A stretch of DNA of 64,000 bases, taken from the NCBI GenBank assembly GCA_963695545.1, contig OY968796.1, positions 800,001 through 864,000 on the forward strand, in the 5' to 3' direction. Position 1 is the first letter of the stretch. Each line of letters starts with the position of its first letter. This stretch comes from Terriglobia bacterium. GTDB taxonomy: Bacteria; Acidobacteriota; Terriglobia; Acidiferrales; UBA7541. Under the pieces are notes generated by a model. It searched no databases. It was given only the letters and a program-made list of their open reading frames with translations, and was not told the DNA's origin. A program made the translations under genes and the position numbers. Shown in pieces: positions 1 to 64,000 of this stretch.

Positions 1-618
1 GTCGTGCCCGATTCGCTCGACAAGACCGGCTTCATCGGACGCGGTGATTCCCTCTTGCCGCGCGCGGGCGAAGGCTTCGAGAAGCAGCGCGGCGTGAAAC
101 ACCTGCGGCGTCTGCGCCAAGACCACCCGCTCGCGCGGGATCGTCGCGGTGATCAGCGCGACGTCGCCGGGCAAGCTTGCGCGCTTCACTTCCTTCACCG
201 TATCGAGAGCGGGCACGCCCAAAATCGCGGCGCCGCAGGCGCGCGCTTCCGCGATCACGCGATCGACTTGCTCGCGTTTCACCAGAGGGCGAACCGCGTC
301 GTGCACCAGAATCAGATCCGTATCGCGCTGGACTTCAACGAGCGCGGCGGCAACGGAGTCCTGCCGCGAATTGCCACCGGGCAGAACGCGCACGGTTTGG
401 CGAATCGGTTCGAGTTCCAGACGCGCGCGCAGGCCGCGCACTTCTTCGGCGCGCGTGGGAATAATAAAGTCGGTGATCGCCGCGCATTCGGCCAGGCGCC
501 GCAAAGTGAATTGAACCAGCGGCACACCATCGAGCTCGAGAAACTGCTTGGGCGTATCGGCGCCCATGCGAGTTCCGTAACCTGCGGCGGGCAAAATCGC
601 GACAATGCGTTGCGTCAT
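1..618 (-). CDS. ispD: 2-C-methyl-D-erythritol 4-phosphate cytidylyltransferase (3' end runs off the window)
   Basis: My translation from ATG at 618 (not in the ORF track): MTQRIVAILPAAGYGTRMGADTPKQFLEL...GGNSRQDSV...ILVHDAVRPL, the IspD AAGxGxRM, PKQF, RQDSV and VHDAxRP motifs. Confidence 0.93.
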   Translation of the reverse strand, partial: MTQRIVAILPAAGYGTRMGADTPKQFLELDGVPLVQFTLRRLAECAAITDFIIPTRAEEVRGLRARLELEPIRQTVRVLPGGNSRQDSVAAALVEVQRDTDLILVHDAVRPLVKREQVDRVIAEARACGAAILGVPALDTVKEVKRASLPGDVALITATIPRERVVLAQTPQVFHAALLLEAFARARQEGITASDEAGLVERIGHD

Positions 619-794
619 GGTTCAGTCCCGGACAATCCGGGGGCAGAAGTGTACACCCTGCGGAACGGCAGATAAACACGGCGAACATCTTTTGCAACGA
701 TGCGAATTCCGCAAATGTTTTTCGCGCAACTGTGATATAGGTGCGCAGGCGGCTCGGAGAATTCGCGGAATAACCGAAGGTCGCGGAGGAGAAT

Positions 795-1298
795 ATGCGA
801 TCCATACGATGGGGAATCCTGCTGGCGGCGCTGGCAATTTGCGCGCTGGCGAATCCAAATACAACACGCGCCCGCGTGGCGGGCCAGGGAGCGGCGGACA
901 TGCCGAAAACCGCGGAGTCGATGGGCGTTCTGTATTTCCCGGCGGCGCAGGTGACCGCGGCGCTGCAGAATGGCACGACGCTTTTGACCGGCGACGGGTT
1001 CGATTACAGGTTGATTGGCGGCCGGCACAATTCTCCCGGAGGCGTGGAATTGCACAAGAAAGAGACCGACGTTTTCTACGTGGTGGACGGTTCGGCGACG
1101 TTCATCACCGGCGGCACGATCACGGGCGAAACCGCGTCGTCCTCGCCGGATGAAGTGCGCGGCACGGGCATCGACGGCGGCGTGAGCCACGAACTCTCGC
1201 AGGGAGACGTGATCGTGATTCCCGCGGGAACGCCGCATTGGTTTAAGGCCGTGCCCTCGATGATTCATTATTTCGTGGTGAAGATAAAAACCAACTGA
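795..1298 (+). CDS. Secreted cupin-domain protein
   Basis: N-terminal signal peptide; cupin motifs ELHKKETDVFYVVDG and GDVIVIPAGTPHWF; SD GGAGGAG upstream. Confidence 0.8.
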   Translation: MRSIRWGILLAALAICALANPNTTRARVAGQGAADMPKTAESMGVLYFPAAQVTAALQNGTTLLTGDGFDYRLIGGRHNSPGGVELHKKETDVFYVVDGSATFITGGTITGETASSSPDEVRGTGIDGGVSHELSQGDVIVIPAGTPHWFKAVPSMIHYFVVKIKTN

Positions 1299-1384
1299 GC
1301 GATCGAACCTCACGAGCTTTCTCCACGCGCCAGGTGCTAAGTCGGGCCCGCCCAGGGTGCGAGAAGACGGGCGCGCTAGCAGTG

Positions 1385-1560
1385 CCCCCGCCCGGTACCC
1401 AGCTCGTAAAAAATTGAAAATAATGGACTTCCAGGAAAAGTATGCCTTAGGAGTGCGCAATTGACTGAAATAAAAGGCCTTAGCTGGAGGTACATGTGCC
1501 ACGCTTTCAGTGATACGCGCAGGCTTCTGGAATCTCCTGAAAATAAATAACGTAGAAGGG
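1385..1560. repeat. Dispersed AT-rich intergenic element, copy A (most diverged)
   Basis: Shares CCCGGTACC, CTTCCAGGAAAAG, GAGTGCG and CTGAAAATAAAT with copy B in the same order. Confidence 0.7.
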
Positions 1561-1621
1561 CAAGAAAGGGATTCCACAGAGAAGGCGGGGATTTCGAATA
1601 TCTTTTCGAGTGCCGCCCTTA

Positions 1622-1650
1622 AGCCTAACACAAACCTAGCTCCGAGTCAA
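1622..1650 (-). promoter_or_regulatory. Sigma70-type promoter of element copy A
   Basis: Minus strand TTGACT (1650-1645), 17 nt, TAGGCT (1627-1622) with extended TGn. Confidence 0.55.
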
Positions 1651-1746
1651 GGGGGGGGCGTACACAAAAAATAGTGAGTTTGTCGAGGCTTCCTCGTATG
1701 GCGGACCCGTGCCTGCCGACTGACAATCGTAGCGGGGGCCCTCTCC

Positions 1747-2091
1747 ATGCGCACCGCAAGGCGTTTCATCGCCTCGTTCATATTGGCTTCGGCGCTTGCG
1801 ACGCCCATCGCAGCGACGACTGGGCCTGCGCCACCGACAAACGTCAGCGCGACGGTTCGAGTCTACGATCCGGGCCGCAGGGAGTATCACAACTGGGACA
1901 GCAACGAAACCCGCGCCTGGGAAGCGTACGTGCGAGAGCACCACGAGAAAGCGCACGCTTACGGCAAGTCCAGCGAGAAGGAACAGGCCAACTACTGGAA
2001 CTGGCGCCGCGCACATCCAGCCGGCCGTGAATTCAACCAGTCTCTCAGGTCGAAAACGATAGAACAGCGATACGCGTCGCCGGCAGCCTAA
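1747..2091 (+). CDS. Small secreted hypothetical protein
   Basis: Signal peptide followed by an aromatic/His-rich domain (YHNWD...EQANYWNWRRAHP). Confidence 0.7.
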   Translation: MRTARRFIASFILASALATPIAATTGPAPPTNVSATVRVYDPGRREYHNWDSNETRAWEAYVREHHEKAHAYGKSSEKEQANYWNWRRAHPAGREFNQSLRSKTIEQRYASPAA

Positions 2092-2300
2092 CGGACAGAA
2101 TATTAGTGTGAGCATTCGGGCCGCGCCGGCAGCTCCCTCACCTCCCACCGCGAAGCATGTCTCGAGCCGGCCTAGGCGCCGGGCCCAGCCACGGGCGTCG
2201 TTGGAGACTCAGCCGCTTGACGCTCTGGACGGCGAGGCCCAAACTGCGTGTACAAGCGAGAAAGTGCATCCGGCAGACGCTCGTGGCGCATCTTAAACAC

Positions 2301-3431
2301 ATGCCTTCGACATCTCCAAAACGGAGCCTTACCGCAGGACAGGTGTTTGCGGCATGGGGCAGAATCCTGACCGGGCACGTGCCGCTGCTTTCGATCGAGA
2401 TCACTCGCGAATGCCCCTTGGCATGTCCGGGATGCTATGCGTATGGGGAAACGCACCTTGGCGGCGGAGCGACGTTGCGCAGCCTTTCCGATTTGCGGGG
2501 CGATGCGCTGGTGGAAGGCGTGCTGGAACTGGTGCGCAAGCACAAGCCTCTGCATGTTTCGCTGGTCGGGGGAGAGCCGCTGGTGCGGCATCGCGAGCTG
2601 AGCCGGATTTTGCCGGCGCTCAGCAAGATGGGTATCTTCTCACTGGTGGTGACGAGCGCGGTGATTCCGATTCCGGCGGAGTGGATTCATTTGCCGCGTG
2701 TGCGCGTGGCGGTTTCGGTGGACGGGCTGCGGGAAGATCACGACGAGCGGCGGAAGCCCGCGACGTACGAGAAGATTCTGGAAAATATGGCCGGGCGCGA
2801 AGTGAACATTCACTGGACGATCACGCGGCCGATGCTGGCTCGGCCGGGATACCTGGAAGAATACGTGGCGTTCTGGAGTTTGCGGCCGGAAGTGAATCGC
2901 ATCTGGGTGAGCGTGTACACGCCGCAGATCGGCGAACAGAGCCCAGAGATGCTTCTGCAGGGCGACCGCGAAACACTCGCGCGCGAATTGCCTGCGCTCG
3001 CGAAGCGCTATCCGAAACTCTTATTCACCGAGGATCTGGCAAAAGCTTTCTTGAGTCCGCCGAAGAATCCCGACGATTGCGTGTTCGCGCGGATGTCCGC
3101 GAATTATTCGGCGGATTTACGCAGCCGCGTTGAGCCGTGCGTTTTCGGCGGCGCACCGGATTGCTCGCAGTGCGGCTGCGCGATCAGCAGTGGATTGCAT
3201 TGGGTGCGCACGGTGAAAGTGGCGGGGCCGCTAAAAGTGGATCACTTCATTCAAGGCTCGATGAATGTGGGACGATTTGTGAATCGTTTGCGCACGCGGC
3301 CCGTGGAACCGGAGCGCTGGACCGCGAAGATCGCGCCGATCGAGCCGGCAGACGAGTTGGTGCAAATCGGAATTCATGAAACCGAGCGAGCGCGGGCGGC
3401 CGCGGCGGGCGAGGAAAGTGGCTTAAAGTAA
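2301..3431 (+). CDS. Radical SAM protein with Cys-containing C-terminal region
   Basis: CPLACPGC (CxxxCxxC), GGEP motif, C-terminal CVF...CVFGGAPDCSQCGC; start taken at ATG 2301. Confidence 0.85.
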   Translation: MPSTSPKRSLTAGQVFAAWGRILTGHVPLLSIEITRECPLACPGCYAYGETHLGGGATLRSLSDLRGDALVEGVLELVRKHKPLHVSLVGGEPLVRHRELSRILPALSKMGIFSLVVTSAVIPIPAEWIHLPRVRVAVSVDGLREDHDERRKPATYEKILENMAGREVNIHWTITRPMLARPGYLEEYVAFWSLRPEVNRIWVSVYTPQIGEQSPEMLLQGDRETLARELPALAKRYPKLLFTEDLAKAFLSPPKNPDDCVFARMSANYSADLRSRVEPCVFGGAPDCSQCGCAISSGLHWVRTVKVAGPLKVDHFIQGSMNVGRFVNRLRTRPVEPERWTAKIAPIEPADELVQIGIHETERARAAAAGEESGLK

Positions 3432-3458
3432 CGGTTCGTCATTCCTCTTCACAACTCT

Positions 3459-4037
3459 TCAATCGGCGATTACTTTCTCGATGCGGCGGTCGGGAACAAA
3501 CCACACGATGGCGACGACGCCGTAGAGCGCGATGGACAGCCACGGCTTCACGAAAGCGAGCGGAATTGCAGCGACGTAAATCGCCAGCGAAGCTTGTCCC
3601 TTGAAATCTTTTCCCAGGGCGTGTGCCAGCGCGGAATCGGGGCCTTCGTGCGCGACGAGCGTGTGGGCCAGGATGGTGTAAGCGATCGCGCACATGAACA
3701 GTACCGCGCCGTAAAGCGCCACGGGCCGCGAAGCCGTATAGTTTTCGCCGAGCCAGGCTGTGGCGAACGGCGTGAGCGAAAGCCAGAACAGTAAATGAAG
3801 ATTGGCCCACAGGATCGGGCCGTTGACGGTGTGAATGGCATGCAGCATGTGATGGTGATTGTTCCAGTAAATTCCGACAAGAACGAAACTCAGAACGTAG
3901 GTCAGGAAGACGGGAATCACCGGATCGAGCGCGGCCAAATTCGATCCGTGCGGCACCTTCAATTCCAGCACCATGATGGTGATGATCACGGCGATCACGC
4001 CGTCGCTGAAGGCTTCCATGCGGCTCTTGCTCATCAA
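3459..4037 (-). CDS. TMEM175/DUF1211 family potassium channel
   Basis: Signature RxEAFSDGVIAVIITIMVLEL; six hydrophobic helices. Confidence 0.9.
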   Translation of the reverse strand: MMSKSRMEAFSDGVIAVIITIMVLELKVPHGSNLAALDPVIPVFLTYVLSFVLVGIYWNNHHHMLHAIHTVNGPILWANLHLLFWLSLTPFATAWLGENYTASRPVALYGAVLFMCAIAYTILAHTLVAHEGPDSALAHALGKDFKGQASLAIYVAAIPLAFVKPWLSIALYGVVAIVWFVPDRRIEKVIAD

Positions 4038-4061
4038 AACTTCTCCTCAAGCCTAAGCGCG

Positions 4062-6842
4062 CTAGGCCTGGCGGACCACGTAATAGGGCTGATTCGACAG
4101 GCTCGGCGGCAATAGTCCCGGATAGAGGCTCGCGCCTTCGGTCTTGCTGTGCAGCTCGAAATAATATTGGAGAGGATAGGGCGATTGCGTGTAGTCGCCG
4201 GGAATTGTGGCGACGAAGCGACCGGCCTGGAATTGCATGGGCGCGACGGCCCAGTGCTCGGCTTGATTGACGTGTCGATATTGCAGGCGAACGGTGAGCG
4301 ACGAGGGCGCGGCGTTGACGACGGTGAGCGCGATCGCGAGCGGCGCGCCGGGGTGGAAATTTGTGCTTGGCGTATGACGACAGGGCAATTGCACACGGCG
4401 CGGGCGCGAAAGAACCTCGCTGACTGCAGCGCGCGCGGTTTCGCTGTGCTGCTGCGAGGGCGGCGGTATCGCGGCGTCACTTCGCGCTTGCTGCGCGCGC
4501 TTCTCCATGTCGGCGATGTCGTCGTCGATGGCGGGCAGGCGATCGAGCCAATGGCCGCGCACTTGCGGGTCTGGGCCGTAGCTCACGTCAGAAACATAGA
4601 GTCCGCTCGCGCTCTCGGCCGCTGCGGCCCAGGCGTTGCGCGCCGTGCGATAGGCCTTGAGCGCGGCATCCAAAGCGGACGCGTCGCCGGTTCGGTCGTA
4701 AATGCTCCAAAGCACGGCGCTGCGGAATTTGCACGCGAAGAAGTGGCCGAGGTCGGCCTGGATCGCGACGTCGGCGCTCAAGCGGCGAAAATCGAGATTC
4801 GCTTGAACGCTTGACCCACTGCCGGGCGCGAGCGCTTCGGCTTGCGCGAGCTGCTTTTCGGCTGCGAGCGCGAAATCTTCCATCCATTGCGCGACTTCGA
4901 GCGGCGAATATTTTCCGCTGCGCGGCGCGCTGCTGAGGATCTCGGCTGCGTAATCGTCCACGCCCAGGAACATTTGCGGATCGCAGGGGCTCACGGTGCC
5001 GAATCGTTTGGGCTCGGGCGTGTCGGAATACGGATTTTTTCGCGTGGCATCCACGATGGCCATGTTCGTATACATTTCGGGCCAGTAGTTGTTGTTCGAG
5101 CGCGAGGGGCCGTGCGCGGAAAGCAGCAGCGGCAGGATGCGGCTCGCGCTGGCAAGCGCGGATTCGGCGGGCAGTGCTGCGGCGCCAAAATTGTGGCGCA
5201 GCGCGCGGCGCCAAATCTCGGGATCGGAATCGGGATTATAGAGAAGGCGGCCCCACAGTCGATATTGGTAAAGATATTTTTGCCAATCGTATTCGGGGTC
5301 GAGGGCGTGGTTGGCGTAAGCGCAGCGGCCACCGGGATGTCCGGAACCCATGCGGCCCTTGAACGAGAGCGGCTCAAAAACTTCGGCGCCGAGGCCGCCG
5401 CAAAAACTCGAGCGTCGGCCGTAATCGGCTGCGATCTGCGGATCGCCCCACAATAATGTTCGCTGCGTGCCGGGCCAAACGCGGTAGAGCACTCCGTACG
5501 GCCGATTTTCTTTCAGCAGATCGCCGTAGCTATAGCGCAGGAAACGGCGCTCGCCGTTGCTGAGCGACATTGTCTGGAAAAAACTTCCGGGATTCTGGCT
5601 GCTCGCGGGCGGCGGGCTGCCATATTCCATTTCGTGAATGGCGGCCTGGTGATAGCCGAGGCCGAGATGCTCGGCCCAGAATTTCGGCGAGATGGTGATG
5701 GGCAGACCGGTGGCGAGAGCGACGTCGATGGTTTTCTGGTCCATACCCTTCGCATGCATGTCGATTTCGACGCGGCGGCCTGCACGCACGGCGCCATCGA
5801 AAACGGTTTGCCAGAAATCGTAGCTGCCTTCGGGGATGCCGCTTTCGCCGTGAATGCGGAAGGTGACGCCGCCGATCTCGGGGCAGGCTTTGAGCAGCGC
5901 CGTGAGAGCGTCTCGGCAATACGCGGCGTGAGTTTCGGGCGTTAACCCCTCGATCGTGTAATTCGCGTCGGGACTGGTGGTCCAGTGATAGGCGTGGGTC
6001 CAGATGCCGATGCGGAAGTCGAGACCGCGCCGTGCGGCTTCTTCGCCGATGAAGCGCAGCGTGTCGAGATTGCGGTCGCGCTCGGCGTCGGGGAGAGGAA
6101 CCGCGCGCACGTCGTAACCGGGCACGGAAACCAAGAATGGATACGGGAAATAAAAATAAACGTCGGTTAGATTTCGCGGCAAGTTGTAACCGAGGCCGAG
6201 CGTGAGGCTGAAGCGATTGAAGCGCTGCGCAGCGAGCATCGAAAGATACGCTTGCCACATGTCTCGGTCGTAAAACCACGGCTTGTCCTCAACGTCGCTC
6301 TCGAAGCAGCGCATGATGCTGCGAACGGAATTGGCGGGGCGCTCGATGATCGGATCGCGAATCGCAAGCGCGTCCATCGGATCGGACGCGTGCGAGACGC
6401 GATCGGCGAGCTCGAGCAAAGCGTAGACCAGGCCGCGCACATCGCTGCCGCACGCGAGCACGAGCGGTTCGGCTGAAGGCGGCGCGTGCGGTGCAGATGC
6501 GCGCGCGAGACACAGCGCTTCCGGCGCATCGGGAACTTTCAGATGCAGGCGGGCGAGAATTTCCTGAGCGGCGGGCGCAGCTGCGCCGGCGACCAGAATT
6601 ACGAAATCGCCGGCGGATGGATCGACGTGTTCACGGCGGTGCACGGCGACGCCGCGCGTGGTCAAGGCGCTTTCGAGCTGCGCGGCGGCCCACGCCGATG
6701 GGCCGGCGGAGGCGATGGAATCCGCGGGATCAATAACGATCGAGACGCCGGGGGCGTCAGCGGCGGCGCGATCAGAGAGGCCGAGAACCGCGGCGGCTAG
6801 GGCCGTGTGCTTGAGGAAATCGCGGCGCTTCATTTTTGTCAT
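4062..6842 (-). CDS. Large Tat-exported protein, probably glycoside hydrolase-like
   Basis: KRRDFLK twin-arginine signal; GSDVRGLVYAL...P...R segment like the GH20/GH67/GH115 N-terminal domain; 926 aa. Confidence 0.7.
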   Translation of the reverse strand: MTKMKRRDFLKHTALAAAVLGLSDRAAADAPGVSIVIDPADSIASAGPSAWAAAQLESALTTRGVAVHRREHVDPSAGDFVILVAGAAAPAAQEILARLHLKVPDAPEALCLARASAPHAPPSAEPLVLACGSDVRGLVYALLELADRVSHASDPMDALAIRDPIIERPANSVRSIMRCFESDVEDKPWFYDRDMWQAYLSMLAAQRFNRFSLTLGLGYNLPRNLTDVYFYFPYPFLVSVPGYDVRAVPLPDAERDRNLDTLRFIGEEAARRGLDFRIGIWTHAYHWTTSPDANYTIEGLTPETHAAYCRDALTALLKACPEIGGVTFRIHGESGIPEGSYDFWQTVFDGAVRAGRRVEIDMHAKGMDQKTIDVALATGLPITISPKFWAEHLGLGYHQAAIHEMEYGSPPPASSQNPGSFFQTMSLSNGERRFLRYSYGDLLKENRPYGVLYRVWPGTQRTLLWGDPQIAADYGRRSSFCGGLGAEVFEPLSFKGRMGSGHPGGRCAYANHALDPEYDWQKYLYQYRLWGRLLYNPDSDPEIWRRALRHNFGAAALPAESALASASRILPLLLSAHGPSRSNNNYWPEMYTNMAIVDATRKNPYSDTPEPKRFGTVSPCDPQMFLGVDDYAAEILSSAPRSGKYSPLEVAQWMEDFALAAEKQLAQAEALAPGSGSSVQANLDFRRLSADVAIQADLGHFFACKFRSAVLWSIYDRTGDASALDAALKAYRTARNAWAAAAESASGLYVSDVSYGPDPQVRGHWLDRLPAIDDDIADMEKRAQQARSDAAIPPPSQQHSETARAAVSEVLSRPRRVQLPCRHTPSTNFHPGAPLAIALTVVNAAPSSLTVRLQYRHVNQAEHWAVAPMQFQAGRFVATIPGDYTQSPYPLQYYFELHSKTEGASLYPGLLPPSLSNQPYYVVRQA

Positions 6843-6928
6843 AAGCAGCGCACGCTCCTGCTAAGGGCCGCGAGTGCGGCGCGCATGAGCTTCTCATGGG
6901 TGCGAAGGCGGCGAAAAGAAGAAAAAAT

Positions 6929-8248
6929 TCAATCGCGCGAGGAGTCCGGCAGTACCGGACGCGATGCGCGTTCGGCGGAAGTGTCCCCGGCGGACGAGCG
7001 CGAAGAGGAATCCGCTCGCGGGGATTCGCTGACAAATCCCGCCCGTCCGCCGACGGCTGGCACGGACGCGCCGGAGGATGCTGCGGCGGCCGATGCCGAT
7101 GCGGCCGACGCAACGGGACTTTCAGCCGCGCCGGAAACGGCGCGCGACGCGTGCTCGGAGCGTTCGTCCAAGCGGCCGAAGATCATTTTGCCGGCGGTGG
7201 TCTGATGCACGGACGTGACGGTGATGTCCACGGTCTTATTGATCATTTTTTTGGCGTTGTCCACGACGACCATCGTGCCGTCATCGAGATACGCCACGCC
7301 CTGATTGTATTCCTTGCCTTCGCGCAGGATAAAAACGCGCATGGATTCGCCGGGAAGCACGACGGGTTTGAGCGCGTTAGCGAGTTGATTGACGTTTAGA
7401 ACTTCAATGCCCTGCAGCGTGGCGACTTTGTTGAGATTGTAATCGTTGGTGACGATGGTGCCGTCGTAGCGGCGAGCCAGTTCGATCAGCTTCAGATCCA
7501 CGTCGGGAATCTGCGCGAAATCCTCCTCGGTGATTTCGACTTCGAGGTGCGGCATCTTCTGAATGCGCTGCAGCACTTCGAGGCCTCGGCGGCCGCGCTG
7601 GCGTTTGAGCGAATCGGCGGAATCGGCCACGAGTTGCAGTTCGCGCAGGACGAAGCGCGGAATCACCAGCGTGCCTTCAAGGAAATGCGCCTCGCAAACG
7701 TCGGCGATCCGGCCGTCGATGATCACGCTGGTGTCCAGCACCTTCGAGACGCGCCGGCTGTTGCGCTCGCTGCCGAACACGCCGCCGAATGCTTGCAGGT
7801 TAAGCATGTCGCCTTTGGTCGCGCCGAGCACGAGGCCGATGTACATCATCACCAGCAGAACGCCCACGCCGAGAAACGATCGCGAGCCTTCCGGAATCGT
7901 GGTGTGCGCGAGAACCAGATTCAGCAGCAGCGCCGCGAGCAATCCCAAAATCGCGCCGACGACTGCGCCGATGAGACGCCGCATGCTGGCGCGCTGCAGA
8001 CGAATCTCAAACAAAATGACGGCCAACGAAAACACGAGGCCCATGCCCGCGCCGGCGTCGGGCTGGAGACCAAAGGGATGGAAATGAAAACCGGCCGCAG
8101 TGCAGGCAGTGGCGAAGATCGCGCGGACAAGGAAGAAATCCCACCAGGTGCCGAAAATGCGGCCGCGAGTCGCGCTTGATTCAATTCGCTGCGCCGATTG
8201 CGGCGACTTGGCCGGGCCCTGCTCGAAACGAGTAGAAGTGCGTGTCAT
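6929..8248 (-). CDS. Membrane-anchored PIN/TRAM domain protein (YacL-like)
   Basis: N-terminal TM helices; [14 protein letters not shown] motif; [23 protein letters not shown] motif. Confidence 0.92.
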
Positions 8249-8508
8249 GAGATGTGCCTCGCACTTTATAAAAGCGCGCGCGCCGGACGACTGAATGAAT
8301 AGACAAAAATCCCCGGGGAGAAAAAAGAGCGTGTGACCGACCCAGGGCCACTGTCTCCGACTGCCGCACCCAATTTGTACGCCCGGAATACATATCCGGA
8401 CTTAAGTTCAGTTTCGATATTCTAGCACGGAGCGAGGCGATGGGAACGAGGATCGAAAGGATTGACGCCATACGATACATTTTCCGGCGCGGTGGCGCGG
8501 AGCAGCGA

Positions 8509-9723
8509 TCAATCCACGTAGAAGCGCGGAACGCGCTTGCCGATAGCGCAAAGCAGATCGGAGCTGACGGTGCCGAGCGTGGCGGCGACTTCGGAGACCC
8601 ATTGCGAGGCCGCGCCGTCTGCGCCGTAGAGCGTGGCGACGTCGCCGGATTTCACGCCGTCGATCGCGGTGACGTCGGCAGTGGCCAGATCCATCGAGAT
8701 CGTGCCGACCAGCGGCGCGAATTTCCCGCGCACGATGGCGCGGCCGCGATTGGTGAGCGAGCGCAGCAAGCCATCCGCGTAACCAGCGGAAATCACGGCG
8801 ATGCGCGAAGGGCGCGCGGCGGTCCAGCGCGCATTGTAGCCTACGGCCCCGCCCGCGGCGACGTCGCGCAAAAGCACGATGCGCGCGCGCAGCGAGAGCG
8901 CGGGACGCAGCGGCAACTTCGTTTCCATCTCGGCGCGGCGCTCGGGCGGATCGTAAAATTGGTGATAGCCATAGAGCAGCGCGCCGGGGCGCACCATGTC
9001 GGCCCAGGTTTCGGGGCGCGCGCCAACGGCGGCGCTATTGGCCATGTGCACGAGGCCGGTCGGGATGCGAAGCGCGCGCAAGCGCTCGAGCGCGTCGGCG
9101 AAGCGTGCACGCTGCTCATCAGTCTGCGACGACGTGAGCACGTCGGACGAGGCGAAGTGCGTGAACACGCCATCGAGCCGGACGTGCGGGGAATCGGCGA
9201 GGGCGCGCGCGAATGACGGAATTTCTTCGGGCGAAACGCCGAGCCGATTCATTCCCGAATCTATTTTTAGATGAAAGCTCACCGCGCCGCGCCGGCGGCG
9301 CGCCGCGGCGCGCTCAAGCCAGCGCAGTGTTTCAAGCCCGGTAACCGCAGGCGTCAATTTGTGTTCGAGCAAGGTTTTTTCTTCGCCGGTCCAGAAGCCT
9401 GTCATCACCAGAATTGGCGCGCGCACACGGGCCGCGCGCAATTCCGCACCCTCGGCGGCGCTGGTGACGCCAAACCAATCGGCGCCAGCGCGTTCGAGCG
9501 CCCGCGCCACGGGAGCCGCGCCGTGACCGTACGCGTCACCCTTCACCACGGCGAGCACTTTGCGTGGGGCAGAGCGCTTCTTCGCCGATTTGCCGCCCGC
9601 GTTCGCCGGCGGCGCGCCGGGCGCATTCACGTAGCGGCGAATCGCGCGCAGATTGTGGGCCAGCGCGCCCAGACTAACCTCAGCCCAGATGGGCCGCCCG
9701 TCGAAATGGATTCGAGGCGCCAT
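8509..9723 (-). CDS. alr: Alanine racemase
   Basis: AVVKGDAYGHG PLP lysine motif, HLKIDSGMNRLG, GYADG. Confidence 0.95.
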   Translation of the reverse strand: MAPRIHFDGRPIWAEVSLGALAHNLRAIRRYVNAPGAPPANAGGKSAKKRSAPRKVLAVVKGDAYGHGAAPVARALERAGADWFGVTSAAEGAELRAARVRAPILVMTGFWTGEEKTLLEHKLTPAVTGLETLRWLERAAARRRRGAVSFHLKIDSGMNRLGVSPEEIPSFARALADSPHVRLDGVFTHFASSDVLTSSQTDEQRARFADALERLRALRIPTGLVHMANSAAVGARPETWADMVRPGALLYGYHQFYDPPERRAEMETKLPLRPALSLRARIVLLRDVAAGGAVGYNARWTAARPSRIAVISAGYADGLLRSLTNRGRAIVRGKFAPLVGTISMDLATADVTAIDGVKSGDVATLYGADGAASQWVSEVAATLGTVSSDLLCAIGKRVPRFYVD

Positions 9724-9943
9724 TCACACTCCCTTCATCGCCGCACGCACAATTCTTTCATTGCACGTAACGGACCAGAGTAGTTCAAGACCGCCGCCGA
9801 CGCAAAAATGGGTTGCGCAGAAGGGTAAAGGGAAAGCGGGCGAAGATAACTTCCGCCTTACGTACTGTGGTGATTCCTCGGCGCACATCAGCAACTTCGC
9901 ATTGTGACACAGGATTCGGGCCGGCGCGGGCGAAGAAGAACGC

Positions 9944-11302
9944 TTAGAGCCCGGCCAAATCGTCGGGCGCGGCGACTTCAAAACGGGTGTGATTTGCGCG
10001 GAACACGAAATGGATGCGGTCGGTCGGGCCATTGCGTTGTTTGGCGATGATCAGCTCGGTCTTGGCGCGCTCTTCGGGAGCTTCTTCGGATTTGAACGCG
10101 CTGGGGCGGTGGATGAACATCACGACGTCGGCGTCCTGCTCGATGGCGCCGGATTCGCGCAAGTCGGCAAGCTGCGGGCGGCGGTCCTCGCGTTCGGGGG
10201 CCCGCGTCAATTGCGAAAGCACGAGGAAGGGCACTTTGAGTTCCTTCGCCAGCGCCTTCAGGCTGCGCGTGATGCTGGTGACTTCTTCATTGCGATTCGA
10301 GAAGCGGCCGCGCACGGAAATCAATTGCAGGTAATCGACGATCACAAGGTCGAGGCCTTTATCGCGCTTCAATCGCCGCGCCTTCGCGCCGATCTCCATC
10401 ACCGTGGTCCCGCCGGAATCGTCGATCCATAGCGGCGACTGCGAGAGCCGCGCCAGAGCGTCCGTCATCACGCGCCAATCCTCGCGCGAAAGATGCCCGG
10501 TGCGGAATTTGTGCGCGTCCACTCCGCCGAGCGACGAGAGCAAGCGCATCAGCAGCGATTCCTTGGACATTTCCAAGCTGAACACGGCCACGCGCGCCGG
10601 GTCGCTCGAGCGCACCGCGACATTTTCCGCCAGGTTCAACGCCAGCGCGGTTTTCCCCACCGAGGGCCGCGCCGCGAGAATGATCAATTCCGAAGGCTGC
10701 AAACCGGAAGTCAAATTGTCGAGTTCGGGATAGCCCGTCGCAAGGCCGGTGACCTGCCGCCCTTCGGTGATGATCCGCTCCAAGCGGCCCATGTTGCTAT
10801 TGACCACGTCTTTCATGCTGACGAGCCCCTCGCGCACGCGATCTTCAGCGAGTTGGAAAATGGAAGATTCAGCGCGATCGAGAACCGCGTCGGCGTCGTC
10901 TTCGGCTTCAAGCGCCTGCTGCTGGATCGAATGCGTGGTGTGAATCAGGCTGCGCAGGACCGATTTCTCTTTCACGATCCGCACGTAGTGCTCGATGTTG
11001 CTCACCTGCGGTACGCCGTCGATCAGCTGCGCGATGTAGGCGGCGCCGCCAGCGGCTTCGAGTTCGCCCGAGCGATGCAAGCGATCGGTGAGCGTGACAA
11101 GGTCGATCGCGTGCTGCGCCTCGCCCAGCACGATCATTTCCTGAAAGATGCGCCGGTGATTGTCGAGGAAAAAGTCTTCGGGGCGCAGGCGTTCAATCGC
11201 CGCGTCAAGCGCGTGGTTATCAAGCAGGATCGCGCCAAGCACGCTGCGCTCGGCTTCAAGACTCTGCGGCAGTGGTCGTTCGAGAACGGGTCCGGCAGCC
11301 AT
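9944..11302 (-). CDS. dnaB: Replicative DNA helicase
   Basis: PQSLEAERSVLG, AARPSVGKT Walker A, VDYLQL, LRESGAIEQDAD; start at ATG 11302. Confidence 0.97.
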   Translation of the reverse strand: MAAGPVLERPLPQSLEAERSVLGAILLDNHALDAAIERLRPEDFFLDNHRRIFQEMIVLGEAQHAIDLVTLTDRLHRSGELEAAGGAAYIAQLIDGVPQVSNIEHYVRIVKEKSVLRSLIHTTHSIQQQALEAEDDADAVLDRAESSIFQLAEDRVREGLVSMKDVVNSNMGRLERIITEGRQVTGLATGYPELDNLTSGLQPSELIILAARPSVGKTALALNLAENVAVRSSDPARVAVFSLEMSKESLLMRLLSSLGGVDAHKFRTGHLSREDWRVMTDALARLSQSPLWIDDSGGTTVMEIGAKARRLKRDKGLDLVIVDYLQLISVRGRFSNRNEEVTSITRSLKALAKELKVPFLVLSQLTRAPEREDRRPQLADLRESGAIEQDADVVMFIHRPSAFKSEEAPEERAKTELIIAKQRNGPTDRIHFVFRANHTRFEVAAPDDLAGL

Positions 11303-11496
11303 AAGTTTCGCCCTATCTTCGCCTATGTTGCCCGAGGAAGGCCACGCTGGCAAGGCCCCGGCGCGAGTGTCCGCATATCGAGACTACCTGATCGCTAAAA
11401 TCAGCGTCTGTGGAATTTATTTCGAACTGTGGAAGACTCGGGACGTATGAGCGACGCATCGCGGCCCTCTTCGGTTGAGCCGCGGCGATAAACGGT

Positions 11497-11943
11497 TTAG
11501 GCTTCCTTCTGAACGACGACCTTGAACTCAGCCATAACGCCGTGAACCAGCTTGACCGGCACCTGAGATTCGCCGATCACTTTGATCGGCTCGGCGAGTT
11601 GGATCTGGCGCTTATCGATTTCAAACCCCTGCGCCGCAAGCGCCGCCGAAAGATCGGCCGCGGTAACCGAACCAAATAGTTGATCCGTTTCGCCGGCCTT
11701 GCGCGTGAGCGTGACCGTGACGCCGCGCAGCAGCTCGGCTTGTTTTTCGGCGGCGTCCTTTTCCGTCGCCGTGCGCTTCGAGAGCGTGGCGCGAATTTTT
11801 TCCAGGCGCTTCAGGTTCGCGGGCGATGCCTCGAGGCCCAGCTTTTGCGGCAAAAGAAAATTGCGCGCGTAGCCCACAGCGACTTCGACAACTTCCCCGC
11901 GCGTGCCCAGCTTTTCGACATCTTCTTGCAAGATGATCTGCAT
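11497..11943 (-). CDS. rplI: 50S ribosomal protein L9
   Basis: MQIILQEDVEKLG...GYARNFLLP, LFGSVT. Confidence 0.97.
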   Translation of the reverse strand: MQIILQEDVEKLGTRGEVVEVAVGYARNFLLPQKLGLEASPANLKRLEKIRATLSKRTATEKDAAEKQAELLRGVTVTLTRKAGETDQLFGSVTAADLSAALAAQGFEIDKRQIQLAEPIKVIGESQVPVKLVHGVMAEFKVVVQKEA

Positions 11944-11999
11944 CGAAGTTCCACCCCGTAATTTATTCTGCGAATGATTTGCGCGCCGCGCCCCGGCGT

Positions 12000-12539
12000 C
12001 TACAGCTCCGTGGCAAACGGCAGCAAAGCGATGTTGCGCGCTCTCTTGATGGCCTCGCCCAGCCAGCGCTGATGGCGCGAGCAAGTCCCAGTGATGCGCC
12101 GCGGCAAAATCTTGCCGCGCTCCTGCACAAACGGCAGAAGCATTTCGGGCTTCTTATAGTCGATGAAGTCGATGCGTTCGACGCAGAAGCGGCACACCTT
12201 TTTCTTGCGAAAATACTGGCGCTTGCCGCGGCGCGGTCCTCCGCCGCCCGGCCCGCCACCACCGGGACCTCCGCCGCCCGGCCCGCCGCCTTCGCGACGC
12301 GGACCGTGCGAACCGCCGCCACCGGGGCGTCCGCCACCGCCGTGCGAGCCGCCGCCGTGTGAGCCGCCGCCATGCGAACCACCGCCCGACCGGCCAGTGC
12401 TCGGCCCCACGGGACGTTCGGCTGGACGTGACGGCGCGGGCGCATCACCGCTTGGCGCCGAACTTGGCGCCGAACTCGGCGCCGGTCCTGGTCCTGCTCC
12501 TGGTCCCGCTCCCTGCCCTGAAGATGGATCGTCCATCAT
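12000..12539 (-). CDS. rpsR: 30S ribosomal protein S18 with long Gly/Pro/His-rich N-terminal extension
   Basis: KVCRFC...IDYK...[17 protein letters not shown]...[20 protein letters not shown] upstream. Confidence 0.95.
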
Positions 12540-12568
12540 TTATATTTCTCCCTTTAGTGAAATCCGAT

Positions 12569-13003
12569 TTAGCTGGCCGCAGCGGCCGGTTGTTCGGCAG
12601 GCGGCGCAGGCGGCGCGGGTGGCGCAGAGGGCGCCGCAGCGGGCTTGCGCGGCCGGCGACTGGCGCGACGTTCGCGGCGCTGCACGAGTTTCTTCTGGCG
12701 CTTCAACTCTTCGTCCAGGCGAATCGTCTGGTATTTGATCACGGCGTCAACAACCTTCAAGCGCCGTTCGAGCTCCTTGACCATCTCGCTGTTGGTCGAG
12801 CGCAGCACCAGATAGACGTAGTAACCTTCGCGGTTCTTCGCGACGCGATAGGCCAGGCGGCGAATGCCCCACTTCTCGACTTTATCGACCGTGCCGCCGC
12901 GCTCGGTCGCGGCATGCTGCAACGTAGCCACGAGCTTGTCGGTTTCCTCTTCCGGCGTCGCTGGTTGCAAGATGAAGATCAAATCATAAAGGCGTTCGTC
13001 CAT
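12569..13003 (-). CDS. rpsF: 30S ribosomal protein S6
   Basis: YDLIFIL...WGIRRLAY...GYYV; position before rpsR. Confidence 0.95.
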   Translation of the reverse strand: MDERLYDLIFILQPATPEEETDKLVATLQHAATERGGTVDKVEKWGIRRLAYRVAKNREGYYVYLVLRSTNSEMVKELERRLKVVDAVIKYQTIRLDEELKRQKKLVQRRERRASRRPRKPAAAPSAPPAPPAPPAEQPAAAAS

Positions 13004-13169
13004 GGTTCCTCGTTTCGGTGTGTAGCTTCGATCTTTGTTGCTTCGCGTTACTCTGCGCGCTTCCCTTGTGTGTCGTTCTTGCGCCGATCCTGTGTCCCCG
13101 CATAGCCGGCCAGTGTCTACTTCCCGCTACGCGTGCCTTCCACTATCGCCTCTGGTTCCCGCTCGCGCC

Positions 13170-13838
13170 CTAGCCCTCGCCCCCGACCTCGCCGCTGTCC
13201 TCGCCCTCGTGATCCTCTTCAGGATCGTGTTCGACGACGTTTTCACCGTCTTCCGTTGGCGAAGCGCGCCGATTGAAACGATTCATGGCCGCCGATACGC
13301 CTTCCGCCAATATCACCTCGACGGCTTCGGCGGCCTGATCGATCATGTCCGCCGCGGATTCCAGAACCGCCTTGCGCATGGGCCGCAGTACGTAGTCCGC
13401 CAAATCCTCGATCGGATGCTCGGGCTGAACCCCGAGCCGCACGCGCGGAAAATCCATGGTGCCCGCCGCGCCGATCACCGACTTCAATCCGTTGTGTCCG
13501 CCGGCCGAGCCCGCTTCCCGAACGCGAATCATTCCCCAGGGCAGCGCCACATCGTCGTACACGATGACGAGCTGGTGCGGATGGCACCCGAATCGCCGCA
13601 GCATCTCGCGCACCGCGAGGCCGCTTTGATTCATCATGGTCTGCGGCTTCGCCAGAACCACTTCGTGTCCCGCGAGCGTGCCGCGTCCCAGGTACGATTT
13701 CGCTTCAGGGCGCTCCACGCGAATGCCTGAAGTTTCCGCCAGGCGATCCACGACGAAAAATCCCAAATTGTGCGGCGTCCAGGCGAATCCCGGGCCCGCA
13801 TTGCCGAGCCCCACGATCAGCCGCATTTCGTTCGGCAT
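13170..13838 (-). CDS. pth: Peptidyl-tRNA hydrolase
   Basis: LIVGLGN, HNLGF, KPQTMMNQSG, GGHNGLKS. Confidence 0.96.
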   Translation of the reverse strand: MPNEMRLIVGLGNAGPGFAWTPHNLGFFVVDRLAETSGIRVERPEAKSYLGRGTLAGHEVVLAKPQTMMNQSGLAVREMLRRFGCHPHQLVIVYDDVALPWGMIRVREAGSAGGHNGLKSVIGAAGTMDFPRVRLGVQPEHPIEDLADYVLRPMRKAVLESAADMIDQAAEAVEVILAEGVSAAMNRFNRRASPTEDGENVVEHDPEEDHEGEDSGEVGGEG

Positions 13839-13916
13839 TTTTTCGCCGCCCTGCCCCGCGACGCAATGTTGCCGCGACGGCTCGGGGCCCGGCCGCGCGC
13901 GGCGCGTGCAACCGCG

Positions 13917-14618
13917 TTACTTCTTTTTCTCCGGCGGGGCAGCTTCGCCTTCGCCCTCTTCGCCTTCTTCGGCTTCCTTCTTGCCCTTCTTGATCACTTC
14001 GGGCTCGGCCGGAGCAGCGGCGACTTCGGCGACGGCGTCTGCCGGCTTTTCTTCTTCGACGCGCAGCGCGACGACGTGCGCGATCACGCGCTCCGGATCG
14101 CTTACGAGTTTCATCTTCGCCGGATCAAGCGGCAAATCCCTCGCGCGCAGATGCTTGCCGATCATCAGCTCGGTGACGTCCACGCGAAATTCGGCGGGGA
14201 TTTCGCCCGGCAAACATTCCACTTCCACTTCGCGCGTGACCATCTCGAAAATTCCGCCCTGCAACTTCACGCCCTGCGGCTCGCCGAACGTGTGCACCGG
14301 CACCTTGACCCTCATGCGCACGTCCATCGCGACGCGCATCAGATCCACATGCAGCAAATGGCCCTTCACCGGATCCACCTGCCAATCGCGGACCATGGCG
14401 GGCTCTTCACCGGAGGCGAGCTTCACTTTAAAAATCGTGTTATGCCCCGAGGCCGAGCGCAAAATCGCCGTCACCTGCTTGGTGTTGAGCGCGAGCGCCT
14501 TTGCTTCGCCTTTGCCGCCATACAGCACGGCGGGAGTTTGTCCGGAGACGCGCGTGCGCCGCGCGGCGTTTTTGCCGCGATCGCTCCGTGAAACCGCTTC
14601 CACAACGATCATTTCCAT
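13917..14618 (-). CDS. rplY: 50S ribosomal protein L25/Ctc
   Basis: GKNAARRTR..G.TPAVLYG, QVDPV..HLLHVD, GVKLQGG. Confidence 0.95.
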   Translation of the reverse strand: MEMIVVEAVSRSDRGKNAARRTRVSGQTPAVLYGGKGEAKALALNTKQVTAILRSASGHNTIFKVKLASGEEPAMVRDWQVDPVKGHLLHVDLMRVAMDVRMRVKVPVHTFGEPQGVKLQGGIFEMVTREVEVECLPGEIPAEFRVDVTELMIGKHLRARDLPLDPAKMKLVSDPERVIAHVVALRVEEEKPADAVAEVAAAPAEPEVIKKGKKEAEEGEEGEGEAAPPEKKK

Positions 14619-14656
14619 AATTGCCTTCCCCCAAATGTCCCGAGGCGCGCTTCGAC

Positions 14657-15631
14657 CTAGATAAAGAGCGCGCTGATCGAACTTTCTTCGTGAATCGAAA
14701 GAATGCCGCGCGCCAGCAATTCAGCCACGCTGAGCACCTTAATTTTGTCGAGCTTCTTCGCTTCTTCGCTGAGCGGCACAGAATCCGTCACCACAACTTC
14801 TTCGATGGCCGAATCGCGAATCCGCTTGACCGCGGGTCCTGAAAGCACCGCGTGCGTGCTCGCCGCGAAAACGCGCGTCGCGCCTTCGGCCAGCAGCGCT
14901 TCGGCGGTTTTCACGAGAGTGCCGGCCGTGTCGATGATGTCGTCCACCACCAGCGTGGTCGTTCCGCGAACGTCGCCGATCAAGTGCATCACTTCGCTTA
15001 CGTCGATATCCACGCGCCGTTTATCCACGATCGCCAGAGGCGCATCGAGACGCTTGGCGAATGCGCGCGCGCGCTCCACGCCGCCGGCGTCCGGCGAAAC
15101 CACGGTGAGCGGCCCGAGTTTCTTCTGCCGGAAATATTCGACCATCACCGGCGCGGCGTACAAATGGTCCACCGGCACATTGAAGTAGCCTTGAATCTGC
15201 GGCGCATGCAGATCGAGTGTCAGCGCGCGATTAGCTCCGGCCGTCTCCAGCAAATCCGCCACAAGCTTCGCGGAGATCGGCACGCGCGGCTTGTCCTTGC
15301 GGTCCTGGCGCGCGTAGCAGTAATACGGTATCACGGCAGTAATGCGCCAGGCCGAGGCGCGCTTGAATGCGTCGATCATCATCAGCAACTGCATCAAGTG
15401 AAAATCGCCGGGATTCGAGCACGGTTGCACCACGAATACATCCGCGCCGCGCACATTCTCGAGAACCTGAAAATAAGTTTCGCCATCGCTGAACTTGCCG
15501 AGCTTAGCCTCGCCCAATTCGACGCCCGCATGCTTGCAGATGTCCTGAGCCAAACGCACGTTGGCGCTGCCGGCGAAAATCTTGAATTTATCGTCGATCA
15601 CAGTTTTGACTTCGGACCTGCTCCACCACAC
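14657..15631 (-). CDS. prs: Ribose-phosphate pyrophosphokinase (start may be GTG 15601)
   Basis: FSDGE, YARQDRK, DLHAPQIQGYF, SPDAGG, VDDIIDTAGT. Confidence 0.97.
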   Translation of the reverse strand: MWWSRSEVKTVIDDKFKIFAGSANVRLAQDICKHAGVELGEAKLGKFSDGETYFQVLENVRGADVFVVQPCSNPGDFHLMQLLMMIDAFKRASAWRITAVIPYYCYARQDRKDKPRVPISAKLVADLLETAGANRALTLDLHAPQIQGYFNVPVDHLYAAPVMVEYFRQKKLGPLTVVSPDAGGVERARAFAKRLDAPLAIVDKRRVDIDVSEVMHLIGDVRGTTTLVVDDIIDTAGTLVKTAEALLAEGATRVFAASTHAVLSGPAVKRIRDSAIEEVVVTDSVPLSEEAKKLDKIKVLSVAELLARGILSIHEESSISALFI

Positions 15632-15638
15632 TTGCCAA

Positions 15639-16559
15639 TCACACGATCACAAGTTCGCCCAAAATTCGGCGAACCTGTTTCCGCGAGACTGTGGAACAGA
15701 CGAAAACCTCTTCGTTCGGAAACCAATGGGCGGTTCGACGCGCCTGCGCTGGGTTTCGGAACAGTCCAAACACCGCCGAACCGCTACCCGCCAGCGCAGC
15801 ATCTTCCGCTCCACGCTGAAGCAATTCCCGCTTGATACGGCCGAGCAGGGGGTGCCGCTTGAACACCGCCCGCTCGAAATCGTTCGAGAGAGCAGCTTCG
15901 CGCGGGCTCCAGCAGAGAGCGCAGAACTTGATAAGTCTAGAGGCCGCGCGAGGGTTTGTCAATCGAACGCGGCCGCGCGCGCCACGCAGCGCCAGCCAGG
16001 AATAGGCATCGCGCGTCGCGACCGCAACCGCGCGCGGAGAAACCACCAGCACTCCGCGCGCCGGCGCATCCGGCAACGGCAGAATCTGTTCGCCGCGGCC
16101 TAAACCCGCCGCGCGCCCACCAAACAAAAAAAACGGCACATCGGAGCCAAGGCGCGACGCGATTTCCATCAGGCGCTCGAGCGGAATCCGGCGTCGCGCG
16201 AGGCGCAGCAGACCGACGAGCCCCGCGGCCGCGTCGCTCGATCCACCGCCGAGGCCTCGCCCCGCTGGGATGCGTTTCTCGAGACGCGCGCGCACGCCGC
16301 GCTTGATCCCCAGTTCGGCACGCATCGCGGCGAGCGCGCGATAAACCAGATTCGAGCGCGGCGATTCCGAAGCCAGCGCTGCATTTCCCGTGATTTCGAG
16401 TTCGATCGCGCTGCCGCGATTCCACTCGAGACGCAGCGTGTCGTGCAGCGAAATTGTTTGGAAAATCGTGCGCAGCTCGTGATAGCCGTCCGCGCGGCGC
16501 CCGACAATATCGAGGCGCAGATTGACCTTGGCAAACGCCGGCAGGGCGACTTCGCGCAT
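15639..16559 (-). CDS. ispE: 4-diphosphocytidyl-2-C-methyl-D-erythritol kinase
   Basis: AKVNLRL...DGYHEL, KRIPAGRGLGGGSSDAA GHMP motif, LGSDVPFF. Confidence 0.96.
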   Translation of the reverse strand: MREVALPAFAKVNLRLDIVGRRADGYHELRTIFQTISLHDTLRLEWNRGSAIELEITGNAALASESPRSNLVYRALAAMRAELGIKRGVRARLEKRIPAGRGLGGGSSDAAAGLVGLLRLARRRIPLERLMEIASRLGSDVPFFLFGGRAAGLGRGEQILPLPDAPARGVLVVSPRAVAVATRDAYSWLALRGARGRVRLTNPRAASRLIKFCALCWSPREAALSNDFERAVFKRHPLLGRIKRELLQRGAEDAALAGSGSAVFGLFRNPAQARRTAHWFPNEEVFVCSTVSRKQVRRILGELVIV

Positions 16560-16570
16560 GGAGGCTTATT

Positions 16571-18757
16571 CTACTGCGGCTTCGCGGTTTCGCCCGGGGC
16601 CTTTTGCTCGGCCACGCGGCGCTTGAGGTTCGAGAGCTTCTGCTCGACCTCGGCGACGCGGTCGGGCTCGACGTCGGCTGGCGGCACGTGGTGCCACTCG
16701 TCGAGCGATTTCTGGTACTCGGCCACCGCCAGATCGGTTTGGCCGCTCTTCGCGTAAACGTCGCCCATGTGCAACAGGATCGTCGGATCGTTGCCATCGA
16801 AGCTCAGCGCTTTGCGCAGCCACTGTTCAGCGTCGGGCAATTTGTTCTGCTTGTAGTACGCCCAGCCCAGGCTGTCGAGATACGCGGGGTTGTTCGGATC
16901 CTCGGCCAGCGCGCGCTGGATCAGCGATGTAGCCTCGTCCAATCGCAAGCCGCGGTCCGCCAGCATGTAGCCGTAATAGTTCAGCACCGAAGCGTCGTGC
17001 GGATCGAGCACGAGCACGGCTTTAAATTGCTCCTCGGCCTGATCGTATTTTTTCTCGCGTTCGAAAATGCCGCCGAGCACAAGCCCGGCCATTTCCTGTT
17101 CGGGCGGTTTGGTTGCCGCGGCGGCAGCGGCGCGCGCGGCCTGTTCGGCTTCCGGATAGCGCTGGCCTTCCTGATAAACTTGCGCGAGGTCGAATTGAAT
17201 TTCCAGATCGTCCTCCGGCTTGCCGTCCAGCAGTTTGCGCAAGGCGCCGGCGGAATCATCGGTCTGGCCGTTTTCGCCCCACAGCATGGCCTGCTCGGTC
17301 AAAACTTCGCGATCGCCGGGATAATGTTCCAGAGCCTTCTTGGCCGTGTCGAGCGCATGGGGCATGTCGTGTTCGGATCGATAGGTGTCGATCAGCAGCA
17401 GTTCAGCGCGATGATCCTCTTCCGGCCCCAATTGCGCCAATTCCTGATAGGTGTTGACGGCCGCGGCATAGTTCTGGTTTTCCCGGTAGAGAGTGCCGAG
17501 CTGTTCGTAAAGTACCGCCAACGTGCGGCGCCGCGACGGCGTGACCTCGGTTTCGGAATCCACGCCGGCGACCGCGTCGGAGAGCGTGCGAATGGCATCG
17601 TCAAATCGAGCTTCGGCCTCATAAATCGCGGACTTCACGTACACGACTTCCAGATTTCCCGGCGCGCGCTTCTCGGCTTCCAGAATGTTCTGCTCGGCTT
17701 TATCCAGTTGATGGAGTTCTTTGTAAATTTCGGCCATGCGCAGGTAATTGTCAGGATCGGAGGAATCCATTTCGGCCAGATGCTGATACTGCTCGAGCGC
17801 CTCCGGATATTTGTTTTCGGAAAGCAGCGCCTGAGCCAATCCGCTTCTGTGGCTCGCGTCGTCGGGATCAATCTCAACCGCGCTGCGATACGCCTGCTCG
17901 GCCTTGGCGGCGTCGCCCTGCTGCGTTTCCGCGTCGCCCAGCAAATCGTAAAGCTGCGGAGAAGGCCCGCGCGCGAGAATGCCTTCGAGCATGGCGACCG
18001 CTTCGGCCCCGCGCTGCTGATCGAGCAGGAGCTGCGTCAACTGCTCGATGGCGCCTTCGTTTTCCGGATCGCGCGCGAGAATGCCGCGCAGCGTGGTTTC
18101 GGCGTCGGCTGGCTTGTCCTCCAGCCGATCAAGGCGCGCGAGCCACAGCGCCGAATCCGTATCCGTGGGATCGAGACGCAGAATCTCCTTGTATTGCTCG
18201 GCGGCGAGTTGCACCGTGTCCTTCTGCCCCGCAGAATCGCTCAGGTCTCCGAGCGTGCGCACATAGATTCGCGCCAGCAGACGCCGCGCGCCCAGATTGT
18301 TGGGGTCGCGTTGGATGATGCTCTGCGCTTCGAGCACCGCGTCGCGAATGCGCTGCGACTGAAAATACATCTCCGCGAGTTGCTCGCCGATCACATCGCT
18401 TGCAGGATCGATCTCGAAGGCCTTTTTGAAGAAATCGATGGCCTGGTCGGCGTCGTCGCTGCTGCTGGTTACTTCATATTCGAGTTGATAGTAATGCCCG
18501 ATCGTAAAGTCGAAATAGGCCGTCGCGCGCGACTCGGCGGTCATCGCATTCGCACTCGACGAAGTTGCCGCACTCGTAGTGCTCGGCGAGCCGGGCGAAG
18601 TCGGAGAGCCCGAAGTCGCCGGCGCGCTTGCCGGAGGAGCCGCCTGAGGCGCCTGCATGGGCACGGGCGCTATCGGCGCTCGTGGCATGTCCTGCGCCGC
18701 CAGCAAAGCCGCCGGAGCGAACAGCAAGATACCGATGATCGATACGCGAATTCTCAT
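16571..18757 (-). CDS. Secreted tetratricopeptide repeat protein
   Basis: Signal peptide from ATG 18757; many TPRs; LNYYGYMLAD and YLDSLGWAYY; usual position upstream of ispE. Confidence 0.9.
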   Translation of the reverse strand: MRIRVSIIGILLFAPAALLAAQDMPRAPIAPVPMQAPQAAPPASAPATSGSPTSPGSPSTTSAATSSSANAMTAESRATAYFDFTIGHYYQLEYEVTSSSDDADQAIDFFKKAFEIDPASDVIGEQLAEMYFQSQRIRDAVLEAQSIIQRDPNNLGARRLLARIYVRTLGDLSDSAGQKDTVQLAAEQYKEILRLDPTDTDSALWLARLDRLEDKPADAETTLRGILARDPENEGAIEQLTQLLLDQQRGAEAVAMLEGILARGPSPQLYDLLGDAETQQGDAAKAEQAYRSAVEIDPDDASHRSGLAQALLSENKYPEALEQYQHLAEMDSSDPDNYLRMAEIYKELHQLDKAEQNILEAEKRAPGNLEVVYVKSAIYEAEARFDDAIRTLSDAVAGVDSETEVTPSRRRTLAVLYEQLGTLYRENQNYAAAVNTYQELAQLGPEEDHRAELLLIDTYRSEHDMPHALDTAKKALEHYPGDREVLTEQAMLWGENGQTDDSAGALRKLLDGKPEDDLEIQFDLAQVYQEGQRYPEAEQAARAAAAAATKPPEQEMAGLVLGGIFEREKKYDQAEEQFKAVLVLDPHDASVLNYYGYMLADRGLRLDEATSLIQRALAEDPNNPAYLDSLGWAYYKQNKLPDAEQWLRKALSFDGNDPTILLHMGDVYAKSGQTDLAVAEYQKSLDEWHHVPPADVEPDRVAEVEQKLSNLKRRVAEQKAPGETAKPQ

Positions 18758-18775
18758 GAGGTCACGGGATCGGAG

Positions 18776-18805
18776 ATTATCCTTTATGTAGCGGATGAGC
18801 GTCAA
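18776..18805 (-). promoter_or_regulatory. Sigma70-type promoter for the TPR-ispE-prs block
   Basis: TTGACG, 18 nt, GATAAT on the minus strand just upstream of ATG 18757. Confidence 0.5.
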
Positions 18806-18941
18806 ACCTTCCCGTCGCGATTTCCACGCCGCCATCAGCCGGGGCCGGAACGACCGACCGCGGTCCACTCAATTATGATGCCCGCCACCATAAACTGGTT
18901 CCCCGCAACCGTCCGACCGCGTGCCTGCGGCGCATATCGCG

Positions 18942-20525
18942 CTAATGTCGAAAGTGCCGCATCCCGGTGAACACCATCGCCAAATCGAGCCGGTCGGCTG
19001 CGGCGATCACGTCCGCATCGCGCACCGACCCGCCCGGCTGAATCACGGCCGTGGCTCCGGCGCGCGCGGCCTCTTCGACGCCGTCGGGAAACGGAAAGAA
19101 AGCGTCGGATGCGACCACGCTGCCCGCCAGCGATGATTGCGCCTTCATGATCGCGAGCTTCACCGAATCCACGCGGCTCATTTGCCCGGCGCCGATGCCG
19201 ATGGTTTGCGTACCGCGCGCGAAAACGATGGCGTTCGATTTCACGTGCTTCGCGATCTTCCATCCGAACTCGAGCGCCGCCAATTCCTCGCGCGTCGGCG
19301 CGCGCTTGGTCACCGTTTTCAATTCGCCCGCGGAGAGCGCTCCGCGATCTGGTTGCTGCGCGAGCACCCCGCCGGAAATCCGCTTCAATTCAAGTTCACC
19401 GGCGTCACCGTCCGCGCGCTGCTCGGCGATTTCGACGAGCCGCAAATTCTTCTTCGCCGCCAAAATTTCGAGCGCTGCGGCGTCGTAGCCCGGAGCGGCC
19501 ACACACTCGACGAATAATTTCGCGACTTCCTCAGCCGTCTCGCGATCGAGAGTCCGATTGAACGCCAGCACGCTGCCGAACGCCGATACCGGATCGCACG
19601 CCAGCGCCATGCGATACGCTTCCGCAAGCGAACCTGCTTGCTCGGCCGCGCCGCAGGGATTGTTGTGCTTCACGATCACGGCCGCCGGTGCGCGAAATTC
19701 CTGCGCCAGCGTCCACGCGGAATCCAGGTCCACCAAATTGTTGTAAGACAATTCCTTTCCCTGAAGTTGCCGCGCCGCCGCAAGCCCGTATGCCGCCTGC
19801 CCCGCCGGAACATAGAGCGCCGCTGCCTGATGAGGATTTTCGCCGTAGCGCATGGCCTGCTTCCGCACGAGCGCCAAATGCAGCCGCTCCGGCAACGCCG
19901 CGACCGCACCAAGCTCGATGCGCCCAGCGGCGGTTGCGGTCAATCGTTCGAGCTCCGTCGCAATTCGCCCGTCGTAGCGCGCCGTTAACGCGAATGCCTT
20001 CCGCGCCAGCTCCAATCGCAACGCGAGGCTCGTCTCGCCGGTCGCCGTGATTTCCGCGGCCACCGCGGCGTAATCGCCCGGATCGGTCACCACCGCGACG
20101 CTTTCAAAATTCTTTGCCGCCGAACGAATCATCGTTGGTCCGCCAATGTCGATGTTCTCGATCAATTCTTCCGGCGCCAGGCCCGCTTTTTTCGCCGTGG
20201 CCTCAAACGGGTAAAGATTCACGACCACCAAATCGATCGCCGCGATCGAGTGCTCGGCCGCTTGCGCCCGATCCGCGGCCTCGCCCCGCCGGAACAATAT
20301 TCCGCCATGCACTTTCGGATGCAGAGTCTTCACGCGTCCGCCAAGCATCTCCGGCCAGCCGGTCAGCTCCGCGACATCGCGCACCGCGACGCCCGCCTCG
20401 CGCAGCGCGCGCGCCGTCCCGCCTGTGGAAACGATCTCGATCCCGCGCGCCGCGATCGCCCGCGCAAATTCCACAAGTCCGGTCTTATCGTAAACGCTGA
20501 CAAGCGCGCGCGAAATCGCCACCAA
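18942..20525 (-). CDS. purH: Bifunctional AICAR transformylase / IMP cyclohydrolase
   Basis: [50 protein letters not shown]. Confidence 0.98.
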
Positions 20526-20682
20526 TTCCTCCCATCAATTAATATTCACGGGCGCCACGGACAAACGACAAGCATTCTTCCCGCGAAATCTCCGCTTGTC
20601 GGAGACTTTCAATCTCTCATTGTATGCGCGGAGCGGGATTCCGAAAAGCGCGAAGGCGCTTCCGTCTCTCGATGGATTTGCT

Positions 20683-21342
20683 TTAGGAACGAACGCGAGC
20701 TTTCAGGCTGGCCTTGCCGCCCTTCACTTCGATGCGGTACTCGACTTCGCGGCACGATTTCTGTTTCTGGAGTTGCTCGGTCTTTTGGCGGATGAACTCG
20801 CGGAACTGGTCGAGTGTCAAACGCCCCGCGGTTTCGCCCGTATCGTGCTGCGCGCGCGCATACGCATCGAACAGGCCGCGCACGATTGCCGTCTCGGCGT
20901 CAGGGTCCGAGACGGTCGCCGCGAAAGACGCCGGCCGTTTTGGTTGTTTTTGCTCTTTCTGAAGTTCTTGTTCTATTTCCTCTACTTGGCGCACGGGTTG
21001 CCGTGCGGGCTCTCGCGCAGCGGCCCGGGCTCGCTCGGCCTCAAGCGCCTTGGCCGCGGCGCCAAAATGATGTTCGACGACGCCTTCCTCTTTCTGCTGC
21101 ATCCGCTTGTGAAACATCTGGCGATATTTCGAGTAAGTCATCGCCAGCGTGGCATAGCGAAACCGCTGTCCCGAATTCATGTTCGTTCCGCGCTCGGAAT
21201 AGCGCTTCATCACCAGATCGATTCGCCATTCGGTGTCCGCGGGCGGACGTTTCTTCCCCCCGCCGAAATACTGCTCGAATTCGATCTTGAACGTGCGGAT
21301 GTCTCGTTCAAGCTGGTTCAGGTCTTCTTCAGTAGTGGCCAT
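20683..21342 (-). CDS. Hypothetical protein resembling MXAN_5187 C-terminal domain proteins
   Basis: EFEQYFGGGKKRPP N-terminus and VKGGKASLKA C-terminus; family assignment from memory. Confidence 0.65.
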   Translation of the reverse strand: MATTEEDLNQLERDIRTFKIEFEQYFGGGKKRPPADTEWRIDLVMKRYSERGTNMNSGQRFRYATLAMTYSKYRQMFHKRMQQKEEGVVEHHFGAAAKALEAERARAAAREPARQPVRQVEEIEQELQKEQKQPKRPASFAATVSDPDAETAIVRGLFDAYARAQHDTGETAGRLTLDQFREFIRQKTEQLQKQKSCREVEYRIEVKGGKASLKARVRS

Positions 21343-21523
21343 AAGAGAGGGTGATACGCACTTTCGATCGTAGTGCCCTCCGCAACCTTGGTCAATCCAG
21401 CTAACGTACCACCGTGTACAACCTGCCACGCATGTCCCGCCCTCGTCCGCTCCCGGTCCCGGTCGCCAGCCTCACCAGCCGCCTCTGCGATCGGGTATAT
21501 TGCCCGCTGGGAGGAAATTAAAG

Positions 21524-22573
21524 ATGCCTCAATTTCCGGCGGCGATTGGCAATGTTTCCCGGAACGGAGCCCTCACCGAAATGGCCATGGGCTATTCGCG
21601 CAGTCGAATTTTGTGCGCCGCCGCCCGTTTGGGTGTCGCGGACGCCCTCGGCGGCAACGAGCGCTCCGTCGCCGAGATCGCCGCAGCTTGCGGCGCCCAG
21701 CCATCATCTCTATATCGCCTGCTGCGCGCCCTCGCCAGCTTCGGCATCGTCGCCGAGCGTGCGCCGGAGCGCTTCGTCCTGACTCCACTCGGCCAGCCGC
21801 TGTGTAAAGACGCCCCGAATTCAGAATGGGCTGCGGTCATATTCTGGGCGGACCTTCTTGCCGACAGTTGGTGCTACATGACCGAGTGCGTCCGTACCGG
21901 AGACAAGGCCGCCCTGATCATGGAGCGCGAGGGAATTGCATCGCGTTGGTCGAAGGATCCGAACGCCAATGCCATCTTCCGTGCCGTCATGGGCACAGCG
22001 CCCGCGGAAGATTACATGCCCATCGCGCGCGCTTGGGATTTCTCGCGATGCCGCACCGTCGCCGACCTTGGAGGCGGCGGGGGTGCTCTGATTGCCGCAG
22101 TCCTCGAAGCTTTTCCCCACTTGCGCGGAATGCTAGTGGATCGCGAGAACGCTATCGATGGAGCGAGATCCCGTTTCGAGTCGGGGGGACTTGCCGAGCG
22201 ATGCGCGCTTCTCGCCGCCGATTTGTGCGTCTCCGTCCCGGCCGGAGCCGACGTTTACATCATGAAACATGTGCTCCACGGATACGACGATGCGCGTGCG
22301 CTCGAGATCCTCGGTCACTGCCGGTCTGTTCTGCCGGCCGACGGCCGTCTCTTGGTCATCGAATTTGTTCTGCCGGACGTCGTCGATCACGCCGACGAGG
22401 GACTCGAACGCCGCTTGATGAGCGACCTAAATATGCTGGCCGTCACCGGAGGCAAAGAGCGCAGCGCCGCCGAGTGGAAAACGCTGTTGCGCAGCGCCGG
22501 CTTTGAGCGCCCGGGCATCATCCCCGTCCCTGGCGAGTTGGTCTCGATCATCGAAGCGGCTCCGCGCGGTTGA
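21524..22573 (+). CDS. SAM-dependent O-methyltransferase (dimerisation + methyltransf_2)
   Basis: LYRLLRAL dimerisation helix, ADLGGGGG SAM motif, KHVLH, GGKERSAAEW; SD GGAGG. Confidence 0.9.
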   Translation: MPQFPAAIGNVSRNGALTEMAMGYSRSRILCAAARLGVADALGGNERSVAEIAAACGAQPSSLYRLLRALASFGIVAERAPERFVLTPLGQPLCKDAPNSEWAAVIFWADLLADSWCYMTECVRTGDKAALIMEREGIASRWSKDPNANAIFRAVMGTAPAEDYMPIARAWDFSRCRTVADLGGGGGALIAAVLEAFPHLRGMLVDRENAIDGARSRFESGGLAERCALLAADLCVSVPAGADVYIMKHVLHGYDDARALEILGHCRSVLPADGRLLVIEFVLPDVVDHADEGLERRLMSDLNMLAVTGGKERSAAEWKTLLRSAGFERPGIIPVPGELVSIIEAAPRG

Positions 22574-22609
22574 AGAGGTCCCGGCTCCTCCAATTTCCTG
22601 GTCGCCTTC

Positions 22610-22801
22610 CTACTGCTCGGCGCCGTCCGCCTTGATATGAATTCGACTCCCCGTTTGTTGGTTCACGATGAAGCACTCGCCGCCCGAGGTGGCGGCTAGC
22701 TGTTTCACCCGTGCCTTGGCGGCTTCCAGCGTTGCCGTCGATTCCAGCCACAGGACGGTGCCGCGCGGCTCCGCTTTGAAAATGTCGAACGGATCAGTCA
22801 C
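22610..22801 (-). CDS. Small hypothetical protein (63 aa)
   Basis: GTG start overlapping the upstream TGA (GTGA); globular-looking sequence FDIFKAEPRGTVLWLES. Confidence 0.6.
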   Translation of the reverse strand: MTDPFDIFKAEPRGTVLWLESTATLEAAKARVKQLAATSGGECFIVNQQTGSRIHIKADGAEQ

Positions 22802-22992
22802 GATTTGTTGACCTCCGCGATTGACCGCGCCCGCTTCCAACTGGTGCCCGCCTCCAAGAGGAACTGCGCCGATTTCTTTTGCGTGGTCTCCCGGAGCTGC
22901 TCGCTCGCCTTCTGGCGCACGGCTTCTGTTTCCACGATCGCCGTCACTGTCTCCAGCGCCACCTGCTCGAAATGTGTCTTCTGCTGAAGCAT
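22798..22992 (-). CDS. Small hypothetical protein (64 aa)
   Basis: SD GAAGGAGG before ATG; KTHFEQV N-terminus; coupled to downstream ORF. Confidence 0.6.
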   Translation of the reverse strand: MLQQKTHFEQVALETVTAIVETEAVRQKASEQLRETTQKKSAQFLLEAGTSWKRARSIAEVNKS

Positions 22993-23169
22993 TGCGACCC
23001 TCCTTCAAACATTCCGACGCTAACAGGCCCAAGGTCATACGGGTCAGATCTTTAAAAGTCCGAACTTTGTCCTTAGCCTGACTTCAGCCGCTCGCTTGGC
23101 GATGCGGGGGCGGTCTCGCTCCGAGCCGGGCCACCCCTGCACACCTGTTTTAGGGAACGATTATTTTAC

Positions 23170-23198
23170 TTGCACGGCTTGCTACGACCGGATACGAT
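23170..23198 (+). promoter_or_regulatory. Sigma70-type promoter
   Basis: TTGCAC, 17 nt, TACGAT upstream of ATG 23239. Confidence 0.45.
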
Positions 23199-23238
23199 AA
23201 CGCCACGTTTGTTTAGCGTCTCATCGACGGAGGATGAA

Positions 23239-23523
23239 ATGGGAACCGCTCAAGCCAAAAGCGCGCCGCTGCACTTCAAGACCATGATTCAGTCCGATGT
23301 GCCGCAAGGTCGAAACGGCAAGCACAAATTGATCGTCACCACGATCTTGAAAGACCTCGACGGTCTGAAGACTGGCTCGGCAATTAAGGTCCCATTGGCT
23401 CAATTGATGCAGTCCAAAGAAAAGGTTCGTTCCGCGCTGAATCGCGCGACTCGGAAAAGCGGACGTAAAGTAGCTACCGCCAGCGACGCGACGTTCCTGT
23501 ATGTTTGGAACATCAGCGACTAG
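23239..23523 (+). CDS. Small basic hypothetical protein, possibly nucleic-acid binding
   Basis: SD GGAGGA; 94 aa, Lys/Arg-rich (KVRSALNRATRK). Confidence 0.7.
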   Translation: MGTAQAKSAPLHFKTMIQSDVPQGRNGKHKLIVTTILKDLDGLKTGSAIKVPLAQLMQSKEKVRSALNRATRKSGRKVATASDATFLYVWNISD

Positions 23524-23676
23524 CGGTCTCGCTTTGCGATTCCCCCAACCGTTCATCTTGAAAGCTACATCTAGGTTCTGATTGACCTGAGTGTCGAAAA
23601 CTCGCCCGCGAATCGTGCGCCCGCAACTTGACTTCGTCTGAAAGCGACGCCTAGACTCAAAAATTCGGCTTCGCCT

Positions 23677-24312
23677 ATGGAACATACTGAGGGCAAGATC
23701 GTCGTTTTGGGCGTCACCGGCGCTTCGGGAGCGATCTTGGCGCAGGCCGCGCTGCGCAAACTCGAAGCCGATACGCGCGTCTCTCGCATTCACTTGGTGC
23801 TCACCGAAACCGGCGCGCGTCTGATCGCGCACGAACTCGGCATCGTTGCCGGCGATGCGAAAGACATGCCGTCGCTGCTCGCCGGCGCCCGCGCCATGAA
23901 GACCGATCTTCTGCCGAATAAAGATGTCGGCGCCGCGATCGCGTCCGGCAGCTACGCCGTAGACGCGATGCTCGTGATCCCCTGCTCGATGGGAGCGCTG
24001 GCGGCGATTGCCACCGGCATAAGCTCCGATCTTCTGTCCCGCGCTGCCGACGTGTGCCTCAAAGAAAACCGGCGCCTGGTGCTCTGCCTGCGCGAGACGC
24101 CCTTTAGCCGCATCCACATCGAAAACATGTTGCGCGCGCAGCAAGCCGGGGCCGTGATCATGCCGGTGATTCCCGCGTTCTACGATCAACCGAAAACGCT
24201 TGACGACGTGGTCGCGCAATTCGTCAATCGCGCGCTCGCGCAAATCGGATTGCCACAACTGGACGCGTTCCGCTGGGAAGGCCAGGGCAAAGGCACGGCG
24301 CGAGGGGCGTGA
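23677..24312 (+). CDS. ubiX: Flavin prenyltransferase UbiX family
   Basis: GVTGASG, IASGS, PCSMG, RAADVCLKE, RETP, PAFY. Confidence 0.95.
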   Translation: MEHTEGKIVVLGVTGASGAILAQAALRKLEADTRVSRIHLVLTETGARLIAHELGIVAGDAKDMPSLLAGARAMKTDLLPNKDVGAAIASGSYAVDAMLVIPCSMGALAAIATGISSDLLSRAADVCLKENRRLVLCLRETPFSRIHIENMLRAQQAGAVIMPVIPAFYDQPKTLDDVVAQFVNRALAQIGLPQLDAFRWEGQGKGTARGA

Positions 24313-25220
24313 GCGTGAATCGCATCCGCCATGCCGGCCGGCAGGCAGGCACCGTGCTCGAAATGATCAAGTTCGAGCACTCGATCTTCACGCTTCCCTT
24401 CGCGCTCACCGCCGCGCTTCTGGCCGCGCGCTATCCGCACGCTCCAGGCGCCGTCGCGGGCTGGCCAACGGCGCGCCAATTTTTCTGGATCGTTGTGGCC
24501 ATGGTCGGCGCGCGCTCCGCCGCGATGACCGTGAACCGCATCGCGGACCTGAAGTACGATCGCGACAATCCCCGCACTGCGCAAAGGGCGCTCGTGACCG
24601 GAGCGCTTTCGGTCGGCTTCGCCTGGGGCTTCGCGCTTGTGGCTTCGGCCGTTTTGGTGGTGGCCGCGTGGCAACTCAATCGTCTCGCGCTCGAACTTTC
24701 TCCGGTCGCTCTGGCGCTGGTGTTCTTTTATTCCTACACCAAGCGATTCACCGCGTGGTCGCATCTTGTGCTGGGTCTGTGCATGGGAATTTCGCCCGCC
24801 GCGGCATGGATCGCCGTGGCCGGTTCGTTCGATCCGCGTATTCTGTTGCTGTGCGCCGCCGTCACGCTTTGGGGCGGCGGCTTCGACGTGCTCTACGCCT
24901 GCCAGGATGTCGAATTCGATCGCCGCGTTGGCCTCTACTCGATTCCGAAGCGCTTCGGCGTCGCGCGCGCTCTGGACATCGCGCGCGGCATGCATGTCCT
25001 GATGACGCTGCTGCTCGTGTGCCTCGCGGCCGCGTTTCATCTGGCGTGGCCGGCGTGGGCCGGAATCGCGGTGATCGCGGCGCTTTTGACTTACGAACAT
25101 TCTCTGGTGCGCGCCAACAATCTCACTCGCGTCAATGCTGCGTTTTTCACGGTGAACGGCTATATTAGTATTCTGTTCTTTCTGTTCTGGGGCGCGGCCG
25201 TATTGGTCGGCCGCCGGTAG
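24309..25220 (+). CDS. mqnP: UbiA-like polyprenyltransferase of the futalosine pathway
   Basis: IKFEHSIF.LPFA, NRIAD..YD..NPRT, YSYTKRFT, FDVLYACQD; between ubiX and mqnE. Confidence 0.85.
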   Translation: MSVNRIRHAGRQAGTVLEMIKFEHSIFTLPFALTAALLAARYPHAPGAVAGWPTARQFFWIVVAMVGARSAAMTVNRIADLKYDRDNPRTAQRALVTGALSVGFAWGFALVASAVLVVAAWQLNRLALELSPVALALVFFYSYTKRFTAWSHLVLGLCMGISPAAAWIAVAGSFDPRILLLCAAVTLWGGGFDVLYACQDVEFDRRVGLYSIPKRFGVARALDIARGMHVLMTLLLVCLAAAFHLAWPAWAGIAVIAALLTYEHSLVRANNLTRVNAAFFTVNGYISILFFLFWGAAVLVGRR

Positions 25221-25235
25221 TCGGCACGCACGAAA

Positions 25236-26387
25236 ATGACGGCCGAACTTCAAATCTCGGATGCGCGTCTCAAACCGATCGCCGACAAAATTCTCGCCGG
25301 AGAACGCCTCGATTTCGACGACGGCATCGCGCTCTATCGCACGAACGATCTGCTGGCCCTCGGCTGGCTCGCGAACAGCGTGCGCGAAAAACGCCACGGC
25401 AGCATCTGCTACTTCAACGTGAATCGCCACATCAATCCCACCAACGTCTGCGTGGCCCACTGCCGCTTGTGCGCTTTCGGCCGCAGCCCGGACGCGCCGG
25501 GCGCCTACACGTTTGCTCTCGAAGAAATCTACCAGCGTGCCGAAGCCGGCATGCGCGAAGGCGCCACGGAATTTCACATGGTCGGCGGGCTGCATCCGGA
25601 TTTGCCGTTTGAATATTTTCTCGATCTGATGCGCGGCTTGAAGCAGCGCTGCCCCAGCGTGCATTTGAAAGCCTTCACCATGGTTGAGGTCGGCTACTTC
25701 GCGCGCATCGCCAAGCTTTCGATTCGCGACACGCTCCTTGCGCTCAAGCAGGCCGGAGTCGATTCCCTGCCCGGCGGCGGCGCCGAAATTTTCCATCCGC
25801 GCGTGCGCAAAATAATTTGCGATCATAAAGTCAGCGGCCAGCAGTGGCTTTCGATCGCGCGCACCGCGCATCAGATCGGCCTGCGCTCAAACGCGACCAT
25901 GCTGTATGGCCACATCGAAACCGAAGAAGAGCGCGTCGGGCATTTGCTTCTGCTGCGCGAATTGCAGGACGAAACGCACGGCTTCGTGGCTTTTATTCCG
26001 CTCGCGTTTCATCCGGAAAATACCGCGCTCGCGCATCTTCCGAAGCCCACGGCGTTTGCTGACATAAAAGCTATCGCCGTCTCGCGGCTCCTACTGGATA
26101 ATTTCGATCACATCAAAGCGTATTGGATCATGCTCACGCCGAAAGTCGCGCAGATCGCGCTGCGATTCGGCGCCGACGATCTTGACGGCACAGTCGTCGA
26201 AGAAAAGATTTATCACGATGCCGGCGCCACAACCGAGCAGTTCACTTCGCGCGCCGATCTCGAGCGCCTGATCCGCGAAGCCGGCCGCACGCCCGTCGAG
26301 CGCGACACGCTCTATCGCCCCGTGGACCGCTCGAAAATGCCGCCGCCCGGCCCGCGCCCCGACGTCACGCTCACGCTGAACGTTTAA
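25236..26387 (+). CDS. mqnE: Aminofutalosine synthase (radical SAM)
   Basis: NRHINPTNVCVAHCRLCAF, PGGGAEIF, NATMLYGHIET, HIKAYW, ERDTLY. Confidence 0.92.
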   Translation: MTAELQISDARLKPIADKILAGERLDFDDGIALYRTNDLLALGWLANSVREKRHGSICYFNVNRHINPTNVCVAHCRLCAFGRSPDAPGAYTFALEEIYQRAEAGMREGATEFHMVGGLHPDLPFEYFLDLMRGLKQRCPSVHLKAFTMVEVGYFARIAKLSIRDTLLALKQAGVDSLPGGGAEIFHPRVRKIICDHKVSGQQWLSIARTAHQIGLRSNATMLYGHIETEEERVGHLLLLRELQDETHGFVAFIPLAFHPENTALAHLPKPTAFADIKAIAVSRLLLDNFDHIKAYWIMLTPKVAQIALRFGADDLDGTVVEEKIYHDAGATTEQFTSRADLERLIREAGRTPVERDTLYRPVDRSKMPPPGPRPDVTLTLNV

Positions 26388-26616
26388 TCTCACAATCCTC
26401 GCATTGCGTTCGCCGCGCTCCGCGCATCCGCCACGCATTCTCGGCACGCGCAAATACTCATTGACGCCGCACGCCCGCTTGGTGCAATCTCCGGCCATCG
26501 CTTCCTCCAAGCCGCATCGATGACCGCGTGATCTGGTTTGCGGAAATTCGCTTGGAAGAATCGATCCCGTTCGCGCTCAATTTTAGAAACTCGACCCCCT
26601 GTGGAGGTGGGTACGC

Positions 26617-27561
26617 ATGAAGCGATGTCTTTTCCCCGCACTCGCTGCGCTTTCCCTGTGCCTTGCGGCCTCGGTAACCGTCCGAGCCCAAGACGCCGGC
26701 TCGATGCCAAACATGGCATCCGGCCAGATGTCCAGCCGGAATTCCAGCATGCCCGCGCCGCCGAACATCCTGATGATCGAGACGGACAACATCAAGCCCT
26801 ACAGCACGACTCCGTACGATAAAGTCGCCGCGGAGTACGTCGCCGTCGCGCGAAAGGCCAATCTGCCCGGCAGCGTAATCGCCATGGAAGCGCTCTCCGG
26901 CCCGAACCGCGCGCAGTACCTGTTCGCCCATGATTCCTTCGACGACATGCAACAGCAAGAAGACATCACCATGAAGGACGCCACCGCGACGGCGGCATTC
27001 GCGCACCTCGACAGCCTCGAGAACCCGTACGTCGCCGAAGTGCACAACGTGATCTGGCACTACCGCGAAGACCTCAGCAACAACGCCGCGGGCGCCGACA
27101 TTGCGCACTGCCGCTACTGGGAAACAATCGTCTTCCACATCAAGCCCGGCCACGACCAGCAGTTTGAGGAAAATGCAAAGATGTACCGCGATGCCTACGC
27201 CAAGATCGGCGTCAACCTCCCTTGGGCGACCTTTGAAGCCGAAATGGGCGCCACCGATTCCTACGTCGTGATTCTTCCGATGAAGTCGCTTAAGGAAGAA
27301 GACGAGGGACTCGCGCGCCAAAAAACGGTCATGGACGCGTTCGGCAGCGACGGCATGCATCACCTCGAGGAGACCGCCCGCGACGCTTACGCCAGTGTGG
27401 AAGATACACTCTGGGAAGTGAATCCCAAGACCAGCTACGTGACCAAGGAAATGATGGCCGCCAATCCGGACTTCTGGAATCCGAAACCCGCGGCCCCGAT
27501 GACCAAGGGCACAATGGTCAAGCCGGCGATGAAGCCCGCGCCGAAACCTGCCACTCCGTAG
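26617..27561 (+). CDS. Secreted hypothetical protein, probably two ferredoxin-like (NIPSNAP-like) domains
   Basis: Signal peptide; two similar halves (NIKPY... and HIKPGH...); SD GGAGG; downstream terminator. Confidence 0.7.
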   Translation: MKRCLFPALAALSLCLAASVTVRAQDAGSMPNMASGQMSSRNSSMPAPPNILMIETDNIKPYSTTPYDKVAAEYVAVARKANLPGSVIAMEALSGPNRAQYLFAHDSFDDMQQQEDITMKDATATAAFAHLDSLENPYVAEVHNVIWHYREDLSNNAAGADIAHCRYWETIVFHIKPGHDQQFEENAKMYRDAYAKIGVNLPWATFEAEMGATDSYVVILPMKSLKEEDEGLARQKTVMDAFGSDGMHHLEETARDAYASVEDTLWEVNPKTSYVTKEMMAANPDFWNPKPAAPMTKGTMVKPAMKPAPKPATP

Positions 27562-27588
27562 GCGAAAATTATTTCTAACCAGCATCGG

Positions 27589-27625
27589 GGGCGTCTCGAT
27601 CTCTCGGGGCGCCCTTTCTTATTTT
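27589..27625 (+). terminator. Rho-independent terminator
   Basis: 11-bp stem GGGCGTCTCGA/TCGGGGCGCCC (two G-U pairs), 4-nt loop, then TTTCTTATTTT; between convergent genes. Confidence 0.75.
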
Positions 27626-27672
27626 CACGTCTCATTTCACGCGCGACTCCGAACGGGAAAAACGCCGCATCG

Positions 27673-29040
27673 CTATGCGCACACCGCGCCCGATGCATCC
27701 CGCGCGTTGCGGCGCGGCAGAAAGGCTTGCGCCACGAGTAGCGCGTAAAACGGCGCATACGTCAGCCATTGCAGCGCGGTATCGAATCGCCATTCGCCCA
27801 AAATGCGATAAGGAATCAAAACGTTATACGAGAGACACACGAGCACCGTGAGCAGCAGCCAAGCTGTGTTCGGAAAAAAACAGAGCAGCGGCACGATCCA
27901 CGTGAAGTACCAGGGATAACCATTCGGCGCGAAGAGCAGGATCGCGCCCACGACAAGAAACGCCGCGCGCGCCGGATCCGCCCGCCGCGCCGCCAGCCAC
28001 AGCGCGAGACTCGCCACAACCACGCGTCCCGCCATCACCGCGAAACCATGCGAGCCCGAAGCCCATCGCAACACCGAATACAAGCTCGCATTGTTGTTCT
28101 GCCAAGCTGGCAAATAATATGCGTGCATAGTGCGCGCAAAGTCCGCCCATCCCGCGCGATAGGGCCACGCACACGCGAGGCCGACGGCTGCGGCAGCGGC
28201 CGCGGCGATCCATCCGCGCAGCCGACGCGGCCATCCCGCGCGCACGACCCATAGCGGCAGCAGCGCCGCCGGGAAGAATTTGGCCATGGCCCCGGCCGCC
28301 AGCGCCATCGTTGACACGATGGGACGCCTCCGTATAATCAGGATGGCGGCGACTAACGCGGCCACGGCCAGCGAATCGTTGTGGCCGCTGCCGGCGAATT
28401 CGACGATCACCAGGGGGTTCCAGGCGTAAATGGCCAAACGGGAAATCCTTTGGCCGGTCTCGCGGACCCAGACCCCGAGCATTCCGACGACAGCCAGGTC
28501 GGCTAGAACGAATGGTAATTTGAAGCCGACCGGCCCAGGCAACAAGCGCCACGTCGCGCGGAACACGAGCTCCAATAGAGGCGGATAGACGGTGGGCAAT
28601 TCGTGGGCGGGCATGATCTGCCATCCGCCGGCCGAGGAATTGCGCAAAGATTCGACCCGTGGGTCGTCCGGGCGCATCGAATAGGGGTTCCAGCCGGCGG
28701 CTTGGACTTGGGCGTCCCAGCGATAGCGGTAGAGGTCGGTTGAGAGCGTGGGCGCGAGCGGCAGAAGCGTCAGGCGAAAGGCCAGCGCGCCGAGCAGCAC
28801 GAGAAAGAATCCGGCGCGGGAGTCACGCAAATGTTCGAGCGCGTACAACGCGATGAAATAAACGACGCCAGCCGCAAGCGCGAGCGAGATGAAGCCGACG
28901 ACGTGCGCGGAGAGATCGCGCAAGCGCGCGACGCGGAGGAAGATGGCTTCCAGCGCGGCGAGCAGAAGCAAAGCCGCGACGGCTTGACCTCGCGGGAGGT
29001 TCGGCGCGTGGCCGGGCAAGCGATGATCGGAATTCAGCAC
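27673..29040 (-). CDS. Integral membrane GT-C glycosyltransferase (GT87-like)
   Basis: STDLYRYRWD, TVYPP, YAWNPL..EFAGSGHND, PWY; many TM helices. Confidence 0.85.
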   Translation of the reverse strand: MLNSDHRLPGHAPNLPRGQAVAALLLLAALEAIFLRVARLRDLSAHVVGFISLALAAGVVYFIALYALEHLRDSRAGFFLVLLGALAFRLTLLPLAPTLSTDLYRYRWDAQVQAAGWNPYSMRPDDPRVESLRNSSAGGWQIMPAHELPTVYPPLLELVFRATWRLLPGPVGFKLPFVLADLAVVGMLGVWVRETGQRISRLAIYAWNPLVIVEFAGSGHNDSLAVAALVAAILIIRRRPIVSTMALAAGAMAKFFPAALLPLWVVRAGWPRRLRGWIAAAAAAAVGLACAWPYRAGWADFARTMHAYYLPAWQNNNASLYSVLRWASGSHGFAVMAGRVVVASLALWLAARRADPARAAFLVVGAILLFAPNGYPWYFTWIVPLLCFFPNTAWLLLTVLVCLSYNVLIPYRILGEWRFDTALQWLTYAPFYALLVAQAFLPRRNARDASGAVCA

Positions 29041-29090
29041 GAAATGGCCGGTCCGCGCGGCCTGCGATTTTCAGGAGCAGCGTAGCGACG

Positions 29091-30731
29091 ATGAGACATC
29101 TGTTTCATCTCGGAGTTCTGGCGGCCGCGCAAGGGCCGCTGGCGAACTATTGGTCGAAGCTGACTGACGCGAATCGCAATCCGTTCCGCGGCCTTTATCA
29201 GATGAATGCGTTCGACCTGTGGCTGACGATCCCGTACTTCACGGTGTTGATCGTGCTCGCGGCGTTCGGGCTGCACCGCTACTGGTTGGTGTACCACTAT
29301 TTCAAGAATCGCCGGAATGTTCCCGGCCCGCCACCCGCGGTTGAACATTGGCCCAAGGTTACCATACAGCTTCCGGTCTATAACGAGCGCTACGTGGTCG
29401 AGCGATTGATCGATTCGATCGCGCGCTTCGATTATCCGCGCGAACTGCTCGAGGTGCAGGTGCTTGACGATTCCACCGACGAATCGCAGGAAGTGGCGCG
29501 CGATTGCGTGGAGCGTTACCGCGCACTGGGATTTCCGATCCGCTATATGCATCGCGACGACCGCACGGGATTCAAGGCCGGCGCGCTGGCGTACGGACTT
29601 GAAAGCGCCAGCGGCGAATTCATCGCCATTTTCGACGCCGATTTCGTGCCCAGCCCGGATTTTCTGCTGCGCACGCTGCCTTATTTTTCGACCGACCCGA
29701 AAATCGCCATGGTGCAAACGCGCTGGACGTATCTGAATCGCGATTACTCCGCGCTTACCGAAGTCGAATCCATTTTGCTCGACGGCCATTTCATTATCGA
29801 GCACGGCGCGCGCTCGCGCAGCGGCGTCTTCTTCAATTTCAACGGCACAGCCGGCGTGTGGCGGCGCACGGCGATCGACGATGCCTGCGGCTGGCAGCAC
29901 GACACGCTCACCGAGGACACGGACCTTTCTTATCGCGCGCAACTGCGCGGCTGGCGCTTCACGTATCTGCCCGACGTCGAATGTCCCTCCGAGCTGCCCG
30001 TGGAAATGAATTCGTTCAAGACGCAACAGGCGCGCTGGGCCAAGGGGCTGATCCAAACCGCGAAGAAAATCCTGCCGCGCGTGTTGCGCTCGGACCAACC
30101 CACGGCGGTGAAGGCCGAAGCCGTGATGCATTTGACGGCGAACATCAGCTACCCGCTGATGGTGGTGCTCTCAACGCTGCTGCTGCCGGCCATGATCGTG
30201 CGGTTCTATCAAGGCTGGTTCCAGATGATGCTGATCGATTTGCCGCTGTTCATGGCGTCGAGCTTTTCGATTTCGGGATTTTATCTTTCGGCGCAACGCG
30301 CGCTTTATCCGCGCACCTGGTACCGCTCGATCCTTTACATGCCATTCGTGATGGCCGTGGGCATCGGTCTTTCGGTGCGCAATGCCAAGGCCGTGCTGGA
30401 AGCGCTGTTCGGCGTGAAATCGGATTTCGCGCGCACACCGAAATACAGCATTGAAGGACAGTCCGGCAGTTGGCGCAAAAAATCATATCGCAATCGCGCG
30501 GGCTGGATGCCGTATCTGGAAGTCTTGCTCGGCCTGTATTTCGGGGCGACGGTGCTGTACGCGATCCAGAACGAAAGTTACATCACGGTTCCGTTCCTGC
30601 TGCTCTTCGTTTGGGGTTATCTCTACACCGGATTCATGTCGCTCGGGCAAGTGTGGTTCGAGCGCTTCCGTCTGGGCACGGATGACGCGGCCGAAACCCG
30701 CCCGGCCGCGACCGGCGTCCCGAGTTTCTAG
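29091..30731 (+). CDS. Processive GT2 glycosyltransferase (cellulose-synthase-like)
   Basis: QLPVYNE, DDSTD, GFKAGAL, FDADF, TED, QQARW (D,D,D,QxxRW) with flanking TM helices. Confidence 0.92.
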   Translation: MRHLFHLGVLAAAQGPLANYWSKLTDANRNPFRGLYQMNAFDLWLTIPYFTVLIVLAAFGLHRYWLVYHYFKNRRNVPGPPPAVEHWPKVTIQLPVYNERYVVERLIDSIARFDYPRELLEVQVLDDSTDESQEVARDCVERYRALGFPIRYMHRDDRTGFKAGALAYGLESASGEFIAIFDADFVPSPDFLLRTLPYFSTDPKIAMVQTRWTYLNRDYSALTEVESILLDGHFIIEHGARSRSGVFFNFNGTAGVWRRTAIDDACGWQHDTLTEDTDLSYRAQLRGWRFTYLPDVECPSELPVEMNSFKTQQARWAKGLIQTAKKILPRVLRSDQPTAVKAEAVMHLTANISYPLMVVLSTLLLPAMIVRFYQGWFQMMLIDLPLFMASSFSISGFYLSAQRALYPRTWYRSILYMPFVMAVGIGLSVRNAKAVLEALFGVKSDFARTPKYSIEGQSGSWRKKSYRNRAGWMPYLEVLLGLYFGATVLYAIQNESYITVPFLLLFVWGYLYTGFMSLGQVWFERFRLGTDDAAETRPAATGVPSF

Positions 30732-30753
30732 CGGCAAAATCCCCGGAAGAGTG

Positions 30754-30920
30754 CGGGGGCTATATACACCCCCGGTACCAAATTCATAAAATGATGAAAT
30801 CAAAGGGCTTCCAGGAAAAGAGTGCGGATGAGTGTGAAAATACGCGTGTTGATATCGCCTGGTTTCAATGAGATGCGCACTCTTTTGCAATGAACTGAAA
30901 ATAAATGGTTTGCAGGGGCG
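30754..30920. repeat. Dispersed AT-rich intergenic element, copy B
   Basis: AAAAGAGTGCGGATGAGTGTGAAAA (25 nt) and TGCGCACTCTTTTGCAATG identical to copy C. Confidence 0.85.
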
Positions 30921-31036
30921 ATTGGGGACAGAAAGTTGCGGGTTGACGAGTCGTTGCGCCTCGGCGGCTGGCCGGAGTCTAGCGAGAGCGAGGGTGAAAC
31001 TCGACGGCGAGAATGCGTGTTCGCAAGTCACAGCCG

Positions 31037-31066
31037 AGAATAACACGAAGCATACTGATACGTCAA
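31037..31066 (-). promoter_or_regulatory. Sigma70-type promoter of element copy B
   Basis: TTGACG, 18 nt, TATTCT with extended TGn; no convincing same-strand gene downstream. Confidence 0.55.
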
Positions 31067-31085
31067 CGTATATTTCTATTGTATT

Positions 31086-31120
31086 CGAATAGAATGGGTG
31101 AAAAATACCCATTCTATTCG
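31086..31120. repeat. Perfect 14-bp inverted repeat with 7-nt spacer
   Basis: CGAATAGAATGGGT-GAAAAAT-ACCCATTCTATTCG. Confidence 0.85.
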
Positions 31121-31196
31121 TTCGAAGAGAGGTGCAGGGCGAGCGCCGGACGAAGCGCTCGGCTGAAGACCATCGCATGTTCGGCTATTACCCGAA

Positions 31197-32681
31197 TCAG
31201 ATGCCGGCCTCCTGGCCGAAATACTGGTAATCTTCGCGCCAGCCGCCCTGGCCCTGACCGATGATTTTGTAATTCTCGACGAATTCGATTGCACGGATGT
31301 ACTTCACCATCGTGAATCCAAGCTGTGTCTCGAGGCGCAAGCGAAGCGGCGCTCCGTGATCGAGCGGAAGCGGCTGGCCGTTCATTTCATAGGCCAGAAT
31401 CGTTTGCGGGTCTTGCGCCAACTCCAAGCGAATCGTGCCGTAGAAGTAGCCCGGTCCTTGAGCGTGAGGTTCCGAGGTGGATTTATTATCGAACGCGTAG
31501 AAGACAATGTATCGCGCGGAAGGAAGCGGCCGGCAGAGCGCGACGATATGATGCAAGGATACGCCACCCCACTCCGCAACGCCGGACCATCCCTGGATGC
31601 AACAATGTTTGGTGATTTGAGTTTGTTTCGGCATCGCGCGGAGGTCCGCCAGCGTCAGGCGTAGTTGCTTTTCCACCAATCCGCCGATCTCGAGGCTATA
31701 GTTCGCGAAGTTCTCGCGCGCCATGGCCAGAAAACTTTCTTCTTTCGGCGGCCGGCCGTTCACCCAAAAGTATGGCGAGACATCCGCGCGCGAGTAATGC
31801 TGAGAGGACACCTGATGGCCGAAAAGCAACGCGCGCACCGGATCGGTGATCGATTGAGTGGCATGCTGGACAAAGCGCGGGCGGCGACGGGAACACACGG
31901 TTGTGACAATGTGAATGGCCGCGACGCCAGTCAGCCCGGAGAGCCAGACCACAAGAGCAAGCGTCAGATGCGGATCGCGCGTCTCACCGAGAACAATCAG
32001 CGCCAGCTCCGTGCGAAAACCGTGCAGAGCCACGATCGCGACGTGCACAATAAAGAATAGGATGAACGCGCAAAGAGCCAGGAAATGCAGGCTGCGCGCC
32101 CCCTGGCGCCCGCGAAAGATTTTGATATACCACGGGAAACGCGCGGCGACGGCTGGAGACATGGCGATGCCCGTGGCGATACTGAACGGTGCGAGCAGAA
32201 ATATTACCGCCGCATAACTCAACTGCTGCAAAGCGTTGTAGCCTCCCGGCGTCTCCACGATGTGGAAGCTCAGATACGTGAGCGCCGCGTGCCACGCGGC
32301 CGGGACAATCTGCCAGGAGGTGGGAATCAGCCGCCGCCACTCCGGCGTGACGAACAGCATCACGATGTACGTCAAACCCGTCAGCAGCCACGCGAAATCC
32401 GCGAGAAAGTGCCAGTGCCGACCGAGACCCAAATTTTCGTGGCCGGGCAGGGCAATCGCGGATGGGAAGGAGGTTTCCTCATCACTCGCGGTCCAGAGCC
32501 GGTCCGGCGGCCGCTGCTTCTTCGTGAACTTGAGCCATTCGCTGCCGGGCGCGCAGTGATCGTTCCAATAAAGCCTGGGATGTGCGCTTAAAATCTCGAG
32601 ACCGCTGCGAACGAGAAGGGACAGAAGAAGAAAATTGAAGAAGTGCGCCGCGCGTAACCACAATGGGTAATCAAGAGACAT
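31197..32681 (-). CDS. Cytochrome b domain fused to a sulfite-oxidase-family molybdopterin oxidoreductase
   Basis: Heme His helices (RAAHF, RHWHF, RSLHF), YNALQQLSY; HCCIQGWS, LAYEMNGQPLPLDHGAPLRL. Confidence 0.88.
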   Translation of the reverse strand: MSLDYPLWLRAAHFFNFLLLSLLVRSGLEILSAHPRLYWNDHCAPGSEWLKFTKKQRPPDRLWTASDEETSFPSAIALPGHENLGLGRHWHFLADFAWLLTGLTYIVMLFVTPEWRRLIPTSWQIVPAAWHAALTYLSFHIVETPGGYNALQQLSYAAVIFLLAPFSIATGIAMSPAVAARFPWYIKIFRGRQGARSLHFLALCAFILFFIVHVAIVALHGFRTELALIVLGETRDPHLTLALVVWLSGLTGVAAIHIVTTVCSRRRPRFVQHATQSITDPVRALLFGHQVSSQHYSRADVSPYFWVNGRPPKEESFLAMARENFANYSLEIGGLVEKQLRLTLADLRAMPKQTQITKHCCIQGWSGVAEWGGVSLHHIVALCRPLPSARYIVFYAFDNKSTSEPHAQGPGYFYGTIRLELAQDPQTILAYEMNGQPLPLDHGAPLRLRLETQLGFTMVKYIRAIEFVENYKIIGQGQGGWREDYQYFGQEAGI

Positions 32682-32695
32682 GGTTCATGGCATTC

Positions 32696-33289
32696 TTAAA
32701 CTCTGGCTTCTCGTTTTTTTTTGCGCAGCTTCCCTCGAGAAGCGTCGGGGGCGATGCGTCCGCGAACAGGATTTTCATCGGGGTACGAGATGCGGCAACC
32801 TTGGACGCGCGCGAACGGAGTGAGCGAGTGAACGCGGGAAGCATTCACGCTCATAATGTCGTCAACCTCGATCCCGCGCACAGTCAACGCATCGGCGATG
32901 AGCGAACGATGGCAACGCCACGGAACCGCTTCCGCGCACATGATCGCGCTCTTCTTTTGCCCGGCCAATTTGATCAATCGATCCAAGCCCGCTTCGAATT
33001 CCGGAGTCTGCATATAATCGGCGAAGCCACGAAATGAGGCATTGCGCCAGCCCATGTTCGGCGAATCGCGCTTTGCACCGCGCAAGCCGCCGAGCTTTCG
33101 CAAATGCACGTAGCCGATTCGCGCGGCGCGCAGTTTTTTCGACAAGGTCTCGCGATTGAATTGCGGATTGTGTCTAGATCGGGGGATACCGCGTACGTCG
33201 ATGACGCGCTTGACGCGATGCGCCCGAAGAAGATCGAGAAAATCCCGCCAGGTCCGCGACGAATGCCCAACCGTCAAGATCGTGCGCAT
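32696..33289 (-). CDS. DUF488 family protein
   Basis: TVGHSSR, DVR..PRSR.NPQFN, LGGLR, FRGFADYM, MCAEAVPWRCHRSLI. Confidence 0.9.
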   Translation of the reverse strand: MRTILTVGHSSRTWRDFLDLLRAHRVKRVIDVRGIPRSRHNPQFNRETLSKKLRAARIGYVHLRKLGGLRGAKRDSPNMGWRNASFRGFADYMQTPEFEAGLDRLIKLAGQKKSAIMCAEAVPWRCHRSLIADALTVRGIEVDDIMSVNASRVHSLTPFARVQGCRISYPDENPVRGRIAPDASRGKLRKKKREARV

Positions 33290-33335
33290 CCCGCTCGTTA
33301 CCTTTCTCGCGACGGGTGCGGTGCCGCCCCGCGGT

Positions 33336-33557
33336 TCAAAGCTGAGCGATCGCCCGCTTACCACGTTCTGTCAGCGCGTAAAAGTCGCCACCACACTCGG
33401 CCAGCATGCCCGTGCGCGTCAATTCGTCTATGGCGTCGAGCACTTCACGCCGCGCGGCTGGTTCATTGCCTGCCGCCTCGAATAGCGAGTGCAGATCCAG
33501 CCGATCTTTCGCCATTTCTCCGAATAGCCGCAGAACACGCAAAGAGAGTGGCTCCAT
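33336..33557 (-). CDS. Small hypothetical protein, winged-helix-like
   Basis: SD GAGG before ATG; L...GML......YALTERG pattern of wHTH wings. Confidence 0.55.
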   Translation of the reverse strand: MEPLSLRVLRLFGEMAKDRLDLHSLFEAAGNEPAARREVLDAIDELTRTGMLAECGGDFYALTERGKRAIAQL

Positions 33558-33680
33558 TGTGAACCTCGCCGGGATACCTGCCCATGATCGCGCCTTCTAC
33601 CGCTCCGCCAAAGTGCAGTGTTCGCGGTGAGCGCAAGAAAGCCAGAGAAAGTGTACGGAATCCGGATCCGCCAACACCCG

Positions 33681-34151
33681 CTACTTCCGTTTATCGCGGG
33701 GAATCTTCTTCGCGCGCGCCTTCGCCTTCACAATCTTCGTTTCCTCCGGCCATGAGAGCGTCAGCAGAAAGGCACTGTCTTCGGAGGCCTCGACGTCGTG
33801 CGGCACGCAATGATCGAGGGCGAGCAAGCGACCGGCCGGAAGATCCACAACCTGCTCTGGCATATGGAGCCGGATACGTCCGTAAAGCGAATGCACCGAG
33901 ATTCTGCCTGCCGCCGTGTGCTCATGCATACGCGTATTGGCCTTCATAGCGATCAGCACGATGCGGAGATCCGGATATTTTACGAGCGTCTTCGAACTTC
34001 GCCCCGCGGGTTGCAGCCATGATTCATCCCGGTGCAGCTCGTCGAGTTCGCTGGCTAGGCTGAATTGGAGCACCGATCCACTCAGGGTCCCATCAATTGC
34101 CTCGTGCCCAACGGAGCGCTGCGGCGATTCTTTTCTCTTCGGTTGTGCCAT
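33681..34151 (-). CDS. Cupin-domain protein
   Basis: MHEHTAAGRISV...G.I and VPHDVEA.EDSAFLLTL. Confidence 0.8.
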   Translation of the reverse strand: MAQPKRKESPQRSVGHEAIDGTLSGSVLQFSLASELDELHRDESWLQPAGRSSKTLVKYPDLRIVLIAMKANTRMHEHTAAGRISVHSLYGRIRLHMPEQVVDLPAGRLLALDHCVPHDVEASEDSAFLLTLSWPEETKIVKAKARAKKIPRDKRK

Positions 34152-34515
34152 GGCGGTTTTCCTTTCTCTTCATCCTGCTCAGATGAGTTGAGTGCGGAGC
34201 GGCTTGACCCCCAAAGCCTCAGGCGAACAAACCAGGAACACACGGTTCCGGGTTTTTGCCGCCGTCATTTCTTGCTTCCGAGCTTCGGGTCGACGGTGAG
34301 CGATCCGGATTCCGGCGGCGCTAAATACACCCCGGCTGAGACGTTATCTTAGATACTGGGGAAAAGTGTTTCCGTGCAGAAAGGAACACATTTCAGCGCG
34401 GGTCCCAGACTCGCAACAGCAGCTGCGGATGGCGTTTGGAGGCGGCGGGGTGTATGGTGTCGGCGAATCGAGGATTGGCAATGAAAATTCTCGCCGAAAT
34501 ATTTGGGAGATCAAA

Positions 34516-34773
34516 ATGAAAAAGCCCTGGCTGGCCGCGCTGCTCAGCTTCCTGATCGTTGGCTTGGGACTCGGTTACTTAGGAAAGTGGGGATGGGCCG
34601 CGCTTAATTTCTTCGGCGTGATCGCCGCGGCGCTGATCGTAAACCGTTTCAGTCCCGATTCGCTGAGCTGGATTGGGCCCGCATTGGGCGCCGCGAGCGC
34701 GAGCATTGCGTTCCAGGCGGCCAAAGCGATGAATCAAAGAGCTCTGGTGCAAGCCGCGCCGCAGCAGTCCTAG
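34516..34773 (+). CDS. Small membrane protein (TM2-like)
   Basis: KKPWLAALLSFLIVGLG..YLGK; SD GGGAG. Confidence 0.7.
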   Translation: MKKPWLAALLSFLIVGLGLGYLGKWGWAALNFFGVIAAALIVNRFSPDSLSWIGPALGAASASIAFQAAKAMNQRALVQAAPQQS

Positions 34774-34884
34774 CGATAGCGCGTCCGTGCGGTGAGGCGA
34801 CGGATGCATGCGGACGACTTCGCTGGAAGAGCGGCACCAACGCTGTCCGAAACCGATTTCAGCCGATTCCCCCAGGAGGACACA

Positions 34885-36447
34885 GTGATTCGCGACCATC
34901 GAGGGCACGAGATCGCGCTATTGGCGTGCGCAGTGGTGCTGGGCATGGGCAGCCATGCGGCGGCGCAGGTGCGCACGGCTTCGGGCTTGCTGGAGGGCGC
35001 GACAAGCGCGGACGGGAAAGTGCGAATCTTCAAAGGCATTCCATTCGCGGCGCCGCCGGTGGGCGAGCTGCGCTGGAGGGCGCCGCAACCTGTTGCGGCG
35101 TGGACGGGGGTAAGAAAGGCCACGGAATTCGGCGCGCGCTGCATGCAGGGCAATATTTTCCCCGACATGGTTTTTCGCGATAGCGGCCCGAGCGAAGACT
35201 GTTTGTATCTGAACGTGTGGACTCCGGCGAATTCCGCCGCGGCGCGATTGCCGGTGATGGTGTGGATCTTTGGTGGAGGATTCGCCGCCGGTTCGACATC
35301 CGAGCCACGGCAGGACGGCGAAGTGCTCGCGAAAAAAGGAGTGGTAATCGTGAGCATGAATTATCGCCTGGGGATATTTGGATTTTTCGCGCATCCCGGG
35401 CTCACAAAGGAATCTGGGCACAACGCGTCGGGCAATTACGGATTGCTGGACCAGGTGGCGGCGCTCGAGTGGGTGCAGGCGAATATTGCGGCGTTTGGCG
35501 GCGATCCGCGCAACGTGACGATCTTCGGTGAATCGGCGGGATCTTTTTCGGTGAGCGCGCTGATGGCCTCGCCGCTATCGCGCGATCTGTTCGAGCGCGC
35601 GATCGGCGAAAGCGGCGCGTTCCTGGGCAAGACGCCGGTGGCGAAATCACTCGCTGACTCAGAAGCGGACGGAGAGAAATTTGGCGAGTCGATTGGGGCG
35701 AAGTCCCTGGACGCGCTGCGCGCCGTTCCGGCCGCCGATATTCTGGCCACCGCAATGAAGGAAACCGATTTCCGCTCCTGGCCGAATGTGGACGGATACT
35801 TTTTTCCGGAAGATCCCCACGCGATCTACGCGAGCGGAGAGCAGAGCCACGTGCCTCTGCTGGCGGGATGGAACCGGGATGAAGCCGCCTACACCGCCAT
35901 TTTCGGGAATGCCGATCCGACCGCGGCGAACTTCATCGCGCGCGCGCACGAGATCTATGGCGACGACGCCGACGCGTTGCTGAAACTTTATCCCGCGGCC
36001 ACGGATGCACAGGCCGTGCGATCCGCGCAGGATCTCGCGACCGACCGGTTCATCGCATTCGGCACATGGAAATGGATCGATATGCAGCTCGCCACGGGCG
36101 GATCCACTGTGTATCGCTATGAATTCGACGACGCGCTGCCGCAACCCGCGGGCGTGGCGTCACGCGGGGCGTACCACTCGTCGGAAATCGAGTTCGTCTT
36201 TGAAGCGCTGCCATCGAAAAATCTGCCGTGGCGGCCGGACGACGAAAAGCTATCGGATTTGATGTCAACGTACTGGACGAACTTCGCGAAGACCGGCGAT
36301 CCGAACGGCGCTGGATTGCCGGAGTGGCCCGCGTATGCTGCGGCGACGCAATTTCAAGTGATGCATCTCAGCTTCGATTCTCACGCGGAACCCGACGCTC
36401 ACCGGGCGCGATACGAATTCCTCGATGGATTGCCGCCCGGCAAATAA
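34885..36447 (+). CDS. Type-B carboxylesterase
   Basis: [33 protein letters not shown] nucleophile elbow; SD AGGAGG before GTG 34885; signal peptide. Confidence 0.95.
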
Positions 36448-36512
36448 ATTCGCGAAAGCTTGGCATGGGCCTGTCCGAGAAACGGTGTAATGACCGTCGA
36501 GGCTAACGCAAA

Positions 36513-38252
36513 TCAACCGAAGGTGAACGCGAAGGCTTGCACGCCGGGATCCAAGAACTCGATCTGGAATGTGCGATCTTCGACTTTGCCTTTTTGGCGG
36601 ATCAATTGGTAGAGGCGATACTCATTCACGACGCCGTTGCCCTGAGCATCGACATCCATTCCGTGGTCATCGAGCGGCGCAGCGCCATCGAGCAGCACGC
36701 GGAAACGGACGGGCCGGCCGTGCGGCCCGGGCCCCAGCACAAGATGCAAATCACGCGCGTGAAATCGAAAGATGATTTTGCCGGGCGCCGAGACGAGCAC
36801 GGCCCGCTCGCCGCCAACATTCCACGTGCCGGCCAGAGCCCAATCGTTCACATCGAGGCGGCCGGGAGCGGTATAGGCCTGCGGCGCATCTTGCTTGATC
36901 GGCTGCGGAGAAACATAGTTTTGCTGGCGCTCGTAGCCGACGTAGGTTTCCGGCGATTGAACGTCTTCGGCGTCTGAGGCGGCTTGCACGCCCGACGCGC
37001 TCACCTGAACTGTGCCGCTCACGTTCAGATTCGCATTCTTCTCTTTCAGCAATTCCTGGATGACTTGCTCGGACTTGTCATATTCGCCTTCACCGAAGTG
37101 GTGGTAGCGGATAATTCCGTGGGCGTCGATGAAATAGTGCGCGGGCCAGTATTCGTTGTTGAAGGCTTTCCAGATCGCGTAATTGCTGTCGATCGCGACC
37201 GGATAGGTGATCTTCAGTTCGCGCACGGCGTTCGCAATGTTTGATTGATCTTTTTCAAAGGCAAATTCCGGCGTGTGCACGCCGATCACCACGAGCCCGT
37301 CGTTCTTGTATTTCTCGGACCAGGCTTCCACATAAGGAATCGTGCGGAGGCAATTGATGCACGAGTAGGTCCAGAAGTCGATGAGCACGACCTTGCCTCG
37401 CAATTCTTCGCGCGTCAGTGGCGGAGAATTAAGCCAGGCGACCGCGCCATCCAGGCTCGGCATCGAGCCCTCATTGTCGAGTTGAACTTGGGCCGATTGA
37501 TCCGCGGCGGGGGAAATCTTCTCCGCGGCGTATGCGGCGGGGCGGAAGCGATCGACCAAGCGCTGCTCGAGACCGGAGGTGCCCGCAAGCGATACGCGCT
37601 GCAGAACTCCCGTATCCCAGCCGAACGCGATGGCAACCACGCCCACCAGAACGGCCACGCCCAATCCGCGGCGAATCCACTCCTCCGCGCCGAGGGATCG
37701 CTTCATCAGCGCGAATACTTTTTTACCGGCGAGCAGCGCCACGGCCAGCGAGCAGCCGGCACCCGCGGCAAACGCAAGGAGCAGGAACGCGGTGTGCGCG
37801 CTGGCTCCTTCAACAGCCGCGCCCGTGAGAATCAGCCCGAGGATTGGTCCGGCGCACGGAGCCCAAAGCAGACCGGTGGACACGCCGAGCAGCAGGGACT
37901 TTCCGATGCTTGGCGCTTCATTGGACTGGCCCTGCACGCGCCCGCCCAGCTGCACGAATGGCCGGGACAAAAATTCGGCGAGTGCGGGGAACAGCAGCGC
38001 GAGCCCGAGCACGCCAAAAATGACCATCGCTAAAATTCGGCCAATCTGATTCGCGCGAACCACCCATGCGCCTGCGACCGTGGCAACCGCCGCGACAAGC
38101 GCGAAGGTAATCGCCATGCCGGCCAGTAGAGGCAAGCCGCTGCGCCGGAACGGTTGGTCCGCGCGCGAGAAAACGAACGGCAAGACCGGCAAGATGCACG
38201 GGCTGACGATTGTAAGTACGCCGCCGACGAACGCGAGCAAGTACAAGAGCAT
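36513..38252 (-). CDS. dipZ: Cytochrome c biogenesis protein DipZ (CcdA + thioredoxin + C-terminal domain)
   Basis: SPCILP and WAPCAGP membrane cysteines; WTYSCINC; GVHTPEFAFE; SPETYVG. Confidence 0.93.
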   Translation of the reverse strand: MLLYLLAFVGGVLTIVSPCILPVLPFVFSRADQPFRRSGLPLLAGMAITFALVAAVATVAGAWVVRANQIGRILAMVIFGVLGLALLFPALAEFLSRPFVQLGGRVQGQSNEAPSIGKSLLLGVSTGLLWAPCAGPILGLILTGAAVEGASAHTAFLLLAFAAGAGCSLAVALLAGKKVFALMKRSLGAEEWIRRGLGVAVLVGVVAIAFGWDTGVLQRVSLAGTSGLEQRLVDRFRPAAYAAEKISPAADQSAQVQLDNEGSMPSLDGAVAWLNSPPLTREELRGKVVLIDFWTYSCINCLRTIPYVEAWSEKYKNDGLVVIGVHTPEFAFEKDQSNIANAVRELKITYPVAIDSNYAIWKAFNNEYWPAHYFIDAHGIIRYHHFGEGEYDKSEQVIQELLKEKNANLNVSGTVQVSASGVQAASDAEDVQSPETYVGYERQQNYVSPQPIKQDAPQAYTAPGRLDVNDWALAGTWNVGGERAVLVSAPGKIIFRFHARDLHLVLGPGPHGRPVRFRVLLDGAAPLDDHGMDVDAQGNGVVNEYRLYQLIRQKGKVEDRTFQIEFLDPGVQAFAFTFG

Positions 38253-38554
38253 GCAGCCATTCTCCTCTTTATTCGATACCATGCGAACGCGTAAGGTTTC
38301 GACTCGCGGAGTGCCACGCTGACGCCAATTCAACGCCCCAATCGGCGCAATCTAACTTATCCGTCCAACTTATACTACGGAGGATTTTTCTGCCTGGATT
38401 TATCGCCAAGAGGTGGATCGCAACGGGTGGAGTATTTGCCGATGTGGCGCGCTCAATCGCGGTGAGCCGCATCGCCAATCGAGAGAAAGTATACCGGTGC
38501 AGAAATGGCTCGCCGCTGGGCACGTTGTCGATGCGCGCGCCACCTGCGCACGGT

Positions 38555-39364
38555 TCATCGATGCAGAGTGATGCCGCGACCGAGAACGAAAATGAAAACG
38601 AGGGACATCGCGGTGGCCACCACGATCCACGCGTAGCTTCGAGAGATGGCCGCGGGCTCGCGCTGGGGCGCGGTTTTCTTGGGAATGTAATAGCGGAGCC
38701 AGAGAAGACCGGAATCGGCGCCGGCGGCGCCGGGCAGCGCGGACTCAAAGAATAATCGCAGTCCAAGCGGATTCAAGAGGCCCCCGGCGGAGAGAAGGAA
38801 TACCGCCGAAAAGTAAGGAATGTAGAGGAGTTTGGTGAGCCGGCGCGGTTGGCTCAGCGGAACGCCGACGTACCTTACGAGCGCGGTGCCCACGAGCAGT
38901 ACGGCGCCGGAATAGGTGACGATTCCGACGACGACTAGCAGCGTCTGCCAGAGCCAATGTGGGTGCATGGGGGCAATCACGTCTGCCCAGTCGCCGAAAT
39001 TGGTAACGCCGGAAAACAGGAAATATCCGGTCGCGCCGAAGAGGTTGAACGCCATGCCCGTGAGCAGAAAATAACGCAGGCGCATCGACGCGCGCTTTGC
39101 GCCGCTCAACGCCAGCCATAAAACAATTCCCAAGGCCAAATTCACGAGCGGTCCGCCGGCGGCGACGAGACGTAAGTCATACGCGCTGTTCCACGCGACG
39201 GTCGAGAGCACGCCGGATTGCGCGCCGGTCAGCAGGGCGACGCCGCCGTGCCCGAGTCCTTCGTGCAAAACATTCGCGAGGATCGCGGAGATGAGGCTGA
39301 TGGCGCAGAGCGTCAGCAGGTCGTCGTTCATCGGCACCGAAGTTGTGCTCGCAGCCGCAGCCAT
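38555..39364 (-). CDS. Polytopic membrane protein with M50-like zinc motif
   Basis: LHEGLGH in a TM helix, VAAGGPLVN, FGDW. Confidence 0.7.
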   Translation of the reverse strand: MAAAASTTSVPMNDDLLTLCAISLISAILANVLHEGLGHGGVALLTGAQSGVLSTVAWNSAYDLRLVAAGGPLVNLALGIVLWLALSGAKRASMRLRYFLLTGMAFNLFGATGYFLFSGVTNFGDWADVIAPMHPHWLWQTLLVVVGIVTYSGAVLLVGTALVRYVGVPLSQPRRLTKLLYIPYFSAVFLLSAGGLLNPLGLRLFFESALPGAAGADSGLLWLRYYIPKKTAPQREPAAISRSYAWIVVATAMSLVFIFVLGRGITLHR

Positions 39365-39426
39365 ATTCGCGCCCCCCAAACCTTGCGGTTAGGGCGACAT
39401 TCTACTCAAAAATTTGACCTGGAAAC

Positions 39427-40464
39427 CTACTGCCTGCCTTCGAGCGTGTTCTTGATGTTCGCGAGTTGGTCTTCGAGATTTGAGACCGAGCGGTCTACGG
39501 CGAGGTGGCGAATGATGGTGCCTTTGACGCCGGTCAGTCCGGCTTGCTCGGAGCCCATAGCCACGATCAGATAAAAACCGGGATGCGCAGGGTCTTGCCC
39601 GTCGCGGACGCAGAAGCTGAGGTCGAGCGCGGTCTCGAAATAGTGGCTGGAATAAAGCTGCTTTTCGGCGATGGCGTAGGCGAGATCGTCGCCGGGCTTT
39701 CCGCGCAGCGAGACGACCTGCACGACGCGCAGCGTGGGTTTCAATCCGAATGTCACATTCGACCAGTAGAACATGTTTTCGACGCCGGCGGGCCTGGCGT
39801 TGGGATAGGAGAGCAGGTAGTGGTAAAAGGCCGGCAAGCGCTCCGGGAAAACCTTGAGATAGCTGAGTATGTAGGCGAATTGGTCAGGCACCACAGTCGG
39901 ATCGGGGTGATCGTTGTAAACGCCCAGGACCTGATTCCCTTCGCGCTGATAGTTCAGCACGTGAGCGAGCATGGTTTTCTGCAAGAACTGATTCACTTGC
40001 GCGTCCGTGTCAGAGGCGGACCAATCGATGGATCGTTGCAGCTCTTCGATGGTGCTGGCCGGCATCTGAATCGCGCAGTCGCCGGGCTGGCATTTCCTGA
40101 GCGCTTGAACGTCATCGTCGTCGAAGGAGAAATTCTTAAAGTCGGAAAGCTGCGGAGGATTGCTGAGCACCTCGAGCGCCGCAGTGTAAGGGAGCGCGCG
40201 CAGGCGATTGACGTCGCGAGCGAAATTGTAATACGCCTCGGGAGCGGCGTTGACATAGACGGCGGCAAACAAGAACACTTCCGACGGCGCGCGGGATGGC
40301 AGGGCCTTGGCGACGGGGCGCCCGCTACGGATGGCGGCGATCTGGTCGTCAGCTAAGCCGATGTCTTGGCGAAAGAATGTCTGCAAGTCGGGAGGATCCG
40401 ACTGGGAAAACGCAGGCGCGGCGGCCGCAAACATCGAGAGCAACAAAGCGGCTGCGGCAATCAT
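39427..40464 (-). CDS. Secreted hypothetical protein
   Basis: Signal peptide from ATG 40464; globular sequence with FYWSNV.FGLKP and KQLYSSHYF; start uncertain. Confidence 0.7.
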   Translation of the reverse strand: MIAAAALLLSMFAAAAPAFSQSDPPDLQTFFRQDIGLADDQIAAIRSGRPVAKALPSRAPSEVFLFAAVYVNAAPEAYYNFARDVNRLRALPYTAALEVLSNPPQLSDFKNFSFDDDDVQALRKCQPGDCAIQMPASTIEELQRSIDWSASDTDAQVNQFLQKTMLAHVLNYQREGNQVLGVYNDHPDPTVVPDQFAYILSYLKVFPERLPAFYHYLLSYPNARPAGVENMFYWSNVTFGLKPTLRVVQVVSLRGKPGDDLAYAIAEKQLYSSHYFETALDLSFCVRDGQDPAHPGFYLIVAMGSEQAGLTGVKGTIIRHLAVDRSVSNLEDQLANIKNTLEGRQ

Positions 40465-40958
40465 ACTTCGCGTGTGCACAACTTTCCTCCCGGTGCTTTT
40501 TACTGCATCGCTTACGGTGCGTCCTTTGCCGTGGCGAGCTCTAGAGAGCCCGCACGCGGTAGAGCCCGCACTCGTTTGAAAATGGTGGTTATGTTTCCGA
40601 TTCGGCGAGGCCCGGGGAGCGTTCACTGGGCCGCGCGGCGGGCACTGCAGAATGAGACCGCCAGCGTGGCCGTCGAGATGCGTCCGATTGTGAGATCAGG
40701 TCGCCCTTGCTGATCGTCTCCGTTCCGAAGAACAAGAACACATATCAGATTCGCGGCAAGGCCGCAAATGCGCATCGCCGGCGTCGCATCCCCGGCGGCG
40801 TGGACTCGGCGCACCGGAATGTGCAGTGGCCGCGGGACGAACGGAAATCGGCCGCGGGAAGCGGCAATTCGGCTGGAAAGGCTCTCTTCAAGAATGTTCT
40901 AAAAAGCACAGTTCTGCTTCGCCCGATCTGAGGTACAATCCATCCAACACCGGGGTGG

Positions 40959-41909
40959 ATGTCGGAGTTCGGTTTCCGCCTCTGGGCACTCCAAGGGTCA
41001 GTTTTGCCAAAAATTAGCGCTGTCGTAATTGCGTTCAATGAAGAATTGGACATTGCCCGAGCGCTGGCCTCCTTAGCTTGGTGCGATGAAGTGCTGGTCG
41101 TCGATTCGGGCAGCACGGACCGCACCGTCGAAGTGTGCGAGGCGTATGGATGCAATGTTCTGCATCGCACATTCACGGGCTACGGCGAACAAAAAGCCTG
41201 GGCCGTGACGCAGGCCGCGCACGATTGGATCCTCGCGCTCGACGCCGATGAAGAAGTTCCCGCCGCGCTGAAGGACGAAATCCTTTCCAAATTGGGACGC
41301 ACGGAAAATTGCAGCGGATATTACATTCCGATCACCACGGTGCTGTGGGATCAGGTCGTGCGCACGGGACGCCGGCACACAAAACCCAAGCTGCGGTTGT
41401 TCGATCGCAGGTTCGGGAATTTTCGCCGGCAACTAGTGCACGAATCGGTGGCTCTCGAAGGCCGCACCGAGCATCTGCGCGAGGCCATGTATAACTATTC
41501 CTACGCGAGCATCGCGGACTATTTCGACAAGTTCAACCGATATACGAGTCTGGCGGCACTCGAAAGTTTTCGGCCAAGCGAGCGCTCGAGTTTTCTGAAA
41601 GCCGTGGTCAGGCTGCCGCTCACATTCATTCAGTTTTATTTCCTGAAAGGTTTCATGTGGGACGGCTCGGCGGGTTTCACTTGGTCATTGTTTTCATCTT
41701 TGTATCCGGCCGTGAAGCAATTCAAATTATCGGAGTTTCATCGCGCCTACGCGCAGCAGCAACTTACCGACGGTTTTCTGGCGACATCTTCGCCGCGCCA
41801 CGCGCAGCGGGAACAACAGGGCGTTCGACACCGTGCAGATCCTCAATTGGCGGACGACTTGGTTGGCACGCGACAATTGCATTACGGCAAACGCGCCGAA
41901 CAAAGGTGA
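40959..41909 (+). CDS. GT2 glycosyltransferase (WaaE/KdtX-like LPS glycosyltransferase)
   Basis: ISAVVIAFNEE, VDSGSTDRT, WILALDADE, VHE, KFNRYT. Confidence 0.88.
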   Translation: MSEFGFRLWALQGSVLPKISAVVIAFNEELDIARALASLAWCDEVLVVDSGSTDRTVEVCEAYGCNVLHRTFTGYGEQKAWAVTQAAHDWILALDADEEVPAALKDEILSKLGRTENCSGYYIPITTVLWDQVVRTGRRHTKPKLRLFDRRFGNFRRQLVHESVALEGRTEHLREAMYNYSYASIADYFDKFNRYTSLAALESFRPSERSSFLKAVVRLPLTFIQFYFLKGFMWDGSAGFTWSLFSSLYPAVKQFKLSEFHRAYAQQQLTDGFLATSSPRHAQREQQGVRHRADPQLADDLVGTRQLHYGKRAEQR

Positions 41910-41990
41910 CACCGCGCGCGCGGCACGCCTCGGCCGCCGCACCGGCCTTGCTTCCAATGCGATAATTCTGATTAACTTCTTTCTCGCCGA

Positions 41991-42815
41991 GTGACTTCTT
42001 CTGAATTAATCTACGGCGGAATTGCGTGTCTCGTGATTTTGCTGTGGCTCGTTTATCGCTACGGCCTGTTTGTTCCCGCGCCGAAGGGTTTGCCAATCCT
42101 GCTCTATCACAAAGTCGCGGCGGATCGCGCCGACGCGTTGACCATTTCTACGGATTGCCTCGATCGCGAACTCGCATACATCAAATCGAGCGGCTATACG
42201 CCGATTTCATTTGCGGAACTCAGGGAATCGCTCGCCGGCCGCCGCTCCTTTCCCGCGAAACCGATCATTGTGACTTTTGACGACGGCTATCTGAGCACAT
42301 ATGAGCTCGCGTGCCCGCTGCTGGCGAAACACGGCGTGAAGGCCACCGTCTTCCTGCCCACCGCATTCATCGGAGGCGTGGCCGGCTGGGACGGCGCGAG
42401 CGAGCCGCTGGTGTCCTGGGAGACGATCTGCAAACTCGGCGCGGGCCAAATGGACGCACAACTCATCGAGTTCGGATTGCACTCGCATCGTCACGAAAGC
42501 TACGAACGATATTCAGCCGCGCAAATCGAAGCCGACTTGTCGCAATGTCTGCGCGCGCTCGAAGATTCCGGCTGTCGCTTCACGCGCGTATTCGCGTACG
42601 CTTACGGCCGTGTGCCGAAAGACGCCAGCGCCAATCGCGCCATGCGGGAATTCTTCAGGCAACACGAGATCGATTTCGCCGTGCGCATCGGCTCGCGAAT
42701 CAACGCGCTTCCGCCGAAAGATATTTACGAACTGAAACGCACGGCCATCCGCGGCACAGACAGTTTCTGGGAGTTCAAGACAAAATTGCGCAAAGGCCGG
42801 ATCAAACTCTTCTAG
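41991..42815 (+). CDS. Polysaccharide deacetylase (NodB/CE4)
   Basis: N-terminal TM anchor; PILLYHKV, TFDDGY, HSHRH, FAYAYG. Confidence 0.9.
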   Translation: MTSSELIYGGIACLVILLWLVYRYGLFVPAPKGLPILLYHKVAADRADALTISTDCLDRELAYIKSSGYTPISFAELRESLAGRRSFPAKPIIVTFDDGYLSTYELACPLLAKHGVKATVFLPTAFIGGVAGWDGASEPLVSWETICKLGAGQMDAQLIEFGLHSHRHESYERYSAAQIEADLSQCLRALEDSGCRFTRVFAYAYGRVPKDASANRAMREFFRQHEIDFAVRIGSRINALPPKDIYELKRTAIRGTDSFWEFKTKLRKGRIKLF

Positions 42816-43185
42816 TCTGCGAATACTGCCTCGCCGGAGCGGCCGGCAGCTGCGCCTCGGCGTGCGTCTTGAACCAACAATCGTTTCCTGTGCGCGCATT
42901 TTCGCGTCGCGAAGGCGCGAATAAGTTCCAAAGTGGACAGACACGACCGCTTGAGTGGGTCTAAACTCAGAATTCCTATGGAAGCTCGGAAGGCTCTCGA
43001 CATCAGGTACCAGGGTGAGAAAATGGCCGAAATGAACACGGACAAATACGTAGCTGCTCCTCAACACGAGGTCGTCGACCAGGCGATTCCAACCCCAGAG
43101 GATGAAAAACGCGCGGCAAAAGATGTTTCGCGGACCAAACCCGCGCGGGGCAGGCTGCCTGCGCGCGCGTCGCGATCTTGCTGAT

Positions 43186-43584
43186 TCAGGCTTTCGGATC
43201 CGCTGTGACGGTAATGGATACGCGAGCCCCCTTTTTGAGCTTCACATCGTCGCCATCTTCGTTCAGCAGCATATTCTCGATGCGCAGGTTTCGATGGGGG
43301 CGATTGGCCCCGTCGACGGCAATCTGTGCCTTTTCCGCCTTGTCCACACGCAATGGCGGGAAAATCTTCTCGACCCTCCCGGGCATGGTGACGCTAGGCT
43401 GTTCTGGAATGCGCGTTGGGTCGAGATTGCGCTCCGCGATTCGGGCCGACCTGGCCATCAGCGGCTTCGCAAGCTCGCTAATGACGCGCGCCCGAACCGC
43501 AGCGCGGGATTCCGTCTTGGTTTTCTTACGCCGCACCGCTACACGATGACACCGCCAGATGAGCTTTGCAGCCCCTTTTGACAC
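43186..43584 (-). CDS. Small hypothetical protein (start uncertain)
   Basis: Beta-rich C-terminal domain MPGRVEKI...EKAQIAVDGA...LRIEN.L...VKLKKGARVSITV. Confidence 0.6.
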   Translation of the reverse strand: MSKGAAKLIWRCHRVAVRRKKTKTESRAAVRARVISELAKPLMARSARIAERNLDPTRIPEQPSVTMPGRVEKIFPPLRVDKAEKAQIAVDGANRPHRNLRIENMLLNEDGDDVKLKKGARVSITVTADPKA

Positions 43585-43654
43585 ACTTCCGCGGAATGAG
43601 ACGTTCGGTGGAATGAGTCGAATGCGCTGGAATGAGTCCCCGATTGACGAGGCT

Positions 43655-43861
43655 CTACTTCTTCGAGAGTTCGGCCTTGAAGTGCCTTTCCACTTCTTCG
43701 CGGCCCAGCGGGATCCGGGCTTCGGTCAGTAGCACTGAATAAACCACCTCGTTCCCTTCGATCTGCGCGGTGAGAAATGCGCCGTCATCCGGCAGCGTCT
43801 GATAGACAAATTTCACTTTTCTGCCGTCTTCGAGTGTTGTGACCCACTCTTCGTCCGCCAT
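43655..43861 (-). CDS. Small hypothetical protein
   Basis: 68-aa ORF with protein-like composition (MADEEWVTTLEDGRKVKF). Confidence 0.5.
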   Translation of the reverse strand: MADEEWVTTLEDGRKVKFVYQTLPDDGAFLTAQIEGNEVVYSVLLTEARIPLGREEVERHFKAELSKK

Positions 43862-44060
43862 ATTCCGATCTCGCGAGCGGAATTCCATGAAGGGTGCAAG
43901 TATACGTCGTTCGACGCCGCGATACGCGGTCAGTCTTAGCCGAAGCCCGCCCTAGCGACGTTTCCATAAAAGCGGGCTGCGCCGAGGCGGGCGGCGAAAC
44001 CGAACTCCTGATAAAATGCCTCCGCGAGCGATTTCACAAATTGGCGAGGGAGAACGATCG

Positions 44061-45011
44061 ATGCCGGATAAAAAAGTCATCGCAGTCGTCGGAGCGACCG
44101 GGGCGCAAGGCAGCGGCTTGGTTCGGGCGATCCTCGCCGATCCCAATGGCGGCTTCGCGGCGCGGGCTCTCACTCGGGATGTGAATTCGCCGAAAGCCAA
44201 GGAGCTCGCCAAGCTTGGCGCCGAGGTCGTCGCGGCGGACCTCAACAATCCCGAGAGTGTGAAGAAAGCTTTCGGGGGCGCCTACGGGGCATTCTGCGTC
44301 ACGTTTTTCTGGGAGCACTTCTCGCCTGAAAAGGAAATGGCGGACGCCAAGACCATGGCCGAGGCGGCCAATGCCGCGCGACTCCAGCACGTGATCTGGT
44401 CCACGCTCGAAGACACGCGCAAATGGGTGCCTCTCACCGACGATCGCATGCCCACGCTCAAGGGCGAATACAAAGTTCCGCACTTCGACGCGAAAGGCGC
44501 CTCCGATCACTTTTTCACCGACGCCGGCGTTCCCACCACGTTCCTGCTCACCGCTTTCTACTGGGACAACTTCATCTACGCCGGCATGGGCCCGAAAAAA
44601 GGCCCGGACGGAACGCTGGCCATCACGCTTCCGATGGCCGACAAAAGGTTGCCGGGGATCGCCGCGGAGGACATCGGCAAATGCGCCTATGGCATTTTCA
44701 AAAAAGGCCAAGAATTTATCGGCAAGACCGTGGCGATCTCCGGCGAAAATCTCAGCGGCGCGCAAATGGCCGCCGCCTTCACCCAAGTTCTGGGCAAACC
44801 CGTCGGCTTCAACAGCGTCACACCCGAAATGTACCGCAGCTTCGGCTTTCCCGGCGCCGACGATCTTGGCAACATGTTCCAGTTCAAGTGCGACTTTGAG
44901 GATTACTACTGCGGCGCGCGCAGCCCTGCTTTCGCCCGCACGCTAAATCCGTCGCTGCAAGATTTCAAAACGTGGCTGAGCAAAAACAAGAACGCCATCG
45001 CTCTCGATTAG
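44061..45011 (+). CDS. NmrA/HSCARG family NAD(P)-binding protein
   Basis: VVGATGAQGSG Rossmann motif, VPHFDAK; SD GAGGGAG. Confidence 0.92.
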   Translation: MPDKKVIAVVGATGAQGSGLVRAILADPNGGFAARALTRDVNSPKAKELAKLGAEVVAADLNNPESVKKAFGGAYGAFCVTFFWEHFSPEKEMADAKTMAEAANAARLQHVIWSTLEDTRKWVPLTDDRMPTLKGEYKVPHFDAKGASDHFFTDAGVPTTFLLTAFYWDNFIYAGMGPKKGPDGTLAITLPMADKRLPGIAAEDIGKCAYGIFKKGQEFIGKTVAISGENLSGAQMAAAFTQVLGKPVGFNSVTPEMYRSFGFPGADDLGNMFQFKCDFEDYYCGARSPAFARTLNPSLQDFKTWLSKNKNAIALD

Positions 45012-45167
45012 GTGATCGTGCTGCAGGCGAAAGCGTGCGCTGACGCAGGCCCCGCGCCAAGCGGCGCCCCACTCTGGTGCCTCCGCGTCACACTCCCGTA
45101 ACATAACCATGATAATTTACCGTACCTTGTTGAATATCCTGGCCACCACACGGAAAGGAGCCATACC

Positions 45168-46490
45168 ATGCCCGCACCCGGCTTTGCCTTCGCCAATCCA
45201 CAACCTTCGCCCGACAACCTGAACACCAAGGACCCCAAGGACGCTTACGCCGACGATTCCGCCGTCACGGCCACGCCGGTCACCGAACCTATTCCCAAAT
45301 CGTGGAAGACTCCGGAAGAAATGGCGCTCGCCGACGTTCTGGGCGCGCAAGCCGTTCAGCAGATTCAAAGCGCCGGCAAAATTGTTTTCCACTCCATCGG
45401 AGATACCGGCGGCATCAAGGAACCGTCTCACCAGTTTGCCGTGGCTGACGCCATGACCAAGGACATTGGCGAGACCACTTACGCCGCGGGACGCCCCGCG
45501 TTCTGCTATCACCTCGGCGACGTGGTCTATTACTTCGGCCAGGAACGCTACTATTTCGATCAATTCTACGAAGCCTACCGCGATTACGACGGCCCCATCT
45601 TCGCGATTCCCGGCAATCACGATGGCGAGATGTTCCCGAAAGAACAAGCGCAGTATTCGCTTCAAGCTTTCTACAACAATTTCTGCTCGAAAACGCCCGT
45701 GAAAGACCCCGCCGCGAAAGGGTTTTCGCGAACCACCATGACGCAGCCCGGCGTCTATTTCACTCTCAATGCTCCGTTCGTCAAAATCATCGGCCTCTAT
45801 TCCAATACCGGCGAGGCCACCGGCGTGATCAGCGACACGACCGTCGGAACGGCGCAGCTAACTTTTCTCTCGTCGCAATTGAAGGAAGCAGCGAGCCAGC
45901 GCGCGCAGAAAAGCGCCGCTCCCTTTGCTTTGATCATCGCCGTGCACCATCCGCCGTTCACGCTGAGTAAAGAACAGTTTCCGAGCCCCGCGATGCTCGC
46001 GCAAATCGACGCGGCCTGCCAGCAGGCGAAAATCTGGCCGGACATCGTGCTCTCCGGCCACGCCCATTTGTGTGAGAGGTACACGCGCACGCTCCCGGCA
46101 AAATACACCGGGCTCGCGAGTGTGAAATCTTTTCAGATTCCTTACGTCGTCGCGGGGAACGGCGGCTATCTGCAGCTCAGCCAGACGCGTTTAGGCAAGA
46201 ATGATTCCGATCCGCAGCCCGGCGCCCCCGGCACCGACGGAAAGGGAAACCCGCTGACGCTCGACGTCTACAACAACACCACGTACGGATTCTTGCGTCT
46301 GACTGTAAGCCCGACCTCAATCCTGCTTGAGTCGCTCGGAGTCGATGAATCGAGCGGCCAGACTTCGCCTATCGACACGTTCACCGTCGACCTCTCGAAG
46401 CACGTGGTGAAAGGCACGCCGCCGAAAAGTAGGATAAGATCCGGCGTCGTTGCGTCGCACCAATACGACCGCTCGCCCAGAAAGAAATGA
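45168..46490 (+). CDS. Calcineurin-like metallophosphoesterase
   Basis: GDTGG, GDVVY, GNHD, HHPP, GHAH motifs in order; SD AAGGAG. Confidence 0.9.
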   Translation: MPAPGFAFANPQPSPDNLNTKDPKDAYADDSAVTATPVTEPIPKSWKTPEEMALADVLGAQAVQQIQSAGKIVFHSIGDTGGIKEPSHQFAVADAMTKDIGETTYAAGRPAFCYHLGDVVYYFGQERYYFDQFYEAYRDYDGPIFAIPGNHDGEMFPKEQAQYSLQAFYNNFCSKTPVKDPAAKGFSRTTMTQPGVYFTLNAPFVKIIGLYSNTGEATGVISDTTVGTAQLTFLSSQLKEAASQRAQKSAAPFALIIAVHHPPFTLSKEQFPSPAMLAQIDAACQQAKIWPDIVLSGHAHLCERYTRTLPAKYTGLASVKSFQIPYVVAGNGGYLQLSQTRLGKNDSDPQPGAPGTDGKGNPLTLDVYNNTTYGFLRLTVSPTSILLESLGVDESSGQTSPIDTFTVDLSKHVVKGTPPKSRIRSGVVASHQYDRSPRKK

Positions 46491-46561
46491 TCGATGCCGC
46501 GGCGGACGGCGGGAGAGTCGCGGCGGCCAGCGCCTAAGTGCGAATTGAAATTCGCGTGGTG

Positions 46562-47437
46562 ATGCGAAGGCCCTTGCCAATTTTTGTGACGACTGTATTC
46601 TTCGCCGGCGCACTATGCTCGCTGGGCGCGCGAGTGCCGCGCGGTTCCGACGGAATTGGACCCGCGGGAATTCCTTCGCGCTCCTATCTTGGCTTCGACA
46701 ACAACATATATCCCGGCGATGCGGCGCTCCGGACGCTGCGGGAAACCTTCTCTTTCTCCGGATTTTGGCTCAACCCGCCGCCCGGCGAGGCCTCAAACAC
46801 CTGGCAAGGCAAGCGCGAAATCCTGGCCGCGCATGGCTTCGGTTTTCTGGTCCTGTTCAACGGGCGCCTCGATTCCGAACTCCAGCCTCCCGCCGGCGCG
46901 AAATCGCTCGGCGCGCGCGATGCCGCCGTGGCCGTCGCCGCGGCGAAGAAGCAAGGCTTCTCCGCGCGAACCATCATTTTTCTCGATCAGGAAGAAGGCG
47001 GGCGAATGTTGCCCGAGCAGAAGGCCTATGTGTACGCCTGGGTTGACGCCGTCAATGCCTCCGGATTTCGCGCCGGCGTCTATTGCTCCGGAATCCCTGC
47101 GCTAGACGACGACGGAACGACCGTGATCACCGCCAACAATTTGCTGCAAAACTCAGCCGGAAGGAAAATCGTATTTTTCGTTTACAACGACGCCTGCCCT
47201 CCCTCGCCCGGCTGCGCCTTTCCGGAACCTTCGCCATCACCGCGCGAAAGCGGCGTCCCATTCGCCGCGATCTGGCAATTCGCGCAGTCGCCTCGCAGAC
47301 CCGGCTACACGCTCAGCTGCCCCTCCCAGTACGACGCGGACGGCAACTGCTACGCGCCCCTGCTGAAAAAAATTGACGGCGTGTATATCGACGTCGATAC
47401 CGCCTCTTCGCCAGATCCGTCTTTTGGCCGGCGCTGA
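46562..47437 (+). CDS. DUF1906 (Rv2525c-like) glycoside hydrolase domain protein
   Basis: Signal peptide; GFDNNIYPG, IIFLDQEEG, GVYCS, IWQFAQS, DVDT. Confidence 0.8.
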   Translation: MRRPLPIFVTTVFFAGALCSLGARVPRGSDGIGPAGIPSRSYLGFDNNIYPGDAALRTLRETFSFSGFWLNPPPGEASNTWQGKREILAAHGFGFLVLFNGRLDSELQPPAGAKSLGARDAAVAVAAAKKQGFSARTIIFLDQEEGGRMLPEQKAYVYAWVDAVNASGFRAGVYCSGIPALDDDGTTVITANNLLQNSAGRKIVFFVYNDACPPSPGCAFPEPSPSPRESGVPFAAIWQFAQSPRRPGYTLSCPSQYDADGNCYAPLLKKIDGVYIDVDTASSPDPSFGRR

Positions 47438-47489
47438 CGCTCGGCGGCGGCCACTGGCCTCGCGCACATTCATCTGCGACAATCGGCGC

Positions 47490-48014
47490 ATGGCGCAACA
47501 CGACGATGCCGCAATCGAAATCGCGCGGGCAACGCCGGCCGACGTTCCGGTATTGCTCGAGCTTATTCGCGGGCTCGCCGAGTACGAAAAGTTATCCGAA
47601 GAAGTTTCGGCTACGGCTGCGGGTTTGCACGCCGCGCTCTTCGGGCCGCGGCCGGTCGCGGAAGCGATTCTGGCGCGTGTCGAAGGCACGGCAGTCGGCT
47701 TTGCCGTTTTCTTTCACAATTTTTCGACGTTTGTCGGGTTGCCAGGCGTCTATCTCGAAGACTTGTTTGTGCTGCCCGAGCATCGCGGCAAAGGAATCGG
47801 CAAAGCGTTGCTGCTGCATGTTGGCGCGCTTGCAAACGAGCGCGGCTGCGGACGCTTCGAGTGGGCCGTGCTCGATTGGAATCGGCCGGCCATCGAGTTT
47901 TATCGCGGTTTGGGCGCGCGAGCCATGGACGAATGGACGCTCTACCGTCTTGCGGGCGAACCGCTCGCGGCATTGTCTCGAAAACGGGCCGGAAAGCCGG
48001 GGAAATCTGCGTGA
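47490..48014 (+). CDS. GNAT N-acetyltransferase (diamine acetyltransferase-like)
   Basis: LAEYEKL, YLEDLFV.PEHRGKGIG, WAVLDWN.PAIEFY. Confidence 0.92.
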   Translation: MAQHDDAAIEIARATPADVPVLLELIRGLAEYEKLSEEVSATAAGLHAALFGPRPVAEAILARVEGTAVGFAVFFHNFSTFVGLPGVYLEDLFVLPEHRGKGIGKALLLHVGALANERGCGRFEWAVLDWNRPAIEFYRGLGARAMDEWTLYRLAGEPLAALSRKRAGKPGKSA

Positions 48015-49423
48015 AGCTGTACCGTGCACACCGAAATAGAATTTGGATCGCACGCGTCCTCGCGCCGTCGCTGGCAATCGTCGCGATCGCTCTGCTCGCA
48101 AGCGCCGTCGCCGGACGCGAGCGCGAATCGACGTCCGTCTACGCGCTGCGCCGGCAACGACTGGCGTCGCAACTCCGTGCGCCAGTTGTGCTGTTCGGAC
48201 TCACCGGCCACGAAGAAGCCAATCCTTCTTACGTGTTCAACCAGGAGGAGAATTTCTACTATTTGACCGGCCACAACGAAGAAGGCGCGGCGATGGTGGA
48301 ATTGCCGCCCGACGCGAAATACAAAGGCGGAAACGTGGCCGCCGACATTCTCTTCCTTCCGCCGCGTGATCCCGAACAAGAGAAATGGAATGGTCCGCGC
48401 ATCGGGCCCGATGATCCCGGCGTCCGCGAACTCACCGGCTTCGCCGACGTCGAGCCGATCGGCAAGCTGCGCGATGTGCTGAGGCAACTGAAATCGACCT
48501 ACCCGACGATGTATACGCTGCTGCCCGCGCCTGACGAAGACGGGTATCCGCACGAAGCCGACGAACTCGCCTGGCTCAAGGACAACGTTCCCGGCGGCGA
48601 TTGGAAAGACGCGCGCGACGCCATCGGCGCGATGCGCCAGATCAAATCCACCGGCGAACTGGCGCTGATCCAACACGCCATCGACGTTTCCGTCGACGCG
48701 CAACTCGAAGCCATGAAAATGATGCGGCCGGGATTGTGGGAATATCAGGTGGCCGCGCGCATGGTGGAAATCCACGCCTGGGGCGGCTGCGAAGCCGAAG
48801 CCTACGCGCCGATCGTCGGCTCGGCTTTCAATTCCACGGTGATGCACTACAACAAGCTGGACCGCCAGATTCAGGATGGCGACATCGTCCTCCTCGACGT
48901 TGGCGGTCAATACTCCGGCTACGCGGCCGACATCACGCGCACTCTGCCGGCCAACGGAAAATTCACGCCGCGACAGCGCGAAATCTACGAAATCGTTCTG
49001 GGCGCGCAAAACGCCGCGTTCGCAGCGGCCAAGCCCGGCGCGCGCTTCACGCGTGGTTCCGGCAGCCTGTATCAAATCGCTTACGACTACATCAATTCGC
49101 ACGGCAAGGATCGCGAAGGCCGTTCGCTCGGCCGCTATTTCATCACCGGCTTGGGCCACCACATCGGCCTCGACGTTCACGACGCCGGCGATCCTTCGCG
49201 CACGCTCGAAGCCGGCATGACCATCACCCTCGAGCCGGGAATTTACATTCCGGAGGAAAATCTCGGCGTGCGCATCGAAGACGATGTTCTGATCACGCCC
49301 ACGGGCGCGAAATTCCTGACGGCTCGCCTGCCGCGCGATCCCGATGAAATCGAAAAGATTATGGCCGAAGGCAAAGCCGCGCGCGAAAGCGCGCCCACAA
49401 CGCCGGCGGGCGCCGCGCCGTGA
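48011..49423 (+). CDS. pepP: Xaa-Pro aminopeptidase (M24B) with signal-like N-terminus
   Basis: FYYLTG, LLDVGG...YAADITRT, GHHIGLDVHD, TLEPGIY, GVRIEDD; GTG start overlaps GNAT stop. Confidence 0.9.
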   Translation: MKLYRAHRNRIWIARVLAPSLAIVAIALLASAVAGRERESTSVYALRRQRLASQLRAPVVLFGLTGHEEANPSYVFNQEENFYYLTGHNEEGAAMVELPPDAKYKGGNVAADILFLPPRDPEQEKWNGPRIGPDDPGVRELTGFADVEPIGKLRDVLRQLKSTYPTMYTLLPAPDEDGYPHEADELAWLKDNVPGGDWKDARDAIGAMRQIKSTGELALIQHAIDVSVDAQLEAMKMMRPGLWEYQVAARMVEIHAWGGCEAEAYAPIVGSAFNSTVMHYNKLDRQIQDGDIVLLDVGGQYSGYAADITRTLPANGKFTPRQREIYEIVLGAQNAAFAAAKPGARFTRGSGSLYQIAYDYINSHGKDREGRSLGRYFITGLGHHIGLDVHDAGDPSRTLEAGMTITLEPGIYIPEENLGVRIEDDVLITPTGAKFLTARLPRDPDEIEKIMAEGKAARESAPTTPAGAAP

Positions 49424-49542
49424 ACGGTGTTCGAGCCTCGCGCAGTCGGGTATAATTGTTGGGTTTGGATGGCGCGCGGAACCTCGCAGTAGCGCCGCAG
49501 CTACGGCCCGCCGGGGTCAGCTTCAAGCTAAAGGGAGATTCC

Positions 49543-50112
49543 ATGTCGGAGGAAGTAAGAGCGACGCAACTGCGTCCGGGAATGATCATTCGCCACGACG
49601 GGGATCTTTACACGGTCCACAGCGTGGATCACCGCACGCCCGGAAACAAGCGCGGCGCCATGGCCACGAAGATGCGGAATCTGCGGACAGGCTCGATCAT
49701 GGATCACAGGTTTCGCGCGGAAGATACGCTTGAGCGCGCGGTGTTCGATGAAATTGAATTCGAGTTTCTTTACGCCGATGGCGAAGGCCACCACTTCATG
49801 AACACGGCAACCTACGATCAAATCCAGCTCGGCCCCGAAGTGCTCGGCGACGCGGTCTACTACTTGATTCCGAACACCGTGGTGAAATTGGAATTTTACG
49901 AGAACAAGCCCATCGGCGTGCTCTTGCCGGATACGGTCGACCTGAAAGTGGTGGACACCGAACCGACTCTGCAGAAGGCCACGGCCAGCGCGGTGATGAA
50001 GCCCGCGAAACTTGAAACCGGCCTCACGATTCAGGTGCCGCCGTTTATTTCAAACGGCGACAAAGTAAAAGTGGACACGTCGGAAGCGCGGTACGTACAG
50101 CGCGCCCAGTAA
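49543..50112 (+). CDS. efp: Translation elongation factor P
   Basis: FLYADG..HFMN..TYDQ, KPAKLETG..IQVP.FI..GDK.KVDT; SD AGGGAG; TATAAT at 49451-49456. Confidence 0.96.
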   Translation: MSEEVRATQLRPGMIIRHDGDLYTVHSVDHRTPGNKRGAMATKMRNLRTGSIMDHRFRAEDTLERAVFDEIEFEFLYADGEGHHFMNTATYDQIQLGPEVLGDAVYYLIPNTVVKLEFYENKPIGVLLPDTVDLKVVDTEPTLQKATASAVMKPAKLETGLTIQVPPFISNGDKVKVDTSEARYVQRAQ

Positions 50113-50154
50113 GATCGCGGAATCGCCGCGCGGCGCGAAAATCGGAGAGGACCC

Positions 50155-51006
50155 ATCGACGCCGCATCCAGCCTGGGACCTGCTTCGATCGTCGTGGCCA
50201 GCTACAACGACGCCGACGTCGTCGAACGCACGCTCGCGGCGCTCGCAAAGCAATCCTGCCCGAATTTTGAAATCGTCATCGCCGATGACGGTTCGCGCGA
50301 GCCTTACGCCGAGCTGCTTGAGCGCTGGGCGCCGCGATTTTCCTATCCCGTCCAGCATGTTCGCCACGAAGATTTGGGATTCCGCAAAGCGCGAATCTTG
50401 AATCGCGCCGTGCGCGTGAGCCGCTTCGATCGACTTATCTTCCTAGACATGGATTGCCTGCCGCATCGGGACTTTGTGCGCAATCACCTGCGCTTCGTGC
50501 GCCCCGGCACGGCGATCACCGGCCGCCGTGTGCATATCGACCGATCCGTCGCGTCCACCGTGGCACAGATCGCGGCGCGCGGCGTGGATCTGGGCCCGCT
50601 GAAACTTGTCTCCTTATGGATGGCAGGCAAGGCCCAATGCATCGAGCACGGACTTTTGCTGCCGGAAATGTTTGAATCCTCGCGGCGCGCGATTTTGGGC
50701 AGCAATTTCTCCATTGTGAAATTTGATCTCGAGCGCATCAATGGTTTCAACGAAGAAGTGCAGGGCGCGGGATGGGAAGATTCCGATGTGGATCTGCGGC
50801 TGCAATTGGCCGGCGTGAAGATTCGCGACCTCAAAAATCTGGCGATTCAATATCACATCACGCACGCGCAGCGCGTCGGCAACACCGCGGAAAGCCAGAA
50901 GCGTTACGACGAGATGCGTTCGCAGCGCGTATTGCGCGCGCCGAAGGGCCTTGCGGAAATCGTGGCAGGAGATTTCGAGCGATTCGAGTACGGCACGGCG
51001 CGCTGA
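50155..51006 (+). CDS. GT2 glycosyltransferase (first canonical start is GTG 50194; ATC 50155 proposed)
   Basis: SIVVASYN, IADDGS, GFRKARILN, FLDMDC, NGFNE..GWEDSD. Confidence 0.85.
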   Translation: MDAASSLGPASIVVASYNDADVVERTLAALAKQSCPNFEIVIADDGSREPYAELLERWAPRFSYPVQHVRHEDLGFRKARILNRAVRVSRFDRLIFLDMDCLPHRDFVRNHLRFVRPGTAITGRRVHIDRSVASTVAQIAARGVDLGPLKLVSLWMAGKAQCIEHGLLLPEMFESSRRAILGSNFSIVKFDLERINGFNEEVQGAGWEDSDVDLRLQLAGVKIRDLKNLAIQYHITHAQRVGNTAESQKRYDEMRSQRVLRAPKGLAEIVAGDFERFEYGTAR

Positions 51007-51032
51007 CGCAAGTGCGTCAGCGCTGTTGCCGC

Positions 51033-52364
51033 TTAGCGCGGCGCCTGCGCCGCGCCTTGACCGAAAACGCGCTGGAAGATCGCGTCTACCGAGCGAAGCT
51101 GGCGATCGAGATCGAATGCGCGCGCAATCGCCGCGGCGTCAAGAAATCGCGCGATGCGCGGGTCCGCGGCAATGCGCTCGCGAAAATTCGATTCCGCCTC
51201 CCACGCGGCCATGGCGTGCTCTTGCACCCACTTGTAGGAATCTTCACGCGGCGCTCCGGCTTCCACCAAATCCTGCAACAGCTGCCCCGAGAAAACCAAA
51301 CCGTGCGTGGCTTCAATGTTGCGCAACATGCGCGCCGGAAAAACGCGCATGCCGGCGATGACTTCCGTGGTGCGCGCGAGCATGTAGTCCGCGAGGATCG
51401 TGGAATCGGGCAGAATAATGCGCTCGACCGAGCTGTGCGAGATGTCGCGCTCGTGCCAGAGCGCCACGTCTTCAAGCACGGGCTGCGCGTTCGCGCGCAC
51501 CACGCGCGCCAGACCGCAAATTTGCTCCGAGGCGACGGGATTGCGTTTGTGCGGCATCGCGGAACTTCCACGCTGCTCGCCCGCGAACGGCTCCTCGGCT
51601 TCGCGAACTTCAGTGCGCTGAAGATGGCGAATCTCGAGAGCGAACTGCTCGAGCGTTGAGGCGATTTCGGCGAGCACGCAAACGTAGTGCGCGTGGCGAT
51701 CGCGCGCGATCACTTGCGTGCTCACCGGCGCAGGATCGAGACCCAGGCGCGCGCAAATCGCCGCTTCGACTTCGGGGCCGAGATGCGAAGAGTTGCCCAC
51801 CGCGCCCGACATTTTGCCGACAGCAAGATCGCGCGCGGCGTGGCCAAAGCGCGCGAGATTGCGGCGATTGGCGTCGAACCAATTCGCGAGTTTCAGGCCG
51901 AAGGTGATGGGCTCGGCGTGAATGCCGTGCGTGCGTCCGATCTGCGGCGTGTGCTGGAATTCGCGCGCGCGGCGCTCGAGCACTTCGCCGAGGCGCACAA
52001 GATCGTGCTCGATAATGCGCGACGCTTCGCGAATGGAAAGCGACTGCGCGGTGTCTACAACGTCGTTGGAAGTGAGCCCATAATGCAACCAGCGCGCTGC
52101 GCTGGGATCGCCGATGGTTTCGCCGACGGCCATCGTGAAAGCGATGACGTCGTGAAGCACTCGCGCTTCGATTTCCGCGATGCGCGCAACCACTCCGGCA
52201 TCCACGCGCGCGCGCTGGCGAATCGTCGCAGCCGCGTCTCGCGGCACAACGCCGCGCTCGGCAAGCGTTTCCGTCGCGGCGAGCTCCACTTCGAGCCAGC
52301 GCCGGAACTTGCTTTCCTCGCTCCAGACGCGGCCCATCTCTTCGCGCGTGTATCGCGGGATCAA
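51033..52364 (-). CDS. purB: Adenylosuccinate lyase
   Basis: IPRYT.EEM, HYGLTSNDVVDT, GRTHGIHAEP, GSSAMPHKRNP; SD GAAGGAG before TTG 52364. Confidence 0.97.
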   Translation of the reverse strand: MIPRYTREEMGRVWSEESKFRRWLEVELAATETLAERGVVPRDAAATIRQRARVDAGVVARIAEIEARVLHDVIAFTMAVGETIGDPSAARWLHYGLTSNDVVDTAQSLSIREASRIIEHDLVRLGEVLERRAREFQHTPQIGRTHGIHAEPITFGLKLANWFDANRRNLARFGHAARDLAVGKMSGAVGNSSHLGPEVEAAICARLGLDPAPVSTQVIARDRHAHYVCVLAEIASTLEQFALEIRHLQRTEVREAEEPFAGEQRGSSAMPHKRNPVASEQICGLARVVRANAQPVLEDVALWHERDISHSSVERIILPDSTILADYMLARTTEVIAGMRVFPARMLRNIEATHGLVFSGQLLQDLVEAGAPREDSYKWVQEHAMAAWEAESNFRERIAADPRIARFLDAAAIARAFDLDRQLRSVDAIFQRVFGQGAAQAPR

Positions 52365-52518
52365 TTCAGGCTCCTTCGGATTCAGCCGGCGCATCGCGGC
52401 CGGAACTTAGAAAACGGCGGGGAATTCCCTGTCCTATGATACCCGATGCGGCGCGATTTTCGGGCAAAAACCGGACTGTGCGTGCAATCAAGGGTGCTAT
52501 GCTGAATTTCGCTAACGA

Positions 52519-54597
52519 GTGAAATTGCAGGAGGCGCTGATGCGCCGGCCCGTACCCGCCGCAGTTGCCGCGGCATTACTTGCCATGACATTTGCCGCCG
52601 CCGTCCCGATCGCCACGCCGCAGGAGAAAACTCCTGCGCCGCGCGTTTACCTGGTGGGCCGAATCGGATCGTACGCCGTCGTGCAGGTGTATGCCGACGG
52701 ATTCGATCAGTTGACGCCGAACGAGCGCGTACTCGCCTATCATTTGGCCGAAGCTGGAATCGCCGGCGATCCCATTTATTACGATCAAATCGCGCCGTAC
52801 GGCCTGGAACTAAAACGTCTGCTGGAAGGAATCTGGACGCACCCGGAAGGAATTCCTCCCGCGACGCTCAAGAAAATTCAGGATTACACGCAGCTCTTCT
52901 GGATCGGGCACGGCAATTACAATCCCGACAGCTCCGAAAAGTTTCTGCCGGAATTCACGCAAGTTGAATTGCGCGACGCAGCGCGCCGCGCACTGCACAA
53001 CGGCGCCGATTTCGGCGTAAAGGACAACAAGGGTCTGGATTTTCTACTGGAGCGGCTGGATCAGCCGATTTTCGATGCTAATTTCCGCCCGCAATTGACG
53101 GTGAAGAATCCGCCGCCGGGCCAGGATATTTTGACGGCGAGCGCCAACAATCTTTATGAAAACGTCGCGCAGGACGATCTTGCCGGATTCACGGAGCACT
53201 ACGCACTGAACTCACGCCTCGAAAAGCGCGGCGGCCACGTCTTTGAGAACGTGTGGCGCGCGGGCACGCCGGACCGGCGCGTTCCGCCCGGACTCTACGC
53301 GGCGCAGATCGGACGCATCATTGAACATCTGGGCGCGGCGGCCGCCGTGGCGCCGCCGATGGAAGCCGCGGTTTACCTTAAATTGATTCGCTACTACGAA
53401 ACCGGCGAGAAGGCCGATTGGTACGACTACAACATCGCGTGGTTGCAGACGGCATCTACGGTGGATGCCATCAACGGATTCATCGAGGTGTATCTGGATC
53501 CGCGCGGCGAAAAAGGCGCGTACGAATCTGTCGTGAGTTTCGTGGACCAGAACGAGACGCAATTGATGCGTCAATTCGCCGCGAACGCCCAATATTTTGA
53601 GCAGCGCGCGCCGTGGCTCGATGAATATAAGAAGCAAAACGTTCAGCCGCCGGTCGCGAACGTGATCACCGTGGTCTCCGAAGCGGGCAACGGCGGACCG
53701 CTTTCCGCGGCGGGCATCAACCTGCCGAACGAGCAGGATATTCGCCAGCAATACGGAACCAAGAGCATGCTGCTTTTGAACGTGACGACGGCGTGGTCAC
53801 AAGCGGCCGGGCAGCGCGCGCTCGAGGAATTTGCGTCGAGCGATGAGGAAAAGGAGCGCGGGCGAAAATACGGCCTTGAGGTGCGGAAGCTCGTGATCGC
53901 CATGCATGAAGTTTTGGGGCACGGCTCGGGAAGTGTCAGCGAGAAACTCATGTCCGATCCGCGAACATATTTGAAGGAATACTACTCGACGCTTGAAGAG
54001 GCGCGCGCGGATCTGGTGGCGCTGTGGGATTTCACCGATCCGAAACTGACCGAGCTTGGAATACAAGATCAGCAGGAATTGATGAAGACGGCTTACGATG
54101 CCGAGGCGCGCGCGGCGCTCGTGATGCTCTATCGTTATCCGCAGGGCGATCAGATTGTGGAGGACCACGATCGCGGAACGCAGATGATCGTCGGCTACTT
54201 GATGGAGAATTGCGGATGCATTGAGGCGGTGACGCGCGACGGGAAGCTTTATCTGCACGTGACCGATTACGACAAAATGCATCAGGGAATCGGCACGTTG
54301 CTCGCGGAACTGATGCGCATCAAGGCTGAGGGCGATTATCCGGCGATCCAATCGCTGGTGGACACTTACGGCGTGAAGCTAAATCCCGAATGGCGCGATC
54401 AAGTGGTGGCGCGGGCGAAGGCCATCGATCTTCCGACGCGCGGGGTTTTTCTTTCGCCGCTGATCGAGCCGGTGTACGACGCCGCGCACCACGTTGTGGA
54501 TGCGCGCATCCATTATCCGAGCAGTCTTGCGGAAGTGATGCTCGAGTATTCGCGCGAGAGTCTCGGTTACCTGCCCGCGGCGCCGGCGGCGCAATAA
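52519..54597 (+). CDS. Dipeptidyl peptidase III (M49) with signal peptide
   Basis: NGFIEVYLDP.G.KG.YE, GINLPN, HEVLGH (HEXXGH), EEARAD. Confidence 0.92.
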   Translation: MKLQEALMRRPVPAAVAAALLAMTFAAAVPIATPQEKTPAPRVYLVGRIGSYAVVQVYADGFDQLTPNERVLAYHLAEAGIAGDPIYYDQIAPYGLELKRLLEGIWTHPEGIPPATLKKIQDYTQLFWIGHGNYNPDSSEKFLPEFTQVELRDAARRALHNGADFGVKDNKGLDFLLERLDQPIFDANFRPQLTVKNPPPGQDILTASANNLYENVAQDDLAGFTEHYALNSRLEKRGGHVFENVWRAGTPDRRVPPGLYAAQIGRIIEHLGAAAAVAPPMEAAVYLKLIRYYETGEKADWYDYNIAWLQTASTVDAINGFIEVYLDPRGEKGAYESVVSFVDQNETQLMRQFAANAQYFEQRAPWLDEYKKQNVQPPVANVITVVSEAGNGGPLSAAGINLPNEQDIRQQYGTKSMLLLNVTTAWSQAAGQRALEEFASSDEEKERGRKYGLEVRKLVIAMHEVLGHGSGSVSEKLMSDPRTYLKEYYSTLEEARADLVALWDFTDPKLTELGIQDQQELMKTAYDAEARAALVMLYRYPQGDQIVEDHDRGTQMIVGYLMENCGCIEAVTRDGKLYLHVTDYDKMHQGIGTLLAELMRIKAEGDYPAIQSLVDTYGVKLNPEWRDQVVARAKAIDLPTRGVFLSPLIEPVYDAAHHVVDARIHYPSSLAEVMLEYSRESLGYLPAAPAAQ

Positions 54598-54633
54598 ACC
54601 TGCGGCAAAACTCAAGCTCTCAAAACACAAACT

Positions 54634-55434
54634 CTAGAGTTCGATGGGATCGAGCGGGATTTGCTGAGAAGCGACCCAGAGCTTGCCGGCGAAATCGGCG
54701 CGGCGGCCGAGGGCTTCTTCAGCGGAGATGCGCGCGACGTCGGGATTGTTATTGTTTTCGGAGAGATGCGCGAGGACCAGGAAACGAGCGCGGGCGTCAA
54801 AGCCTTCGGCGTCGGCGAGAAATTCGCTGACGGTGTGATTGGAAAGATGGCCGGTGCGACTCATCACGCGCTGCTTGACGTGCCACGGATAGGGACCAAC
54901 CTTGAGCATTTCGAGATCGTGATTCGATTCGAGAACCAAACAATCGGAATCGCGCAAATGGTGTTTCACGAGTTCGGGCAAATAGCCGAGATCGGTGGCC
55001 ACGGCGACTTTCGATCCATTGGAACAGAAAGTGAAGCCCAAAGGATCGGCGGCATCGTGCGGAATCGAGAATGGCGAGACTTCGATATCGCCGACGATGA
55101 ATTTCTGCCCGGCGCGAATGTGTTCGACGCGCGTGAGGCGCTTGGCCGAGCCATCGGGCAGGATGCGTTCGATTTCGTAGTGCGTGGCTTCGGTGAGATA
55201 AACGGGCGCGCGCCAGAAAACCGAGGCTTGCACGAGGCCGCCGATGTGGTCGGAATGCTCGTGAGAGAGAACGATGCCGTCGAGTGTGTCCGGGCGGCAG
55301 CCGAGGGAATCGAGGCGGCGAAGAAGTTCTTTTTTGCTGAGGCCGGCATCCACGAGAAGTCGGGTGTGCTCGGTCTCAAGCAACGTGCAATTGCCTGAGC
55401 TGCCGGATGCGAGAATCGAAATCCTGAACGAGAT
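54634..55434 (-). CDS. MBL-fold metallo-hydrolase, YycJ/WalJ family (ATC start proposed; first canonical start TTG 55383)
   Basis: ILASGSSGN, VDAG, SHEHSDH, PHDA.DP, TDLG, LESNHD, GHLSN, LAHLS. Confidence 0.9.
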   Translation of the reverse strand: MSFRISILASGSSGNCTLLETEHTRLLVDAGLSKKELLRRLDSLGCRPDTLDGIVLSHEHSDHIGGLVQASVFWRAPVYLTEATHYEIERILPDGSAKRLTRVEHIRAGQKFIVGDIEVSPFSIPHDAADPLGFTFCSNGSKVAVATDLGYLPELVKHHLRDSDCLVLESNHDLEMLKVGPYPWHVKQRVMSRTGHLSNHTVSEFLADAEGFDARARFLVLAHLSENNNNPDVARISAEEALGRRADFAGKLWVASQQIPLDPIEL

Positions 55435-55570
55435 GCCGAGCCCCCAGATGACCTTAAAGCACTGCGCTCCGCGCAGCCAGGCGCGCGGACGAGCGCGCGG
55501 CGTCCGTTAAGGATGATCGCAAACTGCGCATCGGGCGTCAATGCGGTGGCTCGGCGATGCGCGGTGATGG

Positions 55571-56848
55571 TCATGAGGCGAGCAAGTCGCGAGTGAGATG
55601 GAAACCGTTGGGTGGGCCGACGACGGCTGCGGCGATTCGTTCGGGCGCGAAAGTTTCTTTGGCGATCTGCTGAATTTCTTCGGCGGTTACGGCTTCGATG
55701 GCCACGAGCAATTCTTCGACGCTGAAGAAACGGCCGAAATAGAGTTCGTGGCGGGCGAGTTGCGACATGCGCGCGCCGCTCGATTCAAGCGAGAGCACGA
55801 GCGAGCCTTTGAGCTGGTCTTTGCCGCGGCGCAACTCTTCGGCGGCGAGCGGTTCGTCGCGCAGGCTGCGAAATTCTTGGAGGACCGAGCGAATGAGCTG
55901 CTCGGCAGTTTTCGGCGCGGTGCCGGCGTAGACGGAGAGCACGCCGGCGTCGGAATAAGGATTGACGTCGCTGAACACGGAGTAGGCCAGGCCCTGGCGC
56001 TCGCGGATATTTTGAAAGAGGCGAGAAGACATGCCGCCGCCGAGGACGTTGTTGAGCAGAGAGAGGGCGAAGCGTCGCTCGTCGGCGATGCGATACGACG
56101 GAACGCCGAGGCAAATGTGCGATTGGCCGAGCTCGTTCTTGCTGCGCGAGACCAGCGCCGGCTCGGGACGCGGCGCGGGATCGATGGGCGCCTGAGGAAT
56201 CGATGACGAGGAGCCAAATTCGCGGGCGGCAAGTTCGACCAGGCGCGCGTGCTCGATGCGTCCGGCGGCGGTGATGATCGCGTTGTTCGGAGCGTAACCG
56301 GAGCGGAAGGTGTCGCAGAGCGCCTGGCGGGTGAAGGCGGAAACGCTTTCAGGCGTGCCGAGAATCGGGCGGCCGAGAGAATGCGCGGGCCAAAAACCCT
56401 GCGTGAATATTTCGTGCACGACGTACTCGGGATTATCTTCCTCCATGCGAATTTCCTCGAGCACGACCTGCTTTTCGCGCTGCAATTCCTCGCCGTCAAA
56501 GCGCGGGCGGAGAACCAGATCGGCGAGAAGATCGAAGGCGATGGGCAAGTGTTCGTCGAGGACCTTGGCGTTGTAGCAGACGATCTCTTTTTCAGTGAAG
56601 GCGTCAAGCAGGCCGCCGATGGAATCCATTTCGCGGGCGATTTGTTCGGCGGTGCGGCGCTCGGTGCCTTTGAAAAGCATGTGCTCGATAAAGTGGGAAA
56701 GACCGGCGCGGTCGGCGGGCTCGCGGCGCGAACCGGCGCGCAGCCAGATGCCAACGGAAACAGAACGCACGTGGGGCATGGGCTCGGTGACGATCACCAG
56801 ACCGTTGGGCAGAACATCGCGCTCGATTGTGCGTGCGGGTTCAGGCAT
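55571..56848 (-). CDS. M16 (pitrilysin-family) zinc peptidase
   Basis: GLSHFIEHMLFKGT (HXXEH), LGGGMSSRLFQ.IRE..GLAYSV. Confidence 0.95.
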   Translation of the reverse strand: MPEPARTIERDVLPNGLVIVTEPMPHVRSVSVGIWLRAGSRREPADRAGLSHFIEHMLFKGTERRTAEQIAREMDSIGGLLDAFTEKEIVCYNAKVLDEHLPIAFDLLADLVLRPRFDGEELQREKQVVLEEIRMEEDNPEYVVHEIFTQGFWPAHSLGRPILGTPESVSAFTRQALCDTFRSGYAPNNAIITAAGRIEHARLVELAAREFGSSSSIPQAPIDPAPRPEPALVSRSKNELGQSHICLGVPSYRIADERRFALSLLNNVLGGGMSSRLFQNIRERQGLAYSVFSDVNPYSDAGVLSVYAGTAPKTAEQLIRSVLQEFRSLRDEPLAAEELRRGKDQLKGSLVLSLESSGARMSQLARHELYFGRFFSVEELLVAIEAVTAEEIQQIAKETFAPERIAAAVVGPPNGFHLTRDLLAS

Positions 56849-56971
56849 GTGTTGGGTGTGAACTTGATTCTGGCACACGCTGGTTGCGAGCGCCACAGAG
56901 CCAGCGCGGGCTACGTCCTGCGAGCGGGTTCGAGGGGGTTTGCGCGTCACGGATGTCTCTCGATGAGCGGA

Positions 56972-57136
56972 GGGGTATATATACCCCCGGTATGTTTTTG
57001 CGAAAGTACTGAAACTACAGGGGATGCAGCAAAAGAGTGCGGATGAGTGTGAAAACGCAGGGAGTTAAAAATCAAGCTGTTCAATGAGTTGCGCACTCTT
57101 TTGCAATGGATTGAAAACAAAGGGGGTTGCGGGGGC
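56972..57136. repeat. Dispersed AT-rich intergenic element, copy C
   Basis: Perfect palindrome GGGGTATATATACCCC (56972-56987); GCAAAAGAGTGCG / CGCACTCTTTTGC inverted repeat; homologous to copies A and B. Confidence 0.85.
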
Positions 57137-57242
57137 ACTTTGCGCGTGTCAAACGCGCATTTCGGATGCCAAGGCTGTGAGGGGCGCGAGTGGGGGACCG
57201 GACGTGATGACAATTCGAAATGTACAAGGGCGAACATATACA

Positions 57243-57271
57243 ACCATAGCATATGTAAATTGTAATGTCAA
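57243..57271 (-). promoter_or_regulatory. Sigma70-type promoter of element copy C (may also drive the M16 peptidase)
   Basis: TTGACA, 17 nt, TATGGT with extended TGn. Confidence 0.65.
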
Positions 57272-57435
57272 TTAGTTTGTGAGTATTCGAAACAATTTCC
57301 ACAGGCACGCTTTGCTTACGGACCGGATGCATTTCCCAGAATCGCGCTATATCCAAGAAGTGGCGAGAGCAAGTCCGCCACCAATGTATAATCCCGTTTC
57401 CAATGGTGAGTTCCGCGCTGCGCGGGGAGGAATGA

Positions 57436-58350
57436 TTGTTCGATCCGAATCAACAGGTCTATCCCGATCGGCTGCCGCAGATTGTGCCGGCGTTCGGCGT
57501 GCGCGTGCGCGCGGATCTGGTGTTCACCGATGCCAAGGGAAAAGACAGTGCGGGGCAGAAGAAAATAGCGGAAAATGCGCTGGCGGGATTGCAGGCGATT
57601 CTGCCGCGGTTGATGGGGCCGAACGAGGTGGTGCTGGCGGTGGGGTTTGCGCAGGGACAAATTCCGATTTTCGAGCGGATGTTTCTTGGCTGGGGCGCTT
57701 ATCTGCTGGGACGGACTTGTTTGGTGGCGACCAACCGGGGACTGTTGCGATTCCGGATTCGCGGCAAGGGATTGTTCGGATGGGAGTGGGACAACGGAGT
57801 ACAAGGCATCGGCTGGGGAGACGTGGCGGAGGCTAAGGCAAAGGGCGGACTGGGAAGGCTGTTTGCGCTGCGCTACCGAAACAATCAGAAGGAAACCTAC
57901 TGGCGCCTGGCGGGAGTATTCGGCAAGAAACTTCAGACCCTGGCTCCGCTGCTGCTGAACGCGAATCTGGGAGAAGCGACCGCCGCGGGCGGACCGACGT
58001 CGCTGTGCCCGAAATGCCTCGCGCCACTGAACGCGGGCGTGTACCGGTGCGCGCAGTGCGGACAGGTATTTCGGGACGAAAAGAAATTGTTCTGGCGCAC
58101 GCTGCTGATTCCGGGCGGCGAATATTTTTATGTGCGTCAGTTTGGATTCGGGATTCTGCAGGCGTTTGTTGAGTTGATGGTGCTGGTGTACGCCGTCGTG
58201 CTTCTGGCTACGGCGGCCACCAGCGGCGGGGACGACGCAGTGACCGCCGCAGTGGCCGGCGCTTTCATATTCCTGGTGCTGATATTCCACAAATTGGCGG
58301 CCTACCAGCAATGCCGGCGGATGGTGCGAGGCTTCCTGCCCGCGAATTGA
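57436..58350 (+). CDS. Hypothetical membrane protein with zinc ribbon
   Basis: CPKC...CAQC followed by TM helices (LLIPGGEYFY); SD GGAGG before TTG. Confidence 0.7.
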   Translation: MFDPNQQVYPDRLPQIVPAFGVRVRADLVFTDAKGKDSAGQKKIAENALAGLQAILPRLMGPNEVVLAVGFAQGQIPIFERMFLGWGAYLLGRTCLVATNRGLLRFRIRGKGLFGWEWDNGVQGIGWGDVAEAKAKGGLGRLFALRYRNNQKETYWRLAGVFGKKLQTLAPLLLNANLGEATAAGGPTSLCPKCLAPLNAGVYRCAQCGQVFRDEKKLFWRTLLIPGGEYFYVRQFGFGILQAFVELMVLVYAVVLLATAATSGGDDAVTAAVAGAFIFLVLIFHKLAAYQQCRRMVRGFLPAN

Positions 58351-58365
58351 ATCTGCTGTCGTATC

Positions 58366-59469
58366 ATGGGTCGAGTATCCGCGGAAAACGCCATGCCGGT
58401 TGAATTACTCGGAAAATCGATGGAGGAACTGCGAGGCTACTTCGCGTCGCTGGGCGAGGCGCCGTATCGCGCGAGGCAGCTTTATCGCGCGCTATATGCG
58501 GAGCGGCGATTCGATTTCGCGGCGATGACCAATTTGCCGGCGGCGCTGCGCGCGCGGCTTGCGACGGAGGCGCGCATATCGCTGCCGCGCGTGATGCGGC
58601 GATTCCCTTCCGCGGATGGATCGGTGCGATTTCTGATGGCGCTCGAGGGGGACGCGGGGCGCGCGGCGCAAATCGAAGCGGTGTTTATGCCGGCGGATGG
58701 GCGGCAGACCATTTGCATTTCAACGCAGGCGGGCTGCGCGGTGGATTGCCATTTCTGCTTGACGGCACAGTTGGGATTGATTCGGAATTTGACGGCGGGA
58801 GAAATTGTGGGGCAGGCGCTGGTGGCGCTGGCGGAACACGGCGAAGCGGCGCTGGCACCGCGAACCAACATTGTTTTGATGGGGCAGGGCGAGCCGCTGC
58901 TGAATTACGACGCGGTAATGGCGGCGGTACGCATCATGTTGGACGCGGAGGGCATGGCGATTTCGCCGCGGCACGTGACGCTTTCAACGAGCGGGATTGT
59001 GCCGGGGATCGAGCGGCTGGCGACGGAGAGCGTGCGGCCGAAGCTCGCGATTTCGCTGAACGCGTCGACGGACGAACAGCGCGACGCGCTGATGCCGATC
59101 AATCGCAAATATCCGCTGGCGGCGCTACTGGAGGCATGCCGGCGATATCCGCTGCGGACGTGGGAATCGCTCACATTTGAATACGTGCTGCTAGGCGGAG
59201 TGAACGATGCGGTGGAAGACGCGCGACGCGTGGCGCGCTTGGTCGCGAATTTGCGCGCGAAGGTGAATCTGATTCCGTGGAATCCGGGGGCGCTGCCGTA
59301 TCGCTCGCCGGAGGCGTCGCGCGTGGAGGAGTTTCGGCGAACGCTGGTGGATAAAGGCGTGCCGGCGTTTGTGCGGTTATCGCGCGGGCAGGATGTGTTT
59401 GCGGCGTGCGGGCAATTGGCGCTGGTGGAGACGGGGGCGGGGGCGTTGCCGGTGATTCCGTCTCGGTGA
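58366..59469 (+). CDS. rlmN: 23S rRNA m2A2503 / tRNA m2A37 methyltransferase
   Basis: CISTQAGCAVDCHFC, MGQGEP, TFEYV, VNLIP, AACGQL. Confidence 0.96.
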   Translation: MGRVSAENAMPVELLGKSMEELRGYFASLGEAPYRARQLYRALYAERRFDFAAMTNLPAALRARLATEARISLPRVMRRFPSADGSVRFLMALEGDAGRAAQIEAVFMPADGRQTICISTQAGCAVDCHFCLTAQLGLIRNLTAGEIVGQALVALAEHGEAALAPRTNIVLMGQGEPLLNYDAVMAAVRIMLDAEGMAISPRHVTLSTSGIVPGIERLATESVRPKLAISLNASTDEQRDALMPINRKYPLAALLEACRRYPLRTWESLTFEYVLLGGVNDAVEDARRVARLVANLRAKVNLIPWNPGALPYRSPEASRVEEFRRTLVDKGVPAFVRLSRGQDVFAACGQLALVETGAGALPVIPSR

Positions 59470-59496
59470 CGCGCGCATTCTCATCTGAACAAAGGC

Positions 59497-59541
59497 GGGC
59501 GCAGGCAAGCCTGCCTGTCGGCAGGCAGGCTCCGCCCCTAC
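59497..59541 (-). repeat. GTAG-type REP element carrying a 20-bp palindromic insert
   Basis: Minus strand GTAG-GGGCGGAG-[CCTGCCTGCCGACAGGCAGG]-CTTGCCTGCGCCC. Confidence 0.6.
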
Positions 59542-59611
59542 AAAGGCAAAAGCAAAGGCGGCGTTAGCGCGGTCATCGGCAAGAGCAAGGCGGCGTTAGC
59601 TCAATCTATTT

Positions 59612-60565
59612 CTAGCGGTGGCGGATGCCGATTGCGGACATCAGGCGGCCTGTGGCGGCGCCTTCGCGGCGATAACTGAATAAAAGATCGGTGCGGCAGG
59701 CGGTGCAGAGCGGACTGACGGCGATGCGCGCGGAGGGGACACCGGCGTCAAGCAATTGCCAGCGATTCGCGGCGCGCAAATCGAGTTGCACGCGCGGCGG
59801 CGGAGGCTGGTGGCCGGGCGGCATCATGTTGAGCCACGGAAGAGGATTCGGTTCTTCGCCGGAGGAGAGGCGATCGAAGGGGCCTGCGAACCAATTTTTC
59901 GCGGCGCTGAATTGTGCTGCGAACAGTTGCGCGACTTCGGGGCCGACTTCGTAGCAGCACGGGCCGATCGAGGGGCCGAGCGCGGCGATGACGTCGGCGG
60001 GGCGCGTGCCGAATGACATGCGCATTTTGCCGAGCGTTTTTTGCGCGATGCGCGCGAGTGTGCCGCGCCAGCCGGCGTGGATGGCGGCGATGGCGCGGCG
60101 GCGCGTGTCGACAAGAAGGATTGGAACGCAATCGGCGGTTTGCACAGTTAACAGGATTCCGGGCGTTTGGGTGAGGAGCGCGTCGGCGCGCGGCGGCTGG
60201 GCGGGGATGCGCGGCTCGGAGATGACGTGAATCACATCGGAATGAAATTGGCGCGCGGCGGCGAAAGGCCAATCGGCGGCACCGAGCGCGGCGGCAAAAC
60301 GATGGCGGCGCGCGGCGACGGCGGGGCGGGAATCGCGCTCGGTGAAACCCAAATTAAATGGGGCGCTCTTCGCGCTGGCGGCGGTGTCAACGCGCGTGCT
60401 GAAACCGTGGACGAGCCAGGGGAGGCGCGCGAGCTGTGCGGATTCGAGCGTGCAGATGCCATGAGCGCGGCGGGACGTCCAAACTTCGGCGTCGGTGGAG
60501 GCGGGTCGCGCGGCGCGGGAGCGTGCCGGCTTTTTGTTGCGTGGCGTGCGTAGTTTGCGAGCCAT
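59612..60565 (-). CDS. pgeF: Peptidoglycan editing factor / YfiH-family purine nucleoside phosphorylase
   Basis: HGFSTR, QFHS, TADCVPIL, IHAGWRG, GPSIGPCCYEVG, FSYRR. Confidence 0.92.
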   Translation of the reverse strand: MARKLRTPRNKKPARSRAARPASTDAEVWTSRRAHGICTLESAQLARLPWLVHGFSTRVDTAASAKSAPFNLGFTERDSRPAVAARRHRFAAALGAADWPFAAARQFHSDVIHVISEPRIPAQPPRADALLTQTPGILLTVQTADCVPILLVDTRRRAIAAIHAGWRGTLARIAQKTLGKMRMSFGTRPADVIAALGPSIGPCCYEVGPEVAQLFAAQFSAAKNWFAGPFDRLSSGEEPNPLPWLNMMPPGHQPPPPRVQLDLRAANRWQLLDAGVPSARIAVSPLCTACRTDLLFSYRREGAATGRLMSAIGIRHR

Positions 60566-60780
60566 GATTATCACTCGACAACTTTCCGCGGCACGGAAAA
60601 GGCTGGAGACCTAAAGTTCTCCGCTGCGAAGGCCGCGAGGACGCGGCGCTGGACGGATTTCGCGCGGGAGCGACGGAAACGCGGGAGCGGCGGCCGCCGG
60701 AGCGCGCGGCCGGCGGATGTATAATTTTCAAGCGGCGCACACAATGTTTGGGGCGCCGGGGGAGACGGACGAACGCCGTT

Positions 60781-61158
60781 ATGATCGTGGGGCTGGGAGT
60801 GGATTTGGCGGAGGTGGGCCGCGTGCGCGCCGCAATCGAGCGGCGTGGCAAGGCGTTTCTGCACCGCGTGTACACGGAGCGCGAAATCGCGTACTGCGAG
60901 AGGCACCGCAATAAATTCGAGCGCTACGCGGGGCGCTTCGCGGCGAAAGAAGCGGCGATGAAGGCGCTGGGAACAGGATGGTCGCACGGGGTGCGCTGGG
61001 TAGACATTGAAGTGGCGCGCATGGCGAGCGGGAAGCCCACGCTCGCGCTGCACGGCGAGACGCAGGCGATCGCGGAACGATTGGGCGCGAAAAATATCAC
61101 GGTGAGCATTACGCACAGCGGCGATTGGGCGTTTGCGCAAGTGATCTTCGAGAATTGA
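60781..61158 (+). CDS. acpS: Holo-ACP synthase
   Basis: MIVGLGVD, AGRFAAKEA.MKALGTG, GKP, VSITH. Confidence 0.96.
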   Translation: MIVGLGVDLAEVGRVRAAIERRGKAFLHRVYTEREIAYCERHRNKFERYAGRFAAKEAAMKALGTGWSHGVRWVDIEVARMASGKPTLALHGETQAIAERLGAKNITVSITHSGDWAFAQVIFEN

Positions 61159-61196
61159 AACTGCCTTCGCTTTACCCTTCCCCGCAACAGACAAGA

Positions 61197-62651
61197 TCAT
61201 GCGCAGCGCACGGGCACGGGCGCGTCCGCCGAAACACACGGCTCGGCGGCGAGGCCGGAGGGGGTGGCGGCGACGGCGCGCACTTCAATCATGCGATTCG
61301 CGGGCCACACGCCGGGCAATTGCACTTCAATGTTGTTGCTCGAGACGGCGGGCGTGACGCCGGAAGCGGCATCGCGCGGCGATGGGCGCAGCGTTAGCAC
61401 GGACAACGTGGCGCCGACGTGGCGCGCGAGGAATGCGGCCTTCTTCTCGGCGGCCAGTGCGCGCAACTCGCGCGCGCGACGCAGGATTTCGCGCGGCGCG
61501 ACTTGGCCGGGAAGCGCGGCGGCGGGCGTGCCAGGGCGCGGCGAAAATGAAAATACATGGAGATAGGTGAAGGGCTGGGCGCGCACGAAATCAAGCGTGG
61601 CGCGATGATCCTCTTCGGTTTCGTCGGGGAAGCCGGCGATCACGTCGGCGCCGATGGCGGCTTCCGGCAGCCACGCGGAAATCCATTCGAGGCGGCGCGC
61701 GTAATGCTCGGCGCGATACCAGCGGTGCATCGCGGCGAGAATGCGATTGGAGGCGGATTGCAGTGGAACGTGAAAATGGCGGGCGATGCGCGGCGTGGAG
61801 GCGACGAGAGCGACGAGGCCTTCGGTGACGTCCATGGGCTCGATCGAGCTCAAGCGCAGGCGCTCGAGGCGCGTTTCATCGAGAATGAGACGCAAGAGGC
61901 CGAGCAGATCGGCGCGCGGAACGAGATCGCGGCCGTAACTTCCGAGATGAATTCCGCTGAGCACGATTTCTCGATAGCCGCGCGCTACGAGAGCATTCAA
62001 TTCATCGACGACGCGCGCGGGCGAGAGGCTGCGGCTATTTCCGCGAACGTGTGGAATCACGCAGAAGGCGCAGCGATGATTGCAGCCGTCCTGAATCTTG
62101 AGAATGGGGCGGGTGTGCTGCGCTTCTCCGCCTTCGACGGGCGCGACGAGAACGTCGGTGAGCGTAGATACATCGCCGACGAGAATCCGCGCACGGTGCG
62201 GCGCGGGAACTGTGCTGGGGGCGCCACCCGGGAGGGCGAGCGACGCGAGTGGGACGAATGCGGCTCGGCCAGGCGCGAATGGAGCGGGGGACGATTCGCC
62301 GGCGTCGATCGCGGCACCGATTTCCGCGAGGCGCGGGATTTCGGGTTTGTGGGAATTGCCGACGACGAACGCTACGCCTGGCAACGCAGCGAGATCTTCG
62401 GGCGCGCGCTGGGCGTAACAACCGGTAGCGATGATGCGCGCGTCGGGATTCGCGCGATGAATGGCGCGAATCGCGCGGCGCGCCTGGGAATCGGCCGCGG
62501 CGGTGACCGTGCAGGTGTTCACGATCACGACGTCGGCGGCGGCGACGGCAGGGGCGCTATCGAAGCCGCGCGAGCGCAATTGACGCTCAATCGCGGCGGC
62601 ATCGGCCTGCGTGGCGCGACAACCGAATTGTTCGATGAAAAATGTGGCCAT
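61197..62651 (-). CDS. mtaB: tRNA t6A37 methylthiotransferase
   Basis: FGCRATQ, NTCTVT, TGCYAQ, KIQDGCNHRCAFC, LHVFSFSPRPGT. Confidence 0.9.
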   Translation of the reverse strand: MATFFIEQFGCRATQADAAAIERQLRSRGFDSAPAVAAADVVIVNTCTVTAAADSQARRAIRAIHRANPDARIIATGCYAQRAPEDLAALPGVAFVVGNSHKPEIPRLAEIGAAIDAGESSPAPFAPGRAAFVPLASLALPGGAPSTVPAPHRARILVGDVSTLTDVLVAPVEGGEAQHTRPILKIQDGCNHRCAFCVIPHVRGNSRSLSPARVVDELNALVARGYREIVLSGIHLGSYGRDLVPRADLLGLLRLILDETRLERLRLSSIEPMDVTEGLVALVASTPRIARHFHVPLQSASNRILAAMHRWYRAEHYARRLEWISAWLPEAAIGADVIAGFPDETEEDHRATLDFVRAQPFTYLHVFSFSPRPGTPAAALPGQVAPREILRRARELRALAAEKKAAFLARHVGATLSVLTLRPSPRDAASGVTPAVSSNNIEVQLPGVWPANRMIEVRAVAATPSGLAAEPCVSADAPVPVRCA

Positions 62652-62774
62652 AGGGCGCGGCGTGCGGCTGCGCGAAGCCGTTCATTATAGCAACGCGCGC
62701 AGGCCGCGAGGCGGATTCCTATTGCCCGGCGCGCGCGTTCTGCCGCAAGATGCATTCTTCGCAATGCCACAGCT

Positions 62775-63167
62775 ATGCATCTGATCGCCATCGCGTTGGG
62801 AGCGTTTGTCGGCGTCCTGGTGGGATTTTTGGGCGTGGGCGGCGGCGTGGTGCTGGTGCCGGTGATGGTCTACCTGTTGCATTTCGACCAGCACACGGCG
62901 CAGGGAACATCGCTGCTGATGCAGTTGCCGCCGCTGGGGATCGGGGCGCTGCTGGTGTATTGGCGGCGTCGCGAAGTGGACGGGGTCGCGGGCGTGCTGT
63001 GCGCGGTGGGATTTCTGCTGGGCGGATACTTCGGGAGCGCGCTGGCGATCGGCATCGCTTCGCGGCCGCTGCGCGCGTACTTCGCAATCTTCCAGATGAT
63101 CGCCGCCGTGCTGCTGTGGAGACGCAAACCGGCGAAGCCCGTCGCGGGGGCAACCGATGTCGCTTAA
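62775..63167 (+). CDS. TauE/SafE family membrane protein (half-size)
   Basis: GFLGVGGGVVLVP...QHTAQGTSL; four TM helices. Confidence 0.88.
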   Translation: MHLIAIALGAFVGVLVGFLGVGGGVVLVPVMVYLLHFDQHTAQGTSLLMQLPPLGIGALLVYWRRREVDGVAGVLCAVGFLLGGYFGSALAIGIASRPLRAYFAIFQMIAAVLLWRRKPAKPVAGATDVA

Positions 63168-63543
63168 GCAAGCGCTGCGCTGGGGAGCGATGCTCGCGGT
63201 GGCGTGCGGCGTGGGCGTGCTGGGCGGAATGTTTGGCCTGGGCGGAGGCACGATTCTGGTGCCGCTGCTGGTGCTGCTATTTTCCTTCGAGCAGCATCGC
63301 GCGCAGGGCACGACGCTGGTGGCACTGGTGCTGCCGACGGGTTTGCTGGGGTTCCTGAACTACGCGCGCGCGCACGAAGTGGACTGGATTTTCGGGCTGC
63401 TGCTGATGCCGGGCATTTTTGTGGGGAGCTACTACGGGAGCAGGCTCGCGCAGAAGCTGACGCCGCTCCGACTGCGCCGGGTGTTTGCGGCGCTGCTATT
63501 TGCATTGGGAGCCGTGCAATTGATCATCGCGTATTGGAAATAG
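63157..63543 (+). CDS. TauE/SafE family membrane protein (half-size)
   Basis: GMFGLGGGTILVP...QHRAQGTTL; overlaps the previous gene by 11 nt. Confidence 0.88.
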   Translation: MSLKQALRWGAMLAVACGVGVLGGMFGLGGGTILVPLLVLLFSFEQHRAQGTTLVALVLPTGLLGFLNYARAHEVDWIFGLLLMPGIFVGSYYGSRLAQKLTPLRLRRVFAALLFALGAVQLIIAYWK

Positions 63544-63772
63544 CCGCGCTTCTCTCATCCTCTGGCATCGATCGTGCTCTCTTCTAAATGCGCGCTCCGT
63601 GCGGGTTCGCTCGGAATTCGCTTCGGTCACAACAATCGTGAGCGCACGTAACGCATCGTGAAGAAAACGGGCGAGAAGCGGGCGACGCGTACACCGGAGT
63701 TCGAGCGCGCGGCGGAGAGCGCGATTCTAGATTGGGACAAAAATTCAAAATGGCACTGATGGTGGTGTGCAC

Positions 63773-64000
63773 ATGAACGCCGATGGGACACTGACACGCT
63801 CGGTTAATTTCATGTGGCGCGCCGCGCTGACGGCGGCGCTGGCGTGTGCCGCGTGGGGCGCGGCGCGTATCGGCATTGGTGCGTGGTACGCGCGGCGCGG
63901 CAGCGAGCAAGACCTTGCGCGCGCCATGAAGTGGGCGCCCGAAAATGCCGAGAACGACGCGGCCCTGGCACAGCTCGATGAACTTGCCGGTGGCGCCGAC
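63773..64000 (+). CDS. Membrane-anchored protein, probably TPR-containing (3' end runs off the window)
   Basis: My translation MNADGTLTRSVNFMWRAALTAALACAAWGAARIG...LARAMKWAPENA; open to the window end. Confidence 0.55.
   Translation, partial: MNADGTLTRSVNFMWRAALTAALACAAWGAARIGIGAWYARRGSEQDLARAMKWAPENAENDAALAQLDELAGGAD

What the first reader, a model, noticed from the sequence alone, without database searches (positions are those of the whole stretch)
1415..1553. Boxes in the element are helically phased: copies differ by whole-turn indels
Seen, counting TGAAA starts. Copy B: 30795, 30835, 30896 (gaps 40, 61). Copy C: 57010, 57050, 57112 (40, 62). Copy A: 1415, 1466, 1538 (51, 72). A is longer by 10-11 bp in both intervals, and the distance from the inverted TTCA to box3 is exactly 32 bp in all three (1506/1538, 30864/30896, 57080/57112). 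Several boxes approximate the established IHF consensus WATCARNNNNTTR (TTTCAA-TTTT-TTA, TTTCAG-TCAA-TTG, TTTCAG-TTCA-TTG, TTTCAA-TCCA-TTG, GTTCAA-TGAG-TTG). Inference: selection acts on double-stranded DNA geometry, as in an array of sites for an IHF/HU-like bending protein forming a wrapped complex. This favours a DNA role over an RNA role, but three copies is a small sample.
Basis: partly seen in the sequence, partly recalled or inferred. Interest (0 to 1): 0.8.

Follow-up and report, generated by a model that had tools for sequence, protein, structure and literature searches.

The report
Dispersed candidate replication origins in Acidobacteria
About 110 evenly spaced DNA cassettes with helically phased boxes are spread along this soil bacterium's chromosome, and most sit next to a flip in strand composition, which likely means the chromosome is copied from many start sites rather than the single one textbooks describe.

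Summary
The phasing is real and genome-wide. In 81 full copies, box gaps are 40/50/51, 27-28/37-38 and 34/44 bp, with one off-phase copy. Related arrays give 30, 39-41, 49-51, 59-60 and 69-71, about 10.1 bp per turn. An RNA hairpin is unsupported. The array is half of a ~350-bp cassette: a sigma-70 promoter fires into it (75 of 81 copies), and a leaderless frame stays open through it (68 of 73).

New here: 112 cassettes in two families are evenly spaced (CV 0.55 vs 0.98). The neutral GC skew is a sawtooth, and 81 of 96 upward jumps lie about 3.5 kb downstream of a cassette (33 expected). The same jump appears in 28 of 29 loci from 22 other acidobacterial genomes. There is no jump at dnaA or parS and no global skew. 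A many-origin model fits the skew (r 0.63); a single-oriC model does not (r 0.004).

Best reading: dispersed replication origins (about 60%, inferred). An intact-looking oriC and the unexplained offset argue caution. The scan found this repeat before on other DNA of this genome (e1-7689235), read there as promoter cassettes.

The parts
1385..1563 (.). Copy A box array (family 1, long variant 51/38/34): C-run end, boxes at 1415, 1466, inverted 1505, 1538
1622..1650 (-). Copy A promoter-like site (-35 at 1645-1650, -10 at 1622-1627) firing into the array; degenerate, without the upstream palindrome or start codon
   Evidence: score 15.2; cassette HMM only E=0.1
30757..30925 (.). Copy B box array (40/27/34)
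31037..31089 (-). Copy B promoter (-35 at 31061-31066, -10 at 31037-31042) with upstream TTCGAA palindrome
30483..31031 (-). Copy B leaderless open frame (182 codons) running through the array; peptide not conserved
56972..57140 (.). Copy C box array (40/28/34)
57214..57303 (-). Copy C promoter (-35 at 57266-57271, -10 at 57243-57248), flanked by two TTCGAA palindromes, with a DnaA-like box at 57295-57303
56947..57237 (-). Copy C leaderless open frame (96 codons) through the array
26500..30500 (.). Approximate zone of the upward GC-skew jump (step 0.31, centre near 28,500) downstream of copy B; inferred initiation zone
51000..56500 (.). Approximate zone of the upward GC-skew jump (step 0.54, centre near 53,750) downstream of copy C; inferred initiation zone. 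Copy A's jump (0.50) lies about 750 bp before the window start

Best explanation
The element is half of a ~350-bp promoter-plus-phased-array cassette, present about 110 times at even ~37-kb spacing, and it most likely acts as a dispersed chromosomal replication origin: a host IHF-like protein would wrap the boxes, translated transcription through the array would activate it, and two forks would start in a zone about 2-8 kb downstream. Shown: whole-turn spacing, the inward promoter, the open leaderless frame, the even spacing, and upward skew jumps at a fixed side and distance. Inferred: the identity of the binding protein; that the skew records fork direction with the G-rich strand leading; that transcription activates the site. 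The 3-5 kb offset is unexplained. My guess is a helicase loaded at the array that moves, or is pushed, downstream before the first primer is laid.
For: Skew at four-fold sites, corrected for gene strand, reaches +0.33 on the promoter side (z about 10) and -0.15 at 10-12 kb on the other side. It is the same for genes on either strand, stronger in typical-codon genes, and visible without gene calls. Between units it declines from +0.23 to -0.25, an N-shape. 96 up-jumps >0.3; site-shuffled data give about 1 peak >0.25 against 110 observed. 61 of 96 lie 0-10 kb downstream of a family-1 copy, against 6 on the mirror side. A second family, found by a genome-wide promoter search and a BLAST among the 25 unexplained jumps, accounts for 15 of those 25. 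Total 81 of 96, rotation null 33.5+-4.2, maximum 46. Both sides change sign even when the next unit points the same way. Simulated forks from the units: r=0.63 (ceiling 0.97; rotated maximum 0.11); single oriC r=0.004; one-sided process at best 0.49. Replicated in 28 of 29 scorable loci from 22 other acidobacterial genomes, against 10 of 18 in non-acidobacterial controls, and seen in stretches of G001, G008 and G167. 126 other consensus promoters show no jump. Even spacing: CV 0.55-0.56 vs 0.98, 0 of 20,000 intergenic-site draws. The DnaA-box variant found upstream of dnaA also lies upstream of 27 of 75 cassette promoters (background 0.022 per 75 bp). In G114 the largest up-jump of the same sign falls on a parS cluster with three DnaA-like boxes. 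Acidobacteria have the lowest global strand bias of 24 phyla (PMC4613354, Table 1).
Against: All evidence is compositional; no fork was observed. The genome keeps a normal-looking oriC (DnaA boxes and trio-like repeats between dnaA and dnaN), one dnaA and one dnaB, KOPS-like polarity peaking near 3.37-3.4 Mb, and 55.6% gene orientation along an ori-ter axis, yet there is no jump at dnaA. The jump is not at the array but about 3.5 kb away, and the distance does not track the downstream gene run (rho 0.015) or the end of the open frame (rho 0.14, p 0.31). Genes are not co-oriented with the local G-rich strand (46-48%). The skew is purine-type (A>T on the G-rich strand) in the four family genomes but keto-type in G114, so the sign convention may not transfer. 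23 of 112 units lack a clear jump and 15 of 96 jumps lack a unit. An array in G114 at 865 kb has no jump beside it. Promoter-to-array phasing holds in family 1 (Z 22.7; unique lengths 9.1) but not in family 2 or in pooled relatives. No initiator protein was identified.
Confidence: 0.6

Rival explanations
1. The cassettes are loading sites for a non-replicative motor or repair process (an SMC-like extruder, helicase or strand-directed repair) that moves out both ways and biases mutation; replication still starts at oriC.
For: oriC, KOPS-like polarity and the gene-orientation axis are retained. In G114 the main jump is exactly on the parS cluster, 30 kb from dnaA, and fades over about 200 kb. 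Even spacing suits chromosome-organising sites. The purine-type skew differs from G114.
Against: This genome's own parS (1,279.6 kb) has no jump. oriC replication would have to leave no trace (coefficient 0.001 vs 0.21). No such motor is known to me to create a +-0.3 neutral skew (recalled). Resection from a break would give downward, not upward, jumps (inference).
Confidence: 0.18
2. The sign is reversed: replication starts at random places and the cassettes are polar fork traps, where head-on transcription stops incoming forks a few kb short of the promoter.
For: It gives the same sawtooth and a natural reason for the downstream offset. Genes converge on the jump zone (0.31-0.34 vs 0.58-0.64).
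Against: It needs a C-rich leading strand. G022 switches weakly to G-rich right of dnaA (-0.035 to +0.031), and G114 does so strongly at its parS/DnaA-box site. 126 other consensus promoters cause no jump.
Confidence: 0.1
3. Mobile or reusable promoter/leader cassettes regulated by a looping repressor; the skew is incidental.
For: Consensus promoter in 75 of 81 copies (3 of 300 background), flanking palindromes, open leader frame.
Against: Only 63 of 91 have a co-directional gene downstream, against about 62% expected for large intergenic gaps (arithmetic). The strongest skew lies upstream of the promoter and is independent of gene strand. It does not explain the even spacing. Sites are kept in relatives (14 of 26 loci vs 14% background), and copies are 66% identical.
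Confidence: 0.07
4. Recombination or inversion sites that chop a globally skewed chromosome into blocks, or entry points for foreign DNA.
For: Coding density drops to 0.61 in the 2 kb upstream of the promoter. IHF-like arrays are typical of recombination sites (recalled).
Against: Up-jumps >0.5 outnumber down-jumps 39 to 6, the decline between jumps is gradual, the jump is offset from the element, long-range octamer polarity is intact, and the skew is stronger in typical-codon genes.
Confidence: 0.03
5. A structured non-coding RNA or a conserved small protein.
For: Inverted arms can pair, and a promoter and an open frame exist.
Against: 0 compensatory vs 79 broken cells, with 7 central positions unpaired. 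No Rfam match. Different copies use different frames across the same boxes.
Confidence: 0.02

Closest known systems
Skew N-domains of mammalian genomes (PMC3320577, passages read)
   Same: Abrupt upward skew jumps with linear decline between them, read as origins with shifting fork polarity.
   Different: Here about 37-43 kb rather than megabase scale, in a bacterium, and each jump is tied to a defined repeated sequence.
Multi-origin, DnaA-independent replication in Synechocystis 6803 and Nostoc 7120 (PMC7198777, passages read)
   Same: dnaA is present, global skew is irregular, and replication starts at many sites.
   Different: In the passages read the mechanism is called unknown and no origin sequence is given. 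Here a sequence-defined cassette marks each inferred origin; there is no experiment here.
Proposed double origins in bacteria (PMC4403523, whole text read)
   Same: Skew minima used to infer extra origins. The paper warns that local minima need not be origins.
   Different: Those are two DnaA-box clusters per chromosome. Here there are about 110 sites, with at most one or two DnaA-like boxes each.
Transcription-activated origins: phage lambda ori, T4 promoter-plus-unwinding-element origins, E. coli oriK R-loop replication (all recalled)
   Same: A promoter fires into or through a protein-bound array; lambda ori lies inside a translated frame.
   Different: Initiation is inferred kilobases downstream and does not track transcript ends; an RNase HI-like gene is present; no cognate initiator was found.
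RIB/BIME-1 repeats with IHF sites (title seen in the reference list of PMC3733652; details recalled) and Correia elements / putative mobile promoters (PMC3575422, abstract read)
   Same: About 100 dispersed intergenic copies carrying IHF-like sites or promoters.
   Different: Three to five phased boxes, not placed at 3' ends of transcription units, low identity between copies, conserved positions, even spacing and the skew link.
lambda cosB-type packaging arrays (recalled)
   Same: The same box is interleaved with a second repeat upstream of a terminase in two phage contigs, as expected for a host bending-protein site.
   Different: The chromosomal cassettes have no terminase or capsid genes attached as a rule (window ORFs; not tested genome-wide).

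Membership tests
   8 perfect and 132 one-mismatch sites in 81 copies vs 0.8 and 21 shuffled; the most conserved letters (TGAAA core) are not the E. coli ones, and some half-sites have 3 rather than 4 spacer bases
IHF binding-site array | Host encodes IHF alpha/beta | tested here: inconclusive
   3 PF00216 genes; two best match IHF at 105 and 79 bits, below the cut-offs of 111-120
IHF binding-site array | Whole-turn phasing of sites | tested here: met
IHF binding-site array | Protein binding and bending | not testable with these tools
   needs EMSA or footprinting
Canonical oriC | Upward GC-skew switch | tested here: met
   but offset by a median 3.5 kb
Canonical oriC | Cluster of DnaA boxes with adjacent DnaA-trios (PMC6669920, passages read) | tested here: not met
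   one or two boxes in 27 of 75 copies; no trio run seen by eye after them
Canonical oriC | Unique, beside dnaA or other replication genes | tested here: not met
   112 units; none at dnaA
R-loop-primed origins (oriK, T4 type) | Promoter upstream of the initiation zone | tested here: met
   75 of 81
R-loop-primed origins (oriK, T4 type) | Initiation at the transcript end, or RNase HI loss | tested here: not met
   no correlation with gene run or frame end; RNase HI-like gene present
REP/BIME/RIB | Location at the 3' end of transcription units | tested here: not met
   11 of 91 between convergent genes, 34 between divergent genes
REP/BIME/RIB | GTAG/CGTC-tagged palindromes and a linked tyrosine transposase | not tested
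   no tag evident in alignment A1; no formal search
MITE / Correia-type mobile repeat | Terminal inverted repeats and near-identical recent copies | tested here: not met
   ends are unrelated; median identity 0.66, maximum 0.94
MITE / Correia-type mobile repeat | Target-site duplication, empty sites | tested here: inconclusive
   sites often shared with relatives (14 of 26); duplications not searched
Structured ncRNA | Rfam match or compensatory base changes | tested here: not met

The most novel reading that the evidence does not exclude
A large group of soil Acidobacteria replicates its chromosome like a eukaryote, from about 100 evenly spaced, sequence-defined origins. Each origin is a transcription-activated, protein-wrapped array whose forks start kilobases downstream, while oriC, parS and the ori-ter axis are kept mainly for segregation. 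Similar promoter-plus-phased-array repeats in other low-skew phyla may do the same.
Probability: 0.55. Interest if true: 0.98.

Novelty: categorically new. Interest (0 to 1): 0.9.

Why it matters
Whether any bacterium naturally uses many defined chromosomal origins is an open question (posed as such in PMC4403523). The cyanobacterial cases read here have no named origin sequence. This gives about 110 candidate sites with coordinates, a defined anatomy and sharp predictions, in an abundant soil lineage. It would also explain why Acidobacteria show the weakest global strand bias among 24 phyla: strong local skews cancel. Even if the process is not replication, a repeat that imprints a +-0.3 neutral strand asymmetry over tens of kilobases points to a DNA transaction I could not find described.

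Tried and rejected
Rfam and ARAGORN: nothing in the window.

RNA hairpin: no covariation.

Orientation of cassettes against the oriC replichores: 55 of 112, random.

A dif-like search with loose recalled motifs was uninformative. parS as the cause in this genome: no jump.

Jump position against gene run or frame end: no correlation. Promoter-array phasing outside family 1: not seen. In family 2 the linker length is instead fixed modulo 3 in 17 of 17.

The family-1 model found only the 5 same-genus genomes among 20 relatives. It missed G008, which does carry a family-2-like array, so model blanks are not absence. The promoter model had 2 weak hits in 120 phylum genomes. An exact array pattern hit 11 of 150 class genomes, 8 of them among 21 of the own family.

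Plasmid and phage BLAST: nothing relevant. Six viral hits to the promoter pattern were fetched but not examined. No DciA match in a 94%-complete genome; Rho and PriA are present.

No RNA holder listed. DNA contigs of three runs of one study cover all 30 bins of window 49,000-58,000 and break at the repeat; one run may be the source of the window.

Repeats near G114's other jumps were REP-like hairpins; no cassette was found there.

Literature: 10 full-text searches found no description of this element or of multi-origin replication in Acidobacteria. Most subscription papers are not searched, and no supplements were read. The original RIB paper is not held, so its details are recalled.

Full report
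OBSERVATION. The window's genome is one 4.16-Mb contig of 60.6% GC. Named records with the same element are labelled Acidobacteriota, mostly Terriglobia or Ca. Acidiferrales, so I infer that lineage. Iterated nhmmer gives 91 copies, 81 full length. I placed the boxes by a chain of matrices with free gaps and corrected 4 mis-chained copies by hand. Gaps are 40/50/51 (56/16/9 copies), 27/28/37/38 (33/38/1/9) and 34/44 (61/19), plus one degenerate 38. No other 2-9 bp change occurs in these three intervals, although copies are 66% identical at the median and the neighbouring linker takes 48 lengths. Caveat: on a tree these changes need only 1, 1 and 10 events.

Independent arrays fill that gap. 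In 56 of 88 other regions where boxes were called (second family, relatives), 105 same-orientation gaps are 30, 39-41, 49, 51, 59-60 or 69-71 (some regions share a genome). The 17 pooled distinct lengths fit 10.1-10.3 bp per turn, and 0 of 20,000 random sets did as well (the off-phase copy was omitted). A repeat near 10.1 would suit DNA wrapped on a protein surface or A-tract DNA (recalled, inference).

DNA OR RNA. In 56 short-type copies the inverted arms show 0 compensatory changes and 79 broken cells, and 7 central positions do not pair. Rfam has no match. IHF-consensus sites are enriched (8 perfect and 132 one-mismatch vs 0.8 and 21 shuffled; consensus recalled). Three IHF/HU genes exist, and two score best to IHF, below cut-off. 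The same box occurs in 5 viral contigs: in two it forms an array just upstream of an HTH gene, terminase and portal, in two it lies 1 kb upstream of a primase/helicase, and in one it stands alone. That is where a host bending protein would be used (inference; hosts unknown).

THE WHOLE CASSETTE. 75 of 81 copies have a consensus sigma-70 promoter on the opposite strand, 91-374 bp beyond box 3, firing into the array. Background is 3 of 300 intergenic stretches. TTCGAA palindromes sit upstream of the -35 and, in one subtype, after the start. The DnaA-box variant seen upstream of dnaA lies upstream of 27 of 75 promoters. 73 of 75 have ATG/GTG five or six bases after the -10. That frame is open through the whole array in 68 of 73, against 14 and 10 for the other frames. 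It is open in 7 of 7 testable family-2 copies and 26 of 36 relatives' loci (6 and 6 for the other frames). Copies use different frames over the same boxes, so the act of translation, not the peptide, appears selected. Rho is present, and protection from Rho is my inference. Promoter-to-array distance is phased in family 1 (period 10.5-10.8, Z 22.7; 9.1 on unique lengths) but not in family 2 or pooled relatives. Its 'usually in front of genes' is not above expectation (63 of 91 vs about 62%; gene calls are my own codon-model calls).

EVEN SPACING. The 91 copies have a mean gap of 45.7 kb and CV 0.56. Random or intergenic-site draws give 0.98+-0.10 and never reach it (0 of 100,000; 0 of 20,000 in four nulls). 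With family 2 there are 112 units (115 before merging 3 pairs within 5 kb), mean gap 37 kb, CV 0.55. Positions are often shared with relatives (14 of 26 scorable loci vs 14% background).

THE SKEW. At four-fold sites, corrected for gene strand, GC skew has no global component (at most 0.01) but is a sawtooth locally. In the element frame it is +0.33 on the promoter side, crosses zero 4-5 kb past the array and reaches -0.15 at 10-12 kb; 82 of 91 copies have the positive side. It is the same in genes of either strand, stronger in typical-codon genes and present without gene calls. Steps >0.5 are upward 39 times and downward 6 times. Of 96 up-jumps >0.3, 61 lie 0-10 kb downstream of a family-1 copy and 6 on the mirror side.

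The 25 jumps far from any copy gave a test. A genome-wide search with the promoter half, and a BLAST among their intergenic DNA, revealed a second family with the same promoter and a different array with boxes 39 bp apart. It accounts for 15 of the 25. In all, 81 of 96 jumps have a unit upstream (null 33.5+-4.2, maximum 46; median offset 3.5 kb). 89 of 112 units pass a descriptive jump threshold for which no null was run. One length subtype (50/27-28) does so less often (7 of 15 vs 56 of 66, p 0.003). 126 other consensus promoters show no jump. Simulated bidirectional forks starting 4.5 kb downstream of each unit, best of 30 parameter sets, give r=0.63 (ceiling 0.97; rotated maximum 0.11). A single oriC gives 0.004 and a one-sided process at best 0.49.

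OTHER GENOMES. Skew rises across the site in 28 of 29 scorable acidobacterial loci (22 genomes by record title), against 10 of 18 others. Some may overlap the handle genomes. Stretches of G001 (400 kb), G008 and G167 (200 kb each) show arrays, most of them beside jumps. G022 and G024, outside the class, are flat (sd 0.04-0.06). G114 (same class, other family) has a strong sawtooth. Its largest jump is on a parS cluster with three DnaA-like boxes 30 kb from dnaA and fades over about 200 kb; its one array in 500 kb has no jump. The full cassette was found mainly in the own family. A published survey lists Acidobacteria lowest of 24 phyla for strand bias (PMC4613354, section 2.2 read).

MECHANISM. 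Upward jumps with linear decline are the accepted signature of origins with shifting fork polarity (PMC3320577, passages). I commit to dispersed origins at 60%. An IHF-like protein would wrap the array, translated transcription would open or license it, and forks would start in a broad zone downstream.

Against this: oriC looks intact (DnaA boxes plus trio-like repeats between dnaA and dnaN, by eye; compare PMC6669920, passages). Octamer polarity and gene orientation keep a single axis. There is no jump at dnaA or at this genome's parS. The offset follows neither gene runs nor frame ends. Genes are not co-oriented with local skew. The A/T part of the skew has the opposite sign to G114. An RNase HI-like gene is present, and no initiator was found. 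The rivals are a non-replicative motor (18%), reversed-sign fork traps (10%), regulatory cassettes (7%), recombination sites (3%) and ncRNA (2%).

NOVELTY. The element fails the tested defining features of oriC, RIB/BIME, MITE and structured RNA. It works like a transcription-activated, bending-protein-wrapped origin. Multi-origin replication is reported in some cyanobacteria by an unknown mechanism (PMC7198777, passages), and double origins have been proposed in silico (PMC4403523, whole text). Ten searches found no report of this element or of such replication in Acidobacteria; subscription papers and supplements were not seen. Papers seen: PMC3733652 (passages), PMC4613354 (passages and one section), PMC3025954 (passages), PMC4403523 (whole), PMC3320577, PMC7198777 and PMC6669920 (passages), PMC3575422 (abstract).

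Noticed in passing
window 9944-11353 (-): The genome's single dnaB helicase gene lies in this window, 8 kb from copy A.
   Followed up: partly
G000:C1:1363100-1365250: oriC-like region: DnaA-box variants upstream of dnaA, and a box followed by trio-like repeats between dnaA and dnaN, with no skew jump.
   Followed up: partly
G000:C1:1279625-1279710: Two parS sites beside parB, 84 kb from dnaA; the best gene-orientation split (0.557) falls at about 1.28 Mb.
   Followed up: partly
G000:C1 about 3.37-3.40 Mb: KOPS-like purine octamers switch polarity here; no dif site was pinned down.
   Followed up: partly
G114:C1:590001-1090000: Very strong local skew (+-0.55) switching at the parS cluster; an abundant REP-like hairpin repeat seems to change orientation there; further jumps near 597 and 675 kb have no cassette found.
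   Followed up: partly
L226:4700-5500, L230, L227/L229:4021-6018: Phage contigs with arrays of the same box, interleaved with a second short repeat upstream of terminase, or in a 2-kb non-coding gap upstream of a primase/helicase.
   Followed up: partly
G000:C1:1387500-1387950: Copy 1386894 has lost its promoter, and what looks like a small transposase-like frame and REP-like hairpins follow it, yet it has one of the largest jumps (0.70).
   Followed up: no
G000:C1 jumps near 2, 445, 490, 654, 752, 949, 1442, 2239, 3924 and 4138 kb: Ten up-jumps with no cassette within 12 kb; possibly lost cassettes or a third family.
   Followed up: partly
L224:1192-1851 (-): RNase HI-like domain fused to a short C-terminal domain, downstream of a zinc-ribbon coiled-coil gene.
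   Followed up: no
L078, L115, L141: Three records labelled as other phyla carry acidobacterial-type cassettes; mis-binning or transfer.
   Followed up: no
window 51408-51708: Depth spike in the laid contigs, suggesting another repeat family at this spot.
   Followed up: no

What the first reader, a model, noticed from the sequence alone, without database searches (positions are those of the whole stretch)
30754..31066. Dispersed intergenic element family: three co-oriented copies in 64 kb with a shared modular layout
Seen: three AT-rich intergenic segments (A ~1385-1650, B ~30754-31066, C ~56972-57271) are homologous and in the same orientation, although their flanking genes are tandem, convergent and divergent respectively. 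Common order on the + strand: a GC-rich end containing CCCGGTA (palindromic in B and C), box1 TGAAA, AAAAGAGTGCG, box2, an inverted TTCA box, CGCACTCTTTT, box3, an unconserved ~70-120 nt stretch, then a minus-strand sigma70 promoter. B and C share a 25-nt exact match; A and B share CTTCCAGGAAAAG. No transposase, matching terminal repeats or target duplications are visible. Inference: an uncharacterised multicopy system, either a non-autonomous mobile unit, a chromosome-organising nucleoprotein site, or a multicopy ncRNA. If this density held genome-wide there would be many dozens of copies. I recall similar TGAAAACAAAGG-type repeats in Acidobacteria but know of no functional description.
Basis: partly seen in the sequence, partly recalled or inferred. 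Interest (0 to 1): 0.85.

Follow-up and report, generated by a model that had tools for sequence, protein, structure and literature searches.

The report
Dispersed packaging-start cassettes imprinting chromosome skew
A soil bacterium's chromosome carries 113 evenly spaced copies of a small promoter-plus-repeat cassette, the strand bias of its DNA flips just downstream of most copies, and the cassettes likely act as start sites where an inherited virus-like machine would cut and package host DNA for transfer to other cells.

Summary
Confirmed and larger than reported. The three segments belong to a family of 113 cassettes in this 4.16-Mb genome (relatives named Ca. Acidiferrales), spaced far more evenly than chance (CV 0.56 vs 1.01) with no replichore bias. 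Each has a sigma70-type promoter, a fixed-position start codon, a frame kept open through helically phased AT-rich boxes (the DNA is conserved, not the peptide) and a G-run end. Four copies continue into a zinc-finger gene. In three, its tail matches the probable small terminase of a single-copy, vertically inherited phage-head cluster, and the tails co-vary across three lineages. Four-fold-site GC skew rises from -0.27 to +0.15 over about 8 kb starting at the cassette end; 67 of 79 origin-like flips lie there. A separate, weak oriC signature persists. Not a MITE or RNA. Best reading (0.45): pac-type start sites for a gene-transfer-agent-like system, with the skew written by recombination-primed outward forks. 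Main rival (0.30): phage-type run-off origins; the cluster also encodes an O-like initiator domain. Against both: a relative lacking the cluster keeps cassettes and flips. This scan had noted the family in other windows of this genome; I retested those claims.

The parts
30757..31095 (-). Cassette B (whole), transcribed on the minus strand
   Evidence: core hit E 3.8e-54; promoter module; same site and orientation in congener G003 (L028)
31082..31091 (.). B: TATTCGAATA palindrome, operator-like (106 of 124 genomic ATTCGAAT lie within 200 nt of a cassette start)
31037..31066 (-). B: sigma70-type promoter, -35 TTGACG (31066-31061) and extended -10 TGtTATTCT
   Evidence: activity not measured
30483..31031 (-). 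B: leader ORF from a GTG 11 nt after the start of the -10 box (leaderless position), 182 codons, open through all boxes
30795..30910 (.). B: helically phased box array (TGAAA 30795, 30835, 30896; AAAAGAGTGCG 30816 with its inverted copy at 30876; IHF-like site near 30863)
30757..30777 (-). B: G-run end motif (TACCGGGGGTGTA on the transcribed strand), where the skew ramp begins; predicted packaging cut region
   Evidence: ramp start 0 kb (5-95%: -1 to +1 kb) across 79 isolated copies
56972..57305 (-). Cassette C (whole): DnaA-box-like ATTTCCACA 57295-57303, TATTCGAA 57284, -35 57271-57266, ATG 57237, boxes 57010-57125, end motif 56972-56992
   Evidence: shared site in congener G004 (L046); skew jump 0.53
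56947..57237 (-). C: leader ORF, 96 codons, reading the boxes partly in a different frame from B
1385..1655 (-). Cassette A, a longer-spacer variant: -35 TTGACT 1650-1645, GCG instead of a start codon at 1616, end motif 1391
   Evidence: (E 4e-25); skew jump 0.41
22700..30757 (.). Zone downstream of B over which the family-average skew ramp runs (B's own jump is modest, 0.19)

Best explanation
The segments are copies of a 113-member promoter-leader-box-G-run cassette that marks where local strand bias flips, and they likely serve as pac-type start sites at which the terminase of the family's inherited phage-head cluster would cut and fill small particles with about 8 kb of downstream host DNA. 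Shown: the anatomy, the even spacing, the skew ramp starting at the cassette end, a C-loss composition signature unlike that of oriC, and the zinc-finger (ZnF) gene with a terS-like tail behind four copies. Inferred: (1) host or cluster proteins wrap the phased boxes; (2) TerS, or the cassette's own ZnF adaptor, recruits TerL; (3) in a recipient cell both ends of the fragment invade the chromosome and prime forks running outwards, which exposes the strands running 5'-3' away from the fragment centre and writes the minus-to-plus skew flip; (4) because every fragment begins in a cassette, cassettes convert one another and shuffle modules, and selection for coverage spaces them out. How a cassette reaches a new site is not resolved.
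For: Layout: complete cassettes in several genera read promoter - boxes - G-run - ZnF gene, the order of the SPP1 pac region, whose repeats span the promoters and the start of terS (PMC4737164, passages). terS by position: in 8 of 10 loci the orthologue of the 92-aa gene lies 0.3-1.2 kb upstream of TerL on the same strand. Tails match within lineages: G000 VIWDMPGPDRE in both proteins, G003 VWDIPGPDP, G400 LDLPRP, and genus g233 IEY(Q/E)(F/L)VS..PRP. The own-genome terS ranks 1-3 of 14 for 9 of 18 scored ZnF proteins with own scores of 35 or more (a tenth tailed one, L019, was mis-cut there and ranked 1). The capsid gene is mostly single-copy, often 74-92% identical, and found in 86 of 121 family genomes. 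It sits at a syntenic locus in two genera and is nearly family-restricted (26 of 36 family genomes; 2 weaker hits among the other 164 genomes of the class). The one outgroup sample has neither sawtooth skew nor cassettes. The skew ramp starts at the G-run end (0 kb; -1 to +1) and ends at 8 kb (6.5-10), within the 4-14 kb range of GTA fragments (PMC2697382, passages). Signature: on the G-rich strand C is depleted relative to G, T and A (4-fold G/C 0.49/0.32 vs 0.31/0.51), whereas the oriC axis shows only a T excess at two-fold sites and no G/C skew, so this is not ordinary replication. Cassettes at orthologous sites are not each other's closest copies (median rank 23 of 91), and promoter and core are only loosely linked (Mantel 0.12).
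Against: G018 has the cluster deleted from its syntenic locus (flanks 1.7 kb apart) and no terminase over cut-off with three Pfam models. It still holds 11 ZnF matches, near-identical cassette promoters, and clear flips at about 6 of 10 sampled sites. G473 likewise has cassettes and no capsid match or terminase-family hit. G481 (complete; no match to this cluster's capsid or TerL, though it has one unrelated Terminase_6N hit) and G470 show flips with no cassette detected in 400-kb samples. 109 of 113 cassettes have no ZnF gene, and 8 of the 18 scored ZnF proteins lack the terS-like tail. An open frame through the boxes, even when the next gene is opposite (25 of 26), is easier to explain by transcriptional activation of an origin. 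No particle, cut site or binding was observed. The ends-out fork step is recalled from E. coli work, and I found only general D-loop-primed replication in print (PMC7326373, passages).
Confidence: 0.45

Rival explanations
1. Phage-type run-off origins. Each cassette is a lambda-ori-like site (iteron-like phased boxes inside a transcribed, translated frame, with IHF- and DnaA-like sites), fired episodically by the O-like initiator of the domesticated cluster. This gives local bidirectional amplification that may feed the particles, as in Bartonella.
For: The first operon of the cluster has a 345-aa gene matching phrog_1408 'replication initiation protein' (E 3e-4). 15 of 35 sampled homologues hit replication-initiator families, 6 of them strongly through C-terminal O-like or DnaD-like domains. 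The gene is found in 4 of 4 congeners and 36 of 121 family genomes. The frame is kept open in 92 of 97 copies whatever follows. Skew is N-shaped across several whole 55-76 kb gaps and over about 180 kb in G481. 38 of 179 TTTCCACA/TATCCACA sites lie within 200 nt of a cassette start, and the only cluster of such sites away from cassettes is the dnaA promoter. The lambda ori comparison is recalled.
Against: The flip is a ramp from 0 to 8 kb on one side, not a step at the boxes. The initiator keeps only its N-terminal ~130 aa conserved, has no cassette-like boxes inside it, and was not found in genera g14 (0 of 10) or g233 (0 of 7), which have cassettes. Presence of the DnaA-like box does not predict jump size (36 vs 77 copies, P 0.46). 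It does not explain the terS-like tail.
Confidence: 0.3
2. Host-run alternative origins. The cassettes (promoter plus G-run, possibly forming an R-loop) start host replication, so the chromosome is routinely copied from many sites.
For: 67 of 79 origin-like minima follow a cassette (null 23+-4; 6 with orientation flipped). There is no G/C flip at dnaA. Flips persist in genomes without the cluster. G-runs on the transcribed strand end nearly all cassette types seen.
Against: A single-oriC signature is intact: two-fold T excess peaks exactly at dnaA and reverses near 3.46 Mb, KOPS-like octamers follow that axis (75%), and 53.5% of coding DNA is on its leading strand. The cassette signature differs in kind. 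Genes converge on the flips instead of running with the putative forks (46.5% on the G-rich strand). An R-loop would expose the transcribed strand just downstream, but that strand is C-rich for the first 3 kb.
Confidence: 0.12
3. A selfish non-autonomous element (MITE-like) that inserts beside flips made by something else.
For: Clean empty sites at 5 orthologous loci; flips without a detected cassette in G470, G481 and parts of G001; some G015 cassettes have no flip.
Against: No terminal inverted repeats (longest inverted run 5.2 vs 5.4 control); no recent burst in G000 (2 of 91 above 90% identity); 23 of 37 congener copies share site and orientation; stops are purged in whichever frame is read (7 vs 161 and 164); the ramp starts at the cassette end.
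Confidence: 0.08
4. Chromosome-organising protein site, multicopy ncRNA or peptide gene.
For: Even spacing, phased boxes, a strong-looking promoter.
Against: No covarying RNA structure, no Rfam hit, three reading phases used (35/28/19 of 82); none of these explains a directional skew ramp.
Confidence: 0.05

Closest known systems
SPP1/SF6 pac region (PMC4737164, passages)
   Same: Direct-repeat boxes and bendable DNA spanning a promoter and leading into a small-terminase(-like) gene
   Different: One site in a phage genome, versus 113 chromosomal copies, most without the gene; boxes unrelated in sequence as far as seen; cutting not shown here
P22 pac-like sites of the Salmonella chromosome (PMC11260489, passages)
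   Same: Oriented chromosomal sites proposed to direct packaging of downstream host DNA; conserved between strains
   Different: Nine 17-nt look-alikes serving an infecting phage, versus ~110 engineered-looking 300-nt cassettes with promoter and leader tied to a resident cluster
Gene transfer agents RcGTA/DsGTA (PMC6854486, passages; PMC5786225, abstract)
   Same: Single-copy, vertically inherited head and terminase genes; TerS C-terminus constrained by TerL binding
   Different: Known GTAs have no identified start sequence (DsGTA peaks lack a motif); here a defined, dispersed cassette is proposed; particles not shown
Bartonella BaGTA with run-off replication (PMC2697382, passages)
   Same: Domesticated phage head genes plus a phage-derived replication function acting on host DNA
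   Different: One phage origin amplifying one region, versus ~110 sites covering the chromosome
Skew N-domains of the human genome (PMC3320577, passages)
   Same: Abrupt minus-to-plus jumps with linear decline between them
   Different: Megabase eukaryotic replication units, versus ~37-kb units in a bacterium that keeps an oriC signature, each jump tied to an oriented cassette
SaPI/PICI satellites with their own TerS (recalled)
   Same: A TerS-like protein beside its own cis site that could redirect a helper TerL
   Different: No integrase, att site or replication module seen in the cassettes; hundred-fold dispersal; host DNA rather than the element would be the main cargo

Membership tests
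MITE / IS end | Terminal inverted repeats | tested here: not met
   longest inverted run between ends 5.2 nt vs 5.4 control over the 102 copies with a located end
MITE / IS end | Target-site duplication | tested here: inconclusive
   5 empty orthologous sites found, but flanks are only ~80% identical and ends cannot be fixed
MITE / IS end | Near-identical recent copies | tested here: not met
   median nearest-neighbour identity 78%, 2 of 91 above 90% in G000; G018 and G473 do have near-identical promoters
Rfam ncRNA | Match to a family or a covarying structure | tested here: not met
   0 hits at gathering score in the window, 0 at E<=1 on copy B; 0 of 8 predicted pairs with compensatory change in 9 copies
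Gene transfer agent | Single-copy, vertically inherited head/terminase cluster | tested here: met
Gene transfer agent | Particles that hold host DNA and transfer it | not testable with these tools
   only four DNA runs kept as contigs hold the stretch
Gene transfer agent | No replication genes, sequence-independent packaging (PMC6854486) | tested here: inconclusive
   an O-like initiator N-terminal domain is in the cluster; packaging specificity is the untested proposal
pac site (SPP1/P22 type) | Repeat boxes at promoter/start of a terS gene | tested here: inconclusive
   layout met in complete cassettes, but the gene is a ZnF protein with a terS-like tail; no fold match to solved TerS
pac site (SPP1/P22 type) | Terminase cleavage and directional headful packaging | not testable with these tools
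   needs particle DNA
Bacterial oriC | Cluster of DnaA boxes plus unwinding element | tested here: not met
   best 8/9 match in 45 of 109 promoters, none perfect; unrelated to jump size
Lambdoid phage origin | Iterons inside the cognate initiator gene | tested here: not met
   no cassette-model hit or repeat array in the O-like gene; the boxes lie in a non-conserved leader frame instead
SaPI/PICI satellite | Integrase, att sites and own replicon | tested here: not met
   cassettes are ~300-700 nt with at most one ZnF gene

The most novel reading that the evidence does not exclude
A whole family of soil Acidobacteria has turned a phage packaging signal into a chromosome-wide grid. About 100 oriented cassettes per genome, some with their own terminase-mimic adaptor, start site-specific gene transfer so often that the oriC-independent DNA synthesis it causes, not normal replication, is the main writer of strand composition: a programmed bacterial 'sex' system with fixed start sites that cuts the chromosome into eukaryote-like skew N-domains.
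Probability: 0.4. Interest if true: 0.95.

Novelty: categorically new. Interest (0 to 1): 0.88.

Why it matters
Whatever the mechanism, a bacterial chromosome in which 113 oriented cassettes account for 45% of the per-kilobase variance in synonymous GC skew, on top of a normal oriC signature, is not something my searches found described. If these are packaging starts, they would be defined start sites for a GTA-like system (none were known according to PMC6854486) and would give an abundant, mostly uncultured soil lineage a predictable map of gene flow. If they are origins, they bear on whether bacteria use many origins. Either way one sequencing experiment decides. The skew test also offers a way to screen other genomes for hidden systems of this kind.

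Tried and rejected
Fixed ~25-kb reach of the skew: suggested by gap averages, withdrawn after single gaps proved N-shaped across 55-76 kb. Cassettes as rearrangement breakpoints: synteny broke across 10 of 29 cassettes vs 6 of 25 other large gaps, no excess. Flip set by the first convergent gene junction: not supported (rho 0.21, P 0.10; 20% within 1 kb vs 17% null; n 61). Gene-orientation artefact: excluded, since both gene strands and intergenic DNA show the flip. Reversed polarity (termini or break resection), considered because A exceeds T on the G-rich strand: two-fold sites point to C loss on that strand, so I kept the origin-like reading. Whether the evenly spaced thing is the flip rather than the cassette: CV minimum at +2 to +3 kb, P 0.058, undecided. 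Fold searches of the ZnF model (pLDDT 71): no significant match. TerL plus ZnF tail co-folding: no answer. Single-sequence model of the initiator: unusable. ZnF not found in viral contigs; copy B not found in phage or plasmid records. Runs: no RNA holder listed. Contigs of four runs from one study match long pieces of the region with 0-1 differences, but gave no usable coverage or empty-site signal. The genus-specific promoter pattern is at background in 350 other genomes of the phylum, which says little because other genera use other sequences. The looser pattern is noisy. Literature searches that found no description of this element, skew pattern or cluster. No supplements were read; subscription papers are not covered.

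Full report
1. Observation. The three segments are real homologues in the stated order and orientation. The window lies at 800,001-864,000 of a one-contig 4.16-Mb genome; close protein hits are named Candidatus Acidiferrales. A model seeded with A, B and C converged on 91 core copies, with none in the reversed genome in the last two rounds. A model of the promoter end found 109 copies: 87 joined to a core and 22 not, most of these with a second box type ending in the same G-run. With 4 promoter-less cores the total is 113. Two promoter copies are separated from their ends by what look like IS insertions (label recalled). Orientation is even (46/45 of 91) and unrelated to the replichores (56 of 113). 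Spacing is strongly over-dispersed: CV 0.56 against 1.01+-0.09 for draws from 828 intergenic gaps, with 0 of 20,000 draws as low. Gene calls come from my own simple caller (3,252 genes).

2. Anatomy, read on the transcribed strand. First comes a TTCGAA palindrome, with a DnaA-box-like site nearby in about a third of copies. Then TTGACA, an extended -10 box, and ATG or GTG 11 nt after the start of the -10 box in 103 of 109 copies. A variable leader leads into AT-rich boxes and a G-run. The frame from that start is free of stops up to the G-run in 77 of 82 type-1 and 15 of 15 type-2 copies with an ATG/GTG start and a located end (other frames 8 and 13 of 82; stops 7 vs 161 and 164). The phase at the end is 35/28/19, so translation through the boxes is conserved but the peptide is not. 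This holds when the next gene is opposite (25 of 26). Spacers between boxes change in steps of about 10 bp (38/39, 47-49, 57; 69/70, 79, 91; 9, 19), and IHF-like sites occur 1.1 times per core vs 0.14 in shuffles (consensus recalled). This is the pattern of a wrapped DNA-protein complex. No RNA family or covarying structure was found, and no terminal inverted repeat.

3. Skew. Earlier notes of this scan pointed to skew flips and a terminase link; I tested both. At four-fold sites, corrected for coding strand, GC skew on the transcribed strand is about -0.26 upstream (z -12) and +0.14 at 10-12 kb downstream (z +7.6). A kernel placed on the cassettes explains 45% of per-kilobase variance. 67 of 79 independently called minima lie -1 to +10 kb downstream of a cassette (null 23+-4; 6 if orientation is flipped). 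89 of 113 copies have a jump above 0.15 (29% of random sites), and 17 are below 0.08. Both gene strands and intergenic DNA show it. In 79 isolated copies the rise begins at the G-run (0 kb, 5-95% -1 to +1) and ends at 8 kb (6.5-10). Several long gaps decline linearly from end to end, which overturns my first reading of a fixed reach.

4. oriC is still there. There is no G/C flip at dnaA and no global four-fold G/C skew. But the T excess at two-fold sites peaks when the origin is placed at dnaA and reverses near 3.46 Mb, and KOPS-like octamers follow that axis. Around cassettes the G-rich strand is depleted of C relative to G, T and A, a much stronger and different signature, read here as long-lived single-stranded DNA (inference from composition, not from observed mutations). 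Genes tend to face the flips (z -3 to -5 at +2 to +8 kb; 710 of 1,527 genes on the G-rich strand). One 320-kb sample from another family of the class has weak skew of either kind and no cassette. Four 400-kb samples from the family all show flips (G001 5, G015 5, G470 3, G481 3).

5. Phage-derived cluster. At 3.384-3.419 Mb lie a large terminase, a major capsid protein and a lytic transglycosylase. The capsid gene is found in 86 of 121 family genomes, mostly once, and at the same locus in G400. It is rare outside the family. A 92-aa gene has orthologues just upstream of TerL in 8 of 10 loci, so it is terS by position. The Atlas's nearest named family for it and for the ZnF C-terminal part is DUF5681 (a weak lead). 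Four cassettes run straight into a C-x8-C-x10-C-x2-H zinc-finger gene, a family found in 53 of 121 genomes, often in several copies, and preceded by promoter-box-G-run cassettes of other sequence in other genera. One ZnF subfamily ends in a tail that tracks the same genome's terS in three lineages; the other has no such tail. Kin are not independent, so this is three observations, not eighteen. Late in the work I found that the cluster's first operon encodes the N-terminal domain of phage O-like replication initiators, present in 36 of 121 genomes.

6. Dynamics. Of 40 congener loci chosen by similarity to copy B, 38 had a mappable downstream gene within 1.5 kb. 24 have a cassette at the same site and orientation in this genome, or 23 of 37 without one match made through a ZnF paralogue. 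Two of them carry the other box type here, five sites are cleanly empty, and one keeps an operator remnant. Cassettes at the same site are not each other's closest relatives (median rank 23 of 91; 1 of 21 closer to its orthologue than to a paralogue in its own genome). That points to conversion or to co-evolution with a genome-specific binder.

7. Mechanism. A linear fragment from the G-run to about +8 kb, recombining with both ends pointing outwards, predicts the observed profile: a plateau upstream, a ramp beginning at the cassette end, and a weaker positive side. It also fits the terS tail and the SPP1-like layout, so I commit to packaging starts (0.45). The open leader, DnaA-like site, long N-shaped reach and O-like gene fit run-off origins (0.30); the two could be coupled as in Bartonella. 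The strongest result against either is G018. It has lost the cluster at its locus, lacks the initiator, and still has homogeneous cassettes with flips. G481 has flips with neither cluster nor detected cassettes. Recent loss, receipt of particles from relatives, or a host-run mechanism (0.12) could each explain this; I could not tell them apart.

8. Literature. Passages read: PMC5900883, PMC11260489, PMC3174227 (notes a lack of strand bias in Solibacter), PMC4737164, PMC6854486, PMC2697382, PMC3320577, PMC7326373. Abstract only: PMC5786225. The other papers were seen as search listings. Searches returned no description of the cassette, the sawtooth skew or the cluster. Lambda ori architecture, SaPI terS redirection, consensus motifs and ends-out replication after transduction are recalled.

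9. Verdict. Real, functional-looking, not a member of any family tested. Interest 0.88.

Noticed in passing
G000:C1:3423031 (-), outside the window: A cassette lies about 4.6 kb upstream of the O-like initiator gene and points into the phage-derived cluster; skew flips near 3,418 kb.
   Followed up: partly
G000:C1:3400048-3401192; L010 8049-9226: An IS3-like pair of ORFs (label recalled) sits between the probable portal and capsid genes of the cluster, and terS has moved downstream of the capsid gene in G000; TerL is also not beside it in G003.
   Followed up: no
G000:C1:1953153, 1772942, 2132735, 3046598: Some leader frames run in frame into the downstream host gene, so the cassette promoter could make N-terminally extended host proteins.
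   Followed up: no
G470 sample, C1 about 2,349,960 and 2,571,800 (L108, L119): A different 90-nt AT-rich repeat (84% identical pair) lies 2 kb before one skew flip in a genome with the capsid gene but no ZnF match; possibly another cassette family.
   Followed up: no
G001 sample, C5 about 248,600 and 281,000: Short IHF-like AT-rich stretches 8-10 kb from two flips that have no detected cassette.
   Followed up: no
G000:C1 near 491, 750, 949, 1885, 2064, 2237, 3153 kb: Origin-like skew minima inside long gaps with no cassette; 750 kb is near an empty site that keeps an operator remnant at 757.2 kb.
   Followed up: partly
G000:C1 upstream of cassettes at 1200862, 1474349, 1387172, 3011763, 3537799: Transposase-like genes (labels recalled from sequence) often sit on the promoter side of cassettes.
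   Followed up: no
G000:C1:1364875-1364905: The dnaA upstream region has four tightly packed boxes of the ATATCCACA/ATTTCCACA type, the same variants that occur in cassette promoters; no canonical multi-box oriC was found.
   Followed up: partly
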